DNA of 57,964 nt. Source: Deltaproteobacteria bacterium. GTDB lineage: Bacteria; Bdellovibrionota_F; JAHFAK01. Positions 1 through 57,964 of this stretch are shown here, piece after piece. The notes below the pieces were generated by a model. The model ran no database searches. It had not been told where the DNA came from and was given only the letters and a program-made list of their open reading frames with translations. The position numbers were made by a program, and so were the translations under genes. Positions within the stretch are counted from its first letter, which is position 1. Every line of letters begins with the position of its first letter. The stretch covers positions 2,514 to 60,477 of the forward strand of contig JAHFAK010000002.1 in assembly GCA_023250585.1 (NCBI GenBank), given 5' to 3'.

Positions 1-1
1 T

Positions 2-457
2 ATGTACATACAAATAGTAAAACATATCATGAAGATACGAAATCTTAATAGGGCCCAAATAGCCAAATGTGCAGGAATTTCTCGTGCAGCAGTTACAAAG
101 TGGTTTAGTAAAGGACAGACAATCAATTGGGTAAATGTTGAGACAAAAACGATTATTCGCCTTGCAGAACATTTACATGTACCGCCAGAAATATTCTTAC
201 AAACAAGAGTTAATCTTGCCCGCATGTCTCATCGATTTTTGTGGGATAGGCTCTATCCTGATATGGAATCATTTATAGAGGCGCTTTCAAAACATGATCT
301 GCCCGCAGTTGCGCGTCTTGTTCAGATTGTTGGATTTAAAGAAGCAAAAGATATTATAGGAAAAGGTATTGTAGAATTATTTCCTCAGTACAAACAATTT
401 ATTAAACCTATGCGACGAAAAGAATTGGAGATTCTATGGCCCCGTTTTGAAAAATAA
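2..457 (+). CDS. XRE/Cro-C1-type helix-turn-helix DNA-binding protein
   Basis: The segment NRAQIAKCAGISRAAVTKWFSKGQ is a typical HTH_3-like helix-turn-helix. The C-terminal ~90 aa are unassigned. The ORF opens at the window edge, and the ATG at 29 (MKIRNL...) is a more likely start. Confidence 0.55.
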   Translation: MYIQIVKHIMKIRNLNRAQIAKCAGISRAAVTKWFSKGQTINWVNVETKTIIRLAEHLHVPPEIFLQTRVNLARMSHRFLWDRLYPDMESFIEALSKHDLPAVARLVQIVGFKEAKDIIGKGIVELFPQYKQFIKPMRRKELEILWPRFEK

Positions 458-463
458 AAAATA

Positions 464-505
464 GGTGCCACGCTACTTCCGAAACAAAAAGAACATGTAC
501 TTTAT
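464..505 (+). repeat. Intergenic repeat copy 1 (GGTGCCACGCTACTTCCGAAAC...CATGTACTTTAT)
   Basis: About 42 nt, near-identical to 4817-4859. It begins a few nt after the stop codon of the upstream + strand gene. Its 5' module GGTGnnACGCTACTnCCG also occurs at 20465 and 43894. Confidence 0.7.
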
Positions 506-509
506 ATTC

Positions 510-538
510 TTGCAAATTCACTCATCACCTACTATAAG
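510..538 (+). promoter_or_regulatory. Candidate sigma-70-type promoter of the giant exoprotein gene
   Basis: TTGCAA (510-515), a 17-nt spacer, then TATAAG (533-538), about 33 nt upstream of the ATG at 571. GAGGAG precedes the ATG. Confidence 0.35.
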
Positions 539-570
539 AATGGAATTACAAACTAACATAGAGGAGTATT

Positions 571-3500
571 ATGATGAAGAATATTTTCTCTGGTGTGTTT
601 TTCATTGGTTTATTCTTGAGTTTCAACGTATCAGTTTATAGTTCTCGAATCAGCATGCCTGTTAAGAAGCCTTTTAATCATTGTCCCGACTGTGGGTTTT
701 ATTTTAGTGAATTTGCTCAAACTCCAAATCCTTATGGTTGGCCTCTTCTTCATCCGGGTAAAGATGCTAATTTCCCTGGGGATAATGGATCTCCCTTATA
801 TGCTATTGCGGACGGACAAGTTTCATGTGTGTCTCCATTAGGTGGAACAGATGGAAATACTCCTACGGCATGGGGTAGTATTGTAATTCGACATACTATC
901 AATGGAGAAACTCTCTATTCACAATATGGACATGCACAAACGATCTATGTAAGAACAGGAGATTCGGTAAAACGGGGACAACTCATCGGAGAAGTTGGAG
1001 AGGTTGGAGCTGCGGGTTTTCCTCATTTACATTGGGAGATTAGAACAGCAAATCATCCTGCTGCCCTCAATAACTGTAATGCAAGTTATTGGAATCATGG
1101 AACTCGAAATCCATTAACTTCCGAACAATATTCACATTCTCCTCCTACTGATTCTGAAGGATTTCAAAATGCTCATAACATTTATACTTGGTATCGAAAT
1201 CCCGAAGAAACAGTTATTAATGCATCAATGAATGCTAAACGGAATGAGTCTTTGTATTTACATCTTCGTGAAGTAGCGAATGCAGACGAGCAATTTAATT
1301 TTCACTCGGTTCCTTGGTATAATCATTATCCACAAGATAACAATGGAAATATCATAGGAACAACTTTCCCTTTTAATATTTTCTCGTATTATTCGTATAC
1401 TAAAGATAATAGCAGCGAAGCTAATGATAAAAATTGTTATATTAAAGTATTTGTAAGTCCTTTAGGAAGGTATCGTGCAATTGTTTATGATCATGTTGAT
1501 ATAGCAACAGAATCCTACTCTGTGGGGTATCCTTTCTTACAAGATCAGAGCGTCGGATGGATGACTCATGGAGGTCCAACGTCGGTAATGAGAATGCCAA
1601 CGTCAAACGAATTTATTGCGAAATTTTTCCCATTAACCCTTCGGCAAAACTTTAAATATGGTTATTTAAGTTATAATTTTGGTGAACATACTGTGCGCAT
1701 GTATAATTGGGCCAACCAGCAATTGTTTTTTAGTGAAAATCCAGCCGAGCAGGATAGACCAGCTGTGTATGTTCCTGGAGGATTTCAGCATCAAGGTACT
1801 ACTCCTAAATGGGAATCCATGACATCATACCTTTTCACTGATGCGTATAATAGGAATACTTCTTTTATGGTTTATTATGTACCGGATGATCATGTAAGTA
1901 CCAATGAACCAAGAAACACCTATGAACAACTCTTTGTGAGAAGCAATAATAACAGTTATCTTCCTGTAACTGTTTTAATCGTAGCAAATCAGAATGAACG
2001 AGAAGTCGATTATAGTAATCTATCTATTCCCGCCTTACGAGATGCAAATAAATCTATTACTTCATCCGATCTTGGAGGAAGGAATGCATACATTCTTCGT
2101 TATTTCTTGAATGAGTATTATCAAAATTTTGGACAATACGGTCTTCCAATATCTGATGAAATATCCATTACAGCAGGGCAAGAGAGAGCGATTGTACAAT
2201 ATTTTGAAAACAGGGTTCTTGTATATAATCAAAGAAAGACTATTCCAAGACAAGCATACACATATGAAGATTTTACTAATAATTGGTGTTTATATATATA
2301 TAATCTAGCCGAGACACAATCTCAATGTAATAGAACAAACAATGCGGCTTTACGATCGAGAAGATTAGTAGCAACTACTGCACTACTCGTTCAACAAGGC
2401 AAGCTCCAAGTTCCAGGAATAAATAATCGCGAAGATTCATTACTCTATGCGCAAAGATTGGAACTGGTTGCTAGGAACGAGGATTCATTAACGAATATGC
2501 TTGGTGATAATCAAGATGAATCGCAACAGAAACCCGATCTAACTTTAAAAATACTGACGATCAATAACTTGCCTCCTCAAGAATTTACCTATCTCGCTGG
2601 CTCACCAAGTTTAGGAATTCAATCGATCGTTACTAATGGAGGAAGAGGGACGTCGGTACATGAATCAACTCTTACTTTTGTTATTAGTAAAGATGATACG
2701 TATTCAGCGGATGATTATGTGTTTGAAAAGGTCTATCTTCCGTTCTTACTTCCAAATCAAAGTTATAATTTTCAAATACTATTTGATTTACCGCAGAATT
2801 TTTCTTCGGGGACGTATTATCTCATTGCCTACGCTGACGGTGAATTTAACATTGAAGAAGAAAATGAAAATAATAATTATCATGTAGTTAGAGTACACAT
2901 CACAGGGGCCATGCGTGATATTGATAAGGATGGCTATTTTTCTATTGAAACCGGCGGAACCGATTGCGATGATGCCAACTCAGATGTCTATCCCGGGAAG
3001 ACGGATAGAGCAAATAATGGCATTGATGAAGATTGCAATGGATTCGATTATACGCGCGAACCTCTTGATTGGATTGCAAACCCCATTGATAATGTACAAA
3101 CGATTATTGAAAACATGTCCCCGGGCGATACGCTCATCTTTGGTCCCGGTATTTATCATATTCAAGGCCAATTATATAGTAATAAAAAAATATTCATTAC
3201 AAGCTCTCAAGGTCCGGAAAAAACAATTATTGATGGAACAGGGGTTTTTAATGCATCAATTGTTTTTGAAGGAACAAATGCTAATAACTCGATTCTCGAA
3301 GGAGTTACGGTAATGAATGCCCCTGATCACTGTATCGAAATTCTCGGAACAGCGCTCCTTATTAAAAATGTTATTATTCATGATTGTTCACGAAGCGGTA
3401 TACACATCATCAATATGCCCGACGTAATCGCGATTGAATCAGCGCTCATCTATAATAATGGACAAGATGGCGTTCAAGTCTTTGATTCACAGGTTGCACT

Positions 3501-4812
3501 TCAAGCTTCGACTCTCGTGAATAATAGAGGCTATGGAATGTGGGCAACCGGCGGACATAAACTGTGGTTGTATGCGAATATCTTTGCATACAATTATTTA
3601 GAAGGCCTTGATGTTCCAACGGCTACGGATCCTCGTATCTATAGAAATATTATCTATGGAAACGGCAGAAATAATAATGCATGGATATTAAATAATCCCG
3701 AAGTCATTCAAGAGGATCCTCGATTTATTAATCGAGAGGCTGGCAATTATAAGTTAAGTCCCTATTCTCCGGCAATTGATCGATGCTATAATTGTTTAAG
3801 CAATCCCGTTCAATACGATTATAACAACGATCCGCGTGTAGTTGGCTCAAGTATGGATATTGGAGCAGATGAGTTTACACGAGAAAGTTACGCAAAAGAT
3901 CTCTGCAAAAATCTTGAAGTAGAAACAGGAATGTATGAATATCATCAATGGATGATAGAATACGCGCCGTTACAACAGGTGATTGATCAATGTATCAGCG
4001 ATGGAGACAGACTCTTCGTTCATCCTGGTATATATGCTATTCCATCAGGGATAGATTTCAAAGGGAAAAATTTCAAACTATTCAGTGTCAAAGGTGCCGA
4101 AAAAACAATACTCGATGGAAAACAGTCAGCTTTAAGATGTGTTTTTATAGGAAGTGGAGAAAACTATGGTGCTCATCTTAAAGGATTTACGATCGAGAAT
4201 TGTGTCTATTATGGAATTGATATTCGGAATTCATCGCCTCAAATTTCAAGTAACATTTTGAGAAACAATGGGTCTTTTGGATTTCTTATTGAAAATTCAC
4301 CGAATAATTCTACTCTTGTAATAAGCAATCTTATCTATAAAAATGGGCGTGGCGGTGGATACGTATTAAATAGCAAAACATCAATTCAAGGAAATACGAT
4401 AGTACAAAACAGCGATTTTGGTATTTGGATTGATAATCCAGTAGCTCCCAGTGATTATTGCTCCTCCTGCGATTATTACAATATATATGCGTATAACCAA
4501 GGAATCGGTTTAAAGATAGGTACATCAAATACGAGTTGGAAAATGAGAGTTTATCGATCCGACTTTTATAAAAATGGCATTCCCCAAGATACGAATTATT
4601 TTGATGAAGGAAGTGTTGCGTGGTTTGAAAATCCACAATTTAGAAATTATGAGGTCGAAGATTATTATCTTTTAGAAAATTCCTATGTGGTCAACAAGGT
4701 CTATGGGGATTATACCAATCCTCTTGATTATGATGTTCATGGTAATTCTCGAAGAATTTGTTCCTCTATGGATTTGGGTGCTCTCGAGAATCAGGAAGTT
4801 ACGTGTGAATAA
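571..4812 (+). CDS. Giant secreted multidomain protein: M23 peptidase, CARDB-like domain, Cys-rich metal-binding-type motif and two right-handed beta-helix modules
   Basis: N-terminal signal peptide (FFIGLFLSFNVSVYSS). M23 motifs HPGKD (HxxxD) and HLHWE (HxH). CARDB-like segment KPDLTLKI...EENENNNY. DKDGY...DCDDANSDVYPG...DEDCNG resembles the myxobacterial putative metal-binding repeat. Two blocks of parallel beta-helix-like repeats each end in D(I/L)GA(D/L)E. Confidence 0.75.
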   Translation: MMKNIFSGVFFIGLFLSFNVSVYSSRISMPVKKPFNHCPDCGFYFSEFAQTPNPYGWPLLHPGKDANFPGDNGSPLYAIADGQVSCVSPLGGTDGNTPTAWGSIVIRHTINGETLYSQYGHAQTIYVRTGDSVKRGQLIGEVGEVGAAGFPHLHWEIRTANHPAALNNCNASYWNHGTRNPLTSEQYSHSPPTDSEGFQNAHNIYTWYRNPEETVINASMNAKRNESLYLHLREVANADEQFNFHSVPWYNHYPQDNNGNIIGTTFPFNIFSYYSYTKDNSSEANDKNCYIKVFVSPLGRYRAIVYDHVDIATESYSVGYPFLQDQSVGWMTHGGPTSVMRMPTSNEFIAKFFPLTLRQNFKYGYLSYNFGEHTVRMYNWANQQLFFSENPAEQDRPAVYVPGGFQHQGTTPKWESMTSYLFTDAYNRNTSFMVYYVPDDHVSTNEPRNTYEQLFVRSNNNSYLPVTVLIVANQNEREVDYSNLSIPALRDANKSITSSDLGGRNAYILRYFLNEYYQNFGQYGLPISDEISITAGQERAIVQYFENRVLVYNQRKTIPRQAYTYEDFTNNWCLYIYNLAETQSQCNRTNNAALRSRRLVATTALLVQQGKLQVPGINNREDSLLYAQRLELVARNEDSLTNMLGDNQDESQQKPDLTLKILTINNLPPQEFTYLAGSPSLGIQSIVTNGGRGTSVHESTLTFVISKDDTYSADDYVFEKVYLPFLLPNQSYNFQILFDLPQNFSSGTYYLIAYADGEFNIEEENENNNYHVVRVHITGAMRDIDKDGYFSIETGGTDCDDANSDVYPGKTDRANNGIDEDCNGFDYTREPLDWIANPIDNVQTIIENMSPGDTLIFGPGIYHIQGQLYSNKKIFITSSQGPEKTIIDGTGVFNASIVFEGTNANNSILEGVTVMNAPDHCIEILGTALLIKNVIIHDCSRSGIHIINMPDVIAIESALIYNNGQDGVQVFDSQVALQASTLVNNRGYGMWATGGHKLWLYANIFAYNYLEGLDVPTATDPRIYRNIIYGNGRNNNAWILNNPEVIQEDPRFINREAGNYKLSPYSPAIDRCYNCLSNPVQYDYNNDPRVVGSSMDIGADEFTRESYAKDLCKNLEVETGMYEYHQWMIEYAPLQQVIDQCISDGDRLFVHPGIYAIPSGIDFKGKNFKLFSVKGAEKTILDGKQSALRCVFIGSGENYGAHLKGFTIENCVYYGIDIRNSSPQISSNILRNNGSFGFLIENSPNNSTLVISNLIYKNGRGGGYVLNSKTSIQGNTIVQNSDFGIWIDNPVAPSDYCSSCDYYNIYAYNQGIGLKIGTSNTSWKMRVYRSDFYKNGIPQDTNYFDEGSVAWFENPQFRNYEVEDYYLLENSYVVNKVYGDYTNPLDYDVHGNSRRICSSMDLGALENQEVTCE

Positions 4813-4816
4813 GGAA

Positions 4817-4879
4817 GGATGCCACGCTAGTTCCGAAACAAAAAAAGCATGTACTTTATTTTACGAGAGTAGCGTGGCA
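4817..4879 (+). repeat. Intergenic repeat copy 2 with a long-loop hairpin
   Basis: 4817-4859 matches 464-505. TGCCACGCTA (4820-4829) pairs with TAGCGTGGCA (4870-4879). It lies between the convergent stops of the giant gene and fic. Confidence 0.7.
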
Positions 4880-4883
4880 CGTT

Positions 4884-5693
4884 TTATTTCTTCTGTAAAT
4901 TCTTCAATAACCTTACATAATCTTTTTGGCTTTCATAGACAAGTTCAGCTAGAAAATGGATGAACGGTTTAAAGTCTCCATTGTTTCCTTGGTACACTAC
5001 ATCCAAATATTCACCACGTTTAATCGGCGGAATAATGGTAATCGGATAATTGTTTTTAAAAAGAAAAAGATTCATGAGGAGTCGAGCACAGCGACCATTA
5101 CCATCTATAAATGGATGAATGTTGACGAATTTTGAGTGGACTAGGGCTGCACATTCAACTGGATGTATTTCTTTCTTAAACGAATTTATCTCAGTGATGA
5201 AGCTGTTCATGAGAGAAGGCAGTTCTTTTGGTGCAGGAAAGACAGTATCTCGGCCTGTTACAATAACGCCTACTTTTCGATATGTTCCGGCATTTTTTAT
5301 ATCGATACGATAATAAAAAAGTCTATGAAGTTCCATTATATAATGTTCATCAATCGTGTTTTTCTGAACCAGCGTATACAGTAAATCATAAGCTTCGCTA
5401 TGCCCAAGAGCTTCTTGATGATCACGAATTGGTTTTCCACCGATGGTAATTCCATCTTCAAGAACAATTTTTGTTTCGCTTTCAGTGAGCGAATTTCCTT
5501 CGAGCGCATTACTCGTGTAGGTAAAACTAATGCGATAGTATTCTTTGAGTTGCTTGAGAATTTCTTTATCGAAAGGTTTATATTTTTCTATTTCCTTTTG
5601 GTTGTTAGTAATTTTTTCAAATAAATTATTCATATCTACAAAACGTACCAGATCACATGAGACCATATCAAATGTAAAATAATAAATACTCAT
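4884..5693 (-). CDS. Fic family protein (class II, intramolecular inhibitory helix)
   Basis: Fic core motif HPFIDGNGRCARLL (HxFx[DE]GNGRxxR). The upstream SNALEG matches the inhibitory [ST]xxxE[GN] motif. The ATG at 5633 (MNNLFEK) is an alternative start. Confidence 0.85.
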   Translation of the reverse strand: MSIYYFTFDMVSCDLVRFVDMNNLFEKITNNQKEIEKYKPFDKEILKQLKEYYRISFTYTSNALEGNSLTESETKIVLEDGITIGGKPIRDHQEALGHSEAYDLLYTLVQKNTIDEHYIMELHRLFYYRIDIKNAGTYRKVGVIVTGRDTVFPAPKELPSLMNSFITEINSFKKEIHPVECAALVHSKFVNIHPFIDGNGRCARLLMNLFLFKNNYPITIIPPIKRGEYLDVVYQGNNGDFKPFIHFLAELVYESQKDYVRLLKNLQKK

Positions 5694-5703
5694 ACATGAA
5701 CAC

Positions 5704-5731
5704 TTGACTTCCTCATTTCTTGACTTATAGA
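5704..5731 (+). promoter_or_regulatory. Candidate sigma-70-type promoter of the nuo operon
   Basis: TTGACT (5704-5709), a 16-nt spacer, then TATAGA (5726-5731), about 30 nt upstream of the nuoA ATG. No clear Shine-Dalgarno sequence, so this is weak. Confidence 0.3.
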
Positions 5732-5759
5732 GAGGGTATAACCTAGTATACTCAATGCG

Positions 5760-6143
5760 ATGATTTACGAGTATTTACATATATTTACGTTTATTGCTCT
5801 CTCTATCTTATTAGTATTTGTTACGCTTCTTGTTCAACGGTTTTTAGCGCCTCGTTTTACGAATAAAATGAAATCAAGCACCTATGAATGCGCCGAAGAA
5901 CCGGTCGGCCCGGCATGGATTAATTTCAATGCGCGATTTTATATTATTGCGCTTATATTTATTATTTTTGATGTAGAGATTGCATTTATGTTTCCTGTAG
6001 CAACGAGTTTTTTAAGTTGGGTTCAGCAGGGAAAAGGGCTCATTGCTTTTATTGAGATATTTTTATTCGCATTTGTTTTATTTATTGGCCTTATTTATGT
6101 GTGGGCAAAAAAGGATTTAGAATGGAAAAAAGAGATCACATAG
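5760..6143 (+). CDS. nuoA: NADH-quinone oxidoreductase subunit A
   Basis: 127 aa with three predicted TM helices. ND3/NuoA-like [10 protein letters not shown] motif. First gene of a colinear nuo cluster. Confidence 0.9.
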
Positions 6144-6679
6144 AAACTCGAGAAGAATACAGAACGAAAGAGAATGAAGTCCAAGAATGGAGCGCGTATC
6201 AAAAGCTCTCTGATAATGTTCTTTTTACATCCCTTGATAAAATTTTAAATTTGGGACGAGCAAATTCATTGTGGTATTTGCTTTTCGGAACTGCGTGCTG
6301 TGCAATTGAGCTTATGCAAACTGGTGGGCCTCGTGCTGATCTTGACCGCTTCGGATCAGTCTTTAGACCGACTCCTCGACAATGTGATTTAATCATTATT
6401 GCGGGTACCGTGACTCTTAAAATGGCATCGCGAATAAAAATACTCTACGACCAAATGCCGGAACCAAAGTATGTCATTTCTATGGGAAGCTGTGCAAATT
6501 GTGGAGGGCTTTTTGATCTTGGATATTCAGTGCTGCGTGGCATTGATAAAGTTATTCCCGTGGATGTCTATGTTCCTGGTTGTCCTCCACGACCTGAAGC
6601 ATTGACTGAAGGACTCTTAGTACTCCAGCAGAAAGTCAAAAACGAAAAATTTTTAGTCAAAGAAAAAAAATCAATTTAA
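6122..6679 (+). CDS. nuoB: NADH-quinone oxidoreductase subunit B
   Basis: Cysteine motifs [13 protein letters not shown] and GCPPRPE of the cluster N2 subunit. I chose the ATG at 6122, preceded by AAGGA. The ORF track opens at a GTG at 6101. Confidence 0.9.
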
Positions 6680-6690
6680 AATTATTATTT

Positions 6691-7194
6691 ATGGAAACTT
6701 TACATACAAGATTACAAGAAAAATTTCCCAATGCGCAGGTAACATTTGCAAATCTTGAAGCGGGTGATCATTATATTATTGTTGATACAGCTCATCTTCA
6801 TTCTATTATTTCATATCTAAAAATTGACGAACACTACACGATACTCATGTGTCTTTCGGGTGCAGAAGATTCGGAATTTTTACAATCAGTGTATCATTTG
6901 TTTTCTGAGAGCTCTCGAAAAAAAGTAACTCTAAAAGTAAGATTGCCCAAAGATAATCCTGAAGTTGAAACGATTGGCGATCTTTGGCCAGGAGCTTATT
7001 TTTTTGAACGAGAAGCATATGATCTTTTTGGAATTATCTATAAAAATCATCCTGATTTGCGACGAATTATGCTTCCTGAAGATTGGATAGGGCATCCACT
7101 AAGAAAGAATTATATAGATCCGATACAGTATCAGGATATTAATAATGAACGAGCGTATCCTTGTGATGTTCCAAATGTGACTGAGAAAAAGTAA
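6691..7194 (+). CDS. nuoC: NADH-quinone oxidoreductase subunit C
   Basis: 30-kDa subunit signature FFEREAYDLFGIIYKNHPDLRRI. Separate from nuoD, not fused. Confidence 0.9.
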   Translation: METLHTRLQEKFPNAQVTFANLEAGDHYIIVDTAHLHSIISYLKIDEHYTILMCLSGAEDSEFLQSVYHLFSESSRKKVTLKVRLPKDNPEVETIGDLWPGAYFFEREAYDLFGIIYKNHPDLRRIMLPEDWIGHPLRKNYIDPIQYQDINNERAYPCDVPNVTEKK

Positions 7195-7195
7195 T

Positions 7196-8323
7196 ATGTA
7201 TGAATTAGAAAAAAACAATGATAATACGATGACTCTCAACATGGGTCCGCATCATCCGAGTACACATGGAGTATTACGATTCATTTTGGAGATGGATGGA
7301 GAAATTATTCTCAGCGTGAAGCCTGATGTTGGCTATTTACATCGCTCAATTGAAAAAATTGGTGAACGAGTAACATATCCCGCGTTTATGCCTTATACCG
7401 ATCGTGTTGATTATGTAGCTGCCGCAAATTGTAATGTTGGATATGCATTGGCTGTAGAAAAACTTATGGGTATTGAAACTCCTGAACGAGCTCAGTATTT
7501 ACGTGTTATTGTTTCAGAGCTCAATCGAATCATCAGTCATCTTTTAATGACCGGCGTTCTTGCCATGGACCTTGGCGCATACACGCCTTTTTTACATGCC
7601 GTACGAGAACGAGAAAAAATTAATGATATTTTTGAGATTTTATGTGGAGCACGCCTTACCTATAATTTAGCAACGATCGGAGGCATGCCTTTTGATATTA
7701 AAGAGACAACCATTAGAAAATGTCTAGAAATTTTAGAAGGTTTAAAGAAATTTCTTAAAGAATTTGATGACCTTGTCACCAACAATGCTATTTTTATAAG
7801 TAGACTTGCCAATATTGGAGTCATCGATAAAGAAACCGCAAAAGCATTCATGCTTTCAGGCCCTAATCTCCGTGCAGCTGGGGCTCACTGGGATTTACGA
7901 AAAAACGAAACTTATTTTCTCTATGATCGATTCAAATTTGATATTGCAGTAGGAAGCGGAAAAGCCGGAACCCTTGGAGATTCCTACGATCGTTTTTCAG
8001 TGCGCATGAAAGAGATCGAAACGTCAATTTCAATACTTGAACAAGCATTTAAAAGTCTTCCCAGTGGTGAAGTCCAAGCAAAATTGCCAAAAACATTAAA
8101 GCCTCCAAAAGGTGAAGTATATGTTCGAACTGAAAGTGCGCGAGGCGAACTTGGGTATTACATTATTAGTGATGGCACAGCAAAAGCTTCGCGAATTAAA
8201 ATTAGAACGGGGTCCTTTGCGGCGATTTCAATTCTCGATAAAATTGGTAGAGGTTTAATGTTGAGTGATTTAGTTGCCTTTATGGCAAGCCTTGATTTAA
8301 TTGCACCCGAGATAGATAGATAA
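7196..8323 (+). CDS. nuoD: NADH-quinone oxidoreductase subunit D
   Basis: 49-kDa subunit N-terminus LNMGPHHPSTHGVLR and C-terminal SLDLIAPEIDR. Confidence 0.9.
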   Translation: MYELEKNNDNTMTLNMGPHHPSTHGVLRFILEMDGEIILSVKPDVGYLHRSIEKIGERVTYPAFMPYTDRVDYVAAANCNVGYALAVEKLMGIETPERAQYLRVIVSELNRIISHLLMTGVLAMDLGAYTPFLHAVREREKINDIFEILCGARLTYNLATIGGMPFDIKETTIRKCLEILEGLKKFLKEFDDLVTNNAIFISRLANIGVIDKETAKAFMLSGPNLRAAGAHWDLRKNETYFLYDRFKFDIAVGSGKAGTLGDSYDRFSVRMKEIETSISILEQAFKSLPSGEVQAKLPKTLKPPKGEVYVRTESARGELGYYIISDGTAKASRIKIRTGSFAAISILDKIGRGLMLSDLVAFMASLDLIAPEIDR

Positions 8324-9432
8324 TGAATAACATAGCGATAACTCTCCATAACTTCATTATAGAAAATTTTGGTATTGATATAAACTTGTCTCTTGCCATT
8401 AGTTACTTTCTTATCGCGCTTATTTTTTGGAGTTTCTTAGGGGTTATCGGAGGATTGCTTACATTTCTTGAACGAAGAGTTGCAGGACGTATTCAGTCTC
8501 GTATTGGACCTAATCGTGTTGGTCCACAGGGAATATTCCAAATGCTTGCGGATGGAATCAAATTGGTTCTTAAAGAGGATCTGATTCCAGCTCTTGCTGA
8601 TAAACCTCTTTTTCGTATGGCTCCCTATTTATGCGTTATTGGAGTTTTTTCTGCCCTTGTTGTTATTCCCTTTAGCAGTGATATTGTCGTAGCGGATTTA
8701 AATGTTGGAGTATTGTATGCCCTTGCTATAACGACGATGGTAGTTATGGGAATTTTAATGGGAAGTTGGGCATCAAACAATAAATGGTCATTACTCGGTG
8801 GCTTACGAAGTGCTGCTCAAATTGTAAGTTATGAAATACCGGCGGCTCTTTCAGTTCTTTCAATTGTTTTGATTACGGGATCCTTAAGTATGCAAGATAT
8901 AATTCGTGCCCAAGGAGCATGGCCTCATCAGTGGTTTTTCTTCCATAATCCAGGAACATTTGTTGCTTTTTTTATATTCTTTACCTCAGCCCTTGCCGAA
9001 AATAACCGCGTTCCTTTTGATATTCCAGAAGCTGAATCGGAGCTTGTTGCCGGCTACAATACTGAATATTCAGGAATGCGTTTTAGTTTCTTTTTTTTAG
9101 CAGAATTTGCAAATGTCTTTATCATTTCTAGTCTTGCGGTAATCTTCTTTTTTGGTGGTTGGCAAATACCACATTTTTTAATAAGTGAAAATCACATTAT
9201 AACAAATATAATCATGATTGCGAATTTTTTATTCAAAACATTTGTGTTTATTTTTATTGTCTTATGGCTACGCTGGACCTTGCCACGTTTACGTGTTGAT
9301 CAACTCATGACTATGTGCTGGAAGTATCTAATTCCGATTTCCTTTATCTGTTTATGTATAACCGCAAGCTTTGTCCTCTTCTTTGGAGGAAAAAGTATGA
9401 TCGCTGTTTTTATTGGTAGGATTACACAATGA
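8323..9432 (+). CDS. nuoH: NADH-quinone oxidoreductase subunit H
   Basis: ND1 signatures LERRVAGRIQSRIGPNRVGP and EAESELVAGYNTEYSG. Its start overlaps the nuoD stop by 1 nt. Confidence 0.9.
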   Translation: MNNIAITLHNFIIENFGIDINLSLAISYFLIALIFWSFLGVIGGLLTFLERRVAGRIQSRIGPNRVGPQGIFQMLADGIKLVLKEDLIPALADKPLFRMAPYLCVIGVFSALVVIPFSSDIVVADLNVGVLYALAITTMVVMGILMGSWASNNKWSLLGGLRSAAQIVSYEIPAALSVLSIVLITGSLSMQDIIRAQGAWPHQWFFFHNPGTFVAFFIFFTSALAENNRVPFDIPEAESELVAGYNTEYSGMRFSFFFLAEFANVFIISSLAVIFFFGGWQIPHFLISENHIITNIIMIANFLFKTFVFIFIVLWLRWTLPRLRVDQLMTMCWKYLIPISFICLCITASFVLFFGGKSMIAVFIGRITQ

Positions 9433-9908
9433 GAGAAGATATTATACAGTATTTTAGAAATATTAAATATGCAGTAACGAGTGTTCCAAAGGGGATGATG
9501 GTTACACTGAAGAATATGTTTCGTGAACCGACTACTATTCAATACCCTGATCGGATACCACAAAAAATTGAAGACACGCTCCCGTTAAATTATAGAGGAC
9601 ACCTAGAAGTTGAAAAAGAAATATGCACAGGATGCCTTTTGTGTGAAAAATTTTGTCCGATTGATTGTATAAGGATTGATGTTCACAAAGAAGAAACAGG
9701 GCGGGTACTGCATAGCTTTAAAATTGATATGGCAAAATGTATGTATTGCGGACTCTGCGTTCCTCCATGCCCAACAGATGCAATTCGTTTTACGAGAAAA
9801 TTTGAAGGATCTACATACGATATTAAAAGCTTGCTCTTTGAATTTATAGATACTCCAACGCCGGTGTATAAACCAAATAGAGATAAAGATAAAAAGGAAG
9901 AAGCGTGA
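9429..9908 (+). CDS. nuoI: NADH-quinone oxidoreductase subunit I
   Basis: Two ferredoxin-type motifs, CTGCLLCEKFCP and CMYCGLCVPPCP. ATGA overlap with nuoH. Confidence 0.9.
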   Translation: MREDIIQYFRNIKYAVTSVPKGMMVTLKNMFREPTTIQYPDRIPQKIEDTLPLNYRGHLEVEKEICTGCLLCEKFCPIDCIRIDVHKEETGRVLHSFKIDMAKCMYCGLCVPPCPTDAIRFTRKFEGSTYDIKSLLFEFIDTPTPVYKPNRDKDKKEEA

Positions 9909-10432
9909 GTATTACATTAATTGATATATTTTTTTCTATGAGTGTAGCGCTAACAATTGCAAGTGCATTGTATACCGCTTTTTCATCCAATATTTTACGA
10001 AGCGCTTTTGGATTACTCTTTACTCTTTTAGGGGTTGCTCTTTTGTATCTTTTTTTAAATGCCGGGTTTTTGGCAGCATTACAAATTATGCTCTATGCGG
10101 GTGGAATAATGGTTATTGTAATATTCGCCATATTTTTTACACGAGAAATCCTTACGACTAAAATATCAAATCCACGTAAAGAAACACTGTACAGCTTACT
10201 GTTACTCATGATTTCTATGGTTACGCTCATTATGATTATTTTTAAAACAGATTGGGTAGAGAATAATCAACTTATTGGTTCAGATATCCGTTCAATTGGC
10301 CAGTTACTTTTAAATGAATATCTTATTGCATTTGAAATGATATCACTTCTGATACTTTTGGTTTTGATTGGTTCAGTTTCAATTGCACGAAAAGCATTTA
10401 AAGAAGCAGAAAGAAGAAAGCTCTATGATTAA
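9905..10432 (+). CDS. nuoJ: NADH-quinone oxidoreductase subunit J
   Basis: ND6-like hydrophobic protein in the conserved operon position. GTG start overlaps the nuoI stop. Confidence 0.8.
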   Translation: MSITLIDIFFSMSVALTIASALYTAFSSNILRSAFGLLFTLLGVALLYLFLNAGFLAALQIMLYAGGIMVIVIFAIFFTREILTTKISNPRKETLYSLLLLMISMVTLIMIIFKTDWVENNQLIGSDIRSIGQLLLNEYLIAFEMISLLILLVLIGSVSIARKAFKEAERRKLYD

Positions 10433-10733
10433 GTTAGAAACATTCCTCATTGTATCTGCTATTCTTTTTTCTTTGGGCATTTATATTATTATTGCACGAA
10501 AAAACGTCATTGCTATTCTTATGGGAGTTGAATTGATTCTTAATGCTGCTAGTTTAAATTTTGTTGCTTTTAATAAATATAGTGTGCCTACGAGTTTTTC
10601 AGGGCAAATGTTTTCTGTCTTTATTATTGTACTTGCTGCATGTGAAGCCGTTGTGGCTTTTGCGATTGTTATGAGTATGTATAAAAATTTTAAAGATATA
10701 AATGCTGATAGCGCAACGACTATGAAGGAGTAA
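10425..10733 (+). CDS. nuoK: NADH-quinone oxidoreductase subunit K
   Basis: ND4L-like protein of about 102 aa from the ATG at 10425 (MIKLETFLIVSAILFSLGIY), overlapping the nuoJ stop. The longer ORF from 10368 would run inside nuoJ. Confidence 0.85.
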   Translation: MIKLETFLIVSAILFSLGIYIIIARKNVIAILMGVELILNAASLNFVAFNKYSVPTSFSGQMFSVFIIVLAACEAVVAFAIVMSMYKNFKDINADSATTMKE

Positions 10734-10743
10734 ACGACAGGAA

Positions 10744-10857
10744 AGGTAGTGTATATGTTCTTTTTTTTATTCTATATCGACGTCGCTTACCCCATTCTTA
10801 ATAGTTTTATGGAAGCGACGTCGATATAGAATAAAAAAAAGAACATATACACTACCT
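10744..10857. repeat. 114-bp palindromic element (family 1, copy A) between nuoK and nuoL
   Basis: A 45-bp perfect inverted repeat (AGGTAGTGTATATGTTCTTTTTTTTATTCTATATCGACGTCGCTT and its complement) around a ~20-nt loop. It is related to 39530-39644 in the opposite orientation. Confidence 0.9.
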
Positions 10858-10867
10858 CTCCTAAAGA

Positions 10868-12925
10868 GTGAATACATCTATGAAAGAATTTATCATACAT
10901 TACGCTCACATCATTTTGTTATTTCCATTGCTCGGTTTTATTATCAATGGACTTGTGGGTAAATTTTTACAGGACGCTTTTGGAAAAAGTATTTGTGGAA
11001 TTATAGCCTCTCTTATGGTTTGTGCATCTTTTGCTCTTTCCTTGGGTATCTTTTGTACGCTTAGTGAATTGGATCCCCGCAGTCGTTTATTTACAATCAC
11101 GCTTTTTGATTGGATAAATGTTGGAAATCTTCATACCTCAATTTCTTTTCTCTTTGATCCGCTCACAAGTGTGATGCTTTTGATTATTTCGGGAGTTGGT
11201 TTTTTGATTCATATCTATGCCATCGGATATATGCATCATGATTCGTCAACATGGCGCTTTTTTGCTTTCTTTAATCTCTTTATTTTCATGATGCTTGAAC
11301 TCGTTATTGCTGATAATGTTTTTCTTATGTTTTTAGGATGGGAAGGTGTAGGTCTCTGCTCCTATCTGCTCATTGGATTTTGGTATAAAGATAAGGCGAA
11401 TGTTATTGCCGGAAATAAAGCATTCATAGTAAATCGCATCGGTGACCTTGGATTTATTATTGGAGTTTTTCTGCTTTTTTGGGCAATTGGGTCTCAAGGT
11501 ATATGGACGCTGAATTTTGCTGAACTCAAAGAGTATTCTTATCTGCTCGAAAATTTATATCTTGGAAATATAAACGTTGTAACAATTATATGTTTGTGTT
11601 TTTTCTTTGGAGCATGCGGAAAATCAGCCCAAATCCCCTTATATGTGTGGCTACCGGATGCAATGGCTGGTCCAACACCGGTGAGCGCACTTATTCATGC
11701 CGCAACAATGGTTACGGCTGGAATATATATGGTTACTCGACTGAGCTTTCTCTTTATTTTGAGCCCTGTTGCATTAGGAGTAATTGCAATCACTGGTGCG
11801 GTAACTGCGGTTTTTGCCGCAACAATTGGTTTTGCACAAAACGATATTAAAAAAATTTTAGCTTATTCCACCGTGAGTCAACTTGGATATATGTTTTTAG
11901 CTCTCGGAGTTGGGGCTTTTTCTGCCGGAATCTTTCATGTAATGACTCATGCGTTTTTTAAAGCGCTTTTATTTATGGGTGCGGGCAGTATTATTCTTGG
12001 TATGCATCATGAGCAGGATATCACTAAAATGGGTGGGCTTCGCAAAAAAATGCGCTGGACATATTACACGTTTTTAGTTGCAACTATTGCGCTTTTGGGA
12101 ATTTTCCCTCTGTCAGGATTTTTTAGTAAAGACCAAATTCTGTGGAGTGTTTTTAGTAGTCCTTATGGAAGTAAATCCCTCTGGTTACTTGGTGTATTTG
12201 GAGCAGGACTTACAAGCTTTTATATGATTCGACTGGTGACATTAACTTTCTTTGGGAGACATCATCATACAGATAAAGCACACGATACATTACATGAAGT
12301 TCATGAATCTCCAAAAGTTATAATTATTCCATTGGTTATTCTTGCGATGCTCTCGGTTATTGGAGGTTTTGTAGGTGTTCCTCATATATTTGGCGGATCA
12401 AATATACTTCAAGTATATCTTTCACCTGTTATAGCTGATGCTGAGCTTAATCATTATCCAATGATTACTGAAGTTGGACTCATGCTTGTCGTATTTATGT
12501 GTGTCCTTGGATTTGCTTATGGAGCTTATTATCTCTATTCAAGAAAACCGAGCCGTCGGGCAAAACTGATTGAGAGATTTTCTTTTCCGTATAAAGTTAT
12601 TTCAAGAAAATATTTTGTGGATGAAATATATCAGCATCTGTTTGTAAACAACATTATGAGAACGATGAGATTTATGGCTCGCTTTGATATGGTTGTTGTT
12701 GATGGGCTTGTTAACTTTGCGGCGTTTCTCACGAGAATAGGGGCATATGGTAATTCCTGGATTGATAAAGTTTTTGTTGATGGCCTCGTCAATGGAATTG
12801 CGACTGTAATAGGCTCACTTGGAAGTAGATTACGAAAAATACAAACAGGATATATTCAGGATTATGTCTATGTCCTTTTTGCATCGATTATTTTTATACT
12901 GTTGTTTCGATTTATGATTGCATGA
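10868..12925 (+). CDS. nuoL: NADH-quinone oxidoreductase subunit L
   Basis: ND5 signatures WEGVGLCSYLLIGFW and PVSALIHAATMVTAGIY. The start is uncertain, either GTG at 10868 or ATG at 10880. Confidence 0.9.
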   Translation: MNTSMKEFIIHYAHIILLFPLLGFIINGLVGKFLQDAFGKSICGIIASLMVCASFALSLGIFCTLSELDPRSRLFTITLFDWINVGNLHTSISFLFDPLTSVMLLIISGVGFLIHIYAIGYMHHDSSTWRFFAFFNLFIFMMLELVIADNVFLMFLGWEGVGLCSYLLIGFWYKDKANVIAGNKAFIVNRIGDLGFIIGVFLLFWAIGSQGIWTLNFAELKEYSYLLENLYLGNINVVTIICLCFFFGACGKSAQIPLYVWLPDAMAGPTPVSALIHAATMVTAGIYMVTRLSFLFILSPVALGVIAITGAVTAVFAATIGFAQNDIKKILAYSTVSQLGYMFLALGVGAFSAGIFHVMTHAFFKALLFMGAGSIILGMHHEQDITKMGGLRKKMRWTYYTFLVATIALLGIFPLSGFFSKDQILWSVFSSPYGSKSLWLLGVFGAGLTSFYMIRLVTLTFFGRHHHTDKAHDTLHEVHESPKVIIIPLVILAMLSVIGGFVGVPHIFGGSNILQVYLSPVIADAELNHYPMITEVGLMLVVFMCVLGFAYGAYYLYSRKPSRRAKLIERFSFPYKVISRKYFVDEIYQHLFVNNIMRTMRFMARFDMVVVDGLVNFAAFLTRIGAYGNSWIDKVFVDGLVNGIATVIGSLGSRLRKIQTGYIQDYVYVLFASIIFILLFRFMIA

Positions 12926-12927
12926 AG

Positions 12928-13043
12928 TGGGACTCATGAAGAGGGATGATGTCATTGCGAGCGAAGCGAAGCAATCTCTAACAAAACAAATAAGATTGCT
13001 TCGTCGCTATCGCTCCTCGCAATGACAGCCAACGTGAGACCCA
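12928..13043. repeat. Palindromic element (family 2, copy A) between nuoL and nuoM
   Basis: Arm GTCATTGCGAGCGAAGCGAAGCAATCT (12951-12977) pairs with AGATTGCTTCG...CTCCTCGCAATGAC (12993-13026). The same arm family occurs at 48631-48785. Confidence 0.85.
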
Positions 13044-13056
13044 ATAGGAGTAAATT

Positions 13057-14550
13057 ATGGAATTGATCAATGAACATTTACTTTCATTAATGGTTTTTTT
13101 GCCACTCATTGGAGCAATGCTTATTGTTTTGCTTCCGAAAAGCAGTGAACAATCTTTTAAATGGATTGCATGTATCACAACATTGCTTCCGCTCATCTTA
13201 GCGTATAAAATTTTTGTTCTCTTTAATCGAGATGTCGCTGGTTTATCGATTAACCAAGGCTTCCAGTTTGTTGAAAAATTTTCATGGATTCCCGCTTTTA
13301 ATATTGAATATTTTTTGGGGATAGATGGATTAAGTATTTTAATGTTATTACTCACGGCTCTTTTATGTCCACTCTGTATTCTTGCTTCATGGAATATTAA
13401 TAAGGGTTTAAAAGGCTATTTCAGTCTTTTCTTACTTCTTGAAACAGGAATGATGGGTGTGTTTTGTTCACTCGATTTTTTCTTATTCTATGTGTTTTGG
13501 GAAGTAATGCTTTTACCGATGTATTTTCTGATCGGTGTTTGGGGGGGGCCTCGACGAGAATATGCAGCGATTAAGTTTTTTCTCTATACACTTGTTGGAA
13601 GCGTACTTATGCTTTTAGTAATGCTGTACTTCTATTTTATGACTGAACCTCATACCTTTGATATAACACGACTTATAGCAGAACATAAAAATTTTCTTGG
13701 GTTTGGACATATTCTTTGGTTTGCACTTTATATTGGTTTTGCAATCAAAATTCCTGTTTTTCCATTTCATACATGGCTTCCCGATGCCCATGTCGAGGCG
13801 CCTACCGCAATTAGTGTGATTCTTGCGGGAGTCTTACTTAAAATGGGAGCCTATGGAATTCTCCGAATTTCCTATCCAATTTTGCCTGAAGCAACACTCT
13901 ATTTTAGTACATTTCTCGCTATCATGGGAGTAATTAATATTGTGTATGGTGCACTCTGTGCTATGGCTCAGAAGGATCTAAAGAAATTAGTCGCATATTC
14001 ATCAATCAGCCATATGGGATATGTGCTGTTAGGTATGGCAAGTTTTACTGAAGAAGGCATTAATGGAGCGGTTTTACAGATGTTTAATCATGGAACGATT
14101 ACCGCCATGCTCTTTATTTTAGTTGGGGTCGTTTATGATCGGGCCCATCATCGTGAAATTGATGGTTTTGGTGGTCTTGCAAGTCGTGTGCCGGTTTATA
14201 CGGGAATTACCGCTTTTGCATTTTTTGCAGGACTTGGCCTTCCAGGGCTTTCAAGTTTTGTTTCTGAAGTATTAGTCCTTTTGGGCGCTTTCCAGAAATT
14301 TACACTCTATACAATCATTGCTGGCACAGGAATAATTTTGGGAGCAGCATATTTTTTATGGACAATCCAACGCGTATTTTTAGGAAAATTAGACGCAAAG
14401 TATGCGGAACTTCCTGATATTAATATTCGTGAAATTCTAAGTTTGGCGCCATTAGTAGTTATTGTCGTAGTGCTTGGTGTCTATCCGCAGCCAGTATTGG
14501 ATTTAATGAAAGCATCTCTAGGATATTTGAATAGTGTCGTGGGAGGATAA
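13057..14550 (+). CDS. nuoM: NADH-quinone oxidoreductase subunit M
   Basis: ND4 signature FPFHTWLPDAHVEAPTA. AGGAG Shine-Dalgarno 7 nt upstream. Confidence 0.9.
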   Translation: MELINEHLLSLMVFLPLIGAMLIVLLPKSSEQSFKWIACITTLLPLILAYKIFVLFNRDVAGLSINQGFQFVEKFSWIPAFNIEYFLGIDGLSILMLLLTALLCPLCILASWNINKGLKGYFSLFLLLETGMMGVFCSLDFFLFYVFWEVMLLPMYFLIGVWGGPRREYAAIKFFLYTLVGSVLMLLVMLYFYFMTEPHTFDITRLIAEHKNFLGFGHILWFALYIGFAIKIPVFPFHTWLPDAHVEAPTAISVILAGVLLKMGAYGILRISYPILPEATLYFSTFLAIMGVINIVYGALCAMAQKDLKKLVAYSSISHMGYVLLGMASFTEEGINGAVLQMFNHGTITAMLFILVGVVYDRAHHREIDGFGGLASRVPVYTGITAFAFFAGLGLPGLSSFVSEVLVLLGAFQKFTLYTIIAGTGIILGAAYFLWTIQRVFLGKLDAKYAELPDINIREILSLAPLVVIVVVLGVYPQPVLDLMKASLGYLNSVVGG

Positions 14551-14557
14551 TGAACAG

Positions 14558-16051
14558 ATGTTACTAGGCAATATCCAAAGTATATATTACTTCGTACCTG
14601 AATTATTACTCTCTTTTTTTATTTTTATTATCTTATTCATGGATCTTCTGAAGATTGATCAAAAAGTTATATACGCACTTGCACCGCTTTTTCTTTTGAT
14701 TACTTTTATGGTTCAAACAAATTTAGATATTCGCTCCGTATATTTATTTGAAGGAATTCTTCGTTACGATGCTCTTGGCGTGTATTTTAAATACTTTACC
14801 TATATTGTTTTATTCGTTGTGGTGCTTATTTCACTCAGTTCCAATGAAACGAATACAAAAGCGACAACAACTTTTGGCTTTTTGCCGGCGGAATATCTCA
14901 TGCTTACCTTTGGGCTTGGCATTGGAATGATATTGCTTGCAACGAGTAATAATATGCTTATGACCTATCTTGCAATCGAATTCCTCAGTCTACTTTCATA
15001 CATTGCTACAGGCTTTAAATTTAAAAATAAAAAATCAAATGAAGCCTCGCTCAAGTATGTTATTTATGGTGGTGTTGCCTCGGGAATCATGATTTATGGA
15101 ATTTCTTTTTTATATGGAATGACAGGCTCGCTTTTTTATAACAGTATTGGATCGTTTCTTACTAATCAACCAACGTATAATGTAACGCTTTTTGTTTCTA
15201 TCTTATTCATCTATGCAGGGCTTGGATATAAAATAGCAACAATTCCCATGCACATGTGGTGTCCGGATGTCTATGAAGGAGCGCCAACGCCCGTGACTGC
15301 ATTGCTTTCCGTAGGACCAAAAGCAGCTGGATTTATTTTGGCTTTACGGCTTTTTTATGAAGTATTTAGCGTAAACTTTCAGGATATCACTCATATCAAC
15401 TGGCCGCTTTTTATTGCCATTATTTCTGTCTTTACGATGACGTTGGGTAATTTAGTAGCTATACACCAAACAAATCTTAAACGCCTATTGGCATATTCGA
15501 GTATTGCGCATGCAGGTTATGTACTCATGGGAATAGCGTCTATTAGTATTTTAGGCCAACAATCGGTTCTCTTTTATCTTGTCGTATATATGCTTATGAA
15601 TTTTGGTGCATTTTTAGTCGTAATTCTTATTTCAAATCGATATGGCGTCGAAGAAATAGAGGACTATCGAGGTCTTGCGTGGAAGACTCCGTATTTAGGA
15701 TTTATTGCGGTACTTATGACTATCTTTTTGCTTTCACTCACCGGTCTTCCTCCATTTGCTGGTTTTATTGGTAAGTTCTATCTCTTCTCAGCAGTCATTG
15801 AAAAAGGGCCTTCATATTATTGGCTCGCACTCGCTGGTGTTATTAATAGTGTTATTTCACTTTATTATTATGCACGAATTATCAAGGCTATGTTTTTGGA
15901 AGAAGCGCGCACCGAAATTGCTCTTGTTGATGGAGATACCCAAGTCCTTGGAACGGCAATACTGAGCGTGCTTGCATTTTTTACCCTTCTTTTTGGAATT
16001 TATTGGGGCCCCGTGTTCGAGGTTATCACTACTATATTTGCTTCACTATAA
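14558..16051 (+). CDS. nuoN: NADH-quinone oxidoreductase subunit N
   Basis: ND2 signature MHMWCPDVYEGAPTPVTA. I chose the ATG at 14558, preceded by GGGAGGA. The track's GTG at 14534 lies inside nuoM. Confidence 0.9.
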   Translation: MLLGNIQSIYYFVPELLLSFFIFIILFMDLLKIDQKVIYALAPLFLLITFMVQTNLDIRSVYLFEGILRYDALGVYFKYFTYIVLFVVVLISLSSNETNTKATTTFGFLPAEYLMLTFGLGIGMILLATSNNMLMTYLAIEFLSLLSYIATGFKFKNKKSNEASLKYVIYGGVASGIMIYGISFLYGMTGSLFYNSIGSFLTNQPTYNVTLFVSILFIYAGLGYKIATIPMHMWCPDVYEGAPTPVTALLSVGPKAAGFILALRLFYEVFSVNFQDITHINWPLFIAIISVFTMTLGNLVAIHQTNLKRLLAYSSIAHAGYVLMGIASISILGQQSVLFYLVVYMLMNFGAFLVVILISNRYGVEEIEDYRGLAWKTPYLGFIAVLMTIFLLSLTGLPPFAGFIGKFYLFSAVIEKGPSYYWLALAGVINSVISLYYYARIIKAMFLEEARTEIALVDGDTQVLGTAILSVLAFFTLLFGIYWGPVFEVITTIFASL

Positions 16052-16160
16052 GCGCTTACAAGATTCGAAGTTTGAGGCAGTAAAGTCGCAGTGTAAAAGA
16101 GTATGGATGGCCTGTTCATTATAACTCATTAACATTATAAAGGTAATTTAGTTCTGTTTT

Positions 16161-16176
16161 TGGCATAAAAATTGCA
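16161..16176 (+). promoter_or_regulatory. Candidate sigma-54 (-24/-12) promoter
   Basis: TGGCAT-AAAAA-TTGCA with GG-N10-GC spacing. The GC is 31 nt upstream of the ATG at 16206, and GAAGG lies in between. Confidence 0.35.
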
Positions 16177-16205
16177 GTATTCCAGTAAACAGAAGGCTCA
16201 TAAAC

Positions 16206-17141
16206 ATGAAACTATACATTTATATTATCATCATTATTTTATTTAGCGTAAGTTCTGGCCAATTTCTTAAAGCGCAAGATGTAAAGGAGCTTTCAAAAAA
16301 ATATCCCATATCTACACAAGGGATTGAGTTTGGTCCGAATAGAAGGATAATGTTTTTTCAAAACAATACCTGCATGGGCAAACAATATACCTGGGGATCC
16401 TATACTAAGGGTGGCACAACAACAATAAAAATTCCCGACGGTATGTGGGCAAAGATAATCTTTGGGGAGGATGATTTAACTTCTTGTACGAAGGGAGAAT
16501 TACAAGTAAACGTGATTCAATTTAATTTTGTTCCCTTGAATTTTAGTGGAAAGCGTACAATAATCTTAATACCAACAACTAACGAATTTGGTTCTAAAGA
16601 CATACAACGTGGTTTTATCGCTTTCTTTAAGTATTTAAAAGAAAAGAAAATCAGGCAACCAATTTCATTACTTGCTGCTTACACGTTTGCTGGTGAGGAT
16701 AATATTGAAGAATTGATTAGAGCAGAAGAGCTCGAAGCGCTTCCTGTAGAAGGCAACAATTCAATCACACAGAGAATTATAGGTAAATTAGATTTTGAAT
16801 CTACTGATATTCTTTCTAACAGCTCTATACAGATTCTAAACCTTACAGAAATGTACTTTAACAAAAAACATATAGAGATTGAGAAAATTATATATTTTAG
16901 TGCTAAACGTATGGAACCAAAGTTCCCCCAAGGTCAATGGATTAATAATAATAGTGAAGTTTTAATGGTTGCTCCTCTTTTACTGTGGATTTTCCGTGAT
17001 ATTGAAATTCATATAGTAACAAACGTGGATTGTGATTTTTGGAATAAACGAAAAGAATTTAATCTTCCCTGTACCGTCCTTCCTATGGGCACAGAACCAG
17101 AAAAAATTAGCGAGTTCTTGAAGAATGTATTGTTGAACTAA
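16206..17141 (+). CDS. Secreted hypothetical protein
   Basis: N-terminal signal peptide (IIIIILFSVSSGQFLKA). I recognise no family motif. Confidence 0.6.
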   Translation: MKLYIYIIIIILFSVSSGQFLKAQDVKELSKKYPISTQGIEFGPNRRIMFFQNNTCMGKQYTWGSYTKGGTTTIKIPDGMWAKIIFGEDDLTSCTKGELQVNVIQFNFVPLNFSGKRTIILIPTTNEFGSKDIQRGFIAFFKYLKEKKIRQPISLLAAYTFAGEDNIEELIRAEELEALPVEGNNSITQRIIGKLDFESTDILSNSSIQILNLTEMYFNKKHIEIEKIIYFSAKRMEPKFPQGQWINNNSEVLMVAPLLLWIFRDIEIHIVTNVDCDFWNKRKEFNLPCTVLPMGTEPEKISEFLKNVLLN

Positions 17142-17367
17142 AACATGTAGATGATGTCCTTTATATAATAGTAAACACTTCTCTGATGAGCGTGTATGTT
17201 ATTATAGATGACACATTTATTCCTTCAAGGTATTGTAATAGCATGGTAACATATCCTTTATCGTTAGATGAACTTTCGAGTCTTTATTTTCAACTGCAAC
17301 AAACACGAAAAAAAATTGTACGTGTATTCTGTGAAAAAATAATGTCTTACTTTTATAGTTCTCAAGT

Positions 17368-17772
17368 TTATAAAGTATATTTTTCAATAAATTCTCTTGG
17401 TGAGATTATTTTTATATTTTGATAATTCTTAACGTTTAATAAGTGTTTGTCTCCACTAACAATAATCTTAGTATTACTAGCCAAAGCGCATTCAATAAAT
17501 TTTTCATCACTTGGATCTTCACAGATTTTTTCATTAAGTTTAATAGGCATTGTTAAAATAGATTTGATGGTAATAAGATCAATTAATTCATCAATATTGA
17601 TTTCTGGAAATTTAATTGAAAGTTCTTTACCTACTCTTTGATATTCATTGAGAATATCTAGAGTTATTACAATAACAATATCTCCCGAGAAAATACTTTC
17701 CATTATTTTACGTGGATAACCTTTCCAGAATATTCCTGAAACGAGGACATTTGTATCGAGTACTATAGTCAT
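17368..17772 (-). CDS. PIN-domain toxin (VapC-like, PIN_3-type)
   Basis: MTIVLDTNVLVSG... N-terminal acidic motif and C-terminal DPSDEKFIECA...IVSGDKHLL. 134 aa, located 3 nt downstream of the antitoxin gene. Confidence 0.8.
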   Translation of the reverse strand: MTIVLDTNVLVSGIFWKGYPRKIMESIFSGDIVIVITLDILNEYQRVGKELSIKFPEINIDELIDLITIKSILTMPIKLNEKICEDPSDEKFIECALASNTKIIVSGDKHLLNVKNYQNIKIISPREFIEKYTL

Positions 17773-17775
17773 TAA

Positions 17776-18033
17776 TTATTTCCGTACTTTTTTAATAATT
17801 CTTTTAAGGTCAGATTTTTTTAGTTTTGCTTGTTTTGCTTGTTTTTCTGCTTTAGTCAGTAACGTTTTAAAGTCATCTATACCTGGCTGTGTAATACTTT
17901 TTAGAATCACCGTATCTTGTTCTCCTAAGACAACAAATTCAGTACCTTCACGTAAATTGAGCTCATTTCTAATGTCTTCAGGAATGACTATTTGTCCTTT
18001 TGAGGACATTCGAGTTGTTGCAAAATGTGCCAT
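17776..18033 (-). CDS. AbrB/MazE/SpoVT-type antitoxin
   Basis: SSKGQIVIPEDIRNELNLREGTEF is the looped-hinge-helix AbrB/SpoVT motif. 85 aa, immediately upstream of the PIN gene. Confidence 0.8.
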   Translation of the reverse strand: MAHFATTRMSSKGQIVIPEDIRNELNLREGTEFVVLGEQDTVILKSITQPGIDDFKTLLTKAEKQAKQAKLKKSDLKRIIKKVRK

Positions 18034-18090
18034 AGTATGTCTCCTTTCTTACTAGTAAGAAATATGAATTGATTAATTTTAGCAAGGAAA

Positions 18091-19119
18091 TTATCTTTCC
18101 TCATAATCGAACTTATCATCATTAAATGCTTCAAGGCTTTTTTCAATAAGCTGTGTGCGTTCAAAAGTTGCGATGTGAAATACTGCGTCTCCACGATTGA
18201 CAAGTGGGAGGAGAGTATATCCAATAATGAGGCCTTCTTTTTCGGCACGAATTTCAATGTTATTGTTTCCAAGCGGATCAGAAATAATTCCCAACAGTTC
18301 GCCCGGATGAACAATCGTTCCTAATTTTTTCTTAACGATGACAATGCCACTATGCGGTGATCGAATCCAAAAGTTTCCCTTCGCAACGATAGAGCGAACT
18401 TTTTTTTGTTTTTTTTCTTTATGTTCAATCATGCTGAGTGCATGCATGACTGATAAAACACCGTGCAGCCCGCTTTGAATAGCAACTTCGTCATAACGTA
18501 ATGATTCACCTGCTTCGTACACGAGGAGTGGCATCTTTTTTCCAAAAGCAACTTTTCGTAATGAGCCCTCGATAACTTGCGCATCTAATATAACGGGAAC
18601 ATTGAATGCACGTGCGATGTCGATTGTTTCTTTGTTGAATAAGCACGCGCGAATCTGAGGAAGATTTGTTCGATGATGTGAGCCTGAGTGAAGATCAATA
18701 CCGTGAGTACATTTATCGACAATTTCAGTAACAAAAAGATGTGCTAAACGGGAGCTTAATGACCCATGAATATTTCCGGGAAAGCAACGATTTAAATCAC
18801 GTCGATCTGGCATATAACGGGAGAGGGCGTTAAACCCAAAGGCATTCACTATCGGAACGAGAATAAGAGTTCCTTTAATGTTTTGTAGGGCTTTGTGTTG
18901 GGAAAGTCGTTTAATAACTTCAACGCCATTGACTTCATCGCCATGAACGGCAGCGCAAATAAACAGATATGGTCCTTCTGCTGTTCCTCGAATAACTTTA
19001 ACGGGCATATGAATTTCCGTAAAATCGTATTGCTTGGCAATAAAGAGAGCAACGTCCTTAACTTCACCGGGTTCAATTGTTACTCCGCCAATGATTAAAT
19101 TTTTTTCGGTTACTTTCAT
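18091..19119 (-). CDS. Succinylglutamate desuccinylase/aspartoacylase (AstE/AspA, M14-like) family protein
   Basis: AVHGDEVNG zinc-ligand motif. Its start overlaps the rimK stop, which is the usual RimK-associated arrangement. Confidence 0.75.
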   Translation of the reverse strand: MKVTEKNLIIGGVTIEPGEVKDVALFIAKQYDFTEIHMPVKVIRGTAEGPYLFICAAVHGDEVNGVEVIKRLSQHKALQNIKGTLILVPIVNAFGFNALSRYMPDRRDLNRCFPGNIHGSLSSRLAHLFVTEIVDKCTHGIDLHSGSHHRTNLPQIRACLFNKETIDIARAFNVPVILDAQVIEGSLRKVAFGKKMPLLVYEAGESLRYDEVAIQSGLHGVLSVMHALSMIEHKEKKQKKVRSIVAKGNFWIRSPHSGIVIVKKKLGTIVHPGELLGIISDPLGNNNIEIRAEKEGLIIGYTLLPLVNRGDAVFHIATFERTQLIEKSLEAFNDDKFDYEER

Positions 19120-20006
19120 TCTGTTTGTGGCCCTTGTTTTAGTTTTTCGAGAAATTGTACAAAATATTGTGCAACATTTACACCGGTTGCTCGCTCGATG
19201 CCTTCAAGACCTGGAGATGAATTTACTTCGATAATTTGAGGACCCGTGGCAGTTTCGAGCATATCCACTCCCGCGACATTGAGACCAAGAATATGTGTGG
19301 CTTTTATCGCAGTTTCACTATAGATCTCTTTTAAATTAATTTTTTGTACCGCTCCACCTCGATGAACATTACTTCGAAATTCATCACCTTGGGCGGTTCG
19401 TCTCATCGATGCAACAACGGTATTTCCAACAACAATCGCGCGTATATCACGCCCTTTACTTTCTTTTACAAATTTTTGGATAAGTACATTTTGTTTGGAA
19501 ACATGCAGGGTCTCAATAATTGATTCCGCAACTTTGTTGGTTTCAGCTAAAATGACTCCTTTGCCTTGCGTTCCTTCAAGAAGCTTGATAATAACAGGAG
19601 CTCCGCCAATCTCTTTTATTGCCGGAAGTACAAGGGCACTATCTTTTACAAATATGGTTTGAGGAATTCCAATATTGTGACGAGCAAGCAGTTGAATAGA
19701 GGAAAGCTTATCACGAGCCGTTATGATTCCCAGTGCTGAATTGAGACAATGTTTCCCCATTTGCTCAAATTGGCGCACGACTGCAGTTCCAAAGAAAGTA
19801 ATAGAGGCGCCAATGCGGGGAATAACTGCATCTACTTTGCCTAATTTTTTGTTTTTATAGAGAAGCTCCGGTTTTCCCTGTTTAACATTAATCGATAATT
19901 CTAAAGGATTAATGATTCGCACATCATGGCCAGATTCTTTGCATGCTTCCTGTAATCGCTTCGTGCTGTAGAGTTTGGGTCCTCGTGAGAGAATGAGTAT
20001 TTTCAT
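19116..20006 (-). CDS. rimK: RimK-family ATP-grasp alpha-L-glutamate ligase
   Basis: N-terminus MKILILSRGPKLYSTKRLQEA closely parallels E. coli RimK. ATP-grasp body. 296 aa. Confidence 0.85.
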   Translation of the reverse strand: MKILILSRGPKLYSTKRLQEACKESGHDVRIINPLELSINVKQGKPELLYKNKKLGKVDAVIPRIGASITFFGTAVVRQFEQMGKHCLNSALGIITARDKLSSIQLLARHNIGIPQTIFVKDSALVLPAIKEIGGAPVIIKLLEGTQGKGVILAETNKVAESIIETLHVSKQNVLIQKFVKESKGRDIRAIVVGNTVVASMRRTAQGDEFRSNVHRGGAVQKINLKEIYSETAIKATHILGLNVAGVDMLETATGPQIIEVNSSPGLEGIERATGVNVAQYFVQFLEKLKQGPQTE

Positions 20007-20440
20007 AAACTTGCCTTTGTCTTTTTATTTAACAGGAATGATCGGGATACATCAACTAAGAAAAGGTCGTCAAGCGCATTTCTTCCTAAAAGCATACGAA
20101 AATTCATTCCTTCACGATTTACAAGATTTATAATAATATCTCGCTCAATTGGACCAATTTTTAACTTGGTTTTGACATACCATCGTTTTGTTTTTGTACC
20201 GGTACTTGATTTAACATGCCCCACTTTAAGTCTTTCGGTGATCACCTTTTTTTTGTAGATAAGATTTCTTTTTCGTAAGATTACATAAAAGCGAATACGA
20301 TTACGTGTCAATAGAGTCACATCTTCAACATGCAGCGAACTTGTTTGAGCACCTGTATCAATTTTTGCTCGTAGCTTATGAATGTCCCATTCTGGAAAAT
20401 CGACATATTCTCGCCAACCAATACTATGCTTTGTTTGCAT
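20003..20440 (-). CDS. RimK-associated retropepsin-like protease (PF05618-type, annotated 'ATP-dependent zinc protease')
   Basis: IGWREYVDFPEW...AKIDTGAQTSSLH with a DTGA motif. I chose the ATG at 20440 (MQTKHS). The longer ORF extension to 20566 has no support. Confidence 0.7.
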   Translation of the reverse strand: MQTKHSIGWREYVDFPEWDIHKLRAKIDTGAQTSSLHVEDVTLLTRNRIRFYVILRKRNLIYKKKVITERLKVGHVKSSTGTKTKRWYVKTKLKIGPIERDIIINLVNREGMNFRMLLGRNALDDLFLVDVSRSFLLNKKTKASL

Positions 20441-20462
20441 TATTGATAGTATATCACAGAAA

Positions 20463-20509
20463 AAGGTGTGACACAACTTCCGGTCCATATGGGTATAGGC
20501 ATTTGGTTG
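20463..20509 (+). repeat. Intergenic repeat (AAGGTGTGAC...CCGGTCC...GGGTATAGGCAT), copy 1
   Basis: About 47 nt, matching 43892-43938 at most positions. It sits in a divergent promoter region. Confidence 0.7.
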
Positions 20510-20623
20510 GAGCCAAAAGGAGCCCGGCAACTTTCGGTCGAGAAAATGACCAAAAAGTACATGCACCTTTTAGTCAATTTTTTGACCTGGAGTTGCCAGC
20601 CTCCTTCTGGTATTTTTAAAACT

Positions 20624-21430
20624 ATGAAATTACTATCTAAAATAATTATTGTATCTTTATTAATTGCTGCAAGTTCGGAGATAAAAGCTCTTGCTCTTTC
20701 TTTTTCCGAGTTTCAGTCATTATTCCAGACAATAAAACAGTATGGATCTAATAAAAAGCTGCCAGAAATTACACAAGATGCATATGAAAAGATCTTTAAG
20801 GGAAATGCTATAGTTAGAGTAGGAAAGGCAGATGCTGATAACAAATTTGCTTTCGTTGTAAAACATGCTGACGTTTCAATACAAAAATTGTGGGCTGTAA
20901 TTATCGATCGTGCTCATTATCACATATTTACTAAAGAAATTACCGAATCACGCATTCTCGACAAAATGAACGATCATTTTTTGACGTATATTTTTATTGA
21001 TGCGCCTTTTCCCATAAGTGATCGACAGCAGCTTCTTGACTGTTTTGCCAATAAAGAACTGTTCAATCATTCCAACAAAAAAATGTGGGAACATTACTGG
21101 AAAATTACTGAAGGACAGGAAAAAATTCTAGCTCGATATAATAAAAATCCAAAGAAAGCTCAGTTGGTACAAAAAAATAATGGTCAATGGATACTTGTGG
21201 ATTATGGCGCACATAAAACACTCGTTATTGCGTATTCAATTAATAATCCCGGTGGAAGCGTCCCTCAATCCGTTGTAGGTTTAGTCGCTGGAGATAAGCT
21301 TGAGAGCGCGGTAAATACAATGATTTCATGGGCCCAAAAGAAATTTACATCCCATTTTACCAAAGATCATGAGAAAATTCTTGCTCCTGATGAAACATAT
21401 AAAAGCGCTACAGAACTTTTAGGCTATTGA
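20624..21430 (+). CDS. Secreted hypothetical protein (possibly a START/SRPBCC-like fold)
   Basis: The ATG at 20624 gives signal peptide MKLLSKIIIVSLLIAASSEIKA. The fold suggestion is only an impression from the sequence pattern. Confidence 0.5.
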   Translation: MKLLSKIIIVSLLIAASSEIKALALSFSEFQSLFQTIKQYGSNKKLPEITQDAYEKIFKGNAIVRVGKADADNKFAFVVKHADVSIQKLWAVIIDRAHYHIFTKEITESRILDKMNDHFLTYIFIDAPFPISDRQQLLDCFANKELFNHSNKKMWEHYWKITEGQEKILARYNKNPKKAQLVQKNNGQWILVDYGAHKTLVIAYSINNPGGSVPQSVVGLVAGDKLESAVNTMISWAQKKFTSHFTKDHEKILAPDETYKSATELLGY

Positions 21431-22619
21431 TAAATTCGTGCATATTCTTTAAATGAATAAACCTATCGTTTGCCTCTTCTGCACATGTTTTTTTTGTCTC
21501 AAGAAATTTTTCGAGAGGACTAAGATAAAATGCTTCTGAAGTCGAAAGTTCTTTTTTTGCAAAATCCACTATTTCTTGCGCGCTCATTTTTTTTTCTATT
21601 TTTTTGTTGTTGTAGACAAGTCCTTTTATTAGAGCTCCAATTGCAAGGACAACGTCAGGTTTATTGCAATCAAAAAGACGGATTTCTAAAGTTTTAAAAT
21701 TGAATCGCAAATGCGGATAAAGCATATTGAGATGTAACTTCCAGTCGTCAATAGTTGCCGTATATCCACTGTAGCCTTTATCAATAAATTCTTCAAAAGA
21801 TAGGCGATGAGTGATTTCTATAAAACGACTATTTTTATAGAGAAGGATCATCGGTATTTTTAGGGCAGCATCAATGTAATCTTGGAATGAATTTAGCGGA
21901 GCATTGTGATGTAAGGATATTCCACACCGCTCAGGATCGGTATTCTGCCATATGGTTTCACGAAAGTTCAATGTGTTCTGAATTGTACCGGTATAGATTG
22001 ATGAATTTGCAAACATATGCATGAGTGGCTGAGAGAGATTGAGGATCATATTATGTTTTCGGAGGGCATCTTCTTCAGAATTATAATCAATATTAACCTG
22101 TATTGCGGCGGATTGTTTCATCATCATATGTCCCATCGAACCTTTGGGAGCTAAATACTTTTGCATGATGCGATAGCGATCTTTTGGCATCCATGGAACA
22201 TCGGCGAGAGCATTCAGTGGATCAACACCACATGCAATAAATACAATGGAATATGTATCTTCTATTTCTTTAAGAATACCAACATATGTATCTAATGCTT
22301 TTTTAATTTCTTTAATGGTCTTATACGGCGCAAATGATGCTTCTAGTTGTCCGCCCGGCTCAAGTGTCATATAGAAATCATCTCGTGAAGCGCCAATGAG
22401 AAGATGTTCTTCATATTTTGGCTCAAAACCTAAGCTAACAAAATATTCAAGAATATTTTTAATTCCAGGTTTTGAATCATAGTCTAAACGTTTGAGTGTT
22501 TTTTTATCTAAACAAATAATTTCATATTCAATGCCAATTTTATTTTCCGAGGGCGGCACAATGGAATTATGAAAATGTTTTTGTAGATCAGTATAGATTA
22601 GTTTTGTTTCTTGTCTCAT
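21408..22619 (-). CDS. Glutamate-cysteine ligase family protein (GCS2/plant-type-like carboxylate-amine ligase)
   Basis: 403 aa. The N-terminal IGIEYEI acidic motif and overall pattern resemble gamma-glutamylcysteine ligase family 2. The substrate is not determinable. Confidence 0.5.
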   Translation of the reverse strand: MRQETKLIYTDLQKHFHNSIVPPSENKIGIEYEIICLDKKTLKRLDYDSKPGIKNILEYFVSLGFEPKYEEHLLIGASRDDFYMTLEPGGQLEASFAPYKTIKEIKKALDTYVGILKEIEDTYSIVFIACGVDPLNALADVPWMPKDRYRIMQKYLAPKGSMGHMMMKQSAAIQVNIDYNSEEDALRKHNMILNLSQPLMHMFANSSIYTGTIQNTLNFRETIWQNTDPERCGISLHHNAPLNSFQDYIDAALKIPMILLYKNSRFIEITHRLSFEEFIDKGYSGYTATIDDWKLHLNMLYPHLRFNFKTLEIRLFDCNKPDVVLAIGALIKGLVYNNKKIEKKMSAQEIVDFAKKELSTSEAFYLSPLEKFLETKKTCAEEANDRFIHLKNMHEFINSLKVL

Positions 22620-23401
22620 AAAAGCTTGTGGGTAATATTTTTGTTTGGTGTAACTTCTTCTCTTTTTTGACCTTTGCGAAAGATTACTGCAGGTTCATTG
22701 AGTGGAGACTCATATGAGATGTGATTTTTTTTTATTATGAGTACACTTCCTTCGGGAATTCCAATGACATCTAAATTGTTGTCTGTTTCTTGATGATATT
22801 CTTTAATTCGCTGTTCACGTGTTTCTCCCAGGTGTTCAATTAAGCGTTTTCCTAAACGTCGATATGTTCTACCTCCAAAGTAATGGGGATTAATTTGAAA
22901 AGGGAGTAACGAAAGCGCATCAAGTTTTTTGGGAGTAACAATGGGCCAATCATTGGTTGTCCTAATCGTTGGTGCGGCGATGTTTGATCCAGCGCTGATG
23001 CCTATATAAGGAATCCCTGCAGCAACTCGCTCTTGAATAATTTTTATGAGATTATTTTTATACAACTGATGTAAGAGCTTAAAAGTATTTCCTCCATTGA
23101 CATAAATTACCTCTGCAGTTTTGAGTACTTCTTGTTGATTACGAGATTCATGAATACTCTCTAATTTTCTTCCCGAAAATATGTCATTGTTTTCAAACCA
23201 TGAATATGCAGAAAGCCGATCAGCTGGATCAAGCGCATAAAAGATCATGGCAACTTTTTTTACGTTACTCCTGAGAAAGGCATTAATTTGTTTTCTGAGG
23301 TAATCGTTATGACCTTTAAATCCTCCACTTCCCAAAAGTAGAGATGCATGAGGAGATATAATCTTTTTGTGTATTTTAGAATTGCTCAAGCGCTTTTTCA
23401 T
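22616..23401 (-). CDS. pepE: Dipeptidase E (peptidase S51, alpha-aspartyl dipeptidase)
   Basis: GGNTFKLL, GISAGSNIAAPTIRTTNDWPIV, FQINPHY and GETREQRI align block for block with E. coli PepE. Confidence 0.85.
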   Translation of the reverse strand: MKKRLSNSKIHKKIISPHASLLLGSGGFKGHNDYLRKQINAFLRSNVKKVAMIFYALDPADRLSAYSWFENNDIFSGRKLESIHESRNQQEVLKTAEVIYVNGGNTFKLLHQLYKNNLIKIIQERVAAGIPYIGISAGSNIAAPTIRTTNDWPIVTPKKLDALSLLPFQINPHYFGGRTYRRLGKRLIEHLGETREQRIKEYHQETDNNLDVIGIPEGSVLIIKKNHISYESPLNEPAVIFRKGQKREEVTPNKNITHKLL

Positions 23402-24605
23402 TTTTGAAAACCTGTATAGTTTGGGTGAATTTTTCTTTTTCAGCGGTATTTAATTTCAAGCGAGTTTCTAGTTCTTTTTCAGAAGCAACAAAGCCCGGGG
23501 ATTTTTTATATAATGTCGGTTGAATCAGCCACTTTTCTTTATCTGAATTTTTGATGAGTTCAGCTGTCGCTGCTTGATAATCTTTCTTTTCAAGTCGTGC
23601 AATCCAAAGTCGATTTTCTGCCCATTCAAGCATTTGATGGTCGTTGGGACTATCGCCTGCGATAAAAAATGGATGCTCGTGAGTGATATGCTTGAAAATC
23701 ATTGCTACTTTTCCTTCATAGGCAGGAAGTGGGTATGAGAGCTCATATAAAAGTTCATACTGTTGTAATTCAGAAATTTCCAAATTGCGATATGCTTTAT
23801 TTTCTTTTACTAATGATTCATCTTTGTACAGTTTTCCATCTCGCTTATCTTTGAGTAATGTGCTCACCCCCAGGACATGATCGGGAGCTATCGTTGTATT
23901 TTTTCCATATTTTTTTTGTAAAAGTTGATTGAGCTCTTTCGTGACTAAATAGCGCACACTCCAGACATTGCTTGCTGTAATAACATACACATTAAATCCA
24001 TTCGAGATCATTGTTCCTGCAAGATCAATCATTTCAGGATAAAAGAAGGGAAGGCGATAGCCATTCACCATTGTTTCACCAAGGGATGAATCTTCTCGAT
24101 CCTTTGCTCCTGTACCTTCTTTATATGCTTTTTTTGTTGCGGAAATAACATCTTGCGGTGTTAACCCAGCCATAATTTGTACAATCCATGCATAGGCATT
24201 TGAATAAGGGGTTTTTTCATCTTTAATATGTTTTGTCGCTTCAAGAAAGTCTTCATAGTAAGCAGTTACATTCGGTGAAGTCGCAAGACTTACATGTCGG
24301 GTATCTATTGTAAAATCTGGTGCCCATTGAGCATAGGGACTATTTTTATGTATAGTATTCTCAATGGCAAGCGTCGCAAATGTTGCTTCCCCGATATCTC
24401 GAGAAACCATCGTATTATCAAAATCAAAGATCACAATTTTTGATTTATTTTTGTTTTCTTGAATAAGGTTTTCAAGTCGAGATTTAATTGTTGGCATCCA
24501 GTTACCTTGAGGTAATGTAACTTTAGCATCAGAAGTCGTCACAATAGTAAGAAACATACATGAAAAAACAGTAATTACATCAGTACTAAAAAATTTTGAT
24601 AACAT
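23376..24605 (-). CDS. Secreted HAD-superfamily (HAD-IB-like) hydrolase
   Basis: Motif I DFDNT and motif IV GDSPND. The ATG at 24605 is preceded by GGAGG. N-terminal signal-like segment. Confidence 0.65.
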   Translation of the reverse strand: MLSKFFSTDVITVFSCMFLTIVTTSDAKVTLPQGNWMPTIKSRLENLIQENKNKSKIVIFDFDNTMVSRDIGEATFATLAIENTIHKNSPYAQWAPDFTIDTRHVSLATSPNVTAYYEDFLEATKHIKDEKTPYSNAYAWIVQIMAGLTPQDVISATKKAYKEGTGAKDREDSSLGETMVNGYRLPFFYPEMIDLAGTMISNGFNVYVITASNVWSVRYLVTKELNQLLQKKYGKNTTIAPDHVLGVSTLLKDKRDGKLYKDESLVKENKAYRNLEISELQQYELLYELSYPLPAYEGKVAMIFKHITHEHPFFIAGDSPNDHQMLEWAENRLWIARLEKKDYQAATAELIKNSDKEKWLIQPTLYKKSPGFVASEKELETRLKLNTAEKEKFTQTIQVFKNEKALEQF

Positions 24606-24616
24606 ATCGGCCTCCA

Positions 24617-26518
24617 TTATTCTTTATCACCAATCCATATAATTCCGTCTTCCATCCATTTCATCTCTCCATCAAGAATACTCTTCGCAATTTTATTTGC
24701 TTTCTTTGTGCTATTACAACACAGAGCTCTGAAATGATCGTTGATTGAGAGACGCGTTTCACGACAGAAAAGATCCGCAAGTTCTCTAGGAGACGTATCT
24801 GCAGGATTTTTCTTAGAAAGCATGTGAGCGTAACTAATTGAAGCAGTCATGGCAAAGAGCTCAACGGCTACTTCAATGAGGTGTCCTAAGCGAACTTGTT
24901 TTTTTTCTAATCGTGCCTGATAGAGCATCATACTGTGAAATAAACTCCGTGCGAGTTTTTGAGTTTTACGTTCTATAAAGCGTAGATGACAGGACAAAAA
25001 ATTACCATGAGATAATGAAAAAAATGATTGTATTGTTTTCCACCAAAGCATGGGATACCAACGAATATAGAACCCCAACATTCTTAAAAGTGCTTTACAT
25101 TTTTTGGAAAGGCTACTTCGTTTATCAAGTAAGTCTCCTGCGACTTTGAGATGGGGATCAAGAGCTTCGCGAGCTAAGAATAGTTTAAGTATTTCTGAAG
25201 TTCCTTCGATAATCGTATTAATCCGAGCATCGCGCATCATGCGTTCAACAGGGTAGGGGTGCTCTCCTCGAGCTTTTAATGATGATGCTTTTTCATAGCC
25301 TCGACCACCGCATAATTGCATAGTTTGATCGATGATTTTCCAGGCGGTTTCACTTGCAAAAAGTTTTGTCATGGCGGATTCCATACGAATATCGACATCG
25401 CCTTTATCAACAAAGTATGAAGAAATCATAGTCATTGCTTCCATGGCAAATGTTCGTGATGCTATATAGGAAATTTTCTTTCGGCCTTCTTCATGAAGTC
25501 CAATAGGCTGACCCCATTGGACACGGGATTTTCCAAAACGTCGTGCAATGGAAAGACACTGTTTTGCCAAACCAACACTTGCGGCAGGCAACGTCATTCG
25601 TCCTGCATTAAGTGTAGTGAGTGCAAGTTTTAATCCACGGCCTTCGCCATATAAGATGTTTTCTCGTGGAACTTTGACATTGGTAAAACTCATCAGCGCA
25701 TTCTGCATCCCGCCGAGGCCCATAAATTCACAGCGATGCTCCATTTTAATGCCTGGCGTATCGCGCTCAACAATAAAAGCAGTAATTTGTTTTTTTTCTT
25801 TACCGTTCGTATACTTCGGTGGAGTTTTAGCCATTACGACCAATAGCTTTGCAATGGGGCCATTGGTGCACCAGAGTTTTTTGCCATTGATAATAAAGCT
25901 TTTACCATCTTCAGTGGGGATTGCTTCGGTTGTCATATTTGCAGGATCTGATCCAACAAGTGGTTCAGTAAGCGCAAAAGCTGAAATTGTATCTTTTGTA
26001 AACCATGGAAAATATTTTTTCTTTTGAGCTTCCGTCCCAAATAATTTTAATGGCTGGGGAACTCCAATGGATTGATGAGCAGAAACCATGACAGCAGTAC
26101 CTCCGCAATATGAAGCAAGCATCATCATGACACGATTGTAATTTACTTGCGAAAAACCAAGCCCGCCATATTCTTTTGGTACTTTCATCGCAAAAACACC
26201 CAGGGTAAAAAAATCATCAATAATTTTTTGCGGAATTGTACGCGTGCGATCCACTTCTTCGGGATCGAGATTTTGTTCTAAATACGTTTTTAATTTTTTA
26301 ATGTACTCATCGCCAATTTTTTTTTCTTCCAGTGATTGAGTAGGAAATGGAAAGATAAGATCACGATCAAATATGCCCATAAAGAGCTGACTTCCAAAAC
26401 TTTTGTATGTCCATTCTTTTTCACGGGCAGCTTCGGTTATTTCAAGTGCTTCTCGTTGTCCCGCTGACATTTTTGAAGTATCAAAATTTATGTCGTGGTC
26501 ATGATGTTCAGTACTCAT
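24617..26518 (-). CDS. Long acyl-CoA dehydrogenase with a C-terminal extension
   Basis: ACAD core (AFALTEP..GSD, ..GGRGY..) plus a ~200-aa C-terminal helical domain. Sits in the operon with fadB, fadA and fadD. Confidence 0.8.
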   Translation of the reverse strand: MSTEHHDHDINFDTSKMSAGQREALEITEAAREKEWTYKSFGSQLFMGIFDRDLIFPFPTQSLEEKKIGDEYIKKLKTYLEQNLDPEEVDRTRTIPQKIIDDFFTLGVFAMKVPKEYGGLGFSQVNYNRVMMMLASYCGGTAVMVSAHQSIGVPQPLKLFGTEAQKKKYFPWFTKDTISAFALTEPLVGSDPANMTTEAIPTEDGKSFIINGKKLWCTNGPIAKLLVVMAKTPPKYTNGKEKKQITAFIVERDTPGIKMEHRCEFMGLGGMQNALMSFTNVKVPRENILYGEGRGLKLALTTLNAGRMTLPAASVGLAKQCLSIARRFGKSRVQWGQPIGLHEEGRKKISYIASRTFAMEAMTMISSYFVDKGDVDIRMESAMTKLFASETAWKIIDQTMQLCGGRGYEKASSLKARGEHPYPVERMMRDARINTIIEGTSEILKLFLAREALDPHLKVAGDLLDKRSSLSKKCKALLRMLGFYIRWYPMLWWKTIQSFFSLSHGNFLSCHLRFIERKTQKLARSLFHSMMLYQARLEKKQVRLGHLIEVAVELFAMTASISYAHMLSKKNPADTSPRELADLFCRETRLSINDHFRALCCNSTKKANKIAKSILDGEMKWMEDGIIWIGDKE

Positions 26519-28677
26519 TGTGCCTCCTCATAGAATTTTCGATTATTCCTTTTCATGTCTTCCAACAACATACATGGTTTAAATCGTTCACCATACCGTT
26601 CATGTAAATAATGAAACGTATGCATGACGCTTTCTATGCCAAGTGAATCAACATAACGAAGTATTCCTCCACGAAATGGCGGAAAACCTGTGCCCATAAC
26701 GAGTGCCATATCGAGATAATAGGGGCGTTCAATAATAGCTTCTTCCAGACATTGACCTGATTCATTGATCAGCCTAAATACCATGCGGTCAAGGATGTCT
26801 TTATCGCGGATTTGTAGTGGCGATATATTGTATGATTCTTGAACTTCATGGACAAGTTTCACTACATCTTTATTGAAATACTTTTCTTTTGAATTATGAA
26901 TATAAAAACCGGCTCCTGATTTTTTCCCCAGTAATTTTTGTTTTTCAATCATAAGCTTTAAGAGTTCGATATGATGAGTATCAAGATTTAAACGTCCTGC
27001 AAGAATTCGACAAACTTTGTAACACACATCAAGACCGATTTCATCGGCAAGAATGAATGGTCCCATAGGCATTCCAAAGCCTTCCATTATAGCATCTATT
27101 CGTTCTATATCGATTCCTTCTTGAGCCATCAGTGTTGCTTCAATCATATAAGGGATGAGAATACGATTAACCAAAAAACCTGGAGAATCTTTCACAACAA
27201 GCGGAGTCTTTTTAAGCCGCCGCGCCAGCGCAATAGTTGTTGCGATCGTTTGGCCTGATGTATTTTTCCCTGGAATAATTTCTACCAAAGGCATTCGATT
27301 CACTGGATTAAAAAAATGCATGCCAATAAAACGATCAGGATTTTTTAATACGCTACTCATTTCATGAATGGAAAGAGTTGAAGTATTTGAAGCTATAATA
27401 GTATTTTCTCGAACATTATTTTCAAGTTCTCTAAATGCTTGTTTCTTTATTTCCATGTCTTCGATGATTGCTTCAATAACAATGTCATGTTGTCTAAATC
27501 CCGTGTAATCGAGTGTTGAGCTGAGTTTGTGCATTTTAATACGTATTTCATTTTTTGGAACTGGTTTGTGCTCTCCCGCTTTTTGATAAATTCCTGCGGT
27601 TGTCGCATATGCTTTTCGTAATGGCTCAAGCGCAATATCTTTCATGCGAATAGGAATATGCGCATTGGAGAATGCCCATCCGATACCTCCTCCCATAATG
27701 CCTGCACCTAAGACACCGGCAGAATAAATTGGTTTAGGCTCAATTTTTTCTTTTTCACCGGCATCTTTTTTTAAAGCTTCGCCGATAAAAAAAAGCTGAA
27801 TGAGATTTTTGCTAATATCAGTGATTGCTAGATGACTAAAAAAGTCTCGCTCTTTTTTGAGTCCTTCATGTAAAGGAGAAGCAAAACTTTCCTGTAGTAA
27901 TTCTACAATTTTTAAGGGAGCTGGATATACTCCTTTTGTTTTTTTCCAAACATCTTTTTTTGCTTTATAAAAAAGAAAGGCTCGTCCTAAAGGATTTTTT
28001 TCAAGTGCGATTTCGAGCAATCCTTTTAATTTTCGTCTTTTGAAAATTTTTTCTCTTTCTGAATCGTTTGCAATTGTTTCTAAAAATTGAGCAAGTTTTT
28101 CTTCTTTAAATTCTTGAGGTATCAGGGCATCAACAACTTTTAAGGCATATGCTTTTCTGCCATCAAATGGTTTTCCCGTTAGAATAATAGAGAGGCTTTT
28201 GGTGAGTCCAATGAGTTTTGGTAATCGTTGTGTTCCTCCCCACCCAGGTAAAATTCCAAGATTTACTTCGGGTAATCCAATAGCCACTTTATCATTATCA
28301 GTAGCAACTCTAAATGTACATGCAAGTGAAAACTCAGTTCCTCCGCCTAAGCATGCGCCATCAATGACAGCTACGGTAGGAAAGGGGAGATCTTCCAATT
28401 TATTGAATACATCTTGGCCACGTTTTGCTAACTTTTCTGCAATCGATTGTTTTTTAATAGCTACTATTTCTTTAATGTCAGCTCCGGCAATAAAAATATT
28501 TTTTTTAGCGCTTTCGATAACGAGAATCTTTATCTCTGTATTGTTTTTCAATGAATCAATCAGCTTTTCTAATTCCTCAACAACTTCTCCCGTGAATTTA
28601 TTTACTTTTTCGCCGGGAAGATCGAATATGAGACGACCAATGCCGCGTATTATCTGTAAATTAAATGCATGACTCAT
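26515..28677 (-). CDS. fadB: Multifunctional enoyl-CoA hydratase / 3-hydroxyacyl-CoA dehydrogenase
   Basis: N-terminal crotonase fold (AGADIKE, CLGGGTEF). Central Rossmann motif GAGIMGGGI. 720 aa. Confidence 0.85.
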   Translation of the reverse strand: MSHAFNLQIIRGIGRLIFDLPGEKVNKFTGEVVEELEKLIDSLKNNTEIKILVIESAKKNIFIAGADIKEIVAIKKQSIAEKLAKRGQDVFNKLEDLPFPTVAVIDGACLGGGTEFSLACTFRVATDNDKVAIGLPEVNLGILPGWGGTQRLPKLIGLTKSLSIILTGKPFDGRKAYALKVVDALIPQEFKEEKLAQFLETIANDSEREKIFKRRKLKGLLEIALEKNPLGRAFLFYKAKKDVWKKTKGVYPAPLKIVELLQESFASPLHEGLKKERDFFSHLAITDISKNLIQLFFIGEALKKDAGEKEKIEPKPIYSAGVLGAGIMGGGIGWAFSNAHIPIRMKDIALEPLRKAYATTAGIYQKAGEHKPVPKNEIRIKMHKLSSTLDYTGFRQHDIVIEAIIEDMEIKKQAFRELENNVRENTIIASNTSTLSIHEMSSVLKNPDRFIGMHFFNPVNRMPLVEIIPGKNTSGQTIATTIALARRLKKTPLVVKDSPGFLVNRILIPYMIEATLMAQEGIDIERIDAIMEGFGMPMGPFILADEIGLDVCYKVCRILAGRLNLDTHHIELLKLMIEKQKLLGKKSGAGFYIHNSKEKYFNKDVVKLVHEVQESYNISPLQIRDKDILDRMVFRLINESGQCLEEAIIERPYYLDMALVMGTGFPPFRGGILRYVDSLGIESVMHTFHYLHERYGERFKPCMLLEDMKRNNRKFYEEAQ

Positions 28678-28696
28678 GAGTACCTCCTGTCTCTCA

Positions 28697-29986
28697 TTAT
28701 TCTACCTCCAACGCTAGGCTTGCGCCTTGACCACCGCCAACGCATAGGGTAGCAAGTCCAATATTTTGATTTCGTCTCCGCAATTCATTCAGCAACGTTA
28801 TGACAAGCCGTGTGCCGGTTGCACCAACAGGATGGCCAATAGCAATTGCTCCACCGTTAACATTGAGAAGATCCATCTTGAGTTCGCCGACTGCTTCACT
28901 TTGTCCTAAATACTTTTGCGCAAATTCTTTTGAAGCGAATGCTTTTTCGCAGGCAAGAACTTGTGCAGCAAATGCCTCATTGAGCTCAATGAGATCAAAA
29001 TCTTTCATGGTTAAACCTGTTTTTTGAAGGAGTTTAGCGGTTGCATACACGGGCCCAAGACCCATTCTACTTCCATCGAGAGCAGCATAGGAATATGCTT
29101 TTAAATATCCTAAGGGTTTTAATCCTTTTTCTTTTGCAGTACTTTCTTTCATAAGAATGACAGCTGCTGCTCCATCGCTCACCGGACATGAATTACCAAT
29201 CGTTACTGATCCGGTAACACGATCAAAATAAGGTTTTAATTTTCCTAGAGCTTCAAGGCTTTGATCTGCGCGTACCCCATCATCTTTTTCTTGTACCGTT
29301 GTATATGCAGGCGGTGTAAAAACAGGGATGATTTCATGTTTTAATACATTATCGCTCTGTGCTGTTGCGGCTTTTTGATGGCTCAACAGTGCAAAGGCAT
29401 CTTGTTCTTTTCTTGAAATACGAAATTCACGTGAAAGTTTTTCCGCCGTTAATCCCATAATGAGATTACAGATGGGATCGGTCAGCCCTTGTTCTAATCC
29501 AATAATTGGTTTTAAAAAAGAAGGTCTAAACGTCATAAATGTTTTAATTTTTTCTACAATATTTTTAGCTTTTGCGAGCTGAAAGAAAAAACGCGCCATT
29601 TTTGGCGAATAGATTAAAGGAATTTGGCTCATGGATTCAGCGCCACCTGCTACGATGACTCTTGCTTCATCCGCCCATAATTCGTTAGCTGCTGCAGTTA
29701 TGGATTGCATGCCTGAAGCACAGTTACGTTGAACCGTATGTGCAATAAGTGATGTGGGTAATCCAGCTTTGAGAGCAATCACGCGCGCAATATTTGCTGC
29801 ATCATAGGGCTGAGCAACATTTCCAAAAATTACTTCGTCGATTTCATTGACTGGAAATGATGTTCGCGCAAGAAGTTCTTTAACTACGAAGGCTCCCAAA
29901 TCATCAGCTCCTGTGTCTTTAAATACGGCGGATGCTCTACAAAATGGGGTTCGCAATCCTTCAATAATGGCAATACGTTCTTTCAT
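28697..29986 (-). CDS. fadA: Acetyl-CoA C-acyltransferase (3-ketoacyl-CoA thiolase)
   Basis: Active-site blocks NCASGMQS, GNSCPVSDGAAA, NGGAIAIGHPVGATG and CVGGGQG. Confidence 0.9.
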   Translation of the reverse strand: MKERIAIIEGLRTPFCRASAVFKDTGADDLGAFVVKELLARTSFPVNEIDEVIFGNVAQPYDAANIARVIALKAGLPTSLIAHTVQRNCASGMQSITAAANELWADEARVIVAGGAESMSQIPLIYSPKMARFFFQLAKAKNIVEKIKTFMTFRPSFLKPIIGLEQGLTDPICNLIMGLTAEKLSREFRISRKEQDAFALLSHQKAATAQSDNVLKHEIIPVFTPPAYTTVQEKDDGVRADQSLEALGKLKPYFDRVTGSVTIGNSCPVSDGAAAVILMKESTAKEKGLKPLGYLKAYSYAALDGSRMGLGPVYATAKLLQKTGLTMKDFDLIELNEAFAAQVLACEKAFASKEFAQKYLGQSEAVGELKMDLLNVNGGAIAIGHPVGATGTRLVITLLNELRRRNQNIGLATLCVGGGQGASLALEVE

Positions 29987-31680
29987 AAGTTATCCTTTTT
30001 GGTATACATCTCTTCAATGATATCGTGATATTCTTCAATAATAACTTTTCTTCGTAACTTAAGCGTCGGAGTTAATTCTCCATTTTCAACGGTCGGTGTA
30101 TCAAAAATAATGTGCCATGCTCGAATTTGTTCCCACTCATTAAGTGTTGCATTAACTTTTTTAATGAAATGATTCAAATTATTTTTTAATGCTCCATTGT
30201 TTTTTTCTCGATCAATAAATAAAAGTGCACTCACAAACTTTCTTCCGTCGGCAATAATCATTGCCATGTCAATGAGTGAATTTTTTTTGAGTTTTTCTTC
30301 GAGAGGAATGGGAGAAACATATTTACCTCCCGAAGTTTTACAGAGTTCTTTAATTCTGCCGGTAATAGTTAAAAAGCCGTCTTTGTCGATTGTTCCCGTA
30401 TCACCGGTGTGAAGCCATCCATTACTATCAATTGCATGTTTCGTTTCGTCGATTAAATTGTGATAGCCTTTCATTATATTATTTCCACGAGCAAAAATTT
30501 CTCCATTGGAACTAATCTTCATTTCTACATCAGGAAGCGCAGGACCCACAGTGCCAACTTTGTGGCGATTAATAAAGTTAGTGGTGATAACGGGGCATGC
30601 TTCGGTTAGTCCATATCCTTGATACAGCGGAATTCCAATATTGACAAAAAATCGATACATATCAAGAGGAAGAGGAGATCCACCGGAAATGAGGTACTTT
30701 AATTTTTTTCCAAATAATGTTCTTATTTTTTTATAAACAAGTAGATCTGTCAAAAATGTTTTTGGTTTTTTCAAAGCTCGTTTTAATGCCCACATCGCAA
30801 TCTTTTTTTTGATCCAGGTTTTTGCTTGAGCTTTCTCAATAATTTTTGCATGCATTTTTTCTAAAAGCCGAGGCACTGTTGCCATAAAAGTTGGTTCTAC
30901 TTCTTGTAAGCATTGTGCAATATTTGTTATATCCGGGCAAAAATATATAGATGTTCCTCGTGAAATATAAAAATATATAAGCGTTCGTTCAAAACTATGA
31001 GCAATAGGTAAAAAGCTTAAAACATTATCTTGGGGAGAAAGATCGGAAAATAGTTTGGTTATTGATTGTATTTGAGCCATAAAATTTTTATGTGTCAATT
31101 CTACGCCTTTTGGTTGACCCGTTGATCCGCTGGTATAAATGATCGTTGCACTATCATCTTCCAAAAGGTGGGGACCGACATATGATTTCATGAGTTGGTC
31201 CCCACCTTTTGATTCAAATTCAATACTTTGAGGAAATAAAATGTTTTTTGTAATGATGAATGAAAACGAATGAATCAGCGGTTCAATGAATTTGGTAAAA
31301 CGTTCATTCAATTTTTGCTCATAATCTGAAAGAACAAAAATCCCTTTGAGGTTCGCATCTTTAACTTTAAAGCGTACATGTTCTTCTGATTCATTAATAA
31401 AAAAAGGAACAGAAACAGCTCCATTCATTAAAATTGCAAAATCAGCCATAAGCCAAAAGGGAGATGAAGGTGAAAGAATGCCGACCGCATCGCCTTTTTG
31501 AATACCTTGGTTTTGTAAAAGTTGTGCGAATTTCACAACATGACTAACAAAAACTTCAGTTGAAATATGCTTCCATTCATTATTTTCTTTGTAATTAAAA
31601 GCCGAACTATTGGGACGAGTTTGAGAGATATGAGTCAGTAGTTGGGGAAGGGCAGTCATTTTTTCATATTCATCTCTCAT
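29983..31680 (-). CDS. fadD: Long-chain-fatty-acid--CoA ligase
   Basis: AMP-binding motifs YTSGSTGQPKGV, GYGLTE and TGD. The ATG at 31680 has AAGGAG 8 nt upstream. The track's start at 31734 is a TTG with no RBS. Confidence 0.85.
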   Translation of the reverse strand: MRDEYEKMTALPQLLTHISQTRPNSSAFNYKENNEWKHISTEVFVSHVVKFAQLLQNQGIQKGDAVGILSPSSPFWLMADFAILMNGAVSVPFFINESEEHVRFKVKDANLKGIFVLSDYEQKLNERFTKFIEPLIHSFSFIITKNILFPQSIEFESKGGDQLMKSYVGPHLLEDDSATIIYTSGSTGQPKGVELTHKNFMAQIQSITKLFSDLSPQDNVLSFLPIAHSFERTLIYFYISRGTSIYFCPDITNIAQCLQEVEPTFMATVPRLLEKMHAKIIEKAQAKTWIKKKIAMWALKRALKKPKTFLTDLLVYKKIRTLFGKKLKYLISGGSPLPLDMYRFFVNIGIPLYQGYGLTEACPVITTNFINRHKVGTVGPALPDVEMKISSNGEIFARGNNIMKGYHNLIDETKHAIDSNGWLHTGDTGTIDKDGFLTITGRIKELCKTSGGKYVSPIPLEEKLKKNSLIDMAMIIADGRKFVSALLFIDREKNNGALKNNLNHFIKKVNATLNEWEQIRAWHIIFDTPTVENGELTPTLKLRRKVIIEEYHDIIEEMYTKKDNL

Positions 31681-31795
31681 GGAAATAACTCCTTTTACAT
31701 AAAGAATACTACTCTTTTTGTATCGATGATTCAAATGAATAAAAGTGTATTAATTTCAATAAGATAGATTATATTTTCACATAGCGCTCATTTCT

Positions 31796-31811
31796 TGTGA
31801 TGAAGATCACA
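31796..31811. promoter_or_regulatory. CRP/FNR-family-type palindrome TGTGA-N6-TCACA
   Basis: Perfect TGTGATGAAGATCACA in the divergent region between fadD (ATG 31680) and the lipoprotein gene (ATG 31865). Confidence 0.45.
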
Positions 31812-31864
31812 GATTTTTCTATGTTTTTTCTCCATAATAATGGGGATAAAGCAGGGGCAGGTAT

Positions 31865-34456
31865 ATGAAAAAAAACACTAACTATTTCAATATGTTGCTA
31901 TTTTCTATTATTCTCATGGGAATCCTTACCCTTTTTTCGTGTTTAGAAGTAAGTTCTGATTCATCTACTTCCGGAGACAAACAAACAAACACAGATACAG
32001 CTTCATCGACATCTGAATCTTCAGGCACTTCTGATGTTGATACGATGTCTCCTTTGGTTGTAAAGACTGATCCGGCTGACGGAGAGGTGGATATCTTCAT
32101 TACTAAGAAAATCGTTATTACTTTTTCAGAAGGAATCGATGAGGAAACAATTACAACTGATTCAATTCTACTCTATGAAGGAGATCGCGAGAAAGGCATA
32201 CTCGTAAGTGGAATAGTTAGTTATGATGCGGAGGCTTATAAAGCAACTTTTATTCCCGAAGAAAATTTATTAGAGTCGACTGAATATACAGGAGTGATTA
32301 TGCCGGGAATTAAGGATCTTTCGGGTAATCAGATAGCCGAGGAATATGTTTTTGCGTTTCAAACAGAAGTTCAAGACTATGCAGTTGATACAACTCCGCC
32401 TATCGTGAAAGAAACTTCTCCTGCTGATCAGGCCCAAGCGGTTTCTCTTTTATCTAAAATGAGTATCACTTTTTCTGAACCCATGGATGTTAAATCTCTC
32501 ACACCAGAAAATTTTATAGTCACTGCACATGCATCAGACATTTTGGGAAGTATTTCGTATAGTAGCCCTTCAAATGTTATTACGTTTACTCCTTCTGCTG
32601 GTTTACCGGCAAATACAAAAATCCAAGTGCAGTTGACGAAAGGATTGAAGGATGGAGCTGGAAATGGACTTGTGCAGGATTATTTTTTCAGCTTTACAAC
32701 CACTGATTCTGCTAATCAAGAATCTACACAATCAAATGGAGGATCTCAAACACCTTCATTGCCACCAGATACATTGAGTGTTGTAAGTACGACTCCAGAA
32801 AATAGTACAACAGGAGTTTTAGTCGCTTCAAATATAAGTATTGTTTTTTCGAATAATCTTGATCAAACAACTACTACCTCAACAAATATTTATATGACTG
32901 GAGGCGGAGGGGGTGTTGCGGCAGCATTGAGTTATGATAGTAATTCAAAGACAGTAACGATTGATCCTACGAGTAACTTAGCTCGAGGGACACAATATAC
33001 CGTTACTATAAATACAAACGTCAAAGACTCAGCAGGCGATGTACTTAATTCGAATTATTCATTTAGTTTTACAACACTTGCTCCGTTAAGTGTTGCCAGT
33101 ACAAGTCCTTCAAATAATGCTACGAATATCGATGTAGGCGCAAATATTACCGTTACTTTTTCGCAAGGCCTTGCTGGGGCTAGTGTAGCTTCATGGAACT
33201 TCCCTATGACGTCATCAGGCGGGTCGGTTGGAACAACAGTATCATACACAGCTGCGACAAATACTATTACGATTGATCCAAACTCAAATTTATCGAAATC
33301 AACAGTTTATACAATCACTGTATCATCAGGTGTGACTGATACCTATGGAGGTACATTAGGGCAAGATTATACGTTTAGTTTTACGACACAAGATCCAACA
33401 TGGCAGGTAGTGAGTAGCGCTGGATTTTCTATGAGTACTGCTACCTATACCGAGATGGAGATTGGTAGCGATGGAACAATTTATGTTGCATTTTCAGATG
33501 GCGCTGCTAGTGCTAATAATAAAGTTACTGTAATGAAAAATACTCAAGTCGCAGGCTCAGGTTGGGTAAATGTCGGTAGTGCTGGCTTTTCATCAGGCGC
33601 AGCAAGCTATATTGACCTTGAACTCTCTGGCGCAGCTAATACTCCCTATATCACTTTTAAAGATGCGGGTAATAACGACAAGGCAGCGGTATATAAGTTT
33701 AACGTCAATGTATGGGAAACCTATGGACCTCAGACTTTTACAACTACAGGAGTAGCATATACCAATATGGAATTAAATGGAGAAAATCCCTATATTGTCT
33801 ATCAAGATCCGGCAAATAGCTCAAAGGCGAGCGTTAAAAAATATAGCTCGGGCAACTACACTAAAGTTGGTAATAACTTAGGCCTTTCTTCAGGAACAGC
33901 AGCATATATTGATCTTGCCCTTGATAGTAGCGGCAATACGTATGTTGTTTATCAAGATGCAGCACAATCTAATAAAGCATCAGCTAAAAAAGCGGGAACG
34001 ACTGGAACATCACCATGGAATGATATCGGCAGTCCTGGTTTTTCTGCAGGAGCTGTAAGCTACTGTAGTCTTGAGATGTATAATGATGTTCCCTATGTTG
34101 TATATGTTGATGGAGGTAACTCGAGCAAGGCTACGGTAATGAAGAACACTCAAGTTGCACCTGCGGTCTGGGAAAACGTTGGAAGTGCAGGATTTTCTGC
34201 AGGTATAACTTCCTATACTGACTTAGAAATTAATACTTCTAATGGAGACCTCTATGTTGTCTACAGAGATGCCAGCAACACGAATAAGGCTACGGTTATG
34301 AAATACTCAGGCTCGAGTTGGGCTACACTTGGTACCGCTGGATTCTCAGCAGGAGCAGTGAGTTATACCGATCTTGCCATATACAACGGTGTTCCCTATG
34401 TCGTTTTCGTCGATGGAGCAAATGTTAATAAAGTGACGGTTATGAAGTATGAATAG
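31865..34456 (+). CDS. Surface lipoprotein with tandem Ig-like (SbsA/Big_5-like) domains and seven ~50-aa C-terminal repeats
   Basis: Lipobox LTLFSC. Repeated modules P..V....P.DG...V.....I.I.FSE..D. Seven C-terminal repeats of the form GFSAG.(V/A)SYTDL....(V)PYVVY.D..N.NKATVMKY. Confidence 0.7.
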   Translation: MKKNTNYFNMLLFSIILMGILTLFSCLEVSSDSSTSGDKQTNTDTASSTSESSGTSDVDTMSPLVVKTDPADGEVDIFITKKIVITFSEGIDEETITTDSILLYEGDREKGILVSGIVSYDAEAYKATFIPEENLLESTEYTGVIMPGIKDLSGNQIAEEYVFAFQTEVQDYAVDTTPPIVKETSPADQAQAVSLLSKMSITFSEPMDVKSLTPENFIVTAHASDILGSISYSSPSNVITFTPSAGLPANTKIQVQLTKGLKDGAGNGLVQDYFFSFTTTDSANQESTQSNGGSQTPSLPPDTLSVVSTTPENSTTGVLVASNISIVFSNNLDQTTTTSTNIYMTGGGGGVAAALSYDSNSKTVTIDPTSNLARGTQYTVTINTNVKDSAGDVLNSNYSFSFTTLAPLSVASTSPSNNATNIDVGANITVTFSQGLAGASVASWNFPMTSSGGSVGTTVSYTAATNTITIDPNSNLSKSTVYTITVSSGVTDTYGGTLGQDYTFSFTTQDPTWQVVSSAGFSMSTATYTEMEIGSDGTIYVAFSDGAASANNKVTVMKNTQVAGSGWVNVGSAGFSSGAASYIDLELSGAANTPYITFKDAGNNDKAAVYKFNVNVWETYGPQTFTTTGVAYTNMELNGENPYIVYQDPANSSKASVKKYSSGNYTKVGNNLGLSSGTAAYIDLALDSSGNTYVVYQDAAQSNKASAKKAGTTGTSPWNDIGSPGFSAGAVSYCSLEMYNDVPYVVYVDGGNSSKATVMKNTQVAPAVWENVGSAGFSAGITSYTDLEINTSNGDLYVVYRDASNTNKATVMKYSGSSWATLGTAGFSAGAVSYTDLAIYNGVPYVVFVDGANVNKVTVMKYE

Positions 34457-34477
34457 CCCGGCGAATTTAATTTTTCT

Positions 34478-34505
34478 TTGTAAATAGATCAAAGCGTTGT
34501 ATAAT
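34478..34505 (+). promoter_or_regulatory. Candidate sigma-70 promoter giving a leaderless transcript
   Basis: TTGTAA, a 16-nt spacer, then TATAAT (34500-34505). The ATG at 34513 is only 7 nt after the -10 box, and there is no Shine-Dalgarno sequence. Confidence 0.4.
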
Positions 34506-34512
34506 TATATGT

Positions 34513-34737
34513 ATGAAAAAAGATGTAAAGAATCTCTTAAGGGATTGGAAAAAGCGATGGAAAAATATTGAAGATTATGAAAAAAAAGAGTTAGCTCATC
34601 TTTCCATTGAACAAAAATATCTACAACTTGCGTTTCTTATGAAGCTCGCAGGTACTCTCAAATTAGACTATAGAGAAAACAGTGATACTCAACGAGTACG
34701 CAGAAGATGGAAATATCTACGAGAAACACTCACATGA
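34513..34737 (+). CDS. Small helical hypothetical protein, first gene of a two-gene module
   Basis: 74 aa, basic. Its stop overlaps the next start (ATGA at 34734-34737). Confidence 0.5.
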   Translation: MKKDVKNLLRDWKKRWKNIEDYEKKELAHLSIEQKYLQLAFLMKLAGTLKLDYRENSDTQRVRRRWKYLRETLT

Positions 34738-35315
34738 ATCAAAACTCAAATCTTGTAGTGTTACAAGAGCCATTACTGGCTTTGAATAAATTAATGAAAG
34801 AGCTTAAATGCCCTTGGATGCTTATAGGAGGAATTGCGGTAAGCCTTTTAAGCAAACCTCGATTTACGGCTGATATTGATTTAGTAATCATTATTGATAA
34901 TGATGATGTTGATCGAATTGTAAGAATTGCTAAAAAATACACCATTCAACCGCGAATAAAAGAAGCAATCCCATTTGCCCAAAAGAATAGGGTGCTCCTC
35001 TTACGACATACGGCAAGCTCAATAAATATTGATATTTCTCTTGGTATGCTGCCTTATGAAATTGAAGCGATTTCGTGCAGTAAACAATATAAGATTGGAA
35101 AAGTATCCTATAACTTACCTCGCGTAGAAGATTTAATCATTTTAAAGGCAGTTGCCCATCGAACAAAGGATATGCTTGATATTCGAGAGCTGGTCAATAC
35201 TCATAAAAAACTTAATGTCCACTACATACAGAAAACAATTAAAGAATTTGCTGGTGTATTAGAAATGCCCGAAATTTGGGATGATATTGAGTCTATAGTA
35301 AGAAAAAAGAACTAA
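34734..35315 (+). CDS. Nucleotidyltransferase-fold protein (MNT/AbiEii-like superfamily)
   Basis: GGIAVSLLSKPRFTADIDLVI resembles the G-x-x-R/T-x-D-x-D NTase motif, and C-terminal HRTKDMLDI is also present. Translationally coupled to the upstream small ORF. Confidence 0.5.
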   Translation: MNQNSNLVVLQEPLLALNKLMKELKCPWMLIGGIAVSLLSKPRFTADIDLVIIIDNDDVDRIVRIAKKYTIQPRIKEAIPFAQKNRVLLLRHTASSINIDISLGMLPYEIEAISCSKQYKIGKVSYNLPRVEDLIILKAVAHRTKDMLDIRELVNTHKKLNVHYIQKTIKEFAGVLEMPEIWDDIESIVRKKN

Positions 35316-36188
35316 AAGAAATGTATTTATTTTCCCTTCTATTCAGTCTTTAATGGAATTCCAAAGTACTATGATATCATTGCTCAAGAAAAAGCTCATC
35401 TTAAAAATTTACAAGCTATAGTAGTAGAACACTGCTTATCAAAAAATGGGTCATTAACCAATGAGGGTTTTTTCCTTTTACAATCTGAGTTTGGCCGAGA
35501 CTATCAACGATACTTCGATATATTAACTCATATGGCGGCCGGTGAAACTTCTATTACCGATATTGCTGCACGAGTTGCAGAGCCTACAAATAAAATAGCC
35601 GTATATCTCCAGAGACTTGAGACGTATTATGGATTAATAGAACGGAAAACTCCACTTTTACTCCGACAAAAGTCAGAGACTCGTTACTTTATACGGGATA
35701 TTTTCTTACAATTTTGGTTTCGATATATTTATAGGAGACAGAGTTATATTGAACGAGGGAATGCTTTATTTTTATGGAAACTTATTTCACAAGATTTAAC
35801 AAACTATCAGGGAAGAATCTTTGAAAAACTCTGCATAGAACTATTTTTAAACAGAAAGGTACAAGATAAACTATTGCTCAACTTTGAGATATGGGAATAT
35901 GGAAATTTCTGGAGCAAGAAGGACAGTATAGAAATAGATCTTATTGCTTTTGATAAAAAGAGAGAGAATCTTTGCCTCATTGAATGTAAAATCAATCCGA
36001 AGAGAATAACGGCTGCATTCTTGAATGAATTTCAACGTAAGGCAGACTATCATCTCTTCAAAAATTTTAAGAAGAAACGATTAATCATTTGGACTGTCCA
36101 TAGAGCCGATACCTCAATTCACTTGCTGTGTAAGCATCATGGGATAGAGTATCTTTCACTCGAAGATGTTGTATACACGACGCCATAA
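35316..36188 (+). pseudogene. 5'-truncated DUF234/archaeal-type ATPase remnant (C-terminal half only)
   Basis: The frame is open from 35316, but the first ATG is at 35532. The upstream in-frame translation FNGIPKYYDII... continues the family's post-ATPase region. No P-loop domain is present, because the previous gene ends at 35315. Confidence 0.55.
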
Positions 36189-36326
36189 CTTCGCATACCA
36201 TCGTTACTCCTTGTCTCGTCATTGCGGCGTAACTAAGAGTACGCCTCATTCCTCGACTTCGTCGTGCCTTGGTCTGCTCGTTTTTGCGTCGTGTATACGC
36301 AATTTTTTATATCGTTGTGTATAGAA
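36171..36326. mobile_element. MITE-like element (family 3, copy 1) with 13-bp terminal inverted repeats
   Basis: GTATACACGACGC (36171-36183) pairs with GCGTCGTGTATAC (36286-36298). It matches 49645-49838. Its left end encodes the last codons YTTP and the stop of the upstream ORF. Confidence 0.8.
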
Positions 36327-36360
36327 TAGATTTAAAAGGATTGGCCAAATGACTGAACCT

Positions 36361-38472
36361 CTAAACATTCCCTTGATTGAGATCAACAACTCTATATCTC
36401 ACTCCATCATCAGCGTAATAGAGAATATGAAGATTATTATTTGTATCAATCATTGCTGAGACGAGATTTTGTAAATATTGAAAATGGGAAATTTTTGTAT
36501 CCTCAAATGAAAGAGAAACTTTATTTATGGTGATAGTTTGTATCTCTTGTAAGTCGTCTCCTTGTATTTTATATAAATAAAGTGTTTTGTTTTTCTTGCT
36601 AAATGCAAGTATAAATACTTCGTCTTTGTGATTAATGAGCAATTTATGTAAAATGATTTTCTTATCAAACGTTATATGATGTAGTATTTTATTTTTTACT
36701 ACAGCGTAATGAAGTACGGGCTGGCTGTTATCCTGCTGATCAATATAGGTTATAATTGCATCTCCTCGCGAATTAAAAATTGCATTATTAATTTTTTCAG
36801 CAATAGCATGATGTAGTTTCAATGACTTAGTTTGCGAAGCAATAATGTTCATAAATTCTGCTTTTTTTGTTGAGTCGATGGGTAGCGTAATATTTTTTTT
36901 AATTCCTCCTTTCTCAACAGAATAAACCGATCCATTAAAAATCAGTGGTTCTAAATCCTTTTCTAAAACAAGCGGTGTAATTGTTTGAGGATTATCTAAA
37001 GTATTATGTGCGAGAACAAGCGATCCATCCTGCAGTTTTAAGAGGTGACTGATGATTGTTAATTCCTTGGTGTGATAGAATCCAAATTCTAGAGGTATTG
37101 TTTCTAAAAGGGCATAAGGAAATTTGCTTATAAAGTCCTTTTCTTCATAGAGTCTATGTGTCAATAAATTTTGGCTATATAAGGTGTTTGGGTTGAGTCC
37201 GCTAAAAAATAAATAATTTGAATCATACGCATCTTTCCAAAAATGAATGTTTGGATGCCCTGTTTTCGTGAGTGTATCTTCGATGGCTTCTTCATTGTTT
37301 TGATTCTTTTGCGCGCTATATTTAAAGTTTGAAGCATTATATCGGGGATAGGTAAAAATATAATCATCCATCAATTTACTGAGCACTCCTACCGTCAGAA
37401 TCGTTTTTTCCTTATCGATGCCAACACTCAAATCAAACGGTGTTCCTTTAAACCTCAGAGAAGATTCTTTTTTTATTCCCAAATTTTTGTCAGATAATGT
37501 GCACATTGCCAGATGCGCATTTTGATCAATAATACCAACGACCGGAGCGTCTTTAGTACTTACTGTTGAAAAAAGTGCGACATTTTCTTGAATGAGATTT
37601 CCCGTCCATTTCCCTTCATGAACAGAGTAATGATAGAGCTTGTTCTTATCATCACGTAACACAAGATGAGGTAGCTGGGAAGCATCGAAGACAATTTCTT
37701 TTTTGGTAATTTTATTTCCTATTTCTAACCAATCGAGTGTAGTCCACATGGAATTTTTTTGATACAACAAGCTGATTGATGTTCCATCGTCACTAACAAC
37801 TGCAATGTAGGGCACATTTTCTTCGTTAATAAAAAGTTCGTGTAATTTACATTGAGGGGAGAACGTATCGCTTGGAGTATGTCGAGTACTATCATTGCCA
37901 GTGATCTTTACATATATAATGTGTCCAGAAATTATATTGCAATAGCTTGCATGAATCATTCCTTCTCTATCAGTTTTTATATAAAAAAAGTCGTAGATTC
38001 CTGCGCGGTTTTCTGAAAGCAACAATGAAGGATCGGTATCTTCCTCGAGTATTTTTTTTGGTACCACTTTTATTTCATTTTTTGGAGGGAACGAAGGTTT
38101 CTCTTGAGGCCCGTCTTGTTGTTTTTCTTTTACTTCTTGGTTTTTACTTTTTGATGGAGCTTCTAATATATCTATTGTAGCTTTTGGTTTTGTTTTTTGA
38201 GGAAGAGGAAGAGTCGGAACTTGAATGATTGGTTCTTCGGGTACGGAATTTTCATGTGAGGGCACTTCTTCCGGCTTGGGTTCTTGTATTGGTGCTTCGA
38301 TTATTATTGGTTCTTCTTTGGTTTTTTTAACTTCAGGTTCTTTGCTATGGTTTTTAGGTTCTTTTTCTTCTTCGTGGTGCACATCTACAATGTGCTGCTT
38401 TCTATTATGTTCTTTTGGCTTGCTACAGGAAAAAATCTGAAAACTCATTACAAGAATACATAAAATTTTCAT
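36361..38472 (-). CDS. Large lipoprotein with a Lys/Glu/Pro-rich linker, function unknown
   Basis: Lipobox SFQIFSC. Residues ~20-150 are low-complexity KEP-rich. No recognisable catalytic motif. Confidence 0.6.
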   Translation of the reverse strand: MKILCILVMSFQIFSCSKPKEHNRKQHIVDVHHEEEKEPKNHSKEPEVKKTKEEPIIIEAPIQEPKPEEVPSHENSVPEEPIIQVPTLPLPQKTKPKATIDILEAPSKSKNQEVKEKQQDGPQEKPSFPPKNEIKVVPKKILEEDTDPSLLLSENRAGIYDFFYIKTDREGMIHASYCNIISGHIIYVKITGNDSTRHTPSDTFSPQCKLHELFINEENVPYIAVVSDDGTSISLLYQKNSMWTTLDWLEIGNKITKKEIVFDASQLPHLVLRDDKNKLYHYSVHEGKWTGNLIQENVALFSTVSTKDAPVVGIIDQNAHLAMCTLSDKNLGIKKESSLRFKGTPFDLSVGIDKEKTILTVGVLSKLMDDYIFTYPRYNASNFKYSAQKNQNNEEAIEDTLTKTGHPNIHFWKDAYDSNYLFFSGLNPNTLYSQNLLTHRLYEEKDFISKFPYALLETIPLEFGFYHTKELTIISHLLKLQDGSLVLAHNTLDNPQTITPLVLEKDLEPLIFNGSVYSVEKGGIKKNITLPIDSTKKAEFMNIIASQTKSLKLHHAIAEKINNAIFNSRGDAIITYIDQQDNSQPVLHYAVVKNKILHHITFDKKIILHKLLINHKDEVFILAFSKKNKTLYLYKIQGDDLQEIQTITINKVSLSFEDTKISHFQYLQNLVSAMIDTNNNLHILYYADDGVRYRVVDLNQGNV

Positions 38473-38493
38473 TTATTGTACTTCAGAATATAC

Positions 38494-39501
38494 TTATACA
38501 TTAAATCTAAAATTAATAATATCGCCATCTTTAACAATATATTCTTTGCCTTCGAGGCGAAGTTTACCAGCTTCTTTTGCTTTGTGAAGGGAGCCAAGTT
38601 CAATGAATTCTTGAAAGTTAATTACTTCGGCACGAATGAAGCCACGTTCGATGTCTGAATGGATTTTGCCTGCGGCTTTTTGCGCGTTGATTCCTTTGGG
38701 AATATCCCAGGAGCGAACTTCATCTTCACCGACGGTAAAAAAAGGAATGAGGTGTAGTTGTTTGTATGCTTCCAGTAAAAGTCGATCTTTCGCAGATTCA
38801 GTGAGGCCAAAATCTTGCAAGAATGCATTTTTTTCTTCACGATTTAATGAAGCAATCTCTTCTTCTATTTTACAACAGAGTTTTAGAACATTTTTTTCGA
38901 GTGGAAAATCTTTTTTGAGAATCTCTTCGCTACAATTAACAATATGAATAAGTGGTATTTGTGATAAGAATCTGAATCCCGCAATTTCTTTTAATTCATG
39001 TTCTTCGAGGTGCATATTTCGAAGAGGTGTATTTTCTTCTAATCCTTTAAGAATTTTTTCTAATAATTCTTTATCATTACTTTTCTTGCCTTCTCTTTTA
39101 CTTCGTTCGAGACGATTTTCAATAATGGATGCATCATTAATAATACATTCAGTTTCGATGTCATTGATGGAAGATTTCAGCTTTTTGGAGAGTTCTTGCA
39201 GATCATCAGTCGTGTAGCTATTATGAATAGCTACAATAAGATCAACTTTTTTAATTTCTTCGAGGCATTTTTTACTTAAGGCATTTTCTCGAAGATCATA
39301 TTCATAGCCCGGAAAATCCTGGAACAATACTTCAGAAGGCGTAAGTTTTTTTGGTTTAAAAACCTCTACAAGTTTCTCCAAACGTTCGTCGGGGATTTTT
39401 ACTACACAGACATTTGATTTGGTAGGAGAACTGCTATCGCTCAGTGAATTAAATAGAGTCGTTTTTCCGCTTCCTAAAAAACCAATAATGCCAACTTTCA
39501 T
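38494..39501 (-). CDS. ychF: YchF/OLA1-type ribosome-binding ATPase (short form, divergent P-loop)
   Basis: N-terminal GFLGSGKTTLFNSL and C-terminal YchF domain FFTVGEDEVRSWDIPKG..AAGKIHSDIERGFIRAEV...GKEYIVKDGDIINFRFNV. Confidence 0.8.
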   Translation of the reverse strand: MKVGIIGFLGSGKTTLFNSLSDSSSPTKSNVCVVKIPDERLEKLVEVFKPKKLTPSEVLFQDFPGYEYDLRENALSKKCLEEIKKVDLIVAIHNSYTTDDLQELSKKLKSSINDIETECIINDASIIENRLERSKREGKKSNDKELLEKILKGLEENTPLRNMHLEEHELKEIAGFRFLSQIPLIHIVNCSEEILKKDFPLEKNVLKLCCKIEEEIASLNREEKNAFLQDFGLTESAKDRLLLEAYKQLHLIPFFTVGEDEVRSWDIPKGINAQKAAGKIHSDIERGFIRAEVINFQEFIELGSLHKAKEAGKLRLEGKEYIVKDGDIINFRFNV

Positions 39502-39529
39502 TTTTTTTCCTTCTACCTAGAGTTTATTT

Positions 39530-39644
39530 GGATGGAGTAGAGATGTTCTTTTTCTGTTTTCTATCGACGTCGCTTCCATAATACTATTAAGAACAGGAAA
39601 GCGCGATCGATAGAAAATAGAAAAAGAACATCTCTACTCCATCC
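39530..39644. repeat. 115-bp palindromic element (family 1, copy B, inverted relative to copy A)
   Basis: Arm GGATGGAGTAGAGATGTTCTTTTTCTGTTTTCTATCGACGTCGCTTCC pairs with its near-complement. The loop is the reverse complement of the copy A loop (TTCTTAATAGT core). Confidence 0.85.
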
Positions 39645-39663
39645 TGAAAGATCTTTAGGCTTC

Positions 39664-39691
39664 TTGACATTACAATCCTATTGCCTATAGT
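39664..39691 (+). promoter_or_regulatory. Candidate sigma-70 promoter
   Basis: TTGACA (39664-39669), a 16-nt spacer, then TATAGT (39686-39691). Confidence 0.4.
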
Positions 39692-39869
39692 CCGGCTCAT
39701 TTATTTACCCGCAGGAGATAATTTTTGCAAGGAGATTCTATGCAAAATAATAATGCCTCAGTTGAGGTAAGTTAATAACTGAGCCATTACAAGGGAAGCT
39801 CAAAAACTATTTACAATGAATATAGTTTTTGTTACGCTTAGAAATTATAAAATATTTATGGAATTATAT

Positions 39870-40424
39870 ATGAACTATAAAACACTATTTTTTGTGATGA
39901 TTTTTATTATCGTTGGTTGCGATGCTCATATGCAAAAAGGTCTTGAAGTTTATCAAGAACGCTACACAGAGCCAGTAACTGACGCAAAAGTTGATAGAAC
40001 TAGATTCTTCATGATTGAAGATGATGTTGATGCAGCATTTTCGGCAAGTGATACTCAACCCCGAGTAAAAATAAAACAAGAAGATGCAAAGCCAAAAGAA
40101 GGTGCCTTAAAACAAGTAACAAAAGCCGAGGTTCTTTCTGAAGCTGGAGTTCTCAAAGTTGTATTTCATGGCGATGGCGAATTAGATGCATTTAGAGTGA
40201 TTAAAAATCCTGAAAAAAAAGAAATCATGGTTGTGGTTAAAAATGTCGAGAATGCAGGTATAGCAAATACTCTTGATGCGAATTCTGATACATTAAAGAG
40301 AATTAAGATAGCACGCGATAAAACCCAAAAGCATTTTATCGTAATTTTTGAATTTTTTACCAATGCTCCTCTTCCAGAATTACAAGTACAAAAAGAAAAA
40401 GATGGTTTCTCCGTAAAGTTTTAA
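39870..40424 (+). CDS. Lipoprotein, function unknown
   Basis: The ATG at 39870 gives MNYKTLFFVMIFIIVGC (lipobox IVGC). The C-terminal half is faintly AMIN-domain-like, which is only an impression. Confidence 0.55.
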   Translation: MNYKTLFFVMIFIIVGCDAHMQKGLEVYQERYTEPVTDAKVDRTRFFMIEDDVDAAFSASDTQPRVKIKQEDAKPKEGALKQVTKAEVLSEAGVLKVVFHGDGELDAFRVIKNPEKKEIMVVVKNVENAGIANTLDANSDTLKRIKIARDKTQKHFIVIFEFFTNAPLPELQVQKEKDGFSVKF

Positions 40425-40430
40425 TTATTC

Positions 40431-40535
40431 ATGTTTAAATTCTTAAAGATTTTTTTTAGAGGTTTTTATTTATTTCTTCTTATTGCTGCCGTTATTATTA
40501 TTATTGTAGGAGTTTTTTATTCGTGGATGCGATAG
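40431..40535 (+). CDS. Possible 34-aa hydrophobic micropeptide
   Basis: MFKFLKIFFRGFYLFLLIAAVIIIIVGVFYSWMR contains a single TM-like helix. It starts 7 nt after the upstream stop and is below the ORF-track cutoff. Confidence 0.3.
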   Translation: MFKFLKIFFRGFYLFLLIAAVIIIIVGVFYSWMR

Positions 40536-40536
40536 C

Positions 40537-40661
40537 GGAAACCTCTAAAAACTACCCATCTACTTCGTTGCTTACAAATTCGCAATCCTCACGTATTGTC
40601 ATATACGTTCCGGTTGCAAATTTGTAAGCGCCTTGTATCTGGGCACTTTTTAGAGGTCCCC
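40537..40661. repeat. Imperfect 125-bp palindromic element (family 4)
   Basis: ACCTCTAAAAACTACCCATCTAC...GCTTACAAATTCGCAA pairs with TTGCAAATTTGTAAGC...GCACTTTTTAGAGGT. It lies between convergent genes. Confidence 0.8.
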
Positions 40662-40724
40662 CAAAAAAGATAGTTATAAGAGGTACCCTAGATGCAATCG
40701 AGTGAACCGTTTCAAGGACAATTT

Positions 40725-41282
40725 TTATTCTTTTTCGACAATAATTTCAGGATCAAATTCGCTTTGTAATAAATTTTGAATTGCATTCAGGGTTCCCATT
40801 GCTGCACTAGGACAAGACCCACAAGCTCCTTGATAGAAAATTTTTAGGGTCTTATTCTCGTAGCTGAGCACCCGTAAATCACCGCCATCTTGTTGTAAAG
40901 CAGGACGAACGCGTGCATCTAAAATTGCATTAATCTGGGCAAGTGCAGCATCTGCGTCATTGACCTTTTTGATATTTTGTGAAGCATTTTTCGCAAGATG
41001 TGGATCATGAGTTCCGATCTTATCGGTAATTGCTGTTCGTATTTTTTCTTGGATAGTATCCCAATCAGCGCTCCCATTTTGAGAAACGGTAATAAAGTTA
41101 TCAAAGAAGTAAACCTCTGTAATGGCATTGGATACTTGGAAGATAGCCTTTGCTAAAGGGTTATCTTCAGATTCTTTTATACTGGTGTAGGTGCAATTTC
41201 CCTCTGCTATGACCCTTGTGTTCAAGACAAACTTTAATGCATTTGGATTTGGGGTATGTTCAATGGTTAAATGTGTATTCAT
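40725..41282 (-). CDS. Nfu/NifU-type Fe-S cluster scaffold protein
   Basis: Nfu_N-like N-terminus (HTPNPNALKF) and a NifU C-terminal domain with GACGSCPS. The ATG at 41282 has AAGGAG 8 nt upstream. Confidence 0.8.
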   Translation of the reverse strand: MNTHLTIEHTPNPNALKFVLNTRVIAEGNCTYTSIKESEDNPLAKAIFQVSNAITEVYFFDNFITVSQNGSADWDTIQEKIRTAITDKIGTHDPHLAKNASQNIKKVNDADAALAQINAILDARVRPALQQDGGDLRVLSYENKTLKIFYQGACGSCPSAAMGTLNAIQNLLQSEFDPEIIVEKE

Positions 41283-41457
41283 AAGAAACTCCTTAGTTAG
41301 GTAATTTGTTCGTACTCTATAACTTATAGAATACATCATCTATTGTGTCTAGCTAAAAGGGATAATAGCTCAGCTGATTTAATTATAATGCAAAATATAA
41401 ATATTTATTGACTATTATTTGTCTTATGCTAGAGATGAATCAGTAGCTATTAAAATT

Positions 41458-43857
41458 ATGGTGGGGAAAAAAATCATACACAATTTTCTTTTGATATATT
41501 TATTAGTAATCGGAGGAAATCTTAACGCTACAACTCGATGTGATCCATTTAGCCATCTGAGATCTAAACCTGAATCAAAAAAACCAATTAATGATCTTGA
41601 TAGCACAGAATATGCATTTCATAATTATGATTTAGATCCTCTGTATTTACATGTCACTTCTTTATTACCAGGAAGAGTTGGAAGAACACAGGAAGTAATT
41701 CAGTTGATGGGATTGTATTTACCTTACAAGTGGTGTTCAGTAGAAGAAGTTTATAGCTATAAGACATTATTGAGTTATGCAGATGAAAACAATTGGAAAA
41801 ATAAAACTGAATCTGTAAGCAATAGTCTCAAGTCTTTATATAGAGATCTTGAAAAACTGGTGAGAAGTAAGGACGCTGGTGTTTATAAGCAGAAAAATAA
41901 GAATAAAAATGAATACCGCAATTGGCCATCGCTGACTGAAGGATTAGTCGTCGTTTCTCGATTGAATAGATTAAAAGAGTATCTTGTTCATCCTAATGAA
42001 AATATTAAATCTAAGGGATGGGAAGAAGTTTGGACATTACTTACCCATACTGAAAAAGCTTTGCGCCATAGAGGTTGGTTTGTTCTTGTTTCTACTTTAG
42101 GTAGTGCAGATAAAGCTGCTTCAGAAGTAGCATGGCAAAAATTTTGGGAGTTACACAATACCTGGAAAGAGGAAGAACGAGAAGATCGTCTCTTGGAAAT
42201 GCTCGATCATTTTTCAATTATCAATGATGAATTTAGGAAAAATATTGCACAAGAATTATCAAAAATACTCGGTGATGAGAATAAAACAAAACGAGAATCT
42301 GCTTCATTTATATTATTAACAGCCATTACCTCACATACTGAAAACTACAGGAAAGGTGTGAAAGAGACTGTTAATGAAGCTATAGAAAAAGCTGGTCAGA
42401 TTGATGCTCAATATTATGGAGAATTTCTTGTTAAAGCACTCGGTATTCCTGAGTCTTCCCAATTCGCACGAGAGAAAATTGAGCGTTTTCTTGATGATAA
42501 AAGCTCACAAGATAAAACTCTTAATTCTCTGATGAAGGTCTTAGAGGGAAACAATATCGATCTCAATGCTCGAATAATTAAAATTTTCGCTACGGTTGAT
42601 GCGAGAATACTGGCTTCAAAAAAAGAAGAAATTCAGTCATTAGCAAGAGCGACAAAAGATCCAACGGTTCGCTATTGGATGAAAGTGTTAGAAAAGCGAA
42701 TTTGGGGAAGTTCTATTATACTTATTCCTGAAGCTACATTGGTTCCGGTAACAGTCGAAGAATTATTTGAACACGTTGGTCTTCCGATTGGACTTTTTTG
42801 GGATGGACAAAACAAATTGTTACAAACAATTCCTGAAGAAAAAACGGGAAAAACTGTTTTGATGCCTGCTGTTCGAGATCCTCGCATTTATCATCGTGAG
42901 ACTATTCATTATCGTTCAATTGGAAGCGGGCCTCCACCCCAAGAAATTGCACAGGGAGCATTTACGATCGTTGGAAAAGGAAATGGAATGCCGGGATGGC
43001 CAGCATGGGGATATAATGATTCACTTGGTCTTAATACACAACATTTTAGAGGAGGAGAAAATACTTTTGTTGTTAACCATGTGATAGATGCCTTACTTGC
43101 TGCCAAAGAAGAATACGAAGAAGTTCGAAAAAAAGACCCACTCTTTCAAAGTGAAAAATTTTGGCGGCCATATTATGTTCCTATTGCAAAGGTTAAAATC
43201 ACGAGCCTTCCAAAGCCAAGTAGCGATGGAAAAGAAATAGCGCTTTTCCCAAGCCAAGAAGTTCTTGATGAACTTAAAGTGCCGCGAGATATTCAGAAAC
43301 AACAGATTACTTTTTTCTATGGTTTTTATGGAGTTCCCTATCGATTAGATGAAGCAGATTCACTTACCTTATTTCAAAGAATGCAAGTTGCTGCTTCATA
43401 TGGCTTTCCTGAGCATGATATTTTGGATAGAGCTATCTCATCGAGAGTTTTGATTATGTTTGCTGGTCGCTTAGCTGAAAGCATCACTCTTAAACACTTT
43501 TATCTAAGAGGGACATTTATTTCACCTGTGGTAGGTCGAGGTATAGTAAGCGCTCTTGCAAGTCATAATACAACCTTAAGTGCTAATGTACTCGATTGGG
43601 ATTCTGTAATCCATGGATATCCTGAAAAAAACAATGAGAGAGGAGCACATCTTATTTATCAGCAGATGGATTATAAAAATGCTCAATTGCGTATAGAAGA
43701 ATTTGCTCAATTTCTTAAGGTAGAATCACAAGAGGCAATTGATGAATTTAAAAGATTAAGTAAAAGAGCTCACGACCAATGGCAAGATGATGTAGAAGAA
43801 AATTTTCCCGAAGCGCGTTTTTCTGAAGACGGAACTTTAGAACTTACTACTCAATAA
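41458..43857 (+). CDS. Large secreted hypothetical protein, helical-repeat-rich N-terminal half
   Basis: The first in-frame ATG, at 41458, gives a signal-like MVGKKIIHNFLLIYLLVIGGNLNA. No recognised motif. Confidence 0.55.
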   Translation: MVGKKIIHNFLLIYLLVIGGNLNATTRCDPFSHLRSKPESKKPINDLDSTEYAFHNYDLDPLYLHVTSLLPGRVGRTQEVIQLMGLYLPYKWCSVEEVYSYKTLLSYADENNWKNKTESVSNSLKSLYRDLEKLVRSKDAGVYKQKNKNKNEYRNWPSLTEGLVVVSRLNRLKEYLVHPNENIKSKGWEEVWTLLTHTEKALRHRGWFVLVSTLGSADKAASEVAWQKFWELHNTWKEEEREDRLLEMLDHFSIINDEFRKNIAQELSKILGDENKTKRESASFILLTAITSHTENYRKGVKETVNEAIEKAGQIDAQYYGEFLVKALGIPESSQFAREKIERFLDDKSSQDKTLNSLMKVLEGNNIDLNARIIKIFATVDARILASKKEEIQSLARATKDPTVRYWMKVLEKRIWGSSIILIPEATLVPVTVEELFEHVGLPIGLFWDGQNKLLQTIPEEKTGKTVLMPAVRDPRIYHRETIHYRSIGSGPPPQEIAQGAFTIVGKGNGMPGWPAWGYNDSLGLNTQHFRGGENTFVVNHVIDALLAAKEEYEEVRKKDPLFQSEKFWRPYYVPIAKVKITSLPKPSSDGKEIALFPSQEVLDELKVPRDIQKQQITFFYGFYGVPYRLDEADSLTLFQRMQVAASYGFPEHDILDRAISSRVLIMFAGRLAESITLKHFYLRGTFISPVVGRGIVSALASHNTTLSANVLDWDSVIHGYPEKNNERGAHLIYQQMDYKNAQLRIEEFAQFLKVESQEAIDEFKRLSKRAHDQWQDDVEENFPEARFSEDGTLELTTQ

Positions 43858-43891
43858 ATTTTATGTTCATAAGGTCATAAGGTGTGTTCAT

Positions 43892-43938
43892 AAGGTGTGA
43901 CGCTACTGCCGGTCCGTTTGGGTATAGGCATATAGTTG
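43892..43938 (+). repeat. Intergenic repeat (AAGGTGTGAC...CCGGTCC...GGGTATAGGCAT), copy 2
   Basis: Matches 20463-20509. It is preceded by three short direct repeats of (T)TCATAAGGT(GTG) at 43866-43900. Confidence 0.7.
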
Positions 43939-43971
43939 ACATCGCCTTCTTTTTTAAGAGAAGGTAGTTTT

Positions 43972-45297
43972 ATGAAATTCCAAAGCTCCGTATATAATAA
44001 TGCCATAAGTATTATACAAAAACTGACTGGTTCGGGTTTCAAAGCATACTTTGCCGGTGGGTGTGTCCGTGATTTCATTATGGGTAATACCATTGTGGAT
44101 ATTGATATTGCGACAAGTGCAACACCGGATGAAGTTGAACACTTATTTCCAAAAACATTTCCCGTGGGCAAACAATTTGGAGTTATTCTCGTTCATATAG
44201 ATGGGGTGGACTTTGAAATTGCAACTTTCCGCAGTGATGATAATTATAGTGATGGACGACGACCCGATAGCGTACGATTTACTAATGAAAAAGAAGATGT
44301 GCTTCGCCGTGATTTTACGATTAATGGACTTTTGTATGATCCGTTACAAGACAAAATCCTCGATTATATTGATGGCCAAAAAGATATAAACAATAAAATT
44401 ATCCGCACAATCGGTGATCCCGAAAAACGTTTTTCTGAAGACAAGCTTCGAATGATTCGTGCTATTCGTTTTGCAACACGATTTAATTTTTCAATTGAAG
44501 ATACAACCAAGAATGCCATTAAGAAATTAAAAGAAGAGATTACTCTCGTCAGCGCTGAACGAATTGGCGATGAGATCAGTAAAATTTTTACCGGACCTCA
44601 TAAACATATCGCTCTTGATCTTCTCGATGAAGTTGGATTGCTTGCGATTATTTTACCCGAAGTAAAGACAATGCAAAACGTTGCTCAGCCACCAGAATTT
44701 CATCCTGAAGGTGATGTATATATTCACACACGAATGATGCTTGAAGATACGCAAACAACTGATCTAGAACTTGCTCTTGCAATACTTTTACATGATATTG
44801 GCAAACCACCAACGTTTGATATTGCTGATCGCATTCGGTTCAATAATCATGATGTTGTAGGAAGCAAGATGGCTGAAGAGCTTTTACGACGTCTTAAATT
44901 TTCTAATGAAGTCATTAAAAAGGTTTGTGAGCTTGTTGGTGCACATATGAAATTCCGTCATGTGCCTGATATGAGAGAAGCAAAATTGAAGCGTTTCATT
45001 TTGGATCCGCTTTTCCCAAAACATCTTGAGCTTCATCGTGTGGACTGTCGTGCGAGTCATGGAAAGCTTGAAATATATGAATTGGCGAAAGAAAAATTAG
45101 ACATCTGGTCCAAGGAAAAAGCTGAACTTGAGAAACGAAAAAAGCTTATCACCGGTGATGATTTAATCGAACTTGGATTTAAACCCGGACCAAAATTTAA
45201 AGAAATCCTCGAATTTATCGAAGATGCGTATTTAGAAAATAAAATTCACACCAAGGAAGAAGGGATCGAACTGATACGAAGTGCCTTCTTAAGTTAG
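43972..45297 (+). CDS. cca: CCA-adding tRNA nucleotidyltransferase with HD domain
   Basis: GGCVRDFIMG....DIDIAT polymerase-beta-type motif, RDFTINGL, and the HD motif LLHDIGKP. Confidence 0.85.
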   Translation: MKFQSSVYNNAISIIQKLTGSGFKAYFAGGCVRDFIMGNTIVDIDIATSATPDEVEHLFPKTFPVGKQFGVILVHIDGVDFEIATFRSDDNYSDGRRPDSVRFTNEKEDVLRRDFTINGLLYDPLQDKILDYIDGQKDINNKIIRTIGDPEKRFSEDKLRMIRAIRFATRFNFSIEDTTKNAIKKLKEEITLVSAERIGDEISKIFTGPHKHIALDLLDEVGLLAIILPEVKTMQNVAQPPEFHPEGDVYIHTRMMLEDTQTTDLELALAILLHDIGKPPTFDIADRIRFNNHDVVGSKMAEELLRRLKFSNEVIKKVCELVGAHMKFRHVPDMREAKLKRFILDPLFPKHLELHRVDCRASHGKLEIYELAKEKLDIWSKEKAELEKRKKLITGDDLIELGFKPGPKFKEILEFIEDAYLENKIHTKEEGIELIRSAFLS

Positions 45298-45590
45298 TCA
45301 CTGTAAAGTGAATAACTTTAGATAATGAGATATCATTACGAAAGAACATTCTTTTTTTGACGATCGAGATCATCGATACACATCACATCCTGTTGAGCTG
45401 TAATTGTTTTTATTTTTATGTCACGTGAAAGGTTGGATGCTTTAGTACTACGTAAGCTTTTAATCCTCACGTCTGTAAGTTTTACATACTATTGATAATT
45501 TTTTATAAAAATACCATCATGTTTAAAGATTATTTTGCGGATATACTTCTTTTTCTTAAATAACTTTCGGCGAATTAATTTCAATAAATT

Positions 45591-45615
45591 CCTTACCTTA
45601 CCTTACCTTACCTTA
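45591..45615. repeat. Pentanucleotide microsatellite (CCTTA)5
   Basis: Five perfect tandem CCTTA units, located 31 nt upstream of a sigma-54-like -24 element. Confidence 0.9.
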
Positions 45616-45645
45616 CTATCCTTTACATATAAAATTTATGCAAAT

Positions 45646-45661
45646 TGGCATAAATACTGCA
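45646..45661 (+). promoter_or_regulatory. Candidate sigma-54 (-24/-12) promoter
   Basis: TGGCAT-AAATA-CTGCA with GG-N10-GC spacing, about 80 nt upstream of the ATG at 45740. Confidence 0.3.
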
Positions 45662-45739
45662 ATGAGTTAGTTACTGTAGGTTGTATATATCGATTGAGTG
45701 TTTATGGAGCAATTAATTTTTTTTAAGGAGGATTTTAGT

Positions 45740-46624
45740 ATGAAAATACAAAATCGTTATTATGTTTCTCTGATGGTCATAGTAAGTATGACCTTAGTTT
45801 TAGTAGGATCAATCCTACAAGCGAAGCAAAGTGGTCAAATCGATCAATCGGATCTTCCCGTAGATTTAGGTCTCCAAGAACCTACATTAAAGGTTTCAAG
45901 TCAAACCACGAAATATAAACTGGACGATGGATCAGGTGCAGATACAACTAATATAGGAGCTATAGCTAATAGAAAGATTACCTATAATTATTCAATAGTA
46001 TATCCAAGTGATTATGCATGCTCAAAGAATAATGATGAACTTCTTTTCGATGAGTTAATCTTAGAATATCCTGATGGATCAATGGGTTACGTTGAAGGTT
46101 CTCAGTTAGAGGGAATGATAACTATGGGAGAGAATCATACTTTCTCATTAGCTTTGCCCAATACCAATACTACTAATATTGTAAAACGCGAGTTGTTTGT
46201 GTCTTTACTTTCTCGAGATCCAAGTAACAGTTGCCGTCAAGAAGTATATTATGCAGATTCTATTACCGATGTTACCGATGTAGTTATTCCCTCTGATTTA
46301 AGAATTGTAGTTGATGAGCACTATGAAGGAGATTCAGATGTGAATAGTGACCAAATAAAATGGACAGTTCGATTTAAGGAAGGAAGCTATTTTGGATTAA
46401 GCCAAAAAATGAACATAGAATGTAGTGTATACATGGGAGATAAACTTTTCTATAAACAAACTATAAAACCTTGGGTTGCACCACATGATCCTGCTACAAA
46501 TCTTACCTATTCAATTATTAGTACCCAAACCTTTGATCCTTTTGACCTAGAAGATTTAACTAAAGCATCTTGTAAAGTCACTGATGCTGCTGGAAAATCT
46601 GCATCTGTAGAGATTAGTATATAA
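45740..46624 (+). CDS. Secreted hypothetical protein
   Basis: AAGGAGG Shine-Dalgarno upstream of the ATG. Signal-anchor-like VSLMVIVSMTLVLVGSILQA. Confidence 0.6.
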   Translation: MKIQNRYYVSLMVIVSMTLVLVGSILQAKQSGQIDQSDLPVDLGLQEPTLKVSSQTTKYKLDDGSGADTTNIGAIANRKITYNYSIVYPSDYACSKNNDELLFDELILEYPDGSMGYVEGSQLEGMITMGENHTFSLALPNTNTTNIVKRELFVSLLSRDPSNSCRQEVYYADSITDVTDVVIPSDLRIVVDEHYEGDSDVNSDQIKWTVRFKEGSYFGLSQKMNIECSVYMGDKLFYKQTIKPWVAPHDPATNLTYSIISTQTFDPFDLEDLTKASCKVTDAAGKSASVEISI

Positions 46625-46638
46625 TTCATTAACCGAAT

Positions 46639-46675
46639 ACGGAATAGTTTGACGACTATTCCGTGTTTGTTCTTT
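46639..46675 (+). terminator. Rho-independent terminator
   Basis: A 10-bp stem (ACGGAATAGT / ACTATTCCGT) with a 6-nt loop, followed by GTTTGTTCTTT. Confidence 0.6.
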
Positions 46676-46709
46676 GAAATCCCTTGACGATTTCCATTTC
46701 TTCGTTAAG

Positions 46710-47189
46710 ATGGCTTCTATGAAATCACAAAAAATAACAAAGTCTAAAGAAAAATATAAAGACACGTTTACTGCTCACGAAGTAGGAGTAATACTAGAGA
46801 ATCTTAATGATAAGTTTGACCTTCTTACTGAGAAGCTCGATAGTCATGACGAAATATTTGAAAATATCGAAAATAAATTAGTAAATCTTACTGACAAGGT
46901 AGAGATTATTGCAATTTCTCAAACAAAAACTTTAGCCAGAGTTACTGCTTTAGAAGCCGGCCAAAAACTTCTTATGAAGAGAATTGAGTCAGTTGAAAAT
47001 AAGCTTGAAGTAGTTGAGGTTGAGGTGAACCGTAGATTTGATAAAATTGATCAAAGGCTTAATCACGTTGAGCTTGATATCAGAGACATTAAGGATTCCA
47101 TAAAGACCCTCGTTGATCTCGACAAATTTTACGTCTTAGAAAAGCGAGTAACAAAGCTCGAAAATCACGTTGCTTCGTTTCTGAAGTAG
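46710..47189 (+). CDS. Coiled-coil hypothetical protein
   Basis: Heptad-like, E/K/L-rich sequence. The start is uncertain (ATG at 46710 or 46719). Confidence 0.45.
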   Translation: MASMKSQKITKSKEKYKDTFTAHEVGVILENLNDKFDLLTEKLDSHDEIFENIENKLVNLTDKVEIIAISQTKTLARVTALEAGQKLLMKRIESVENKLEVVEVEVNRRFDKIDQRLNHVELDIRDIKDSIKTLVDLDKFYVLEKRVTKLENHVASFLK

Positions 47190-47196
47190 AATAAGT

Positions 47197-48501
47197 TCAA
47201 AAACGCACCGAAGGATCGCCATAAATTTGTGGAGCAAGAAGATTCGTATGAGCTACGGGGCTTAATGGATAATACACATTATCGATATAGTAATTCAGTG
47301 CAGCTGCAAGCGATTCACCGACACTATTGCCACGCAAAATGTATGATCCAACAAGAACCATTTGAGCCGTAATGCCGGGGATGTCTCGAATTGTTGCAAT
47401 AGGGTGTCTCAGATCTTGCTGTTCTATTGGACTTACTTCCTGAGTCGCCGCTAAGTATACAATGACATTATTTTTTAACAGCGCATCAGTAAGTGTTCCA
47501 TTAAAGCTATTGCCATTCGGAGCTCCATTCGAACAGCTTGCCGAAAATAAAACTACGGGAAAAGGATTAGTAATTTTTTTAATTATATCAGGGTGTAAAA
47601 AAGGTTCGCGTCGTGGTTGATAAATGGATGCTGTACTTGGTGATCCATGAGCTAATGTATAGACAAAACCAAAGTCATTTGCATTCCACTGTTCTACCAA
47701 GCTATCTTTGTTGAGAACCACGTCAGCTCCTTGCAATCCTTCTTCATACATTGAAAAAGTTGGAACATCTGCTTTAAAAAATACCATATTGTTTAATGGG
47801 TTAAGTAAAAAACCATTTGAATCAATGGGAAATCGAGACGTATCAATGCGAAGATATGCACGGGTAAAGCTCCCTCCCAAGAGACGAGCTTGTTTTCGAA
47901 AAAAGAGATCAGTACCTTTCATCGTTTCATATTCAATAGTGTTACTTAGAATTTTACTAATGACGCTGCTCTTATCAAATGGAATACGGCCAAGAAAAAC
48001 ATTATGATTATATTTAATATCAGGATCTTCGCCATTGAGACCCCAATTACTTTCGAGATCTTCATAGACTTTGTCAGTAGGAATAGTAATTTCTTCATTG
48101 AAAAAATTATGGCTTTTGAGTTTGAGCATGGGAATTATTTTTGGCGAACCGATGAGAAGAACGTACTCCGTATTCTCTGTATTTTTTTCTTCAATAATAA
48201 AATTTCGAAGTTTTTCTATTTTTTCGATCTCTCTATCTACATTACTATAGATTACATTAAGAGGGATCGCACTAACATTAAATCCAAGGTCTCGTTTATG
48301 ATTTTGAAAATCCTCAGTAAGAGGAATAATGCTTTTATCAGAAATTATTAGATACTGCTTTTGTTCAGTATTTTTTTCAAATTCATTATTTATTTTATCG
48401 AATGAATAACTATCCAAATAATCGTTCAAGCTTGCTTGGCAAGAAATAACAGAAACCAGAAAAATAGAGAGGATAAAATATTTATATACGTTTATGTGCA
48501 T
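47197..48501 (-). CDS. Lipoprotein, possible caspase-fold cysteine peptidase (C25/gingipain-like)
   Basis: Lipobox SVISC. EYVLLIGSPKIIP, TLAHGSP and LFSASCSNG are arranged like a His/Cys dyad. The assignment is tentative. Confidence 0.4.
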   Translation of the reverse strand: MHINVYKYFILSIFLVSVISCQASLNDYLDSYSFDKINNEFEKNTEQKQYLIISDKSIIPLTEDFQNHKRDLGFNVSAIPLNVIYSNVDREIEKIEKLRNFIIEEKNTENTEYVLLIGSPKIIPMLKLKSHNFFNEEITIPTDKVYEDLESNWGLNGEDPDIKYNHNVFLGRIPFDKSSVISKILSNTIEYETMKGTDLFFRKQARLLGGSFTRAYLRIDTSRFPIDSNGFLLNPLNNMVFFKADVPTFSMYEEGLQGADVVLNKDSLVEQWNANDFGFVYTLAHGSPSTASIYQPRREPFLHPDIIKKITNPFPVVLFSASCSNGAPNGNSFNGTLTDALLKNNVIVYLAATQEVSPIEQQDLRHPIATIRDIPGITAQMVLVGSYILRGNSVGESLAAALNYYIDNVYYPLSPVAHTNLLAPQIYGDPSVRF

Positions 48502-48549
48502 GTCTCTTACCTTTATTATCATAAACAAAAAAAGATGCAAGCTTGTAAC

Positions 48550-48805
48550 AGCTCGGAAGGTGTGAAGAAATGAAGAGAGAGCTGCATTTTCTGAAAAAGA
48601 AGCGATAGGAAACTGAAATGTCCAATGCGACTGTCATTGCGAAAACCTGAAGGGTTTGAAGCAATCTCTTCTTACATATGCATGATTGCGGAGTTTATCC
48701 TGCATCTGCTTGAGATTGCTTCGTCGGACAAGAAAACGTGTCCTCCTCGCAATGACAACGTGAGGGACCACGCTCGAAATGACAGTTTTTCACACCTTCT
48801 GAGCT
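48550..48805. repeat. Nested palindromic elements (family 2 copy B inside an outer inverted repeat)
   Basis: Outer arms are CAGCTCGGAAGGTGTGAA (48550-48567) and TTCACACCTTCTGAGCTG (48788-48805). Inner arms are GTCATTGCGA...GAAGCAATCTC and GAGATTGCTTCG...CTCGCAATGAC. Confidence 0.8.
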
Positions 48806-48893
48806 GGTACATAGTGATGTAAGATAACTATTTACAAAAATATTCTACAGTAGGATAGTAATAAAATCAGATTTAGAAGTATGAGGAATTTCT

Positions 48894-49661
48894 ATGAAAC
48901 ATGTCTATCATCTTGATCTAAACGAAAAGCACGTTCAGGGAATCAAACTTGTATTACTTCCTGGTGATCCAGATCGCGTGCCAACAATTGCCGATCATTT
49001 TGAAAATCCAATTAAATTAGCGCATAAACGTGAGTATCATACGTATAAATGTTCATTAGATGGCAGAGAATTTCTTGTGACTTCAACAGGAATGGGTGGT
49101 CCATCGACTGCTACGACTGTTGAAGAGCTTGCGCAACTCGGGATAAAATATTTTCTTCGTGTTGGAACCACAGGAGCAATTCAGGAATATATAAATGTCG
49201 GCGACGTAATTATTTCAACAGGCGCTGTTCGCCTCGATGGGGCTTCATATCATTATGCTCCCCGTGAATATCCTGCTGTTGCTGAGTATGAACTTGTCGA
49301 TGCTGCTATACATGCATGCAAGAAAAATGAGATTGCTTTTCATTATGGAATTACCGCTTCCAGCGATACTTTTTATCAAGGGCAAGAACGCTATGATTCA
49401 TATAGCAAATATGTTCCACGCCATTTCCAAGGTAGCTTTGATGAATGGAAAAAACTGCATGTTTTGAATTATGAAATGGAAACAGCAACACTCCTGGTTG
49501 CGGCCAGTTCATGCGGACTAAAAGCAGGAGCTATCAATGGAGTAGTTTCAAATAGAAATCAATCTGAACATGTGTCGAAAAATGATTTAGAATTAGGTGA
49601 AAAAAACGTTATAAAAGTGGCCATAGAAACCGTCAGATTATTATTATACACGACGCCATAA
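48894..49661 (+). CDS. udp: Uridine phosphorylase
   Basis: Colinear with E. coli Udp (PGDPDRV, STGMGGPST..VEELAQLGI..FLRVGTTGAIQ, VRLDGAS, YEME.ATLL). The last residues YTTP and the stop are encoded by the MITE-like element. Confidence 0.9.
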   Translation: MKHVYHLDLNEKHVQGIKLVLLPGDPDRVPTIADHFENPIKLAHKREYHTYKCSLDGREFLVTSTGMGGPSTATTVEELAQLGIKYFLRVGTTGAIQEYINVGDVIISTGAVRLDGASYHYAPREYPAVAEYELVDAAIHACKKNEIAFHYGITASSDTFYQGQERYDSYSKYVPRHFQGSFDEWKKLHVLNYEMETATLLVAASSCGLKAGAINGVVSNRNQSEHVSKNDLELGEKNVIKVAIETVRLLLYTTP

Positions 49662-49838
49662 CTTCGCATACCTTCGTTACTCCTCGTCTCGTCGCTGCGT
49701 CCTACTACGCTCCGTAGGAACGAAGCAGGATCGCTGCGGCGTATTGTTTCATACGCCTCGCTTCTCGACTTCGTCGTGCCTTGGTCTGCTCGTTCTTGCG
49801 TCGTGTATACGCAATTATTTATGTCGTTGTGTATAGAA
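49645..49838. mobile_element. MITE-like element (family 3, copy 2)
   Basis: TATACACGACGC (49645-49656) pairs with GCGTCGTGTATAC (49798-49810). Same family as 36171-36326, with about 40 bp of extra internal sequence. Confidence 0.8.
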
Positions 49839-49848
49839 AACATCTAGA

Positions 49849-50880
49849 TCATTTCTTTAAAGATATTTCTCCGTTATTGGTTTGGAGCGCAAGGACATTG
49901 TGCGGTTTCCCCAACACAATAAAAAATGATTCCCCATTTTCAGTCATTTGGAATTTTTTCGTGATGTTTTGATCTTGGAAGGGAAAACCGTGTTCGGAAG
50001 TAGCGGTGATCTTAAGTTGGTTTCGGGAATCAAAGTTAATAGTAATATCTCCGTTGTGAGAGATCACTTCTGAATCACCCGTAAAAAGAACATTACGCCC
50101 TTCAAAGCGGCCATTATGGTCTTCTGCCGTTAAAGTTCCTTCGGTATCTTTTAACACAATATCTCCATTATGCCCGTCGATTTTTGCTTTTGTAAATTTT
50201 GTTTTTTCTAATTTAACTTCTCCATTCTGAGAATTAATATCCAATGACGTAATTGTACATTCTTTAATTTTCAAAGATCCGTTATGTGTTGTAATTGTAG
50301 CATCAGGAATCGTTGTTTTTGATACAGTAATGGAACCATTATGGGTTTCAGCCTCAAGTTTTTCAAATCGTTGAGCGTTGTAAGCTTGAGATCCATTATG
50401 TGTCGTAATATCGAGCGCTGAAAATGCTCCTCCGTCAGTTCTGATATATCCATTATGAGTTTCAGCTTCAATATTCATTTTTTCGGGAAGAAGAATTTTG
50501 AATGAAAACCCATAATTGTTTATTTCTCCGCCCACATCTTCGGCATCGTCACGATTTTCATTTGTAGTAACCTCTAGTGATGAGCCAGCAGGTTCTACTT
50601 TAAACGAAAGAGTAGCAAAAATTTTCTTTTGATCTTCGTCTGAAATACTTTTGAGAGTTTCAAAAAATTTAAAGCCACTAATCATAATATCTTCGCGTGC
50701 CTCTGCTTTAAATGTAAAATTGCTGTTATGTCCATCTGCGATAATTTTTTCGAGTGATTTTTTGTCGATCTTTATTTGTTTGATAGGCTCTCGATATTCA
50801 TGCTCATCATCAAAATGCGCTAAGAGCGATGTTGCTGAAACAATGAAGCTCATAAAAAATACAATTAAAATTCTTTGCAT
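49849..50880 (-). CDS. Secreted DUF4097-like beta-strand repeat protein (putative adhesin fold)
   Basis: Nine or more repeats of (E/T)THNG(S/D)I-type motifs. Signal peptide. The ATG at 50880 is preceded by GGAGG. Confidence 0.7.
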   Translation of the reverse strand: MQRILIVFFMSFIVSATSLLAHFDDEHEYREPIKQIKIDKKSLEKIIADGHNSNFTFKAEAREDIMISGFKFFETLKSISDEDQKKIFATLSFKVEPAGSSLEVTTNENRDDAEDVGGEINNYGFSFKILLPEKMNIEAETHNGYIRTDGGAFSALDITTHNGSQAYNAQRFEKLEAETHNGSITVSKTTIPDATITTHNGSLKIKECTITSLDINSQNGEVKLEKTKFTKAKIDGHNGDIVLKDTEGTLTAEDHNGRFEGRNVLFTGDSEVISHNGDITINFDSRNQLKITATSEHGFPFQDQNITKKFQMTENGESFFIVLGKPHNVLALQTNNGEISLKK

Positions 50881-51067
50881 AGGTTCCTCCATAACTTATT
50901 TTTGTTTATTGTATATATTCATAATATCTTACTATACAGCTTGTCTAGACCTTTTACAGGCTTTACTTATTGTATTCATTTTGTATCGAGTAAAGCACAC
51001 TGTTATTTTTGTATATACTATCCACTCGTTAAGTCTTTAATTTTAAACAAATAATTAATGTCATCTT

Positions 51068-51083
51068 TGGTATATAATTTGCA
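51068..51083 (+). promoter_or_regulatory. Weak sigma-54-like -24/-12 motif
   Basis: TGGTAT-ATAAT-TTGCA with GG-N10-GC spacing, 27 nt upstream of the ATG at 51109. The -24 half is weaker than at the other sites. Confidence 0.2.
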
Positions 51084-51108
51084 GAAGTGTACAATTATGG
51101 AGGTCTCT

Positions 51109-51639
51109 ATGGATTATAAAAAAATAGTTTTTTTGTTCGTATTCTCTTTTATGTTCGTCTGTTCATTTTTAGCCCAAACTTTTGCCAGCGAAAATCGAGA
51201 AGAGTCTTCTCAAGAAATTTGTCAGGGCCTTGAATCTTTTCTCCGATTTCATTGGGACAAATATCATCTTAAACCGAATATCCCCAACATTACCTATCTT
51301 AATCTTATTCTGTCTCATTGTAATGCAGAAAAAAATTCTTGGGATTTTGAGTTTAAATATATGTATAGCTATAAAGTCGATTCGTACTCATGTAAGAAAT
51401 GGCATACTCTTCAAGGTGTAAAAGATCCTATTCATCCCGAACGCCCACGTGAGGTTTGTATTGAATACGAACAAGATCAAATACGCGAAGAGTTTACTCA
51501 TGAGATTAAGGTGGATACGAAAAATGAGTATCGATTTTCGTTTGGTAAATCGTACTATAAAAAATATCATGAGATATATGATTGGATAAATAATCTTTTA
51601 AGAGAGTACATAAGAATTAATGAAAAGAATCGAGGATAA
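51109..51639 (+). CDS. Secreted Cys-containing hypothetical protein
   Basis: GGAGG Shine-Dalgarno. Signal peptide FLFVFSFMFVCSFLAQTFA. Confidence 0.55.
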   Translation: MDYKKIVFLFVFSFMFVCSFLAQTFASENREESSQEICQGLESFLRFHWDKYHLKPNIPNITYLNLILSHCNAEKNSWDFEFKYMYSYKVDSYSCKKWHTLQGVKDPIHPERPREVCIEYEQDQIREEFTHEIKVDTKNEYRFSFGKSYYKKYHEIYDWINNLLREYIRINEKNRG

Positions 51640-51668
51640 AGAAATAGACCTTATGCGATTACTCTAAT

Positions 51669-52673
51669 CTACCGTTCCACACATTTTTTAATTTTTTCTT
51701 TAAGGAAACGAGGAGTGCCTGTCCACATGGGAAGATCGTCTCTTATTTTGATACAAAGTTGTTTCGTAGTGTCCGGATCAATTTTTTCTAACGTAGAAAT
51801 TAAGTCTGGGATTAACAAAAAATACAAAAGAGAAGTGTTCCCTCGTTCATTTTTCATGAAGTCCATAGTTTCTTCTAAAAATATATCGATTTTTCTTTCA
51901 TGAAAATTAATCTTAAGCCTTAGCCATTGGAGAAAACGAGGCTGTAGTGCAGTTGTATCAATTAGCGTGTAATAGCCATGCAGTATTTCTTTCAATCCAT
52001 CATTCCATTGATAAGCACTATTCCCTAAAGCCATTTCATGCAAGATTTGAATTGTCATATCTCGTATCAAGCTTGGTTGAATTCTTTTCAAAAAAGATGA
52101 CCCCCATGGTCCTTTGAGGTAGGATATATTAAATACTGATGAATTAAGATACTGTATTGCTTCAATACTGCGGGATAGAGCGCGTGAATAGTTACCGGTT
52201 TTTACATCAATTCTGATTAAATTATGAGCTAGCTGTATTCGATGCATATGTAATAAATAAATACCAAACTTTTCTTCGAGAATGATATCAGCATCATTTG
52301 CTTGAAAGATTATTTGTTGAGCTTCGACAAAATTATTTTCACAATATTTAAAATAAGCTTTTGTTGAACAGAGAGACGATACACAGTGAAGTCGTGCTTG
52401 GAGTCCTAAAAGCCTGAGCCAATATTCAAAATTAGCTTGTTTATAATAAAGCTCTGCTGTCTGTAATTTCTTCTGCCGCGATGCTGTCAGCGCGTGAGCT
52501 GATAAAACCATAATACGTTTACAGATGAGATATTCATTAAGACTCACATTTTTTTTTATGAGTGATCCAGTTTTATCGGAGAAATATGTTCCAGAATAAA
52601 TAACTGATTGTAGAGAAAGCTTGCTACGACTTTCATTATATGCTTGCAGTATTTTTTGTAATGGTATTTTCAT
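51669..52673 (-). CDS. All-helical repeat protein of unknown function, coupled to the radical SAM gene
   Basis: The ATG at 52673 has AGGAG 9 nt upstream and lies 38 nt inside the 3' end of the radical SAM ORF. No signal peptide and no catalytic motif recognised. Confidence 0.6.
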   Translation of the reverse strand: MKIPLQKILQAYNESRSKLSLQSVIYSGTYFSDKTGSLIKKNVSLNEYLICKRIMVLSAHALTASRQKKLQTAELYYKQANFEYWLRLLGLQARLHCVSSLCSTKAYFKYCENNFVEAQQIIFQANDADIILEEKFGIYLLHMHRIQLAHNLIRIDVKTGNYSRALSRSIEAIQYLNSSVFNISYLKGPWGSSFLKRIQPSLIRDMTIQILHEMALGNSAYQWNDGLKEILHGYYTLIDTTALQPRFLQWLRLKINFHERKIDIFLEETMDFMKNERGNTSLLYFLLIPDLISTLEKIDPDTTKQLCIKIRDDLPMWTGTPRFLKEKIKKCVER

Positions 52674-54069
52674 GAATAGATAGCTCCTGAGATACTACAG
52701 TTTCTTCTTGTTTCATTCGAGAGATTGCATAATGAAGAAGGAGTTTTTGTTCAATATTAAATTTTGTAACAGGGCAGGGAATGTATCCCTCGAGCCATTT
52801 TTTTGGACATGCTCCACCGCAGACAGGAAGCATTCGGCAGGTATTACACGGTACTTGTCCTTTTTCTACGAGGGAATAAAAATCGCCAAAAACATTTTGC
52901 TTTCGTTTACCTGGGATCTCTCCATGTTCGAGATGACCAATTGCATATTTATTGGATTGAGATATCCCCGGAATTTTTTCGTATGCTGGAACCTGACTTA
53001 CTTCAGAGCAATCAAAAAGAGTTCCGGTGGCATCAATGAGAATTGCTTTGGGATCAACGGCAAAACAGGTAACTTTTTTTCGCTTAGGCAGTACATTAAC
53101 GTTAAAACCTAATTTATACATTTCTACATACCATTCCATTTCTCGCTCTCCAAATTCAGCTTGAGTAGGAGATGTTTTATCCGCATCATTTCCCCATGAA
53201 TAGACTAAGGTCCAATAGAAGGAGCCAAGGCGTTTCTGTAAATTGTGTTCAGCCAAAAGACGCATGAGTGGAATAACTCCATCCATATTTTCCCAACTGA
53301 CATTGCATCTAATAATAATTTTAAGCTTAATATCCTGAGATTCACAGATTGTGATAATATTATTAAAGATTTTATCAAATGACCCCTGTCCACCTTTTGT
53401 AGGTCTACTCTTATCATGGTACTCTTTTGTACCATCAAGGGTAATATGTACCTCAGTGATATCGAGCTCATCGTATAATTCCCGTGCAACTTCTTTAGTG
53501 ACTAAAACTCCATTTGAGGTTAATCGTCCACTGTAACTGCAACCAAATTGTTGAGCAAGTTCTTTAAATCTTTTTGTTAGTAGACGCATATCATCTAATG
53601 CTAAAAGTGCTTCGGCTCCAAACCATGAAATCAGGACTGATTTCCATTTCCTAGCAGAGAGTCGTTTTTGTAATTCCTCTACTAAAAGATCTTGATGTTT
53701 CTGTGATAAATTTTTTGCGGTATGTTTCTGACCACAATAACCACAGCCTAATTGACATAATGCCGTTGGCTGGATAACCATATACAAATCATCGCTATCG
53801 AGAATTTCGGCTTGATTTTCATTGAGAATGCTTAATAGCTCATTTTCATTTTTTGGCACAAGAATTCTCGTTGAGATAAGATCATCGATAATAGAACGAG
53901 GGATACCTTGAAGTAATCCCTCGTTTACACTATTCCATATATGTGGATCCATTATCCGGACTACTCCATTTCTTGTCCCATATACTATATGTTTTTCATA
54001 GCCATCACGTTCATCATAGATTGGAGTTGAAACTACATATTGAGAAAGTTTGAATAATGAATCAGGCAT
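52636..54069 (-). CDS. Radical SAM/SPASM-domain peptide maturase with an N-terminal RRE-sized extension
   Basis: CQLGCGYC (CxxxCxxC) begins about 105 aa from the N-terminus. C-terminal auxiliary-cluster cysteines are C..(x19)..C and CNTCRMLPVCGGACPKKW...PC (Cx2Cx5Cx3C). GAGGA Shine-Dalgarno. Confidence 0.85.
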   Translation of the reverse strand: MPDSLFKLSQYVVSTPIYDERDGYEKHIVYGTRNGVVRIMDPHIWNSVNEGLLQGIPRSIIDDLISTRILVPKNENELLSILNENQAEILDSDDLYMVIQPTALCQLGCGYCGQKHTAKNLSQKHQDLLVEELQKRLSARKWKSVLISWFGAEALLALDDMRLLTKRFKELAQQFGCSYSGRLTSNGVLVTKEVARELYDELDITEVHITLDGTKEYHDKSRPTKGGQGSFDKIFNNIITICESQDIKLKIIIRCNVSWENMDGVIPLMRLLAEHNLQKRLGSFYWTLVYSWGNDADKTSPTQAEFGEREMEWYVEMYKLGFNVNVLPKRKKVTCFAVDPKAILIDATGTLFDCSEVSQVPAYEKIPGISQSNKYAIGHLEHGEIPGKRKQNVFGDFYSLVEKGQVPCNTCRMLPVCGGACPKKWLEGYIPCPVTKFNIEQKLLLHYAISRMKQEETVVSQELSIHENTITKNTASI

Positions 54070-54092
54070 AATTATTTCCTCGGATAATTTGT

Positions 54093-54830
54093 TTATTTGA
54101 TAGACAGGTCTCCTTGATCAACGATAAGTTCAATATTAGAATTTTTATCAGAACACTGAGATGTTGGATATAAGGATATTTTAGGATATGCTTCAATCCA
54201 GGCGTTAATACGTTCGCTTGCTGGAATAGAAATATTTTTTGCTGTCAATACTCCTTGTCCTAGTTCTACTTTTATACAAGGATTCTTTTGTATATGAGTT
54301 GGCTTAAATTCAAGAGATCCCTGTTCAACATGTAGTTGTAACTTACTATTAGCAGTAGTCTCGCCCTTAAATAAAAGAGATCCCTGTTCAACAAGTAAAT
54401 TTGCTTGTAGTATTGAACCTGATAAAAATGTTATCATACCATTTTTAACTTTAGCAGTTAACACTATGTTAGATGGGACTACTATTGCTGCAGTTACCTC
54501 TACGTCTCCACAATTTCCATCAATCTCAAGATTGTTAAGGGTCGGTGTGGCTTTACAGTTATCTAGATTTTTACCTGTAAACCACCCGAGATTAGGTTGA
54601 AGTCGTACTCGATACTTAATCGGACTATCGTTTTCGGTAACTTCATGCTCTAAATCTATTTTTTCATCCGACACCTCTATTCTTAGTTCACCTCTTGTAA
54701 GAGTTACCTCGAGTGATTCTTGACCTTTTTTCAATGGTACCGTTCCACTTATTTCCTTTGCGTAAATTACTGAAGCAGAAAAACAAACGATAAGGCAGAG
54801 AACAATGAGAATGTTTAATCTTTTAACCAT
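54093..54830 (-). CDS. Secreted beta-strand repeat protein (DUF4097-like) inside the RiPP locus
   Basis: Signal peptide LIVLCLIVCFSASVIYA. Repeats VKNGMITF, VEQGSLLF, VEQGSLEF, LGQGVLTA and VDQGDLSI resemble the NG-turn repeats of 49849-50880. Confidence 0.6.
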   Translation of the reverse strand: MVKRLNILIVLCLIVCFSASVIYAKEISGTVPLKKGQESLEVTLTRGELRIEVSDEKIDLEHEVTENDSPIKYRVRLQPNLGWFTGKNLDNCKATPTLNNLEIDGNCGDVEVTAAIVVPSNIVLTAKVKNGMITFLSGSILQANLLVEQGSLLFKGETTANSKLQLHVEQGSLEFKPTHIQKNPCIKVELGQGVLTAKNISIPASERINAWIEAYPKISLYPTSQCSDKNSNIELIVDQGDLSIK

Positions 54831-54883
54831 AACGACCTCCAAATTAATTTATAATGTTTTTGTCATATTCTTAAATTTTCTTT

Positions 54884-54929
54884 TACCATGGCCATGGCAT
54901 ATATAATTTGATTAAGTATGCCATGGTAG
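54884..54929 (-). promoter_or_regulatory. Stem-loop between the precursor genes and the downstream genes
   Basis: CCATGGCAT (54892-54900) pairs with ATGCCATGG (54918-54926) around a 17-nt loop, with an extra overlapping CCATGG copy. There is no U-tract on the transcribed strand. Confidence 0.4.
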
Positions 54930-54955
54930 ATTTTACATAATACTTATATCTATTA

Positions 54956-55243
54956 CTAGCAGCCTGTATTACTAGGACAACCGGAATTGCTTGTACAGCT
55001 GCCCACATTAACTGAGTCTCCATTTATCGGAGAAGTAAAATCTAATTTTTCATAGGCGATAACAGATTCATATACAGCTTTTTGAACCTGCGTGGGTTCT
55101 TTTTTAGTAACTGCCGCATGAGTTGTTTGAGGTAAGACAATTGATCCTAATACAATATTCGCTCCTGCAACAAAGGTCATTAAATGTCGAGACAATCTCG
55201 ATTTTGTTTTCTCAGTTGGTTTGAAAATTTCATTTTTCTTCAT
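54956..55243 (-). CDS. RiPP precursor peptide paralog 3 (core ...NVGSCTSNSGCPSNTGC)
   Basis: 95 aa. Shares the leader blocks LSRHLMTFVAGANIVLGS, THAAVTK and YEKLDFTSP with the two upstream paralogs. Has its own RBS. Confidence 0.8.
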   Translation of the reverse strand: MKKNEIFKPTEKTKSRLSRHLMTFVAGANIVLGSIVLPQTTHAAVTKKEPTQVQKAVYESVIAYEKLDFTSPINGDSVNVGSCTSNSGCPSNTGC

Positions 55244-55280
55244 AATTATGTTCCTTTCTTATTAATGCGTATTTTTATTT

Positions 55281-55565
55281 CTAACAGCCAGTATTAGTTG
55301 GACAACCAGTATTGTGTGGGCAACTGGTATTACCGTCCTCATTATTTACTGGAGAAGTAAAATCTAATTTTTCGTATACATACACTGATTCGAGGACTGA
55401 TTTTTTAGTCAGAATAGTATCTTTGTTTGTAACTGCTGCATGTGTAATTTGTGGGATTGTTAATGATCCTAATACAATATTCGCTCCTGCAACAAACGTT
55501 ATTAAGTGTCTGGATAAGCCAGACTTTTTTTTCTCTGTTAAGTTTAAAGTTTTATTTTCCTTCAT
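55281..55565 (-). CDS. RiPP precursor peptide paralog 2 (core ...NTSCPHNTGCPTNTGC)
   Basis: 94 aa with the same conserved leader blocks. AAAGGAG RBS. Confidence 0.8.
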   Translation of the reverse strand: MKENKTLNLTEKKKSGLSRHLITFVAGANIVLGSLTIPQITHAAVTNKDTILTKKSVLESVYVYEKLDFTSPVNNEDGNTSCPHNTGCPTNTGC

Positions 55566-55601
55566 AATTATACTCCTTTCTTATTCACATATGTCTCTTA
55601 A

Positions 55602-55886
55602 CTAACAGCCTGTATTTTTTGGACAGCCAGTATTAGTTGGACAACCAGTATTACTTTCTTCCTCATGTATTGGAGAAGTAAAGTCTAATTTTTCGTATAC
55701 ATACACTGATTCAAATGTTGATTTTATAACTAAGGAATTGTCCTCCTTTGTAACTGCCGCATGTGTAACTTGAGGTAGTACAAATGTACCCAATACAATG
55801 TTTGCCCCAGCAACAAAAGTCATTAAATGTCGCGATAATTTCGACTTCTTTGTTTCTGGTAGCTCCAAAACTTCATCTTTCTTCAT
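55602..55886 (-). CDS. RiPP precursor peptide paralog 1 (core ...SNTGCPTNTGCPKNTGC)
   Basis: I chose the ATG at 55886 (MKKDEVLEL) because AAGGAG lies 7 nt upstream and it gives the same 94-aa length as the paralogs. The track's extension to 55940 is unsupported. Confidence 0.8.
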   Translation of the reverse strand: MKKDEVLELPETKKSKLSRHLMTFVAGANIVLGTFVLPQVTHAAVTKEDNSLVIKSTFESVYVYEKLDFTSPIHEEESNTGCPTNTGCPKNTGC

Positions 55887-55951
55887 ACGAAATCTCCTTT
55901 TGTAATAATTGTTAGTAAAATAACTAAAACTGAATTTCATATAGAGGATAA

Positions 55952-55967
55952 TGCAAGTTATATGCCA
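55952..55967 (-). promoter_or_regulatory. Candidate sigma-54 (-24/-12) promoter of the precursor/maturase operon
   Basis: The minus strand reads TGGCAT-ATAAC-TTGCA with GG-N10-GC spacing, about 67 nt upstream of the first precursor ATG. I could not find a convincing sigma-70 -35/-10 pair in the same region. Confidence 0.45.
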
Positions 55968-56054
55968 AAAGTTATTTCTTGTAATTACTGAATGTTAGAT
56001 GTTTTTGACTTATAGTGATGCAATCAAAAGAAGACATTTTGTCTTCGTCAGTAT

Positions 56055-56099
56055 TCAGTCAACAATGTGCTCTATGATAGATGTCTTCATGTTGACTGA
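56055..56099. promoter_or_regulatory. 10-bp perfect inverted repeat TCAGTCAACA-N25-TGTTGACTGA (possible activator/operator site)
   Basis: It lies about 115-160 bp upstream of the predicted sigma-54 start site. It overlaps a + strand TTGACT-N16-TATATA pair in front of the S41 gene. A second small palindrome, GAAGACA-TT-TGTCTTC, is at 56030-56046. Confidence 0.4.
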
Positions 56100-56172
56100 T
56101 AGGAGCTTGGAATTATATATGTCGAACTATATTCATTATGCTTAATCCAATTATTTTCCTGAGGAGGTTACT

Positions 56173-57741
56173 ATGATTTCATTGAAAAGAATATTCATAT
56201 CCCTGATTTTGTTTACTTTGCTTTCATGTTCTTTAAAAAAAATCTCAAAGAACGAATCAAATCCCTGGCAGGAACTTACAAAGAGAGACCTCGCTTTTAT
56301 TTATAAAACTATACTGAACGATCATCCAGGGCCTGTCGATGAACTTAATCCAGATTTTAAAATTTGGCTTGAGGAAGGATATAAAGAAGCTTTAAAACGA
56401 ACTGAAGAGGTTACAAGTTTTGCAGGTTATGTATATCTCCTTCGCTATTATGTTAATGGCTTTCAAGATGGTCATGTGTATATCAACTTTAAACTTGAAC
56501 GAGAGAATTTAAACTGGTCAGGATTTCTAGTTGCATATCAAAATGGAAAATTTCTAGTTGAATATGTTGATAGCAGTGGAAGTTTTGCAAAGCTTCCAGA
56601 AATTAATGATGAACTTGTAAGTTGTAATGATATGAAGCCTATGGATTTGATGAATAAAAATATTTTTCCTTTTCAAGGAATTCATGAACTTGAAGCCGAA
56701 TTGTTTCGATTTGCTCCACTTCTCTTTGTATTTGATGGAAATCCATGGGCAGAGTCTTTAGATACCTGTGTATTTAGATCAGCAAAGAATAAAGAATATT
56801 TTCTGTCTCTTGAGAAACGACCAATAGGAAATACTCAGATTTCTGCTCTCATTGACCAAATTAGAGGAGTTCCAGATAGGACATTTACTAGTACGAAATT
56901 TGGAAATAATTCAGTATGGATTAAACTTCCTTCTTTCGATCCAAAGGGAAATAGTGAATTACTACAAATGCGTTCACTTATGCAAACAATAGAACAAGAG
57001 AAAGAAATGTATAGAAAGAGTGATATGGTTGTATTTGATGTTCGAGGAAATAGTGGAGGAAGTTCGGTATGGGGCCAAAAAATACTCATGAATCTTTATG
57101 GAGAAAAATATGTGCGATATAAATCAACTCAAAATTTTATATCGAACTATAATGTTCATGCCTTATGGAGAGTTTCTCCGAGCAATTATAATTACCATCT
57201 CACCGAAACACTTCCTGAGTTAGAACGTAATTTTGGTCCTGATTCTGAGGCATATAAAGAGTATACAGATCTTGCTGAGCAAATGAAACAAGCCCTTACA
57301 AAAAATATTCAATTAATTCGAGAAGGCCAGGATGAAAATACTCTTAAAAGAAAAGCAAATGAGGCTAAACAGAGCATTATTGTTGGTGATAATCTTAATC
57401 AAGCACAAGTATTCTTATTGACTGATTCACGTTGTGGAAGTGCCTGCCTTGATTTCTGTGATATGTTGTTTCGGGTTGATGAAAAACTAATTCACGTAGG
57501 GCATCCAACCAATGCTGATACTGTATATCTAACAATAAAATATGATACTCTTCCAAGCGATATTGCATATATCACAGTACCAAGAAAACTTTGGCGCAAC
57601 CGACCTCGTGGTCACAATGTAGCTTATATACCGAAGTATCGTTGGGAAGGTGCAATTGGTGATACTGAAGCACTTCAAAAATGGATTATTGAAATAGCTA
57701 CAAGAAAGAAAGATACCGTCGTTACGAAGGATAATAAATAA
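56173..57741 (+). CDS. S41-family (C-terminal-processing/tail-specific-like) serine peptidase lipoprotein
   Basis: Lipobox FTLLSC. S41-like blocks VVFDVRGNSGGS and TDSRCGSACLDF. GAGGAGG Shine-Dalgarno. Confidence 0.65.
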   Translation: MISLKRIFISLILFTLLSCSLKKISKNESNPWQELTKRDLAFIYKTILNDHPGPVDELNPDFKIWLEEGYKEALKRTEEVTSFAGYVYLLRYYVNGFQDGHVYINFKLERENLNWSGFLVAYQNGKFLVEYVDSSGSFAKLPEINDELVSCNDMKPMDLMNKNIFPFQGIHELEAELFRFAPLLFVFDGNPWAESLDTCVFRSAKNKEYFLSLEKRPIGNTQISALIDQIRGVPDRTFTSTKFGNNSVWIKLPSFDPKGNSELLQMRSLMQTIEQEKEMYRKSDMVVFDVRGNSGGSSVWGQKILMNLYGEKYVRYKSTQNFISNYNVHALWRVSPSNYNYHLTETLPELERNFGPDSEAYKEYTDLAEQMKQALTKNIQLIREGQDENTLKRKANEAKQSIIVGDNLNQAQVFLLTDSRCGSACLDFCDMLFRVDEKLIHVGHPTNADTVYLTIKYDTLPSDIAYITVPRKLWRNRPRGHNVAYIPKYRWEGAIGDTEALQKWIIEIATRKKDTVVTKDNK

Positions 57742-57812
57742 TGTTCATATAGTTTTACCAAACATGGATATTTTCTCTGTTGACTAAGAGTTCAATTATA
57801 GATTTTTTGTAC

Positions 57813-57959
57813 CAGCTCAGTAAATGGAGGATTAAGTAATTTTTCTATGGAACTGGATCCCGCGGTCAAGCCGCGGGATGACAATTTGAGAGTGTTTCCC
57901 GTTTGTCATCCCGTGGCTTGACCACGGGATCCATCTTCATTTTTCCCATTTACTGAGCT
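57813..57959. repeat. Nested palindromic element (family 5)
   Basis: Outer arms are CAGCTCAGTAAATGG and CCATTTACTGAGCT. Inner arms are GGATCCCGCGGTCAAGCCGCGGGATGACA (57855-57883) and TGTCATCCCGTGGCTTGACCACGGGATCC (57904-57932). Confidence 0.8.
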
Positions 57960-57964
57960 ATTAC

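Follow-up and report, generated by a model that had tools for sequence, protein, structure and literature searches.

A candidate operon for radical SAM/SPASM-modified peptides with NxxC-repeat cores in a deltaproteobacterium

Introduction

The closest described counterpart of the operon analysed here is the NxxcA/NxxcB pair of Streptococcus orisratti (Caruso et al. 2019, as represented in PMC9389541 and PMC8326336). As those two sources describe it, a peptide with an Asn-x-x-Cys core is paired with the radical SAM (rSAM)/SPASM enzyme NxxcB, which joins the Cys sulfur to the Asn beta-carbon in a 4-residue ring, tolerates Asp as acceptor, and forms a single bridge, Asn20-Cys23, in NxxcA. What defines the streptococcal NxxC clusters is a neighbouring shp/rgg quorum-sensing operon; only a few streptococci are known to carry them. 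Asn is also the acceptor of QmpB, where its C-alpha is linked to the Cys sulfur (PMC11851443).

Other rSAM/SPASM enzymes act on related substrates. PapB (freyrasin; ranthipeptides, NF047865) installs multiple beta-thioethers at a short motif that recurs and whose acceptor bears a side-chain carbonyl; its motif is Cys-x3-Asp, with the Cys upstream of the acceptor, whereas in the Asn-x2-Cys cores analysed here the Cys lies downstream. The SCIFF maturase CteB (PDB 5WGG and 5WHY) forms a thioether to a Thr C-gamma in a 45-residue, six-Cys peptide that lacks NxxC repeats. QhpD of quinohemoprotein amine dehydrogenase makes several Cys-to-Asp/Glu thioethers in QhpC, a small polypeptide that ends in the periplasm; QhpC, however, is an enzyme subunit and is exported by a dedicated transporter. 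TIGR04463 (rSAM_vs_C_rich), CefB (NF038107), geopeptide (TIGR04280) and Clo7bot (TIGR04334) are bioinformatically defined rSAM/SPASM maturases of Cys-rich peptides, none of which, to our knowledge, has been characterised biochemically.

Results

The window, that is, the whole 57,964-nucleotide stretch analysed from contig JAHFAK010000002.1 of a Deltaproteobacteria bacterium, carries on its minus strand three small genes and, downstream, those for a secreted beta-repeat protein, an rSAM protein and an overlapping helical protein, all of which the original prediction had placed there (Table 1). It had also described three paralogous ORFs of about 94 residues with their own ribosome binding sites (RBS), a period of about 323 bp and common leader blocks. 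The start-to-start distances are 321 and 322 bp, AAAGGAG or AAAGGAA lies 7-8 nt 5′ of every ATG, the blocks LSRHL.TFVAGANIVLG, THAAVT and YEKLDFTSP are invariant in all three, and the C-termini read exactly as claimed. A mechanical ORF list starts precursor A at 55940 (112 aa); the start at 55886 is, however, supported by the RBS and by gene calls on two independent metagenome contigs (L085 and L086). The paralogues share 65-68% identity, with pairwise dS of about 0.9-1.4 and dN/dS of about 0.15-0.26. They are therefore old duplicates under purifying selection and real genes, which rules out chance ORFs. A profile search of 1.84 billion representatives recovered the cluster of precursor C as its sole cluster. 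In the 113-nt spacer 3′ of the last precursor gene there is a hairpin (stem about -17 kcal/mol; z-score of the whole spacer only -1.8), a weak candidate for an element that could stabilise or attenuate the transcript.

Table 1. Features of the operon and its divergent neighbour (window coordinates)
Feature	Coordinates	Strand	Description
Helical partner	51669..52673	minus	334 aa, all-helical; overlaps rSAM gene by 38 nt
rSAM/SPASM peptide maturase (putative)	52636..54069	minus	477 aa; predicted N-terminal RRE-like domain, CxxxCxxC, seven-Cys SPASM domain
Secreted beta-repeat protein	54093..54830	minus	245 aa from ATG behind GGAGG; signal peptide MVKRLNILIVLCLIVCFSASVIYA↓KE
Hairpin	54892..54926	minus	10-bp stem, without U-run
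Precursor C	54956..55243	minus	95 aa; core NVGSC-TS-NSGC-PS-NTGC
Precursor B	55281..55565	minus	94 aa; core NTSC-PH-NTGC-PT-NTGC
Precursor A	55602..55886	minus	94 aa; core SNTGC-PT-NTGC-PK-NTGC; same 94-aa gene call on L085 and L086
S41/CPAF-like peptidase	56173..57741	plus	522 aa; lipoprotein-type signal LLS↓C; divergent from precursors

The cofactor motifs of the rSAM protein are where they were expected, with CxxxCxxC near residue 105 (C105/C109/C112) and a C-terminal Cx2Cx5Cx3C (C408/C411/C417/C421). Together with the further SPASM cysteines C335, C354 and C432, these make ten cluster cysteines, all invariant in 25 homologues, and the seven-Cys SPASM domain is predicted from its sequence to hold two auxiliary clusters. 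The domain assignments held up in HMM searches (PF04055, Radical_SAM, 41.3 bits; SPASM model TIGR04085, 40.6 bits, above its cut-off of 27). In no curated NCBIfam family does the enzyme exceed 37% of the cut-off, the best equivalog being TIGR04463 (194.5 bits versus 525). The nearest curated models all describe RiPP maturases (TIGR04463, CefB, geopeptide, Clo7bot, FlmE/OhkG and PapB), and those of TIGR04463, CefB and geopeptide also align over the N-terminal domain. Since the window enzyme and homologues from five other lineages reach only 20-37% of the cut-offs for TIGR04463, CefB, geopeptide and Clo7bot, they form a family distinct from these four. The PapB model covers residues 100-423, from the radical SAM core through SPASM (E 1.9e-25; 89.8 bits versus 340), and the QhpD model TIGR03906 gives 53 bits versus 453, with no qhp genes in the window. 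Grouping with anaerobic sulfatase maturases (anSME), which had been named as a possible refutation, was rejected: TIGR03942 gives 56.8 bits, far short of its cut-off of 349.

An AF2 model of the enzyme (pLDDT 84.9) has CteB (5why/5wgg) as its top Foldseek match, over 465-488 columns and at full length including the N-terminal domain. The modelled fold thus has the same RRE-like N-terminus, radical SAM core and SPASM domain as CteB, although identity is only 16-17% and TIGR03974 scores 49 against a cut-off of 425. Residues 1-95 would accordingly form an RRE-like leader-recognition domain. The predicted structure bears out the proposal of such a domain, whereas PqqD/RRE sequence models found no match in the N-terminal domain.

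Relatives of the enzyme number 330 among GTDB species genomes and occur in cyanobacteria, Bacteroidota, Alphaproteobacteria, Planctomycetota and actinobacteria. We analysed their pairing with NxxC peptides in 81 non-redundant homologous loci. Under a strict rule (a small ORF upstream on the same strand with at least two NxxC within its last 45 residues) 45 of the 81 were positive, and ORF segments with an NxxC pair made up 3.5% near rSAM genes versus 0.23% elsewhere. Paired (N/D)xxC motifs in small ORFs beside the enzyme, a relaxed rule, were found in 59/81; the remaining 22 have no paired motif by the rules used, most of them carrying single NxxC, NxC or NxxxC variants. Of the 186 core cysteines, 164 have Asn at -3, a figure inflated by selection, as the ORFs had been picked for at least two NxxC motifs, and 151 have Gly, Ser or Ala at -1. 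The counts in loci and residues show that the pairing, whose occurrence in other genomes had been proposed as a test, is conserved. It spans at least six phyla in which leaders and accessory genes are wholly different. We found no curated model or paper that names or describes this rSAM family. The observation behind the candidate "new RiPP system" of the original prediction is real, but the system is not a one-off: it is one deep-branching member of a large and widespread family that we found neither named nor studied.

The window operon shares with NxxcA/NxxcB the Asn-x-x-Cys core and the rSAM/SPASM enzyme, and the reaction documented for NxxcB in PMC9389541 and PMC8326336, and stated likewise in the original prediction, is the one that the position of Asn suggests here. 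The window cores carry three motifs, and those of the wider family one to seven, compared with the single bridge described for NxxcA. The family differs from the streptococcal clusters in its hosts (Gram-negative phyla, cyanobacteria and actinobacteria), in the lack of rgg, and in its leaders, predicted Sec-type export and partner genes. By analogy with NxxcB, a Cys-to-Asn thioether made by the rSAM enzyme in each motif is most likely, which would give three 4-residue rings per precursor and a product lighter by 6 Da. The core is indeed the regular hexapeptide repeat that was predicted, in which the Cys of one motif also precedes the Asn of the next by three residues (C-P-x-N). As this spacing equals that of N-x-x-C, the window locus alone leaves the ring direction unfixed; only the family-wide counts fix it, with Asn at -3 of 164/186 cysteines versus at +3 of 42/186.

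The same ambiguity of spacing favours the strongest alternative, in which the enzyme matures these peptides by other chemistry: an alpha-carbon sactionine to Asn like that of QmpB, a bridge between Cys and some residue that is not its own motif's Asn, or a non-crosslinking alteration of Cys or Asn, for example epimerisation or thiomorpholine-type chemistry. Since QmpB links the Asn C-alpha (PMC11851443), Asn is an acceptor in both regiochemistries; no characterised maturase is more than a distant relative of the window enzyme, and the enzyme's best curated matches are among the uncharacterised families. We nevertheless regard this alternative as rather unlikely. Asn at -3 is constant across the family, and this holds also for the first motif and for the last Cys, which nothing follows; the closest solved structure (CteB) and the nearest characterised HMM (PapB) both belong to thioether formers; and Asp occasionally replaces Asn, an exchange that fits an acceptor beta-carbon beside a carboxamide or carboxylate, as in NxxcB and PapB (PMC8326336, PMC9389541).

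The leader is signal-peptide-like, as had been noted. In precursor A a charged N-region is followed by the hydrophobic segment TFVAGANIVLGTFVL, a cleavage-like site THA↓AV, the block ESVYVYEKLDFTSP and the core. In agreement with the original prediction, the genes neighbouring the operon include neither an ABC exporter nor a C39 peptidase. About 18 loci likewise combine Sec-like leaders with the absence of a dedicated exporter, whereas loci with GG-type leaders have a C39-ABC exporter instead. These features suggest Sec export and signal-peptidase cleavage of the precursors. Alternatively, the hydrophobic segment could be an uncleaved anchor and the products membrane-tethered small proteins with a stapled C-terminal tail, as its moderate hydrophobicity (Kyte-Doolittle 1.9), the long (20-residue) charged N-region and the AGAN sequence within the h-region might suggest. 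We consider this improbable, because all three paralogues and the L088 relative keep THA↓A unchanged, with a small residue at both -1 and -3, and because short signal peptides of canonical type, with AxA sites, are seen in the homologous precursors of cyanobacteria, Caedibacter and Silvanigrella. Sec export of a modified peptide has precedent, since bufferins are RiPPs that receive their modification in the cytoplasm and then leave by the general Sec route without a dedicated transporter, a route their authors call rare among bacterial RiPPs (PMC11626156); bufferins differ in their unrelated, oxygen-dependent MNIO/DUF692 + DUF2063 enzyme and in carrying thiooxazoles for copper binding.

The partner genes, as stated originally, have no known RiPP role, yet they proved to be conserved partners. 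Members of the helical protein family are encoded in 26 of the 81 loci, nearly always by the gene right after that of the rSAM enzyme, and the gene overlap in the window would allow translational coupling. The protein has a conserved H144-R-I-Q147-x-x-H-N151-x-x-R154 together with R66 and E213; weak TPR matches in a few family members make it TPR-like at best. The beta-repeat protein consists of about 6-7 repeats of h-x-h-x-(E/D)-Q-G-x-L-x-h and is possibly toastrack (DUF4097)-like. PF13349 gives 13.5 bits, under the gathering score of 22.9, but the Caedibacter gene in the same position scores 30.2 bits, above the cut-off. Weak BLAST chains link the window protein to the same-position genes of Caedibacter and Holosporaceae, while hhalign against the neighbouring DUF4097 protein was negative. 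Secreted toastrack-like proteins occur in the Caedibacter and Holosporaceae loci and are absent from most others. The divergent S41-like gene (PF03572 20.4 bits, just under 24; CPAF model 31.6 bits versus 250) encodes a possible processing protease. In a Chloroflexi locus (L011), the gene that immediately follows those of the rSAM and the helical partner encodes a protein with 36% identity to this peptidase over 478 aa (E 2e-100), and we tentatively count the S41-like gene as a member of the system.

Discussion

With a probability of roughly 60%, we propose that this operon makes ribosomal, post-translationally modified peptides whose NxxC rings are built by the rSAM enzyme and which are exported by Sec. 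That the small ORFs are instead separate secreted Cys-rich peptides, perhaps metal-binding, as such tails could in principle be, while the enzyme acts on another protein (by anSME-like formylglycine formation, or on the toastrack-like protein), is very improbable. In its favour are the weak anSME match and the presence of anSME structures among the Foldseek matches; against it, the anSME score is far under its cut-off, anSME lacks the N-terminal domain of the window model, no sulfatase gene is found among the neighbouring genes, the toastrack-like gene is usually missing, and the cross-phylum pairing is hard to account for unless the peptides are the substrates.

In the proposed NxxC-ring pathway, the three precursors would be translated in the cytoplasm and bound by the N-terminal recognition domain of the enzyme, probably at the invariant ESV..YEKLDFTSP that lies shortly before the core, perhaps with help from the helical partner. 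At each motif a 5′-deoxyadenosyl radical would take a hydrogen from Asn, and the same carbon would then form a bond with the sulfur of the Cys at position +3, which an auxiliary Fe-S cluster would hold. Attachment at the beta-carbon is most likely by analogy with NxxcB, the alpha-carbon, as in QmpB, being the alternative, and the predicted rings would be consecutive, with two residues between them. Its own Sec-type signal peptide would take the modified precursor across the inner membrane, and a signal peptidase cut after THA would free a peptide of about 51 residues. This may be trimmed further by the divergent S41-like lipoprotein, and may work with the co-encoded secreted toastrack-like protein.

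Operon organization and precursor peptides

The operon is compact, spans 51669-55886 on the minus strand and opens with three small paralogous genes, encoding precursors A, B and C (see the table of features). Each gene is preceded by an AAAGGAG or AAAGGAA ribosome-binding site, successive start codons are 321-322 bp apart, and the three products, 65-68% identical in pairwise comparisons, all terminate in a triplet of N-x-x-C motifs, the first and second of which are each followed by two spacer residues; the original prediction of three tandem paralogues, each with its own ribosome-binding site and a triple N-x-x-C terminus, thus described the locus accurately. Common to all three are a charged N-region followed by a hydrophobic segment (TFVAGANIVLG...) that runs up to an invariant THA|AVT, and an invariant ESV..YEKLDFTSP block. 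Their dS (~0.9-1.4) and dN/dS (~0.15-0.26) indicate that the duplications are old and that the copies have been under purifying selection. The gene cluster recurs, identical and with matching gene calls, on two independent metagenome contigs; the window itself, at 36% G+C, is chromosomal and includes nuo genes and genes for fatty-acid oxidation. When 1.84 billion representative proteins were searched with a profile of this precursor type, the sole match was its own sequence cluster, and a scan of JGI metagenomes gave one relative (54% identity), so that by sequence the precursor type appears almost unique. No riboswitch or other known RNA was found upstream of the precursors. The two hairpins listed in the table are statistically not compelling.

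Features of the operon and of the rest of the window
Feature	Position	Strand	Length	Remarks
Precursor A	55886..55602	-	94 aa	
Precursor B	55565..55281	-	94 aa	
Precursor C	55243..54956	-	95 aa	
Secreted beta-repeat (toastrack-like) protein	54830..54093	-	245 aa	3' of the precursors
Radical SAM protein	54069..52636	-	477 aa	
Helical protein	52673..51669	-	334 aa	38-nt overlap with the radical SAM gene
S41/CPAF-like lipoprotein	56173..57741	divergent	522 aa	
Hairpin	54892-54926	-	10-bp stem	behind the last precursor gene
Terminator-like hairpin with T-run	56030-56046	-		divergent intergenic region 5' of the first precursor
Toastrack/DUF4097 protein	49849-50892	-	347 aa	signal/membrane-anchor N-terminus; ~0.8 kb past the operon end
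Secreted protein	51058-51639	+	193 aa	signal ...TFA|SEN; converges on the operon end, 29 nt between the stop codons
Gingipain-type Peptidase_C25 protein	47197-48540	-	447 aa	E 2.3e-28; ~3 kb from the operon
Surface-type protein	571-4812	+	1413 aa	M23 peptidase, right-handed beta-helix, CARDB, MopE-like copper-binding motif
Surface-type protein	31865-34456	+	863 aa	four Big_5 Ig-like domains overlapping a CopC-like match

The radical SAM enzyme

The enzyme scored above the cut-offs of both PF04055 (41.3 bits against a gathering threshold of 29.5) and the SPASM model TIGR04085 (40.6 bits against 27, residues 320-450), as expected for the predicted radical SAM protein with a CxxxCxxC and a C-terminal SPASM motif. 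The CxxxCxxC motif binds the SAM-cleaving [4Fe-4S] cluster, and 25 aligned homologues show no variation at its three cysteines (C105, C109 and C112). The SPASM positions C335, G349, C354, C408, C411, C417, C421 and C432 are equally invariant, the SPASM motif being taken as the seven-Cys C-terminal pattern Cx9-15Gx4C ... Cx2Cx5Cx3C ... C with two auxiliary clusters.

The top NCBIfam matches of the enzyme were peptide maturases only (TIGR04463, 194.5 bits; CefB, 141; geopeptide maturase, 141; Clo7bot, 123; FlmE/OhkG, 108; PapB, 90), all far under their curated cut-offs of 340-600 bits. For TIGR04463 the threshold is 525 bits, and five homologues scored 182-200 bits. When the precursors were scored along with the enzyme and homologues of it, no curated NCBIfam or Pfam HMM for the enzyme family or for the precursors reached its cut-off. 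A defence system was rejected, PADLOC models giving only a trivial viperin-type radical SAM match. A non-RiPP radical SAM identity was rejected in general, on its HMM scores, its domain architecture and the genes around it. Among the non-RiPP families whose match would overturn the prediction, the one named beforehand was the anaerobic sulfatase maturases (anSME); the enzyme does not group there, scoring 56.8 bits on TIGR03942 against a cut-off of 349, its model has an extra N-terminal domain, and no sulfatase gene lies in the neighbourhood.

An AlphaFold2 model of the enzyme built on the 25-sequence alignment was confident (pLDDT 84.9, pTM 0.85). Its best Foldseek match in the PDB was CteB, the thioether-forming SCIFF maturase, followed by ChlB, TigE, anSME, SuiB and SkfB. 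Since the alignment to CteB spans 465-488 columns, it includes the N-terminal domain; the whole chain is thus aligned to an RRE-bearing protein. The N-terminal 95 residues of the model form strands and three helices, as expected for a peptide-recognition element (within residues 1-100, pLDDT ~78-93, strands 24-31, 36-40 and 70-72, helices 42-49, 58-66 and 77-91). The leader-recognition domain proposed originally is therefore seen as an RRE-like fold in the model, and PqqD/RRE sequence models gave no match to the N-terminal domain; because no PqqD-type model detects it, we regard an N-terminal RRE as likely rather than proven. Within its family, the enzyme forms a deep, isolated branch.

Pairing of enzyme and NxxC peptides across the family

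Metagenomes and genomes contain hundreds of homologues of the enzyme that are 40-52% identical to it, and scanning GTDB with each species represented by a single genome gave 330 relatives. Their hosts include cyanobacteria, Planctomycetota, Chloroflexi, Beta- and Gammaproteobacteria, Bacteroidota, Kitasatospora and other actinobacteria, and, among the Alphaproteobacteria, Nitrobacter, Mesorhizobium, Roseibium, Caedibacter, Holosporaceae and Rickettsiaceae. We analysed small ORFs beside the enzyme in 81 non-redundant loci, counting co-occurrence by our own motif rules on six-frame ORFs rather than on curated gene calls. Under the stricter rule, which asked for two or more NxxC motifs in the final 45 residues of an ORF located upstream on the enzyme's strand, 45 of the 81 loci scored, and such ORFs made up 3.5% of nearby ORF segments versus 0.23% of all others. 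Allowing Asp for Asn and the motif anywhere in the ORF raised the count to 59; most of the loci that failed even this rule have a single NxxC, or an NxC or NxxxC variant, near the C-terminus. The pairing of peptide and enzyme, whose absence from other genomes had been set beforehand as a refutation of the prediction, is hence conserved.

Typical cores are ...SDQNTGCQNSGCGG (Nitrobacter), NVSCGSGNNKGCPISNTGCGP (Runella), NGICYNGSCGKD (Caedibacter), NTGCGPNTGCG (Cytophagaceae), NTGCHINTGCG (Kitasatospora) and NNSGCSNNSC (Iningainema). Among 186 core cysteines, position -3 was Asn in 164 (a count inflated because the cores were chosen for containing NxxC) and Asp in 6, position -1 was Gly, Ser or Ala in 151, and Asn stood at +3 in only 42. 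These statistics define the unit as N-x-(small)-C, which usually occurs in 2-7 repeats, often in several tandem precursor genes.

Some family members have, instead of tandem genes, one long precursor in which a spacer-plus-core module recurs (GLN.SCSGN.GCHAPGPE in three copies, for instance, or a repeated CDGGGS.NTGGC); such precursors were seen in Singulisphaera (L003:5035-5691), Chloroflexi (L011:4140-4823), Myxacorys (L025 and L030) and Holosporaceae (L051:3752-4192). At another locus (L091:200-436) a peptide with CCNPT repeats, ending in CCNPTVCKCCNPTCT, adjoins a homologous radical SAM protein (P0011, 45% identity). Given this different Cys-rich core, the family may not be confined to NxxC peptides.

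Leader types and accessory genes

Bacteroidota members carry GG-type leaders together with a C39-peptidase ABC exporter, and alphaproteobacterial, actinobacterial and some other members a helical leader, LxxAKxxLDxA. To these helical-leader groups belong many of the 14 loci, among those examined, in which a fused ThiF-YcaO protein of ~800 residues is encoded downstream of the radical SAM gene (L004:7522-9924, L089:6535-8937 and 12 more, mostly alphaproteobacterial or on unassigned metagenome contigs). This fusion suggests that the NxxC peptides of such loci receive an additional backbone modification, for example azoline or thioamide formation. In a third type the precursors have an N-terminal Sec-type signal and no dedicated exporter accompanies them; it comprises ~18 loci, including nearly all cyanobacterial ones, Caedibacter, Silvanigrella and, by eye, Holosporaceae. 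The leaders of its precursors would place the window in this Sec-signal, exporter-less type.

Five non-cyanobacterial loci (L001, L041, L051, L060 and L070, from Caedibacter, Holosporaceae, Rickettsiaceae and Silvanigrella) have a secreted beta-repeat gene, Sec-type leaders or both. In a rough neighbour-joining tree their radical SAM proteins group together and the enzyme of the window branches apart. Caedibacter, Holosporaceae and Rickettsiaceae are endosymbionts or intracellular bacteria of protists.

Homologues of the helical protein are encoded in 26 of the 81 loci, nearly always directly 3' of the radical SAM gene. The family shows weak TPR signals and a strikingly conserved polar motif, H144-R-I-Q147-x-x-H-N151-x-x-R154, together with R66 and E213; a single-sequence AlphaFold2 model was too low in confidence for use (pLDDT 42.5). 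Homology searches through a word-index pre-filter, one with the single sequence and one with a profile of 24 sequences, recovered just the query and one fragment. The protein may serve as a co-factor, a scaffold or a second enzyme. The secreted beta-repeat protein has positional counterparts between precursor and radical SAM genes in Caedibacter and Holosporaceae, the links to which are weak (E 0.007 and 1e-4). It scored 13.5 bits on PF13349 (Toastrack/DUF4097; threshold 22.9), which the Caedibacter counterpart passes with 30.2 bits; the protein thus resembles a toastrack protein, as a putative member. The 347-residue protein past the operon end contains a clear Toastrack/DUF4097 domain (E 2.7e-19) with weak LiaX/LiaG-like matches, placing a second toastrack-type envelope protein in the neighbourhood; hhalign of the toastrack-like profile against this neighbouring DUF4097 protein aligned the signal peptides alone.

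The divergently encoded lipoprotein scored 20.4 bits on PF03572 (Peptidase S41; threshold 24) and 31.6 bits on a CPAF model (cut-off 250), a match too weak to indicate a chlamydial host, and no sequence match was found in the PDB. It shares the motifs RGNSGG and GSAC with a Chloroflexi homologue (36% identity over 478 residues) whose gene lies right behind the radical SAM and helical partner genes, and because of this co-occurrence in one Chloroflexi locus we consider it a candidate processing protease. The gene for the 193-residue secreted protein, which had no family match, is also present on a metagenome contig (L085). No link was established between the Peptidase_C25 protein and the cluster.

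Comparison with known systems and proposed mechanism

Like the streptococcal NxxC subfamily, the window encodes precursors with NxxC in the core, here three motifs each. Unlike that subfamily, it has no adjacent shp/rgg operon and no Rgg-like regulator among the neighbours, and the relatives are found in cyanobacteria, Bacteroidota, Alphaproteobacteria and others rather than in streptococci; the streptococcal maturase NxxcB is compared here by its published description. PapB (NF047865) differs both in score (89.8 bits for the enzyme against a cut-off of 340) and in substrate, its repeat being Cys-x3-Asp and the present cores N-x2-C. The enzyme falls under the thresholds of PapB, TIGR04463, SCIFF and anSME alike. 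Bufferins, described as rare RiPPs that are modified in the cytoplasm and exported by Sec (PMC11626156), share with this system solely the logic of export by a Sec signal, and the operon lacks their MNIO (DUF692) enzyme and DUF2063 partner. On these comparisons, the system would work like NxxC/ranthipeptide systems and fits no defined family, since the curated thresholds are not reached and the shp/rgg context is missing.

In two publications (PMC9389541, PMC8326336), NxxcB is described as joining the Cys thiol of the NxxC motif to the Asn beta-carbon, in agreement with the chemistry given in the original prediction, and as tolerating Asp, Gln or Ala as acceptor and requiring the Cys. For QmpB, the Asn carbon joined to Cys is the alpha-carbon (PMC11851443). 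Asn kept family-wide at position -3, its occasional exchange for Asp, the SPASM domain, and nearest structures and models that are thioether formers all argue for an intramotif Cys-Asn thioether, which we consider the best-supported mechanism; around it we infer the regiochemistry, the export route and the roles of the partners. Each NxxC motif would form one such thioether, giving three four-residue rings per peptide in the window, and ring formation would be followed by Sec export and signal-peptide cleavage. Such chemistry would probably be of a familiar kind. Rule-based miners probably already flag such clusters generically as ranthipeptide or radical SAM RiPP.

A further proposal concerns the Sec-leader branch (the window, Caedibacter, Holosporaceae, Silvanigrella and many cyanobacteria). 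Its products would be no diffusible antibiotic-type RiPPs but small proteins that reside in the envelope, have the C-terminal tail radical-stapled before Sec export and work together with the secreted toastrack-like protein from the same locus, perhaps in host interaction or in sensing at the envelope; the modification would require the helical partner with its HRIQxxHNxxR motif. A new type of Asn chemistry might be involved as well. We think this reading unlikely; if true, it would make the branch the radical SAM equivalent of bufferins and give it a helical partner not recognised before.

Implications of the NxxC family

The literature searched, which did not extend to subscription-only genome-mining atlases, describes NxxC for streptococci only; the present family of enzymes and precursors, large and so far undescribed, shows in the window locus its least common architecture, which combines a Sec leader, a toastrack-like protein, a helical partner and an S41-like peptidase. 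The family is modular in its leaders, which are of Sec-signal, GG or helical type, and in its accessory genes, which encode the C39-ABC exporter, the ThiF-YcaO fusion, the TPR-like partner, the toastrack-like protein and the S41-like peptidase. If intramotif thioether formation is true, the system would be a second, oxygen-independent case of RiPPs on the general Sec pathway, and it would offer natural-product chemists a set of small scaffolds with several rings each, along with a stapling enzyme that tolerates varied substrates, for which the conserved helical partner may be required when activity is reconstituted. Asn-x-x-Cys beta-thioether stapling would then be no oddity of three streptococcal species but would characterise a large family of radical SAM RiPPs, spanning at least six phyla and 330 enzymes in GTDB species representatives.

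Follow-up and report, generated by a model that had tools for sequence, protein, structure and literature searches.

A radical SAM/SPASM peptide cluster whose precursors appear to combine a Sec-type signal peptide with a propeptide

Closest described systems and the locus

RiPP precursors normally have a cytoplasmic leader for guidance and a dedicated transporter for export. The streptococcal NxxcA/NxxcB system, which is regulated by quorum sensing, has a conventional leader; in the QhpC/QhpD system the non-signal leader of QhpC is removed by QhpE, and export is by the dedicated ABC protein QhpF, not by the general secretion pathway. The cytoplasmic radical SAM (rSAM)/SPASM enzyme anSME modifies a Cys (or Ser) of a signal-peptide-bearing sulfatase before Sec/Tat export. 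Use of the general Sec pathway by RiPPs has been shown only for the MNIO-modified bufferins, which are modified in the cytoplasm and then exported by Sec (PMC11626156), and was called rare by the authors (PMC11626156, PMC12452194). In NxxcA/NxxcB of streptococci, a radical SAM beta-thioether joins Cys to Asn in NxxC motifs (PMC9389541), and the reviews describe no signal peptide for this system. A literature search, outside which most subscription-journal papers lay, turned up no report of a Sec signal peptide on an rSAM/SPASM RiPP.

The locus described here, together with its relatives, suggests that the Sec solution also arose in a radical SAM/SPASM family. The window (the whole stretch of deltaproteobacterial DNA that was analysed, 57,964 nucleotides) contains three precursor genes in tandem, 0.9-1.8 kb upstream of a maturase gene (Table 1). 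We hold with moderate confidence that these precursors have a two-part leader, consisting of a Sec signal peptide (residues 1-43) and a propeptide (residues 44 to about 78), and that they would be modified in the cytoplasm, exported by Sec and trimmed in the periplasm. Comparative evidence carries most of this interpretation. The sequence features, the selection acting on them, the fold and family of the maturase and the comparative pattern are results of the analysis; from them we infer export, the two cleavages, the crosslinking chemistry and the sequence of steps.

Among described systems, the bufferins with their Sec export come closest. [quoted passage not shown] The enzyme here, however, is a radical SAM/SPASM protein rather than an MNIO (DUF692) with a DUF2063 partner (domain searches found neither domain in the cluster), a short N-x-x-C repeat at the C-terminus, rather than a folded small protein, forms the core, and a full-length leader would stand behind the signal peptide, with an exported peptidase in the same cluster. 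The locus resembles NxxcA/NxxcB in motif, enzyme class and predicted chemistry (a repeated N-x-x-C core, an rSAM/SPASM enzyme and an expected Cys-Asn thioether), and the CteB/SCIFF and PapB ranthipeptide/sactipeptide maturases in having an N-terminal RRE, an rSAM core and a SPASM domain, although the leaders of the latter systems are cytoplasmic. With anSME and its sulfatases it would share cytoplasmic rSAM/SPASM modification of a signal-peptide substrate prior to export, but that substrate is a full-size enzyme, oxidized to formylglycine, with neither leader or propeptide nor crosslink. The preliminary description had loosely likened the locus to QhpC/QhpD, in which an rSAM/SPASM enzyme puts Cys thioether crosslinks into a small subunit destined for the periplasm; this is a weak analogy (with the QhpD model the maturase reaches 53 bits, the cut-off being 453 bits), and bufferins and anSME/sulfatases are better ones.

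Table 1. Features of the precursor cluster and its surroundings (window positions; residue numbers refer to the encoded proteins)
Feature	Position	Strand	Length	Description
Second secreted protein, DUF4097 toastrack	49849..50892	-	347 aa	70 bits; LiaX/LiaG-like
Helical, weakly TPR-like partner protein	51669..52673	-	334 aa	38-nt overlap with maturase gene
Radical SAM/SPASM peptide maturase	52636..54069	-	477 aa	N-terminal RRE-like domain, residues 1-91; CteB-like fold (predicted)
Secreted all-beta protein (predicted)	54093..54842	-	245-249 aa	Signal peptide ...CFSASVIYA↓KE; between precursors and maturase
Precursor paralogue 3	54956..55243	-	95 aa	Residues 1-43 resemble a signal peptide; NxxxC once, NxxC twice
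Paralogue 3, residues 1-43	55115-55243	-	43 aa	Signal-peptide-like
Paralogue 3, invariant block 17-33	55145-55195	-		
Paralogue 3, YEKLDFTSP	55028-55054	-		
Paralogue 3, core 79-95	54959-55009	-		
Precursor paralogue 2	55281..55565	-	94 aa	Residues 1-43 (55437-55565) resemble a signal peptide; propeptide; NxxC three times
Precursor paralogue 1	55602..55886	-	94 aa	Signal-peptide-like residues 1-43 (55758-55886); propeptide; C-terminal three N-T-G-C motifs
S41/CPAF-like serine peptidase	56173..57741	+	522 aa	Divergent; lipoprotein signal peptide; MISLKRIFISLILFTLLSC

Precursor genes and the anatomy of residues 1-43

A ribosome-binding site (AAAGGAG or AAAGGAA) lies about 8 nt 5' of each precursor ORF (AAAGGAG ahead of MKKDEV in paralogue 1), which sets the starts at MKK/MKE and leaves a 112-aa extension of the paralogue 1 ORF without support. 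Common to the three paralogues are a basic 20-aa N-region and then, in order, LSRHL(M/I)TFVAGANIVLG, PQxTHA↓AV, YEKLDFTSP and C-terminal N-x-x-C repeats; among the residues identical in all three are K14, S15, L17-L21, T23-G33, P38, Q39, T41-T46, E59-V61, Y64-P72 and the N and C positions of the core. The preliminary description had reported three paralogous precursors with common leader blocks and N-x-x-C repeats, and that observation is real. Several of its details are revised: position 16, before LSRHL, is R/G/K rather than K/G; the uncharged hydrophobic core is L21-L37, or 17 aa rather than 18; 17 residues, four of them invariant, separate THAAVT from YEKLDFTSP, rather than about 25 variable ones; and 51-52 aa, not about 45, follow THA. 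The NxxC repeats hold for paralogues 1 and 2, whereas the first motif of paralogue 3 is N-V-G-S-C (NxxxC) through a Ser insertion. Neither a word-indexed search of 5.8 billion proteins nor a full HMMER scan of 1.84 billion representatives returned precursor homologues beyond the window's own three proteins, so the leader is not directly comparable with other leaders. Genome-mining tools that discard small signal-peptide ORFs would miss such precursors. Rfam and tRNA scans found no RNA genes in the window. The best matches to its NuoL, from Nitrospirota, Dadabacteria, Bdellovibrionota and 'delta' MAGs, reach just about 54% identity, pointing to an uncultured, probably diderm, deep lineage.

By a rule-based analysis of the n-, h- and c-regions, no part of a cleavable signal peptide of the Sec type appears to be missing from residues 1-43. 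The n-region, which had been described as Lys-rich, comprises 20 residues with a net charge of +2, +4 and +5 in the three paralogues. The h-region (L21-L37, 17 aa) is uncharged, with a mean Kyte-Doolittle hydropathy of 2.0-2.1 that puts it at the weak end of the window's other signals (2.0-3.2). A signal-peptidase-like site had been suggested at THA-AV, and the site P(-6)-Q-x-T(-3)-H-A(-1)↓A-V is indeed invariant in all three paralogues and agrees with the rules for signal peptidase I (-1 and -3 occupied by small neutral residues, a helix breaker between -6 and -4, Pro absent from -3 through +1). Sec signal peptides have a short n-region and an h-region of about 7-17 residues, and typically measure about 18-30 aa overall; the precursor signal, at 43 aa with a 20-aa n-region, is longer than this, longer than the signals of the signal-peptide-type relatives discussed below (19-30 aa), and longer in its n-region than the window's other signal peptides (about 2-10 aa at likely true starts). 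The Hessa-scale sum of the hydrophobic segment (a crude measure over 19 residues) is +5.2 to +5.5, compared with -2.4 to +4.7 for the window's own signal and membrane segments, except two (8.2 and 10.1), and the segment is predicted to be too weak for a stable membrane anchor.

Maturase, helical partner and leader types among relatives

The predicted structure of the maturase (pLDDT 89.3) has CteB as its best match, as does its sequence profile; the structural match extends over the full length, identity is just 16-17%, and anSME is also among the structural matches. The maturase lies under all NCBIfam curated cut-offs tested (score/cut-off in bits: TIGR04463 194/525, CefB 141/600, geopeptide 141/400, PapB 90/340, SCIFF 49/425, QhpD 53/453), as do the maturases of the relatives L005 and L008, and this CteB-like enzyme belongs to a large uncurated rSAM/SPASM family of roughly 280 members. 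Its RRE-like domain and its match to CteB point to precursor recognition and modification in the cytoplasm. The helical partner is conserved: at 19 further loci, belonging to several leader classes, a homologue is encoded immediately downstream of the maturase; the partner itself matches no Pfam, NCBIfam or PDB family and has marginal TPR matches only.

Cores of the N-x-x-C type occur in nearly all of the approximately 70 loci of the maturase family where a precursor was found. Within this family the leader type varies while the core motif and the enzyme stay constant: depending on the lineage there is a Gly-Gly leader with an ABC exporter, one of several cytoplasmic types, or a signal peptide, which amounts to a natural experiment on the evolution of export routes for modified peptides. 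Precursors with textbook signal peptides are found at cyanobacterial loci (L005, L006, L036, L041-44 and L114), at Holosporales-type loci (L007, L054/55 and L064/65) and in one deltaproteobacterial MAG (L018). The maturase orthologues paired with signal-peptide N-x-x-C precursors are 35-47% identical to the maturase of the window. An unbootstrapped NJ tree spreads the signal-peptide-type loci over at least two maturase clades and places the window beside the Holosporales type.

The leader types differ in their association with exporters. When only loci with 6 kb or more of flanking sequence are counted, a C39-ABC exporter is present at 12 of the 15 with a Gly-Gly leader and at none of the 10 of signal-peptide type (for signal-peptide-type loci versus Gly-Gly plus LEM loci, Fisher p = 0.001, or 0.006 after dereplication). 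Exporter absence alone is not diagnostic of Sec export, because the remaining classes with cytoplasmic leaders are equally without a C39-ABC exporter close by (0 of 9). At the locus itself, where the preliminary description had remarked on the missing dedicated transporter, the roughly 15 kb downstream of the precursor genes indeed contain no exporter gene; upstream of them the window holds the peptidase gene only. In precursors of the signal-peptide type, the leader left after predicted cleavage has a median length of 43.5 aa, and cytoplasmic leaders measure 47 aa in full, indicating that the signal peptide is probably an add-on before a leader of normal length.

Secreted neighbours, the proposed route and its alternatives

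The S41-like peptidase is a candidate periplasmic leader peptidase. It scores 20.4 bits against PF03572 (gathering score 24) and E = 6.5e-8 against the CPAF model, far under the model cut-off, and its profile has no match in the PDB. Homologues at 35-36% identity are kept in the cluster at L038 (21.2 bits, below 24) and L039 (25.6 bits, above 24); these have no signal peptide, whereas the peptidase of the window carries an additional lipoprotein signal at its N-terminus. The L039 precursor is of the non-signal type, and no precursor was identified at L038. The compartment of the peptidase appears to follow that of the precursor, on the strength of one exported copy versus two cytoplasmic ones.

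In the window, as at the Holosporales-type loci, a secreted accessory protein is encoded between precursor and maturase; at the latter loci this position is taken by DUF4097 'toastrack' proteins. The 249-aa protein of the window could not be placed among these by similarity (PF13349 at 13.5 bits against a gathering score of 22.9, compared with 30.2 bits for its positional equivalent at L054; hhalign against the Holosporales proteins not significant), which leaves the positional and clade argument, and its single-sequence AF2 model (pLDDT 45) is unusable. The 347-aa toastrack gene lies two genes beyond the partner protein, and its link to the cluster is uncertain.

In the route that we propose, the RRE-bearing, CteB-like maturase would bind the free precursor in the cytoplasm, probably with the 334-aa helical partner, and crosslink the Cys residues of the core (the last 17 or so residues, with three N-x-x-C motifs) through Cys-S to Asn-C-beta thioethers, giving four-residue rings by analogy with NxxcB. 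The linear, small-ringed peptide would then be exported post-translationally via SecYEG, signal peptidase I would remove residues 1-43 as a cleavable Sec-type signal peptide at T-H-A↓A-V, and the S41-like lipoprotein peptidase would trim the leftover propeptide (residues 44 to about 78, an ordinary-length leader) in the periplasm, where the secreted beta-protein is a likely partner. How an oxygen-sensitive cytoplasmic enzyme would outrun Sec targeting is the mechanistic question that this order raises, and the unusually conserved, weakly hydrophobic h-region offers a direct handle on the race between enzyme and Sec.

The paralogues are old, with a synonymous divergence (pS) of about 0.5-0.6 over the whole gene, and non-synonymous change is almost nil in three blocks: residues 17-33, LSRHL(M/I)TFVAGANIVLG (pN/pS 0.03), residues 41-46, THAAVT (0.00), and residues 59-72, ESV..YEKLDFTSP (0.12). 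The flanking leader segments have ratios of 0.45-0.66, and residues 73-79 a ratio of 1.44. The gene-wide pS rules out recent gene conversion or nucleotide-level constraint as the cause, and it is therefore selection at the protein level that keeps the blocks. Within the leader, constraint is strongest at residues 17-33, which include the first half of the hydrophobic region. Purifying selection there seems to exceed what export alone requires, which was unexpected; since a generic signal peptide needs no sequence-specific constraint, these residues should have some additional or different role. In a cyanobacterial subgroup, too, h-region identity is 64%, against 68% for the enzyme and 33% for the remaining precursor. 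A possible, if doubtful, elaboration of the route is that the signal peptide doubles as a recognition sequence, with LSRHLxTFVAGANIVLG bound by the RRE or the partner and the export signal masked from SecA/SRP until the core has been crosslinked. This would explain why conservation of the h-region matches that of the enzyme; once released, the finished peptide would pass to Sec, so that a built-in checkpoint would couple radical SAM modification to general secretion.

The same low pN/pS in residues 17-33, and the same cyanobacterial pattern, would also be expected of a recognition sequence, bound by the maturase RRE or the helical partner, in a purely cytoplasmic leader whose likeness to a signal is incidental and whose product is either retained in the cell or carried out by an exporter with its gene elsewhere; several other leader classes in the family are likewise without a nearby exporter. 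We regard this as improbable, because a 17-aa uncharged stretch with a basic n-region and P-x-x-T-H-A↓A would engage SecA/SRP whether enzyme-bound or not, the leaders of relatives begin, at the very N-terminus, with signal peptides that leave no doubt, the cluster's peptidase and accessory protein are predicted to be exported, and a leader of normal length is left behind the signal peptide. It is also unlikely that residues 21-40 are an uncleaved signal anchor, an N-in/C-out helix holding a periplasmic tail of about 55 aa with the crosslinked repeats at its end. The uncharged stretch does span 26 residues (L21-T46), the long and strongly basic n-region fits the positive-inside rule, and selection on the first hydrophobic half, with invariant Asn29 and Gly27/Gly33, would fit helix-helix packing; but the segment, which contains Gly, Asn, Pro and Gln, has the low hydrophobicity given above, an invariant helix breaker and a canonical -3/-1 site come immediately after it, cleavable signals of the short classical kind are found in the signal-peptide-type relatives, and the cluster includes an exported peptidase.

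Of the export reading in the preliminary description, the Sec part is supported by signal-peptide anatomy and the comparative pattern, and the resemblance to Tat is not supported: twin-arginine export of the already crosslinked peptide, which would suit a substrate modified prior to export and could draw on the long n-region, the conserved S-R-H-L at the n/h boundary and a moderately hydrophobic, Gly/Ala/Thr-rich h-region, is very improbable, given that every paralogue has R-H in place of the defining R-R pair (S-R-H-L-(M/I)-T-F), that L-M/I-T-F after it misfits x-F-L-K, that the c-region P-Q-x-T-H-A has no Lys or Arg as a 'Sec-avoidance' residue, that no signal-peptide-type relative has a twin arginine, and that four-residue thioether rings are presumably small enough to do without Tat.

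YEKLDFTSP had been put forward as a recognition sequence for the maturase; this is still a guess, and the block's likeness to the family-wide AKLSLD leader motif failed its tests (no match to the motif HMM; ungapped profile p = 0.56, 0.14 and 0.84 versus shuffles). Among the closest maturase homologues, P0008, P0011 and P0019 occur with leaders of the AKLSLD type, and P0005, P0006 and P0009 are on contigs too short for precursors to be seen. By eye, YEKLDFTSP aligns with 'AKLSLDSP' of L036 and also with AKLxLDxAV, the motif of a different leader class.

Leader anatomy and the export reading

The three tandem precursor ORFs, each preceded at the correct spacing by a ribosome-binding site (AAAGGAG or AAAGGAA), encode peptides of 63-65% mutual identity with a common anatomy: a basic N-terminus of 20 aa; an invariant block, L17-S-R-H-L-(M/I)-T-F-V-A-G-A-N-I-V-L-G33; a variable hydrophobic continuation and invariant P38-Q39; invariant T41-H-A-A-V-T46, followed by 17 mostly variable residues; invariant Y64-E-K-L-D-F-T-S-P72 and a short variable linker; and three C-terminal N-x-x-C motifs (the first in paralogue 3 being N-V-G-S-C). 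Small residue counts excepted, this confirms the precursor architecture given in the preliminary description. The first precursor gene and the divergent peptidase gene are separated by 286 nt of intergenic DNA, which contains, upstream of the precursor operon, an inverted repeat that might serve as an operator or form a small regulatory hairpin.

Judged by classical signal-peptide rules (charge, hydropathy and cleavage-site residues), the leader has an n-region of net charge +2 to +5, an uncharged hydrophobic core of 17 aa (L21-L37) and a predicted cleavage site, invariant in the three paralogues, with Pro at -6, Thr at -3 and Ala at -1, then Ala-Val, whose residues are those of a canonical signal peptidase I site. 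The evidence is best read as Sec-type export with cleavage, which is on balance probable; the general-pathway export proposed earlier draws support from this anatomy and from the comparison of loci, and the Tat resemblance does not hold. The core segment is only weakly hydrophobic (mean Kyte-Doolittle hydropathy ~2.0; crude Hessa-scale sum over 19 residues, +5.2 to +5.5), a weakness that fits a cleavable signal better than a stable membrane anchor; we consider it unlikely that the leader stays in the membrane as an uncleaved signal anchor. In Sec-type export, such weak hydrophobicity would favour slow, post-translational targeting of the SecA type, leaving time for modification.

The leader is atypical in that its n-region has 20 aa, compared with ~2-10 aa in the window's other exported proteins (likely true starts), and in that its h-region contains much Gly, Ala, Asn and Thr, in contrast to the Ile/Leu/Phe-rich signals found elsewhere in the organism (hydropathy 2.0-3.2). 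These two features and a conserved motif at the n/h boundary recall a Tat signal and gave rise to the Tat idea, but the defining twin arginine is replaced by R-H, the residues that follow misfit the consensus, basic residues are missing from the c-region and R-R is absent from the relatives, making Tat export very improbable.

Selection on the precursor

Synonymous divergence among the three paralogues, compared codon by codon, is ~0.5-0.6 across the entire gene; the duplication is therefore old, with no recent gene conversion or nucleotide-level constraint. The conserved blocks reflect protein-level selection, and three leader blocks are functionally constrained, most strongly the junction of the basic region and the first half of the hydrophobic stretch (pN/pS values are in the table). 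Because h-regions of signal peptides normally drift freely, this near-frozen first half is unexplained by a plain signal peptide; in the cyanobacterial subgroup, h-region identity is 64%, versus 68% for the enzyme and 33% for the remaining precursor. The conserved segment has either a second, sequence-specific partner (candidates are the maturase RRE, the conserved 334-aa helical protein and a chaperone) or specific membrane contacts. A tentative idea, which we think rather unlikely, is that the bound enzyme hides the export signal until the crosslinks have been made; a purely cytoplasmic recognition role for the leader is doubtful.

Features of the window near the precursors (nucleotides) and segments of the precursor (residues)
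Feature	Position	Strand	Remarks
C25 (gingipain-type) cysteine peptidase lipoprotein	47197-48540	minus	100 bits; just beyond cluster
DUF4097 toastrack/LiaX-LiaG-like secreted protein	49849-50892	minus	70 bits; just beyond cluster
193-aa secreted protein	51058-51639		
334-aa helical partner	51669-52673	minus	38-nt overlap with maturase gene
Radical SAM/SPASM maturase	52636-54069	minus	downstream of precursors
Secreted all-beta protein	54093-54842	minus	between precursors and maturase
Three tandem precursor ORFs	54956-55886	minus	94, 94, 95 aa
Perfect 7-bp inverted repeat, then T-run	56030-56046	minus	GAAGACA-aaa-TGTCTTC
S41/CPAF-like peptidase with lipoprotein signal	56173-57741		divergent, upstream of precursors
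n-region	residues 1-16		pN/pS 0.45
LSRHL(M/I)TFVAGANIVLG	residues 17-33		pN/pS 0.03
h-region, second half	residues 34-40		pN/pS 0.66
THAAVT	residues 41-46		pN/pS 0.00
Variable segment	residues 47-58		pN/pS 0.51
ESV..YEKLDFTSP	residues 59-72		pN/pS 0.12
Linker	residues 73-79		pN/pS 1.44
Core	residues 80-95		pN/pS 0.32

Maturase, partner and related loci

The maturase falls below every curated NCBIfam cut-off (best TIGR04463, 194 of 525 bits; QhpD model, 53 of 453 bits), and no curated family fits the window system, its relatives or the relatives' precursors. Its AlphaFold model (pLDDT 89.3, 46-sequence alignment) predicts an N-terminal beta-strand and helix domain of the RRE type (residues 1-91). 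CteB, the SCIFF thioether synthase, ranked first across the full length by Foldseek and sequence profile, followed by ChlB, TigE, anSME and SuiB; the maturase has its architecture in common with CteB and PapB. There are 282 homologues at E ≤ 1e-10, with 41-52% identity among the 120 matches listed, which include cyanobacteria, Planctomycetes and Caedibacter. The window organism is an uncultured deep-branching bacterium, probably diderm, whose NuoL has at most 54% identity to anything named. The partner, whose conservation immediately downstream of the maturase spans leader classes (alignment A4 of homologues from L008, L009, L012, L038, L039, L042 and L118), carries the invariant motif H-R-x-Q-x-x-H-N (H144, R145, Q147, H150 and N151) and shows no match to any known family; it is perhaps a second enzyme or a so far uncharacterised accessory protein of RiPP biosynthesis.

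We compared 9 genomic and 80 metagenomic loci with an orthologous maturase (35-47% identity). Where a precursor was found beside it, the core was N-x-x-C in nearly all of about 70 loci, mostly N-[TSNG]-[GS]-C, behind leaders of several classes: Gly-Gly (Bacteroidetes), helical 'AKLSLDxAV', 'FGRLVI', 'EELExRLEM', 'AFFDKNGxCG' repeats, and leaders starting with an unmistakable signal peptide (predicted cleavage at the slash: MSTNRIHNLKCLLGFLALTSVAALTPVAEA/KPP in cyanobacteria, MKNYLAIISAAGIVTMAEA/LSS in the Holosporales/Caedibacter type, MKPINEKLVQLLLASGVAVVAQTSLA/SDQ in a deltaproteobacterial MAG). From the predicted signal-peptidase site to the first N-x-x-C there are 27-69 aa (median 43.5), and whole leaders of the cytoplasmic classes measure 33-54 aa (median 47); by length, the signal peptide resembles an addition before a normal leader rather than a replacement. 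In an unbootstrapped NJ tree of maturases, the window joins the Holosporales-type signal-peptide loci and the cyanobacterial signal-peptide clade stands apart, adjoining cytoplasmic-leader loci, so that such leaders occur in at least two maturase clades. YEKLDFTSP, tried as a diverged form of the AKLSLD-type motif of other classes and of L036/L041, gave no HMM match and profile p values of 0.56, 0.14 and 0.84, which leaves that relationship unsupported.

Several loci have features of their own. A Holosporaceae MAG precursor of 146 aa (L007, 4752-5192) combines a signal peptide with three repeated modules, each ending ...GLN(L/S/K)(S/G)C(S)xN(R/K/S)(G/S)CHA(P/T)G(P/S)E, and is therefore a multi-core precursor. 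In the deltaproteobacterial MAG locus L018, a lipobox-like ...SSFAC ends the signal of the second precursor (5612-5983), and the maturase frame (5980-7394) is split into two overlapping ORFs of 271 and 224 aa, which may be a frameshift or assembly error. An 800-820-aa ThiF-YcaO fusion protein follows the maturase at two loci with AKLSLD-type leaders (L120, 7535-9937; L123, 7429-9894), pointing to a hybrid thioether/azoline-type pathway that would act on N-x-x-C cores. Bacteroidetes loci have a second, smaller rSAM (~390-405 aa) upstream of Gly-Gly-leader precursors (L008, L009, L063, L075 and L076), and an additional ~1025-1046-aa protein occurs in L008, L012, L063 and L075, indicating further tailoring steps in these clusters that the window does not have.

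The window precursors have the core motif in common with NxxcA/NxxcB, and, on the model of NxxcB, their chemistry would likely be a Cys-S to Asn-C-beta thioether (PMC9389541). Bufferins and oxazolins, after modification in the cytoplasm, leave by Sec and have no exporter of their own (PMC11626156, PMC12452194); the window system would work alike, but its lack of an MNIO enzyme and of a DUF2063 partner places it outside that group. As in the anSME/sulfatase case, an rSAM/SPASM enzyme would act before export on a signal-bearing substrate. The literature searched, incomplete in coverage, yielded no description of an rSAM/SPASM RiPP with a Sec signal peptide.

Exporters, peptidase and secreted neighbours

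In loci flanked by 6 kb or more of sequence, a C39-peptidase ABC exporter is present in 12 of 15 with Gly-Gly leaders versus none of 10 with signal peptides (signal-peptide versus Gly-Gly plus LEM loci, Fisher p = 0.001; 0.006 dereplicated). The exporter is also missing from all nine loci of other cytoplasmic-leader classes, so its absence alone is not diagnostic. No transporter gene was found in the window from 39.8 kb to its end; just past that end (L001, same organism), a HepT-like toxin gene fragment (184-420) lies beyond the peptidase gene, leaving no exporter immediately on that side.

That the peptidase belongs to the system follows from L038 and L039, where homologues (35-36% identity) are encoded downstream of both maturase and partner. 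Neither of these copies starts with a signal peptide, and the L039 precursor leader is of cytoplasmic type; the window peptidase, unlike them, has an extra N-terminal lipoprotein signal, MISLKRIFISLILFTLLSC. In these few cases, the predicted compartment of the peptidase matches that of the precursor. A secreted protein is encoded between precursor and maturase in the window and in Holosporales-type loci, the copy in one locus (L054) scoring above threshold as DUF4097 'toastrack'; the window protein falls below it (13.5 against 22.9 bits), and its hhalign comparison with the Holosporales proteins is not significant. The neighbourhood beyond the cluster is rich in envelope proteins.
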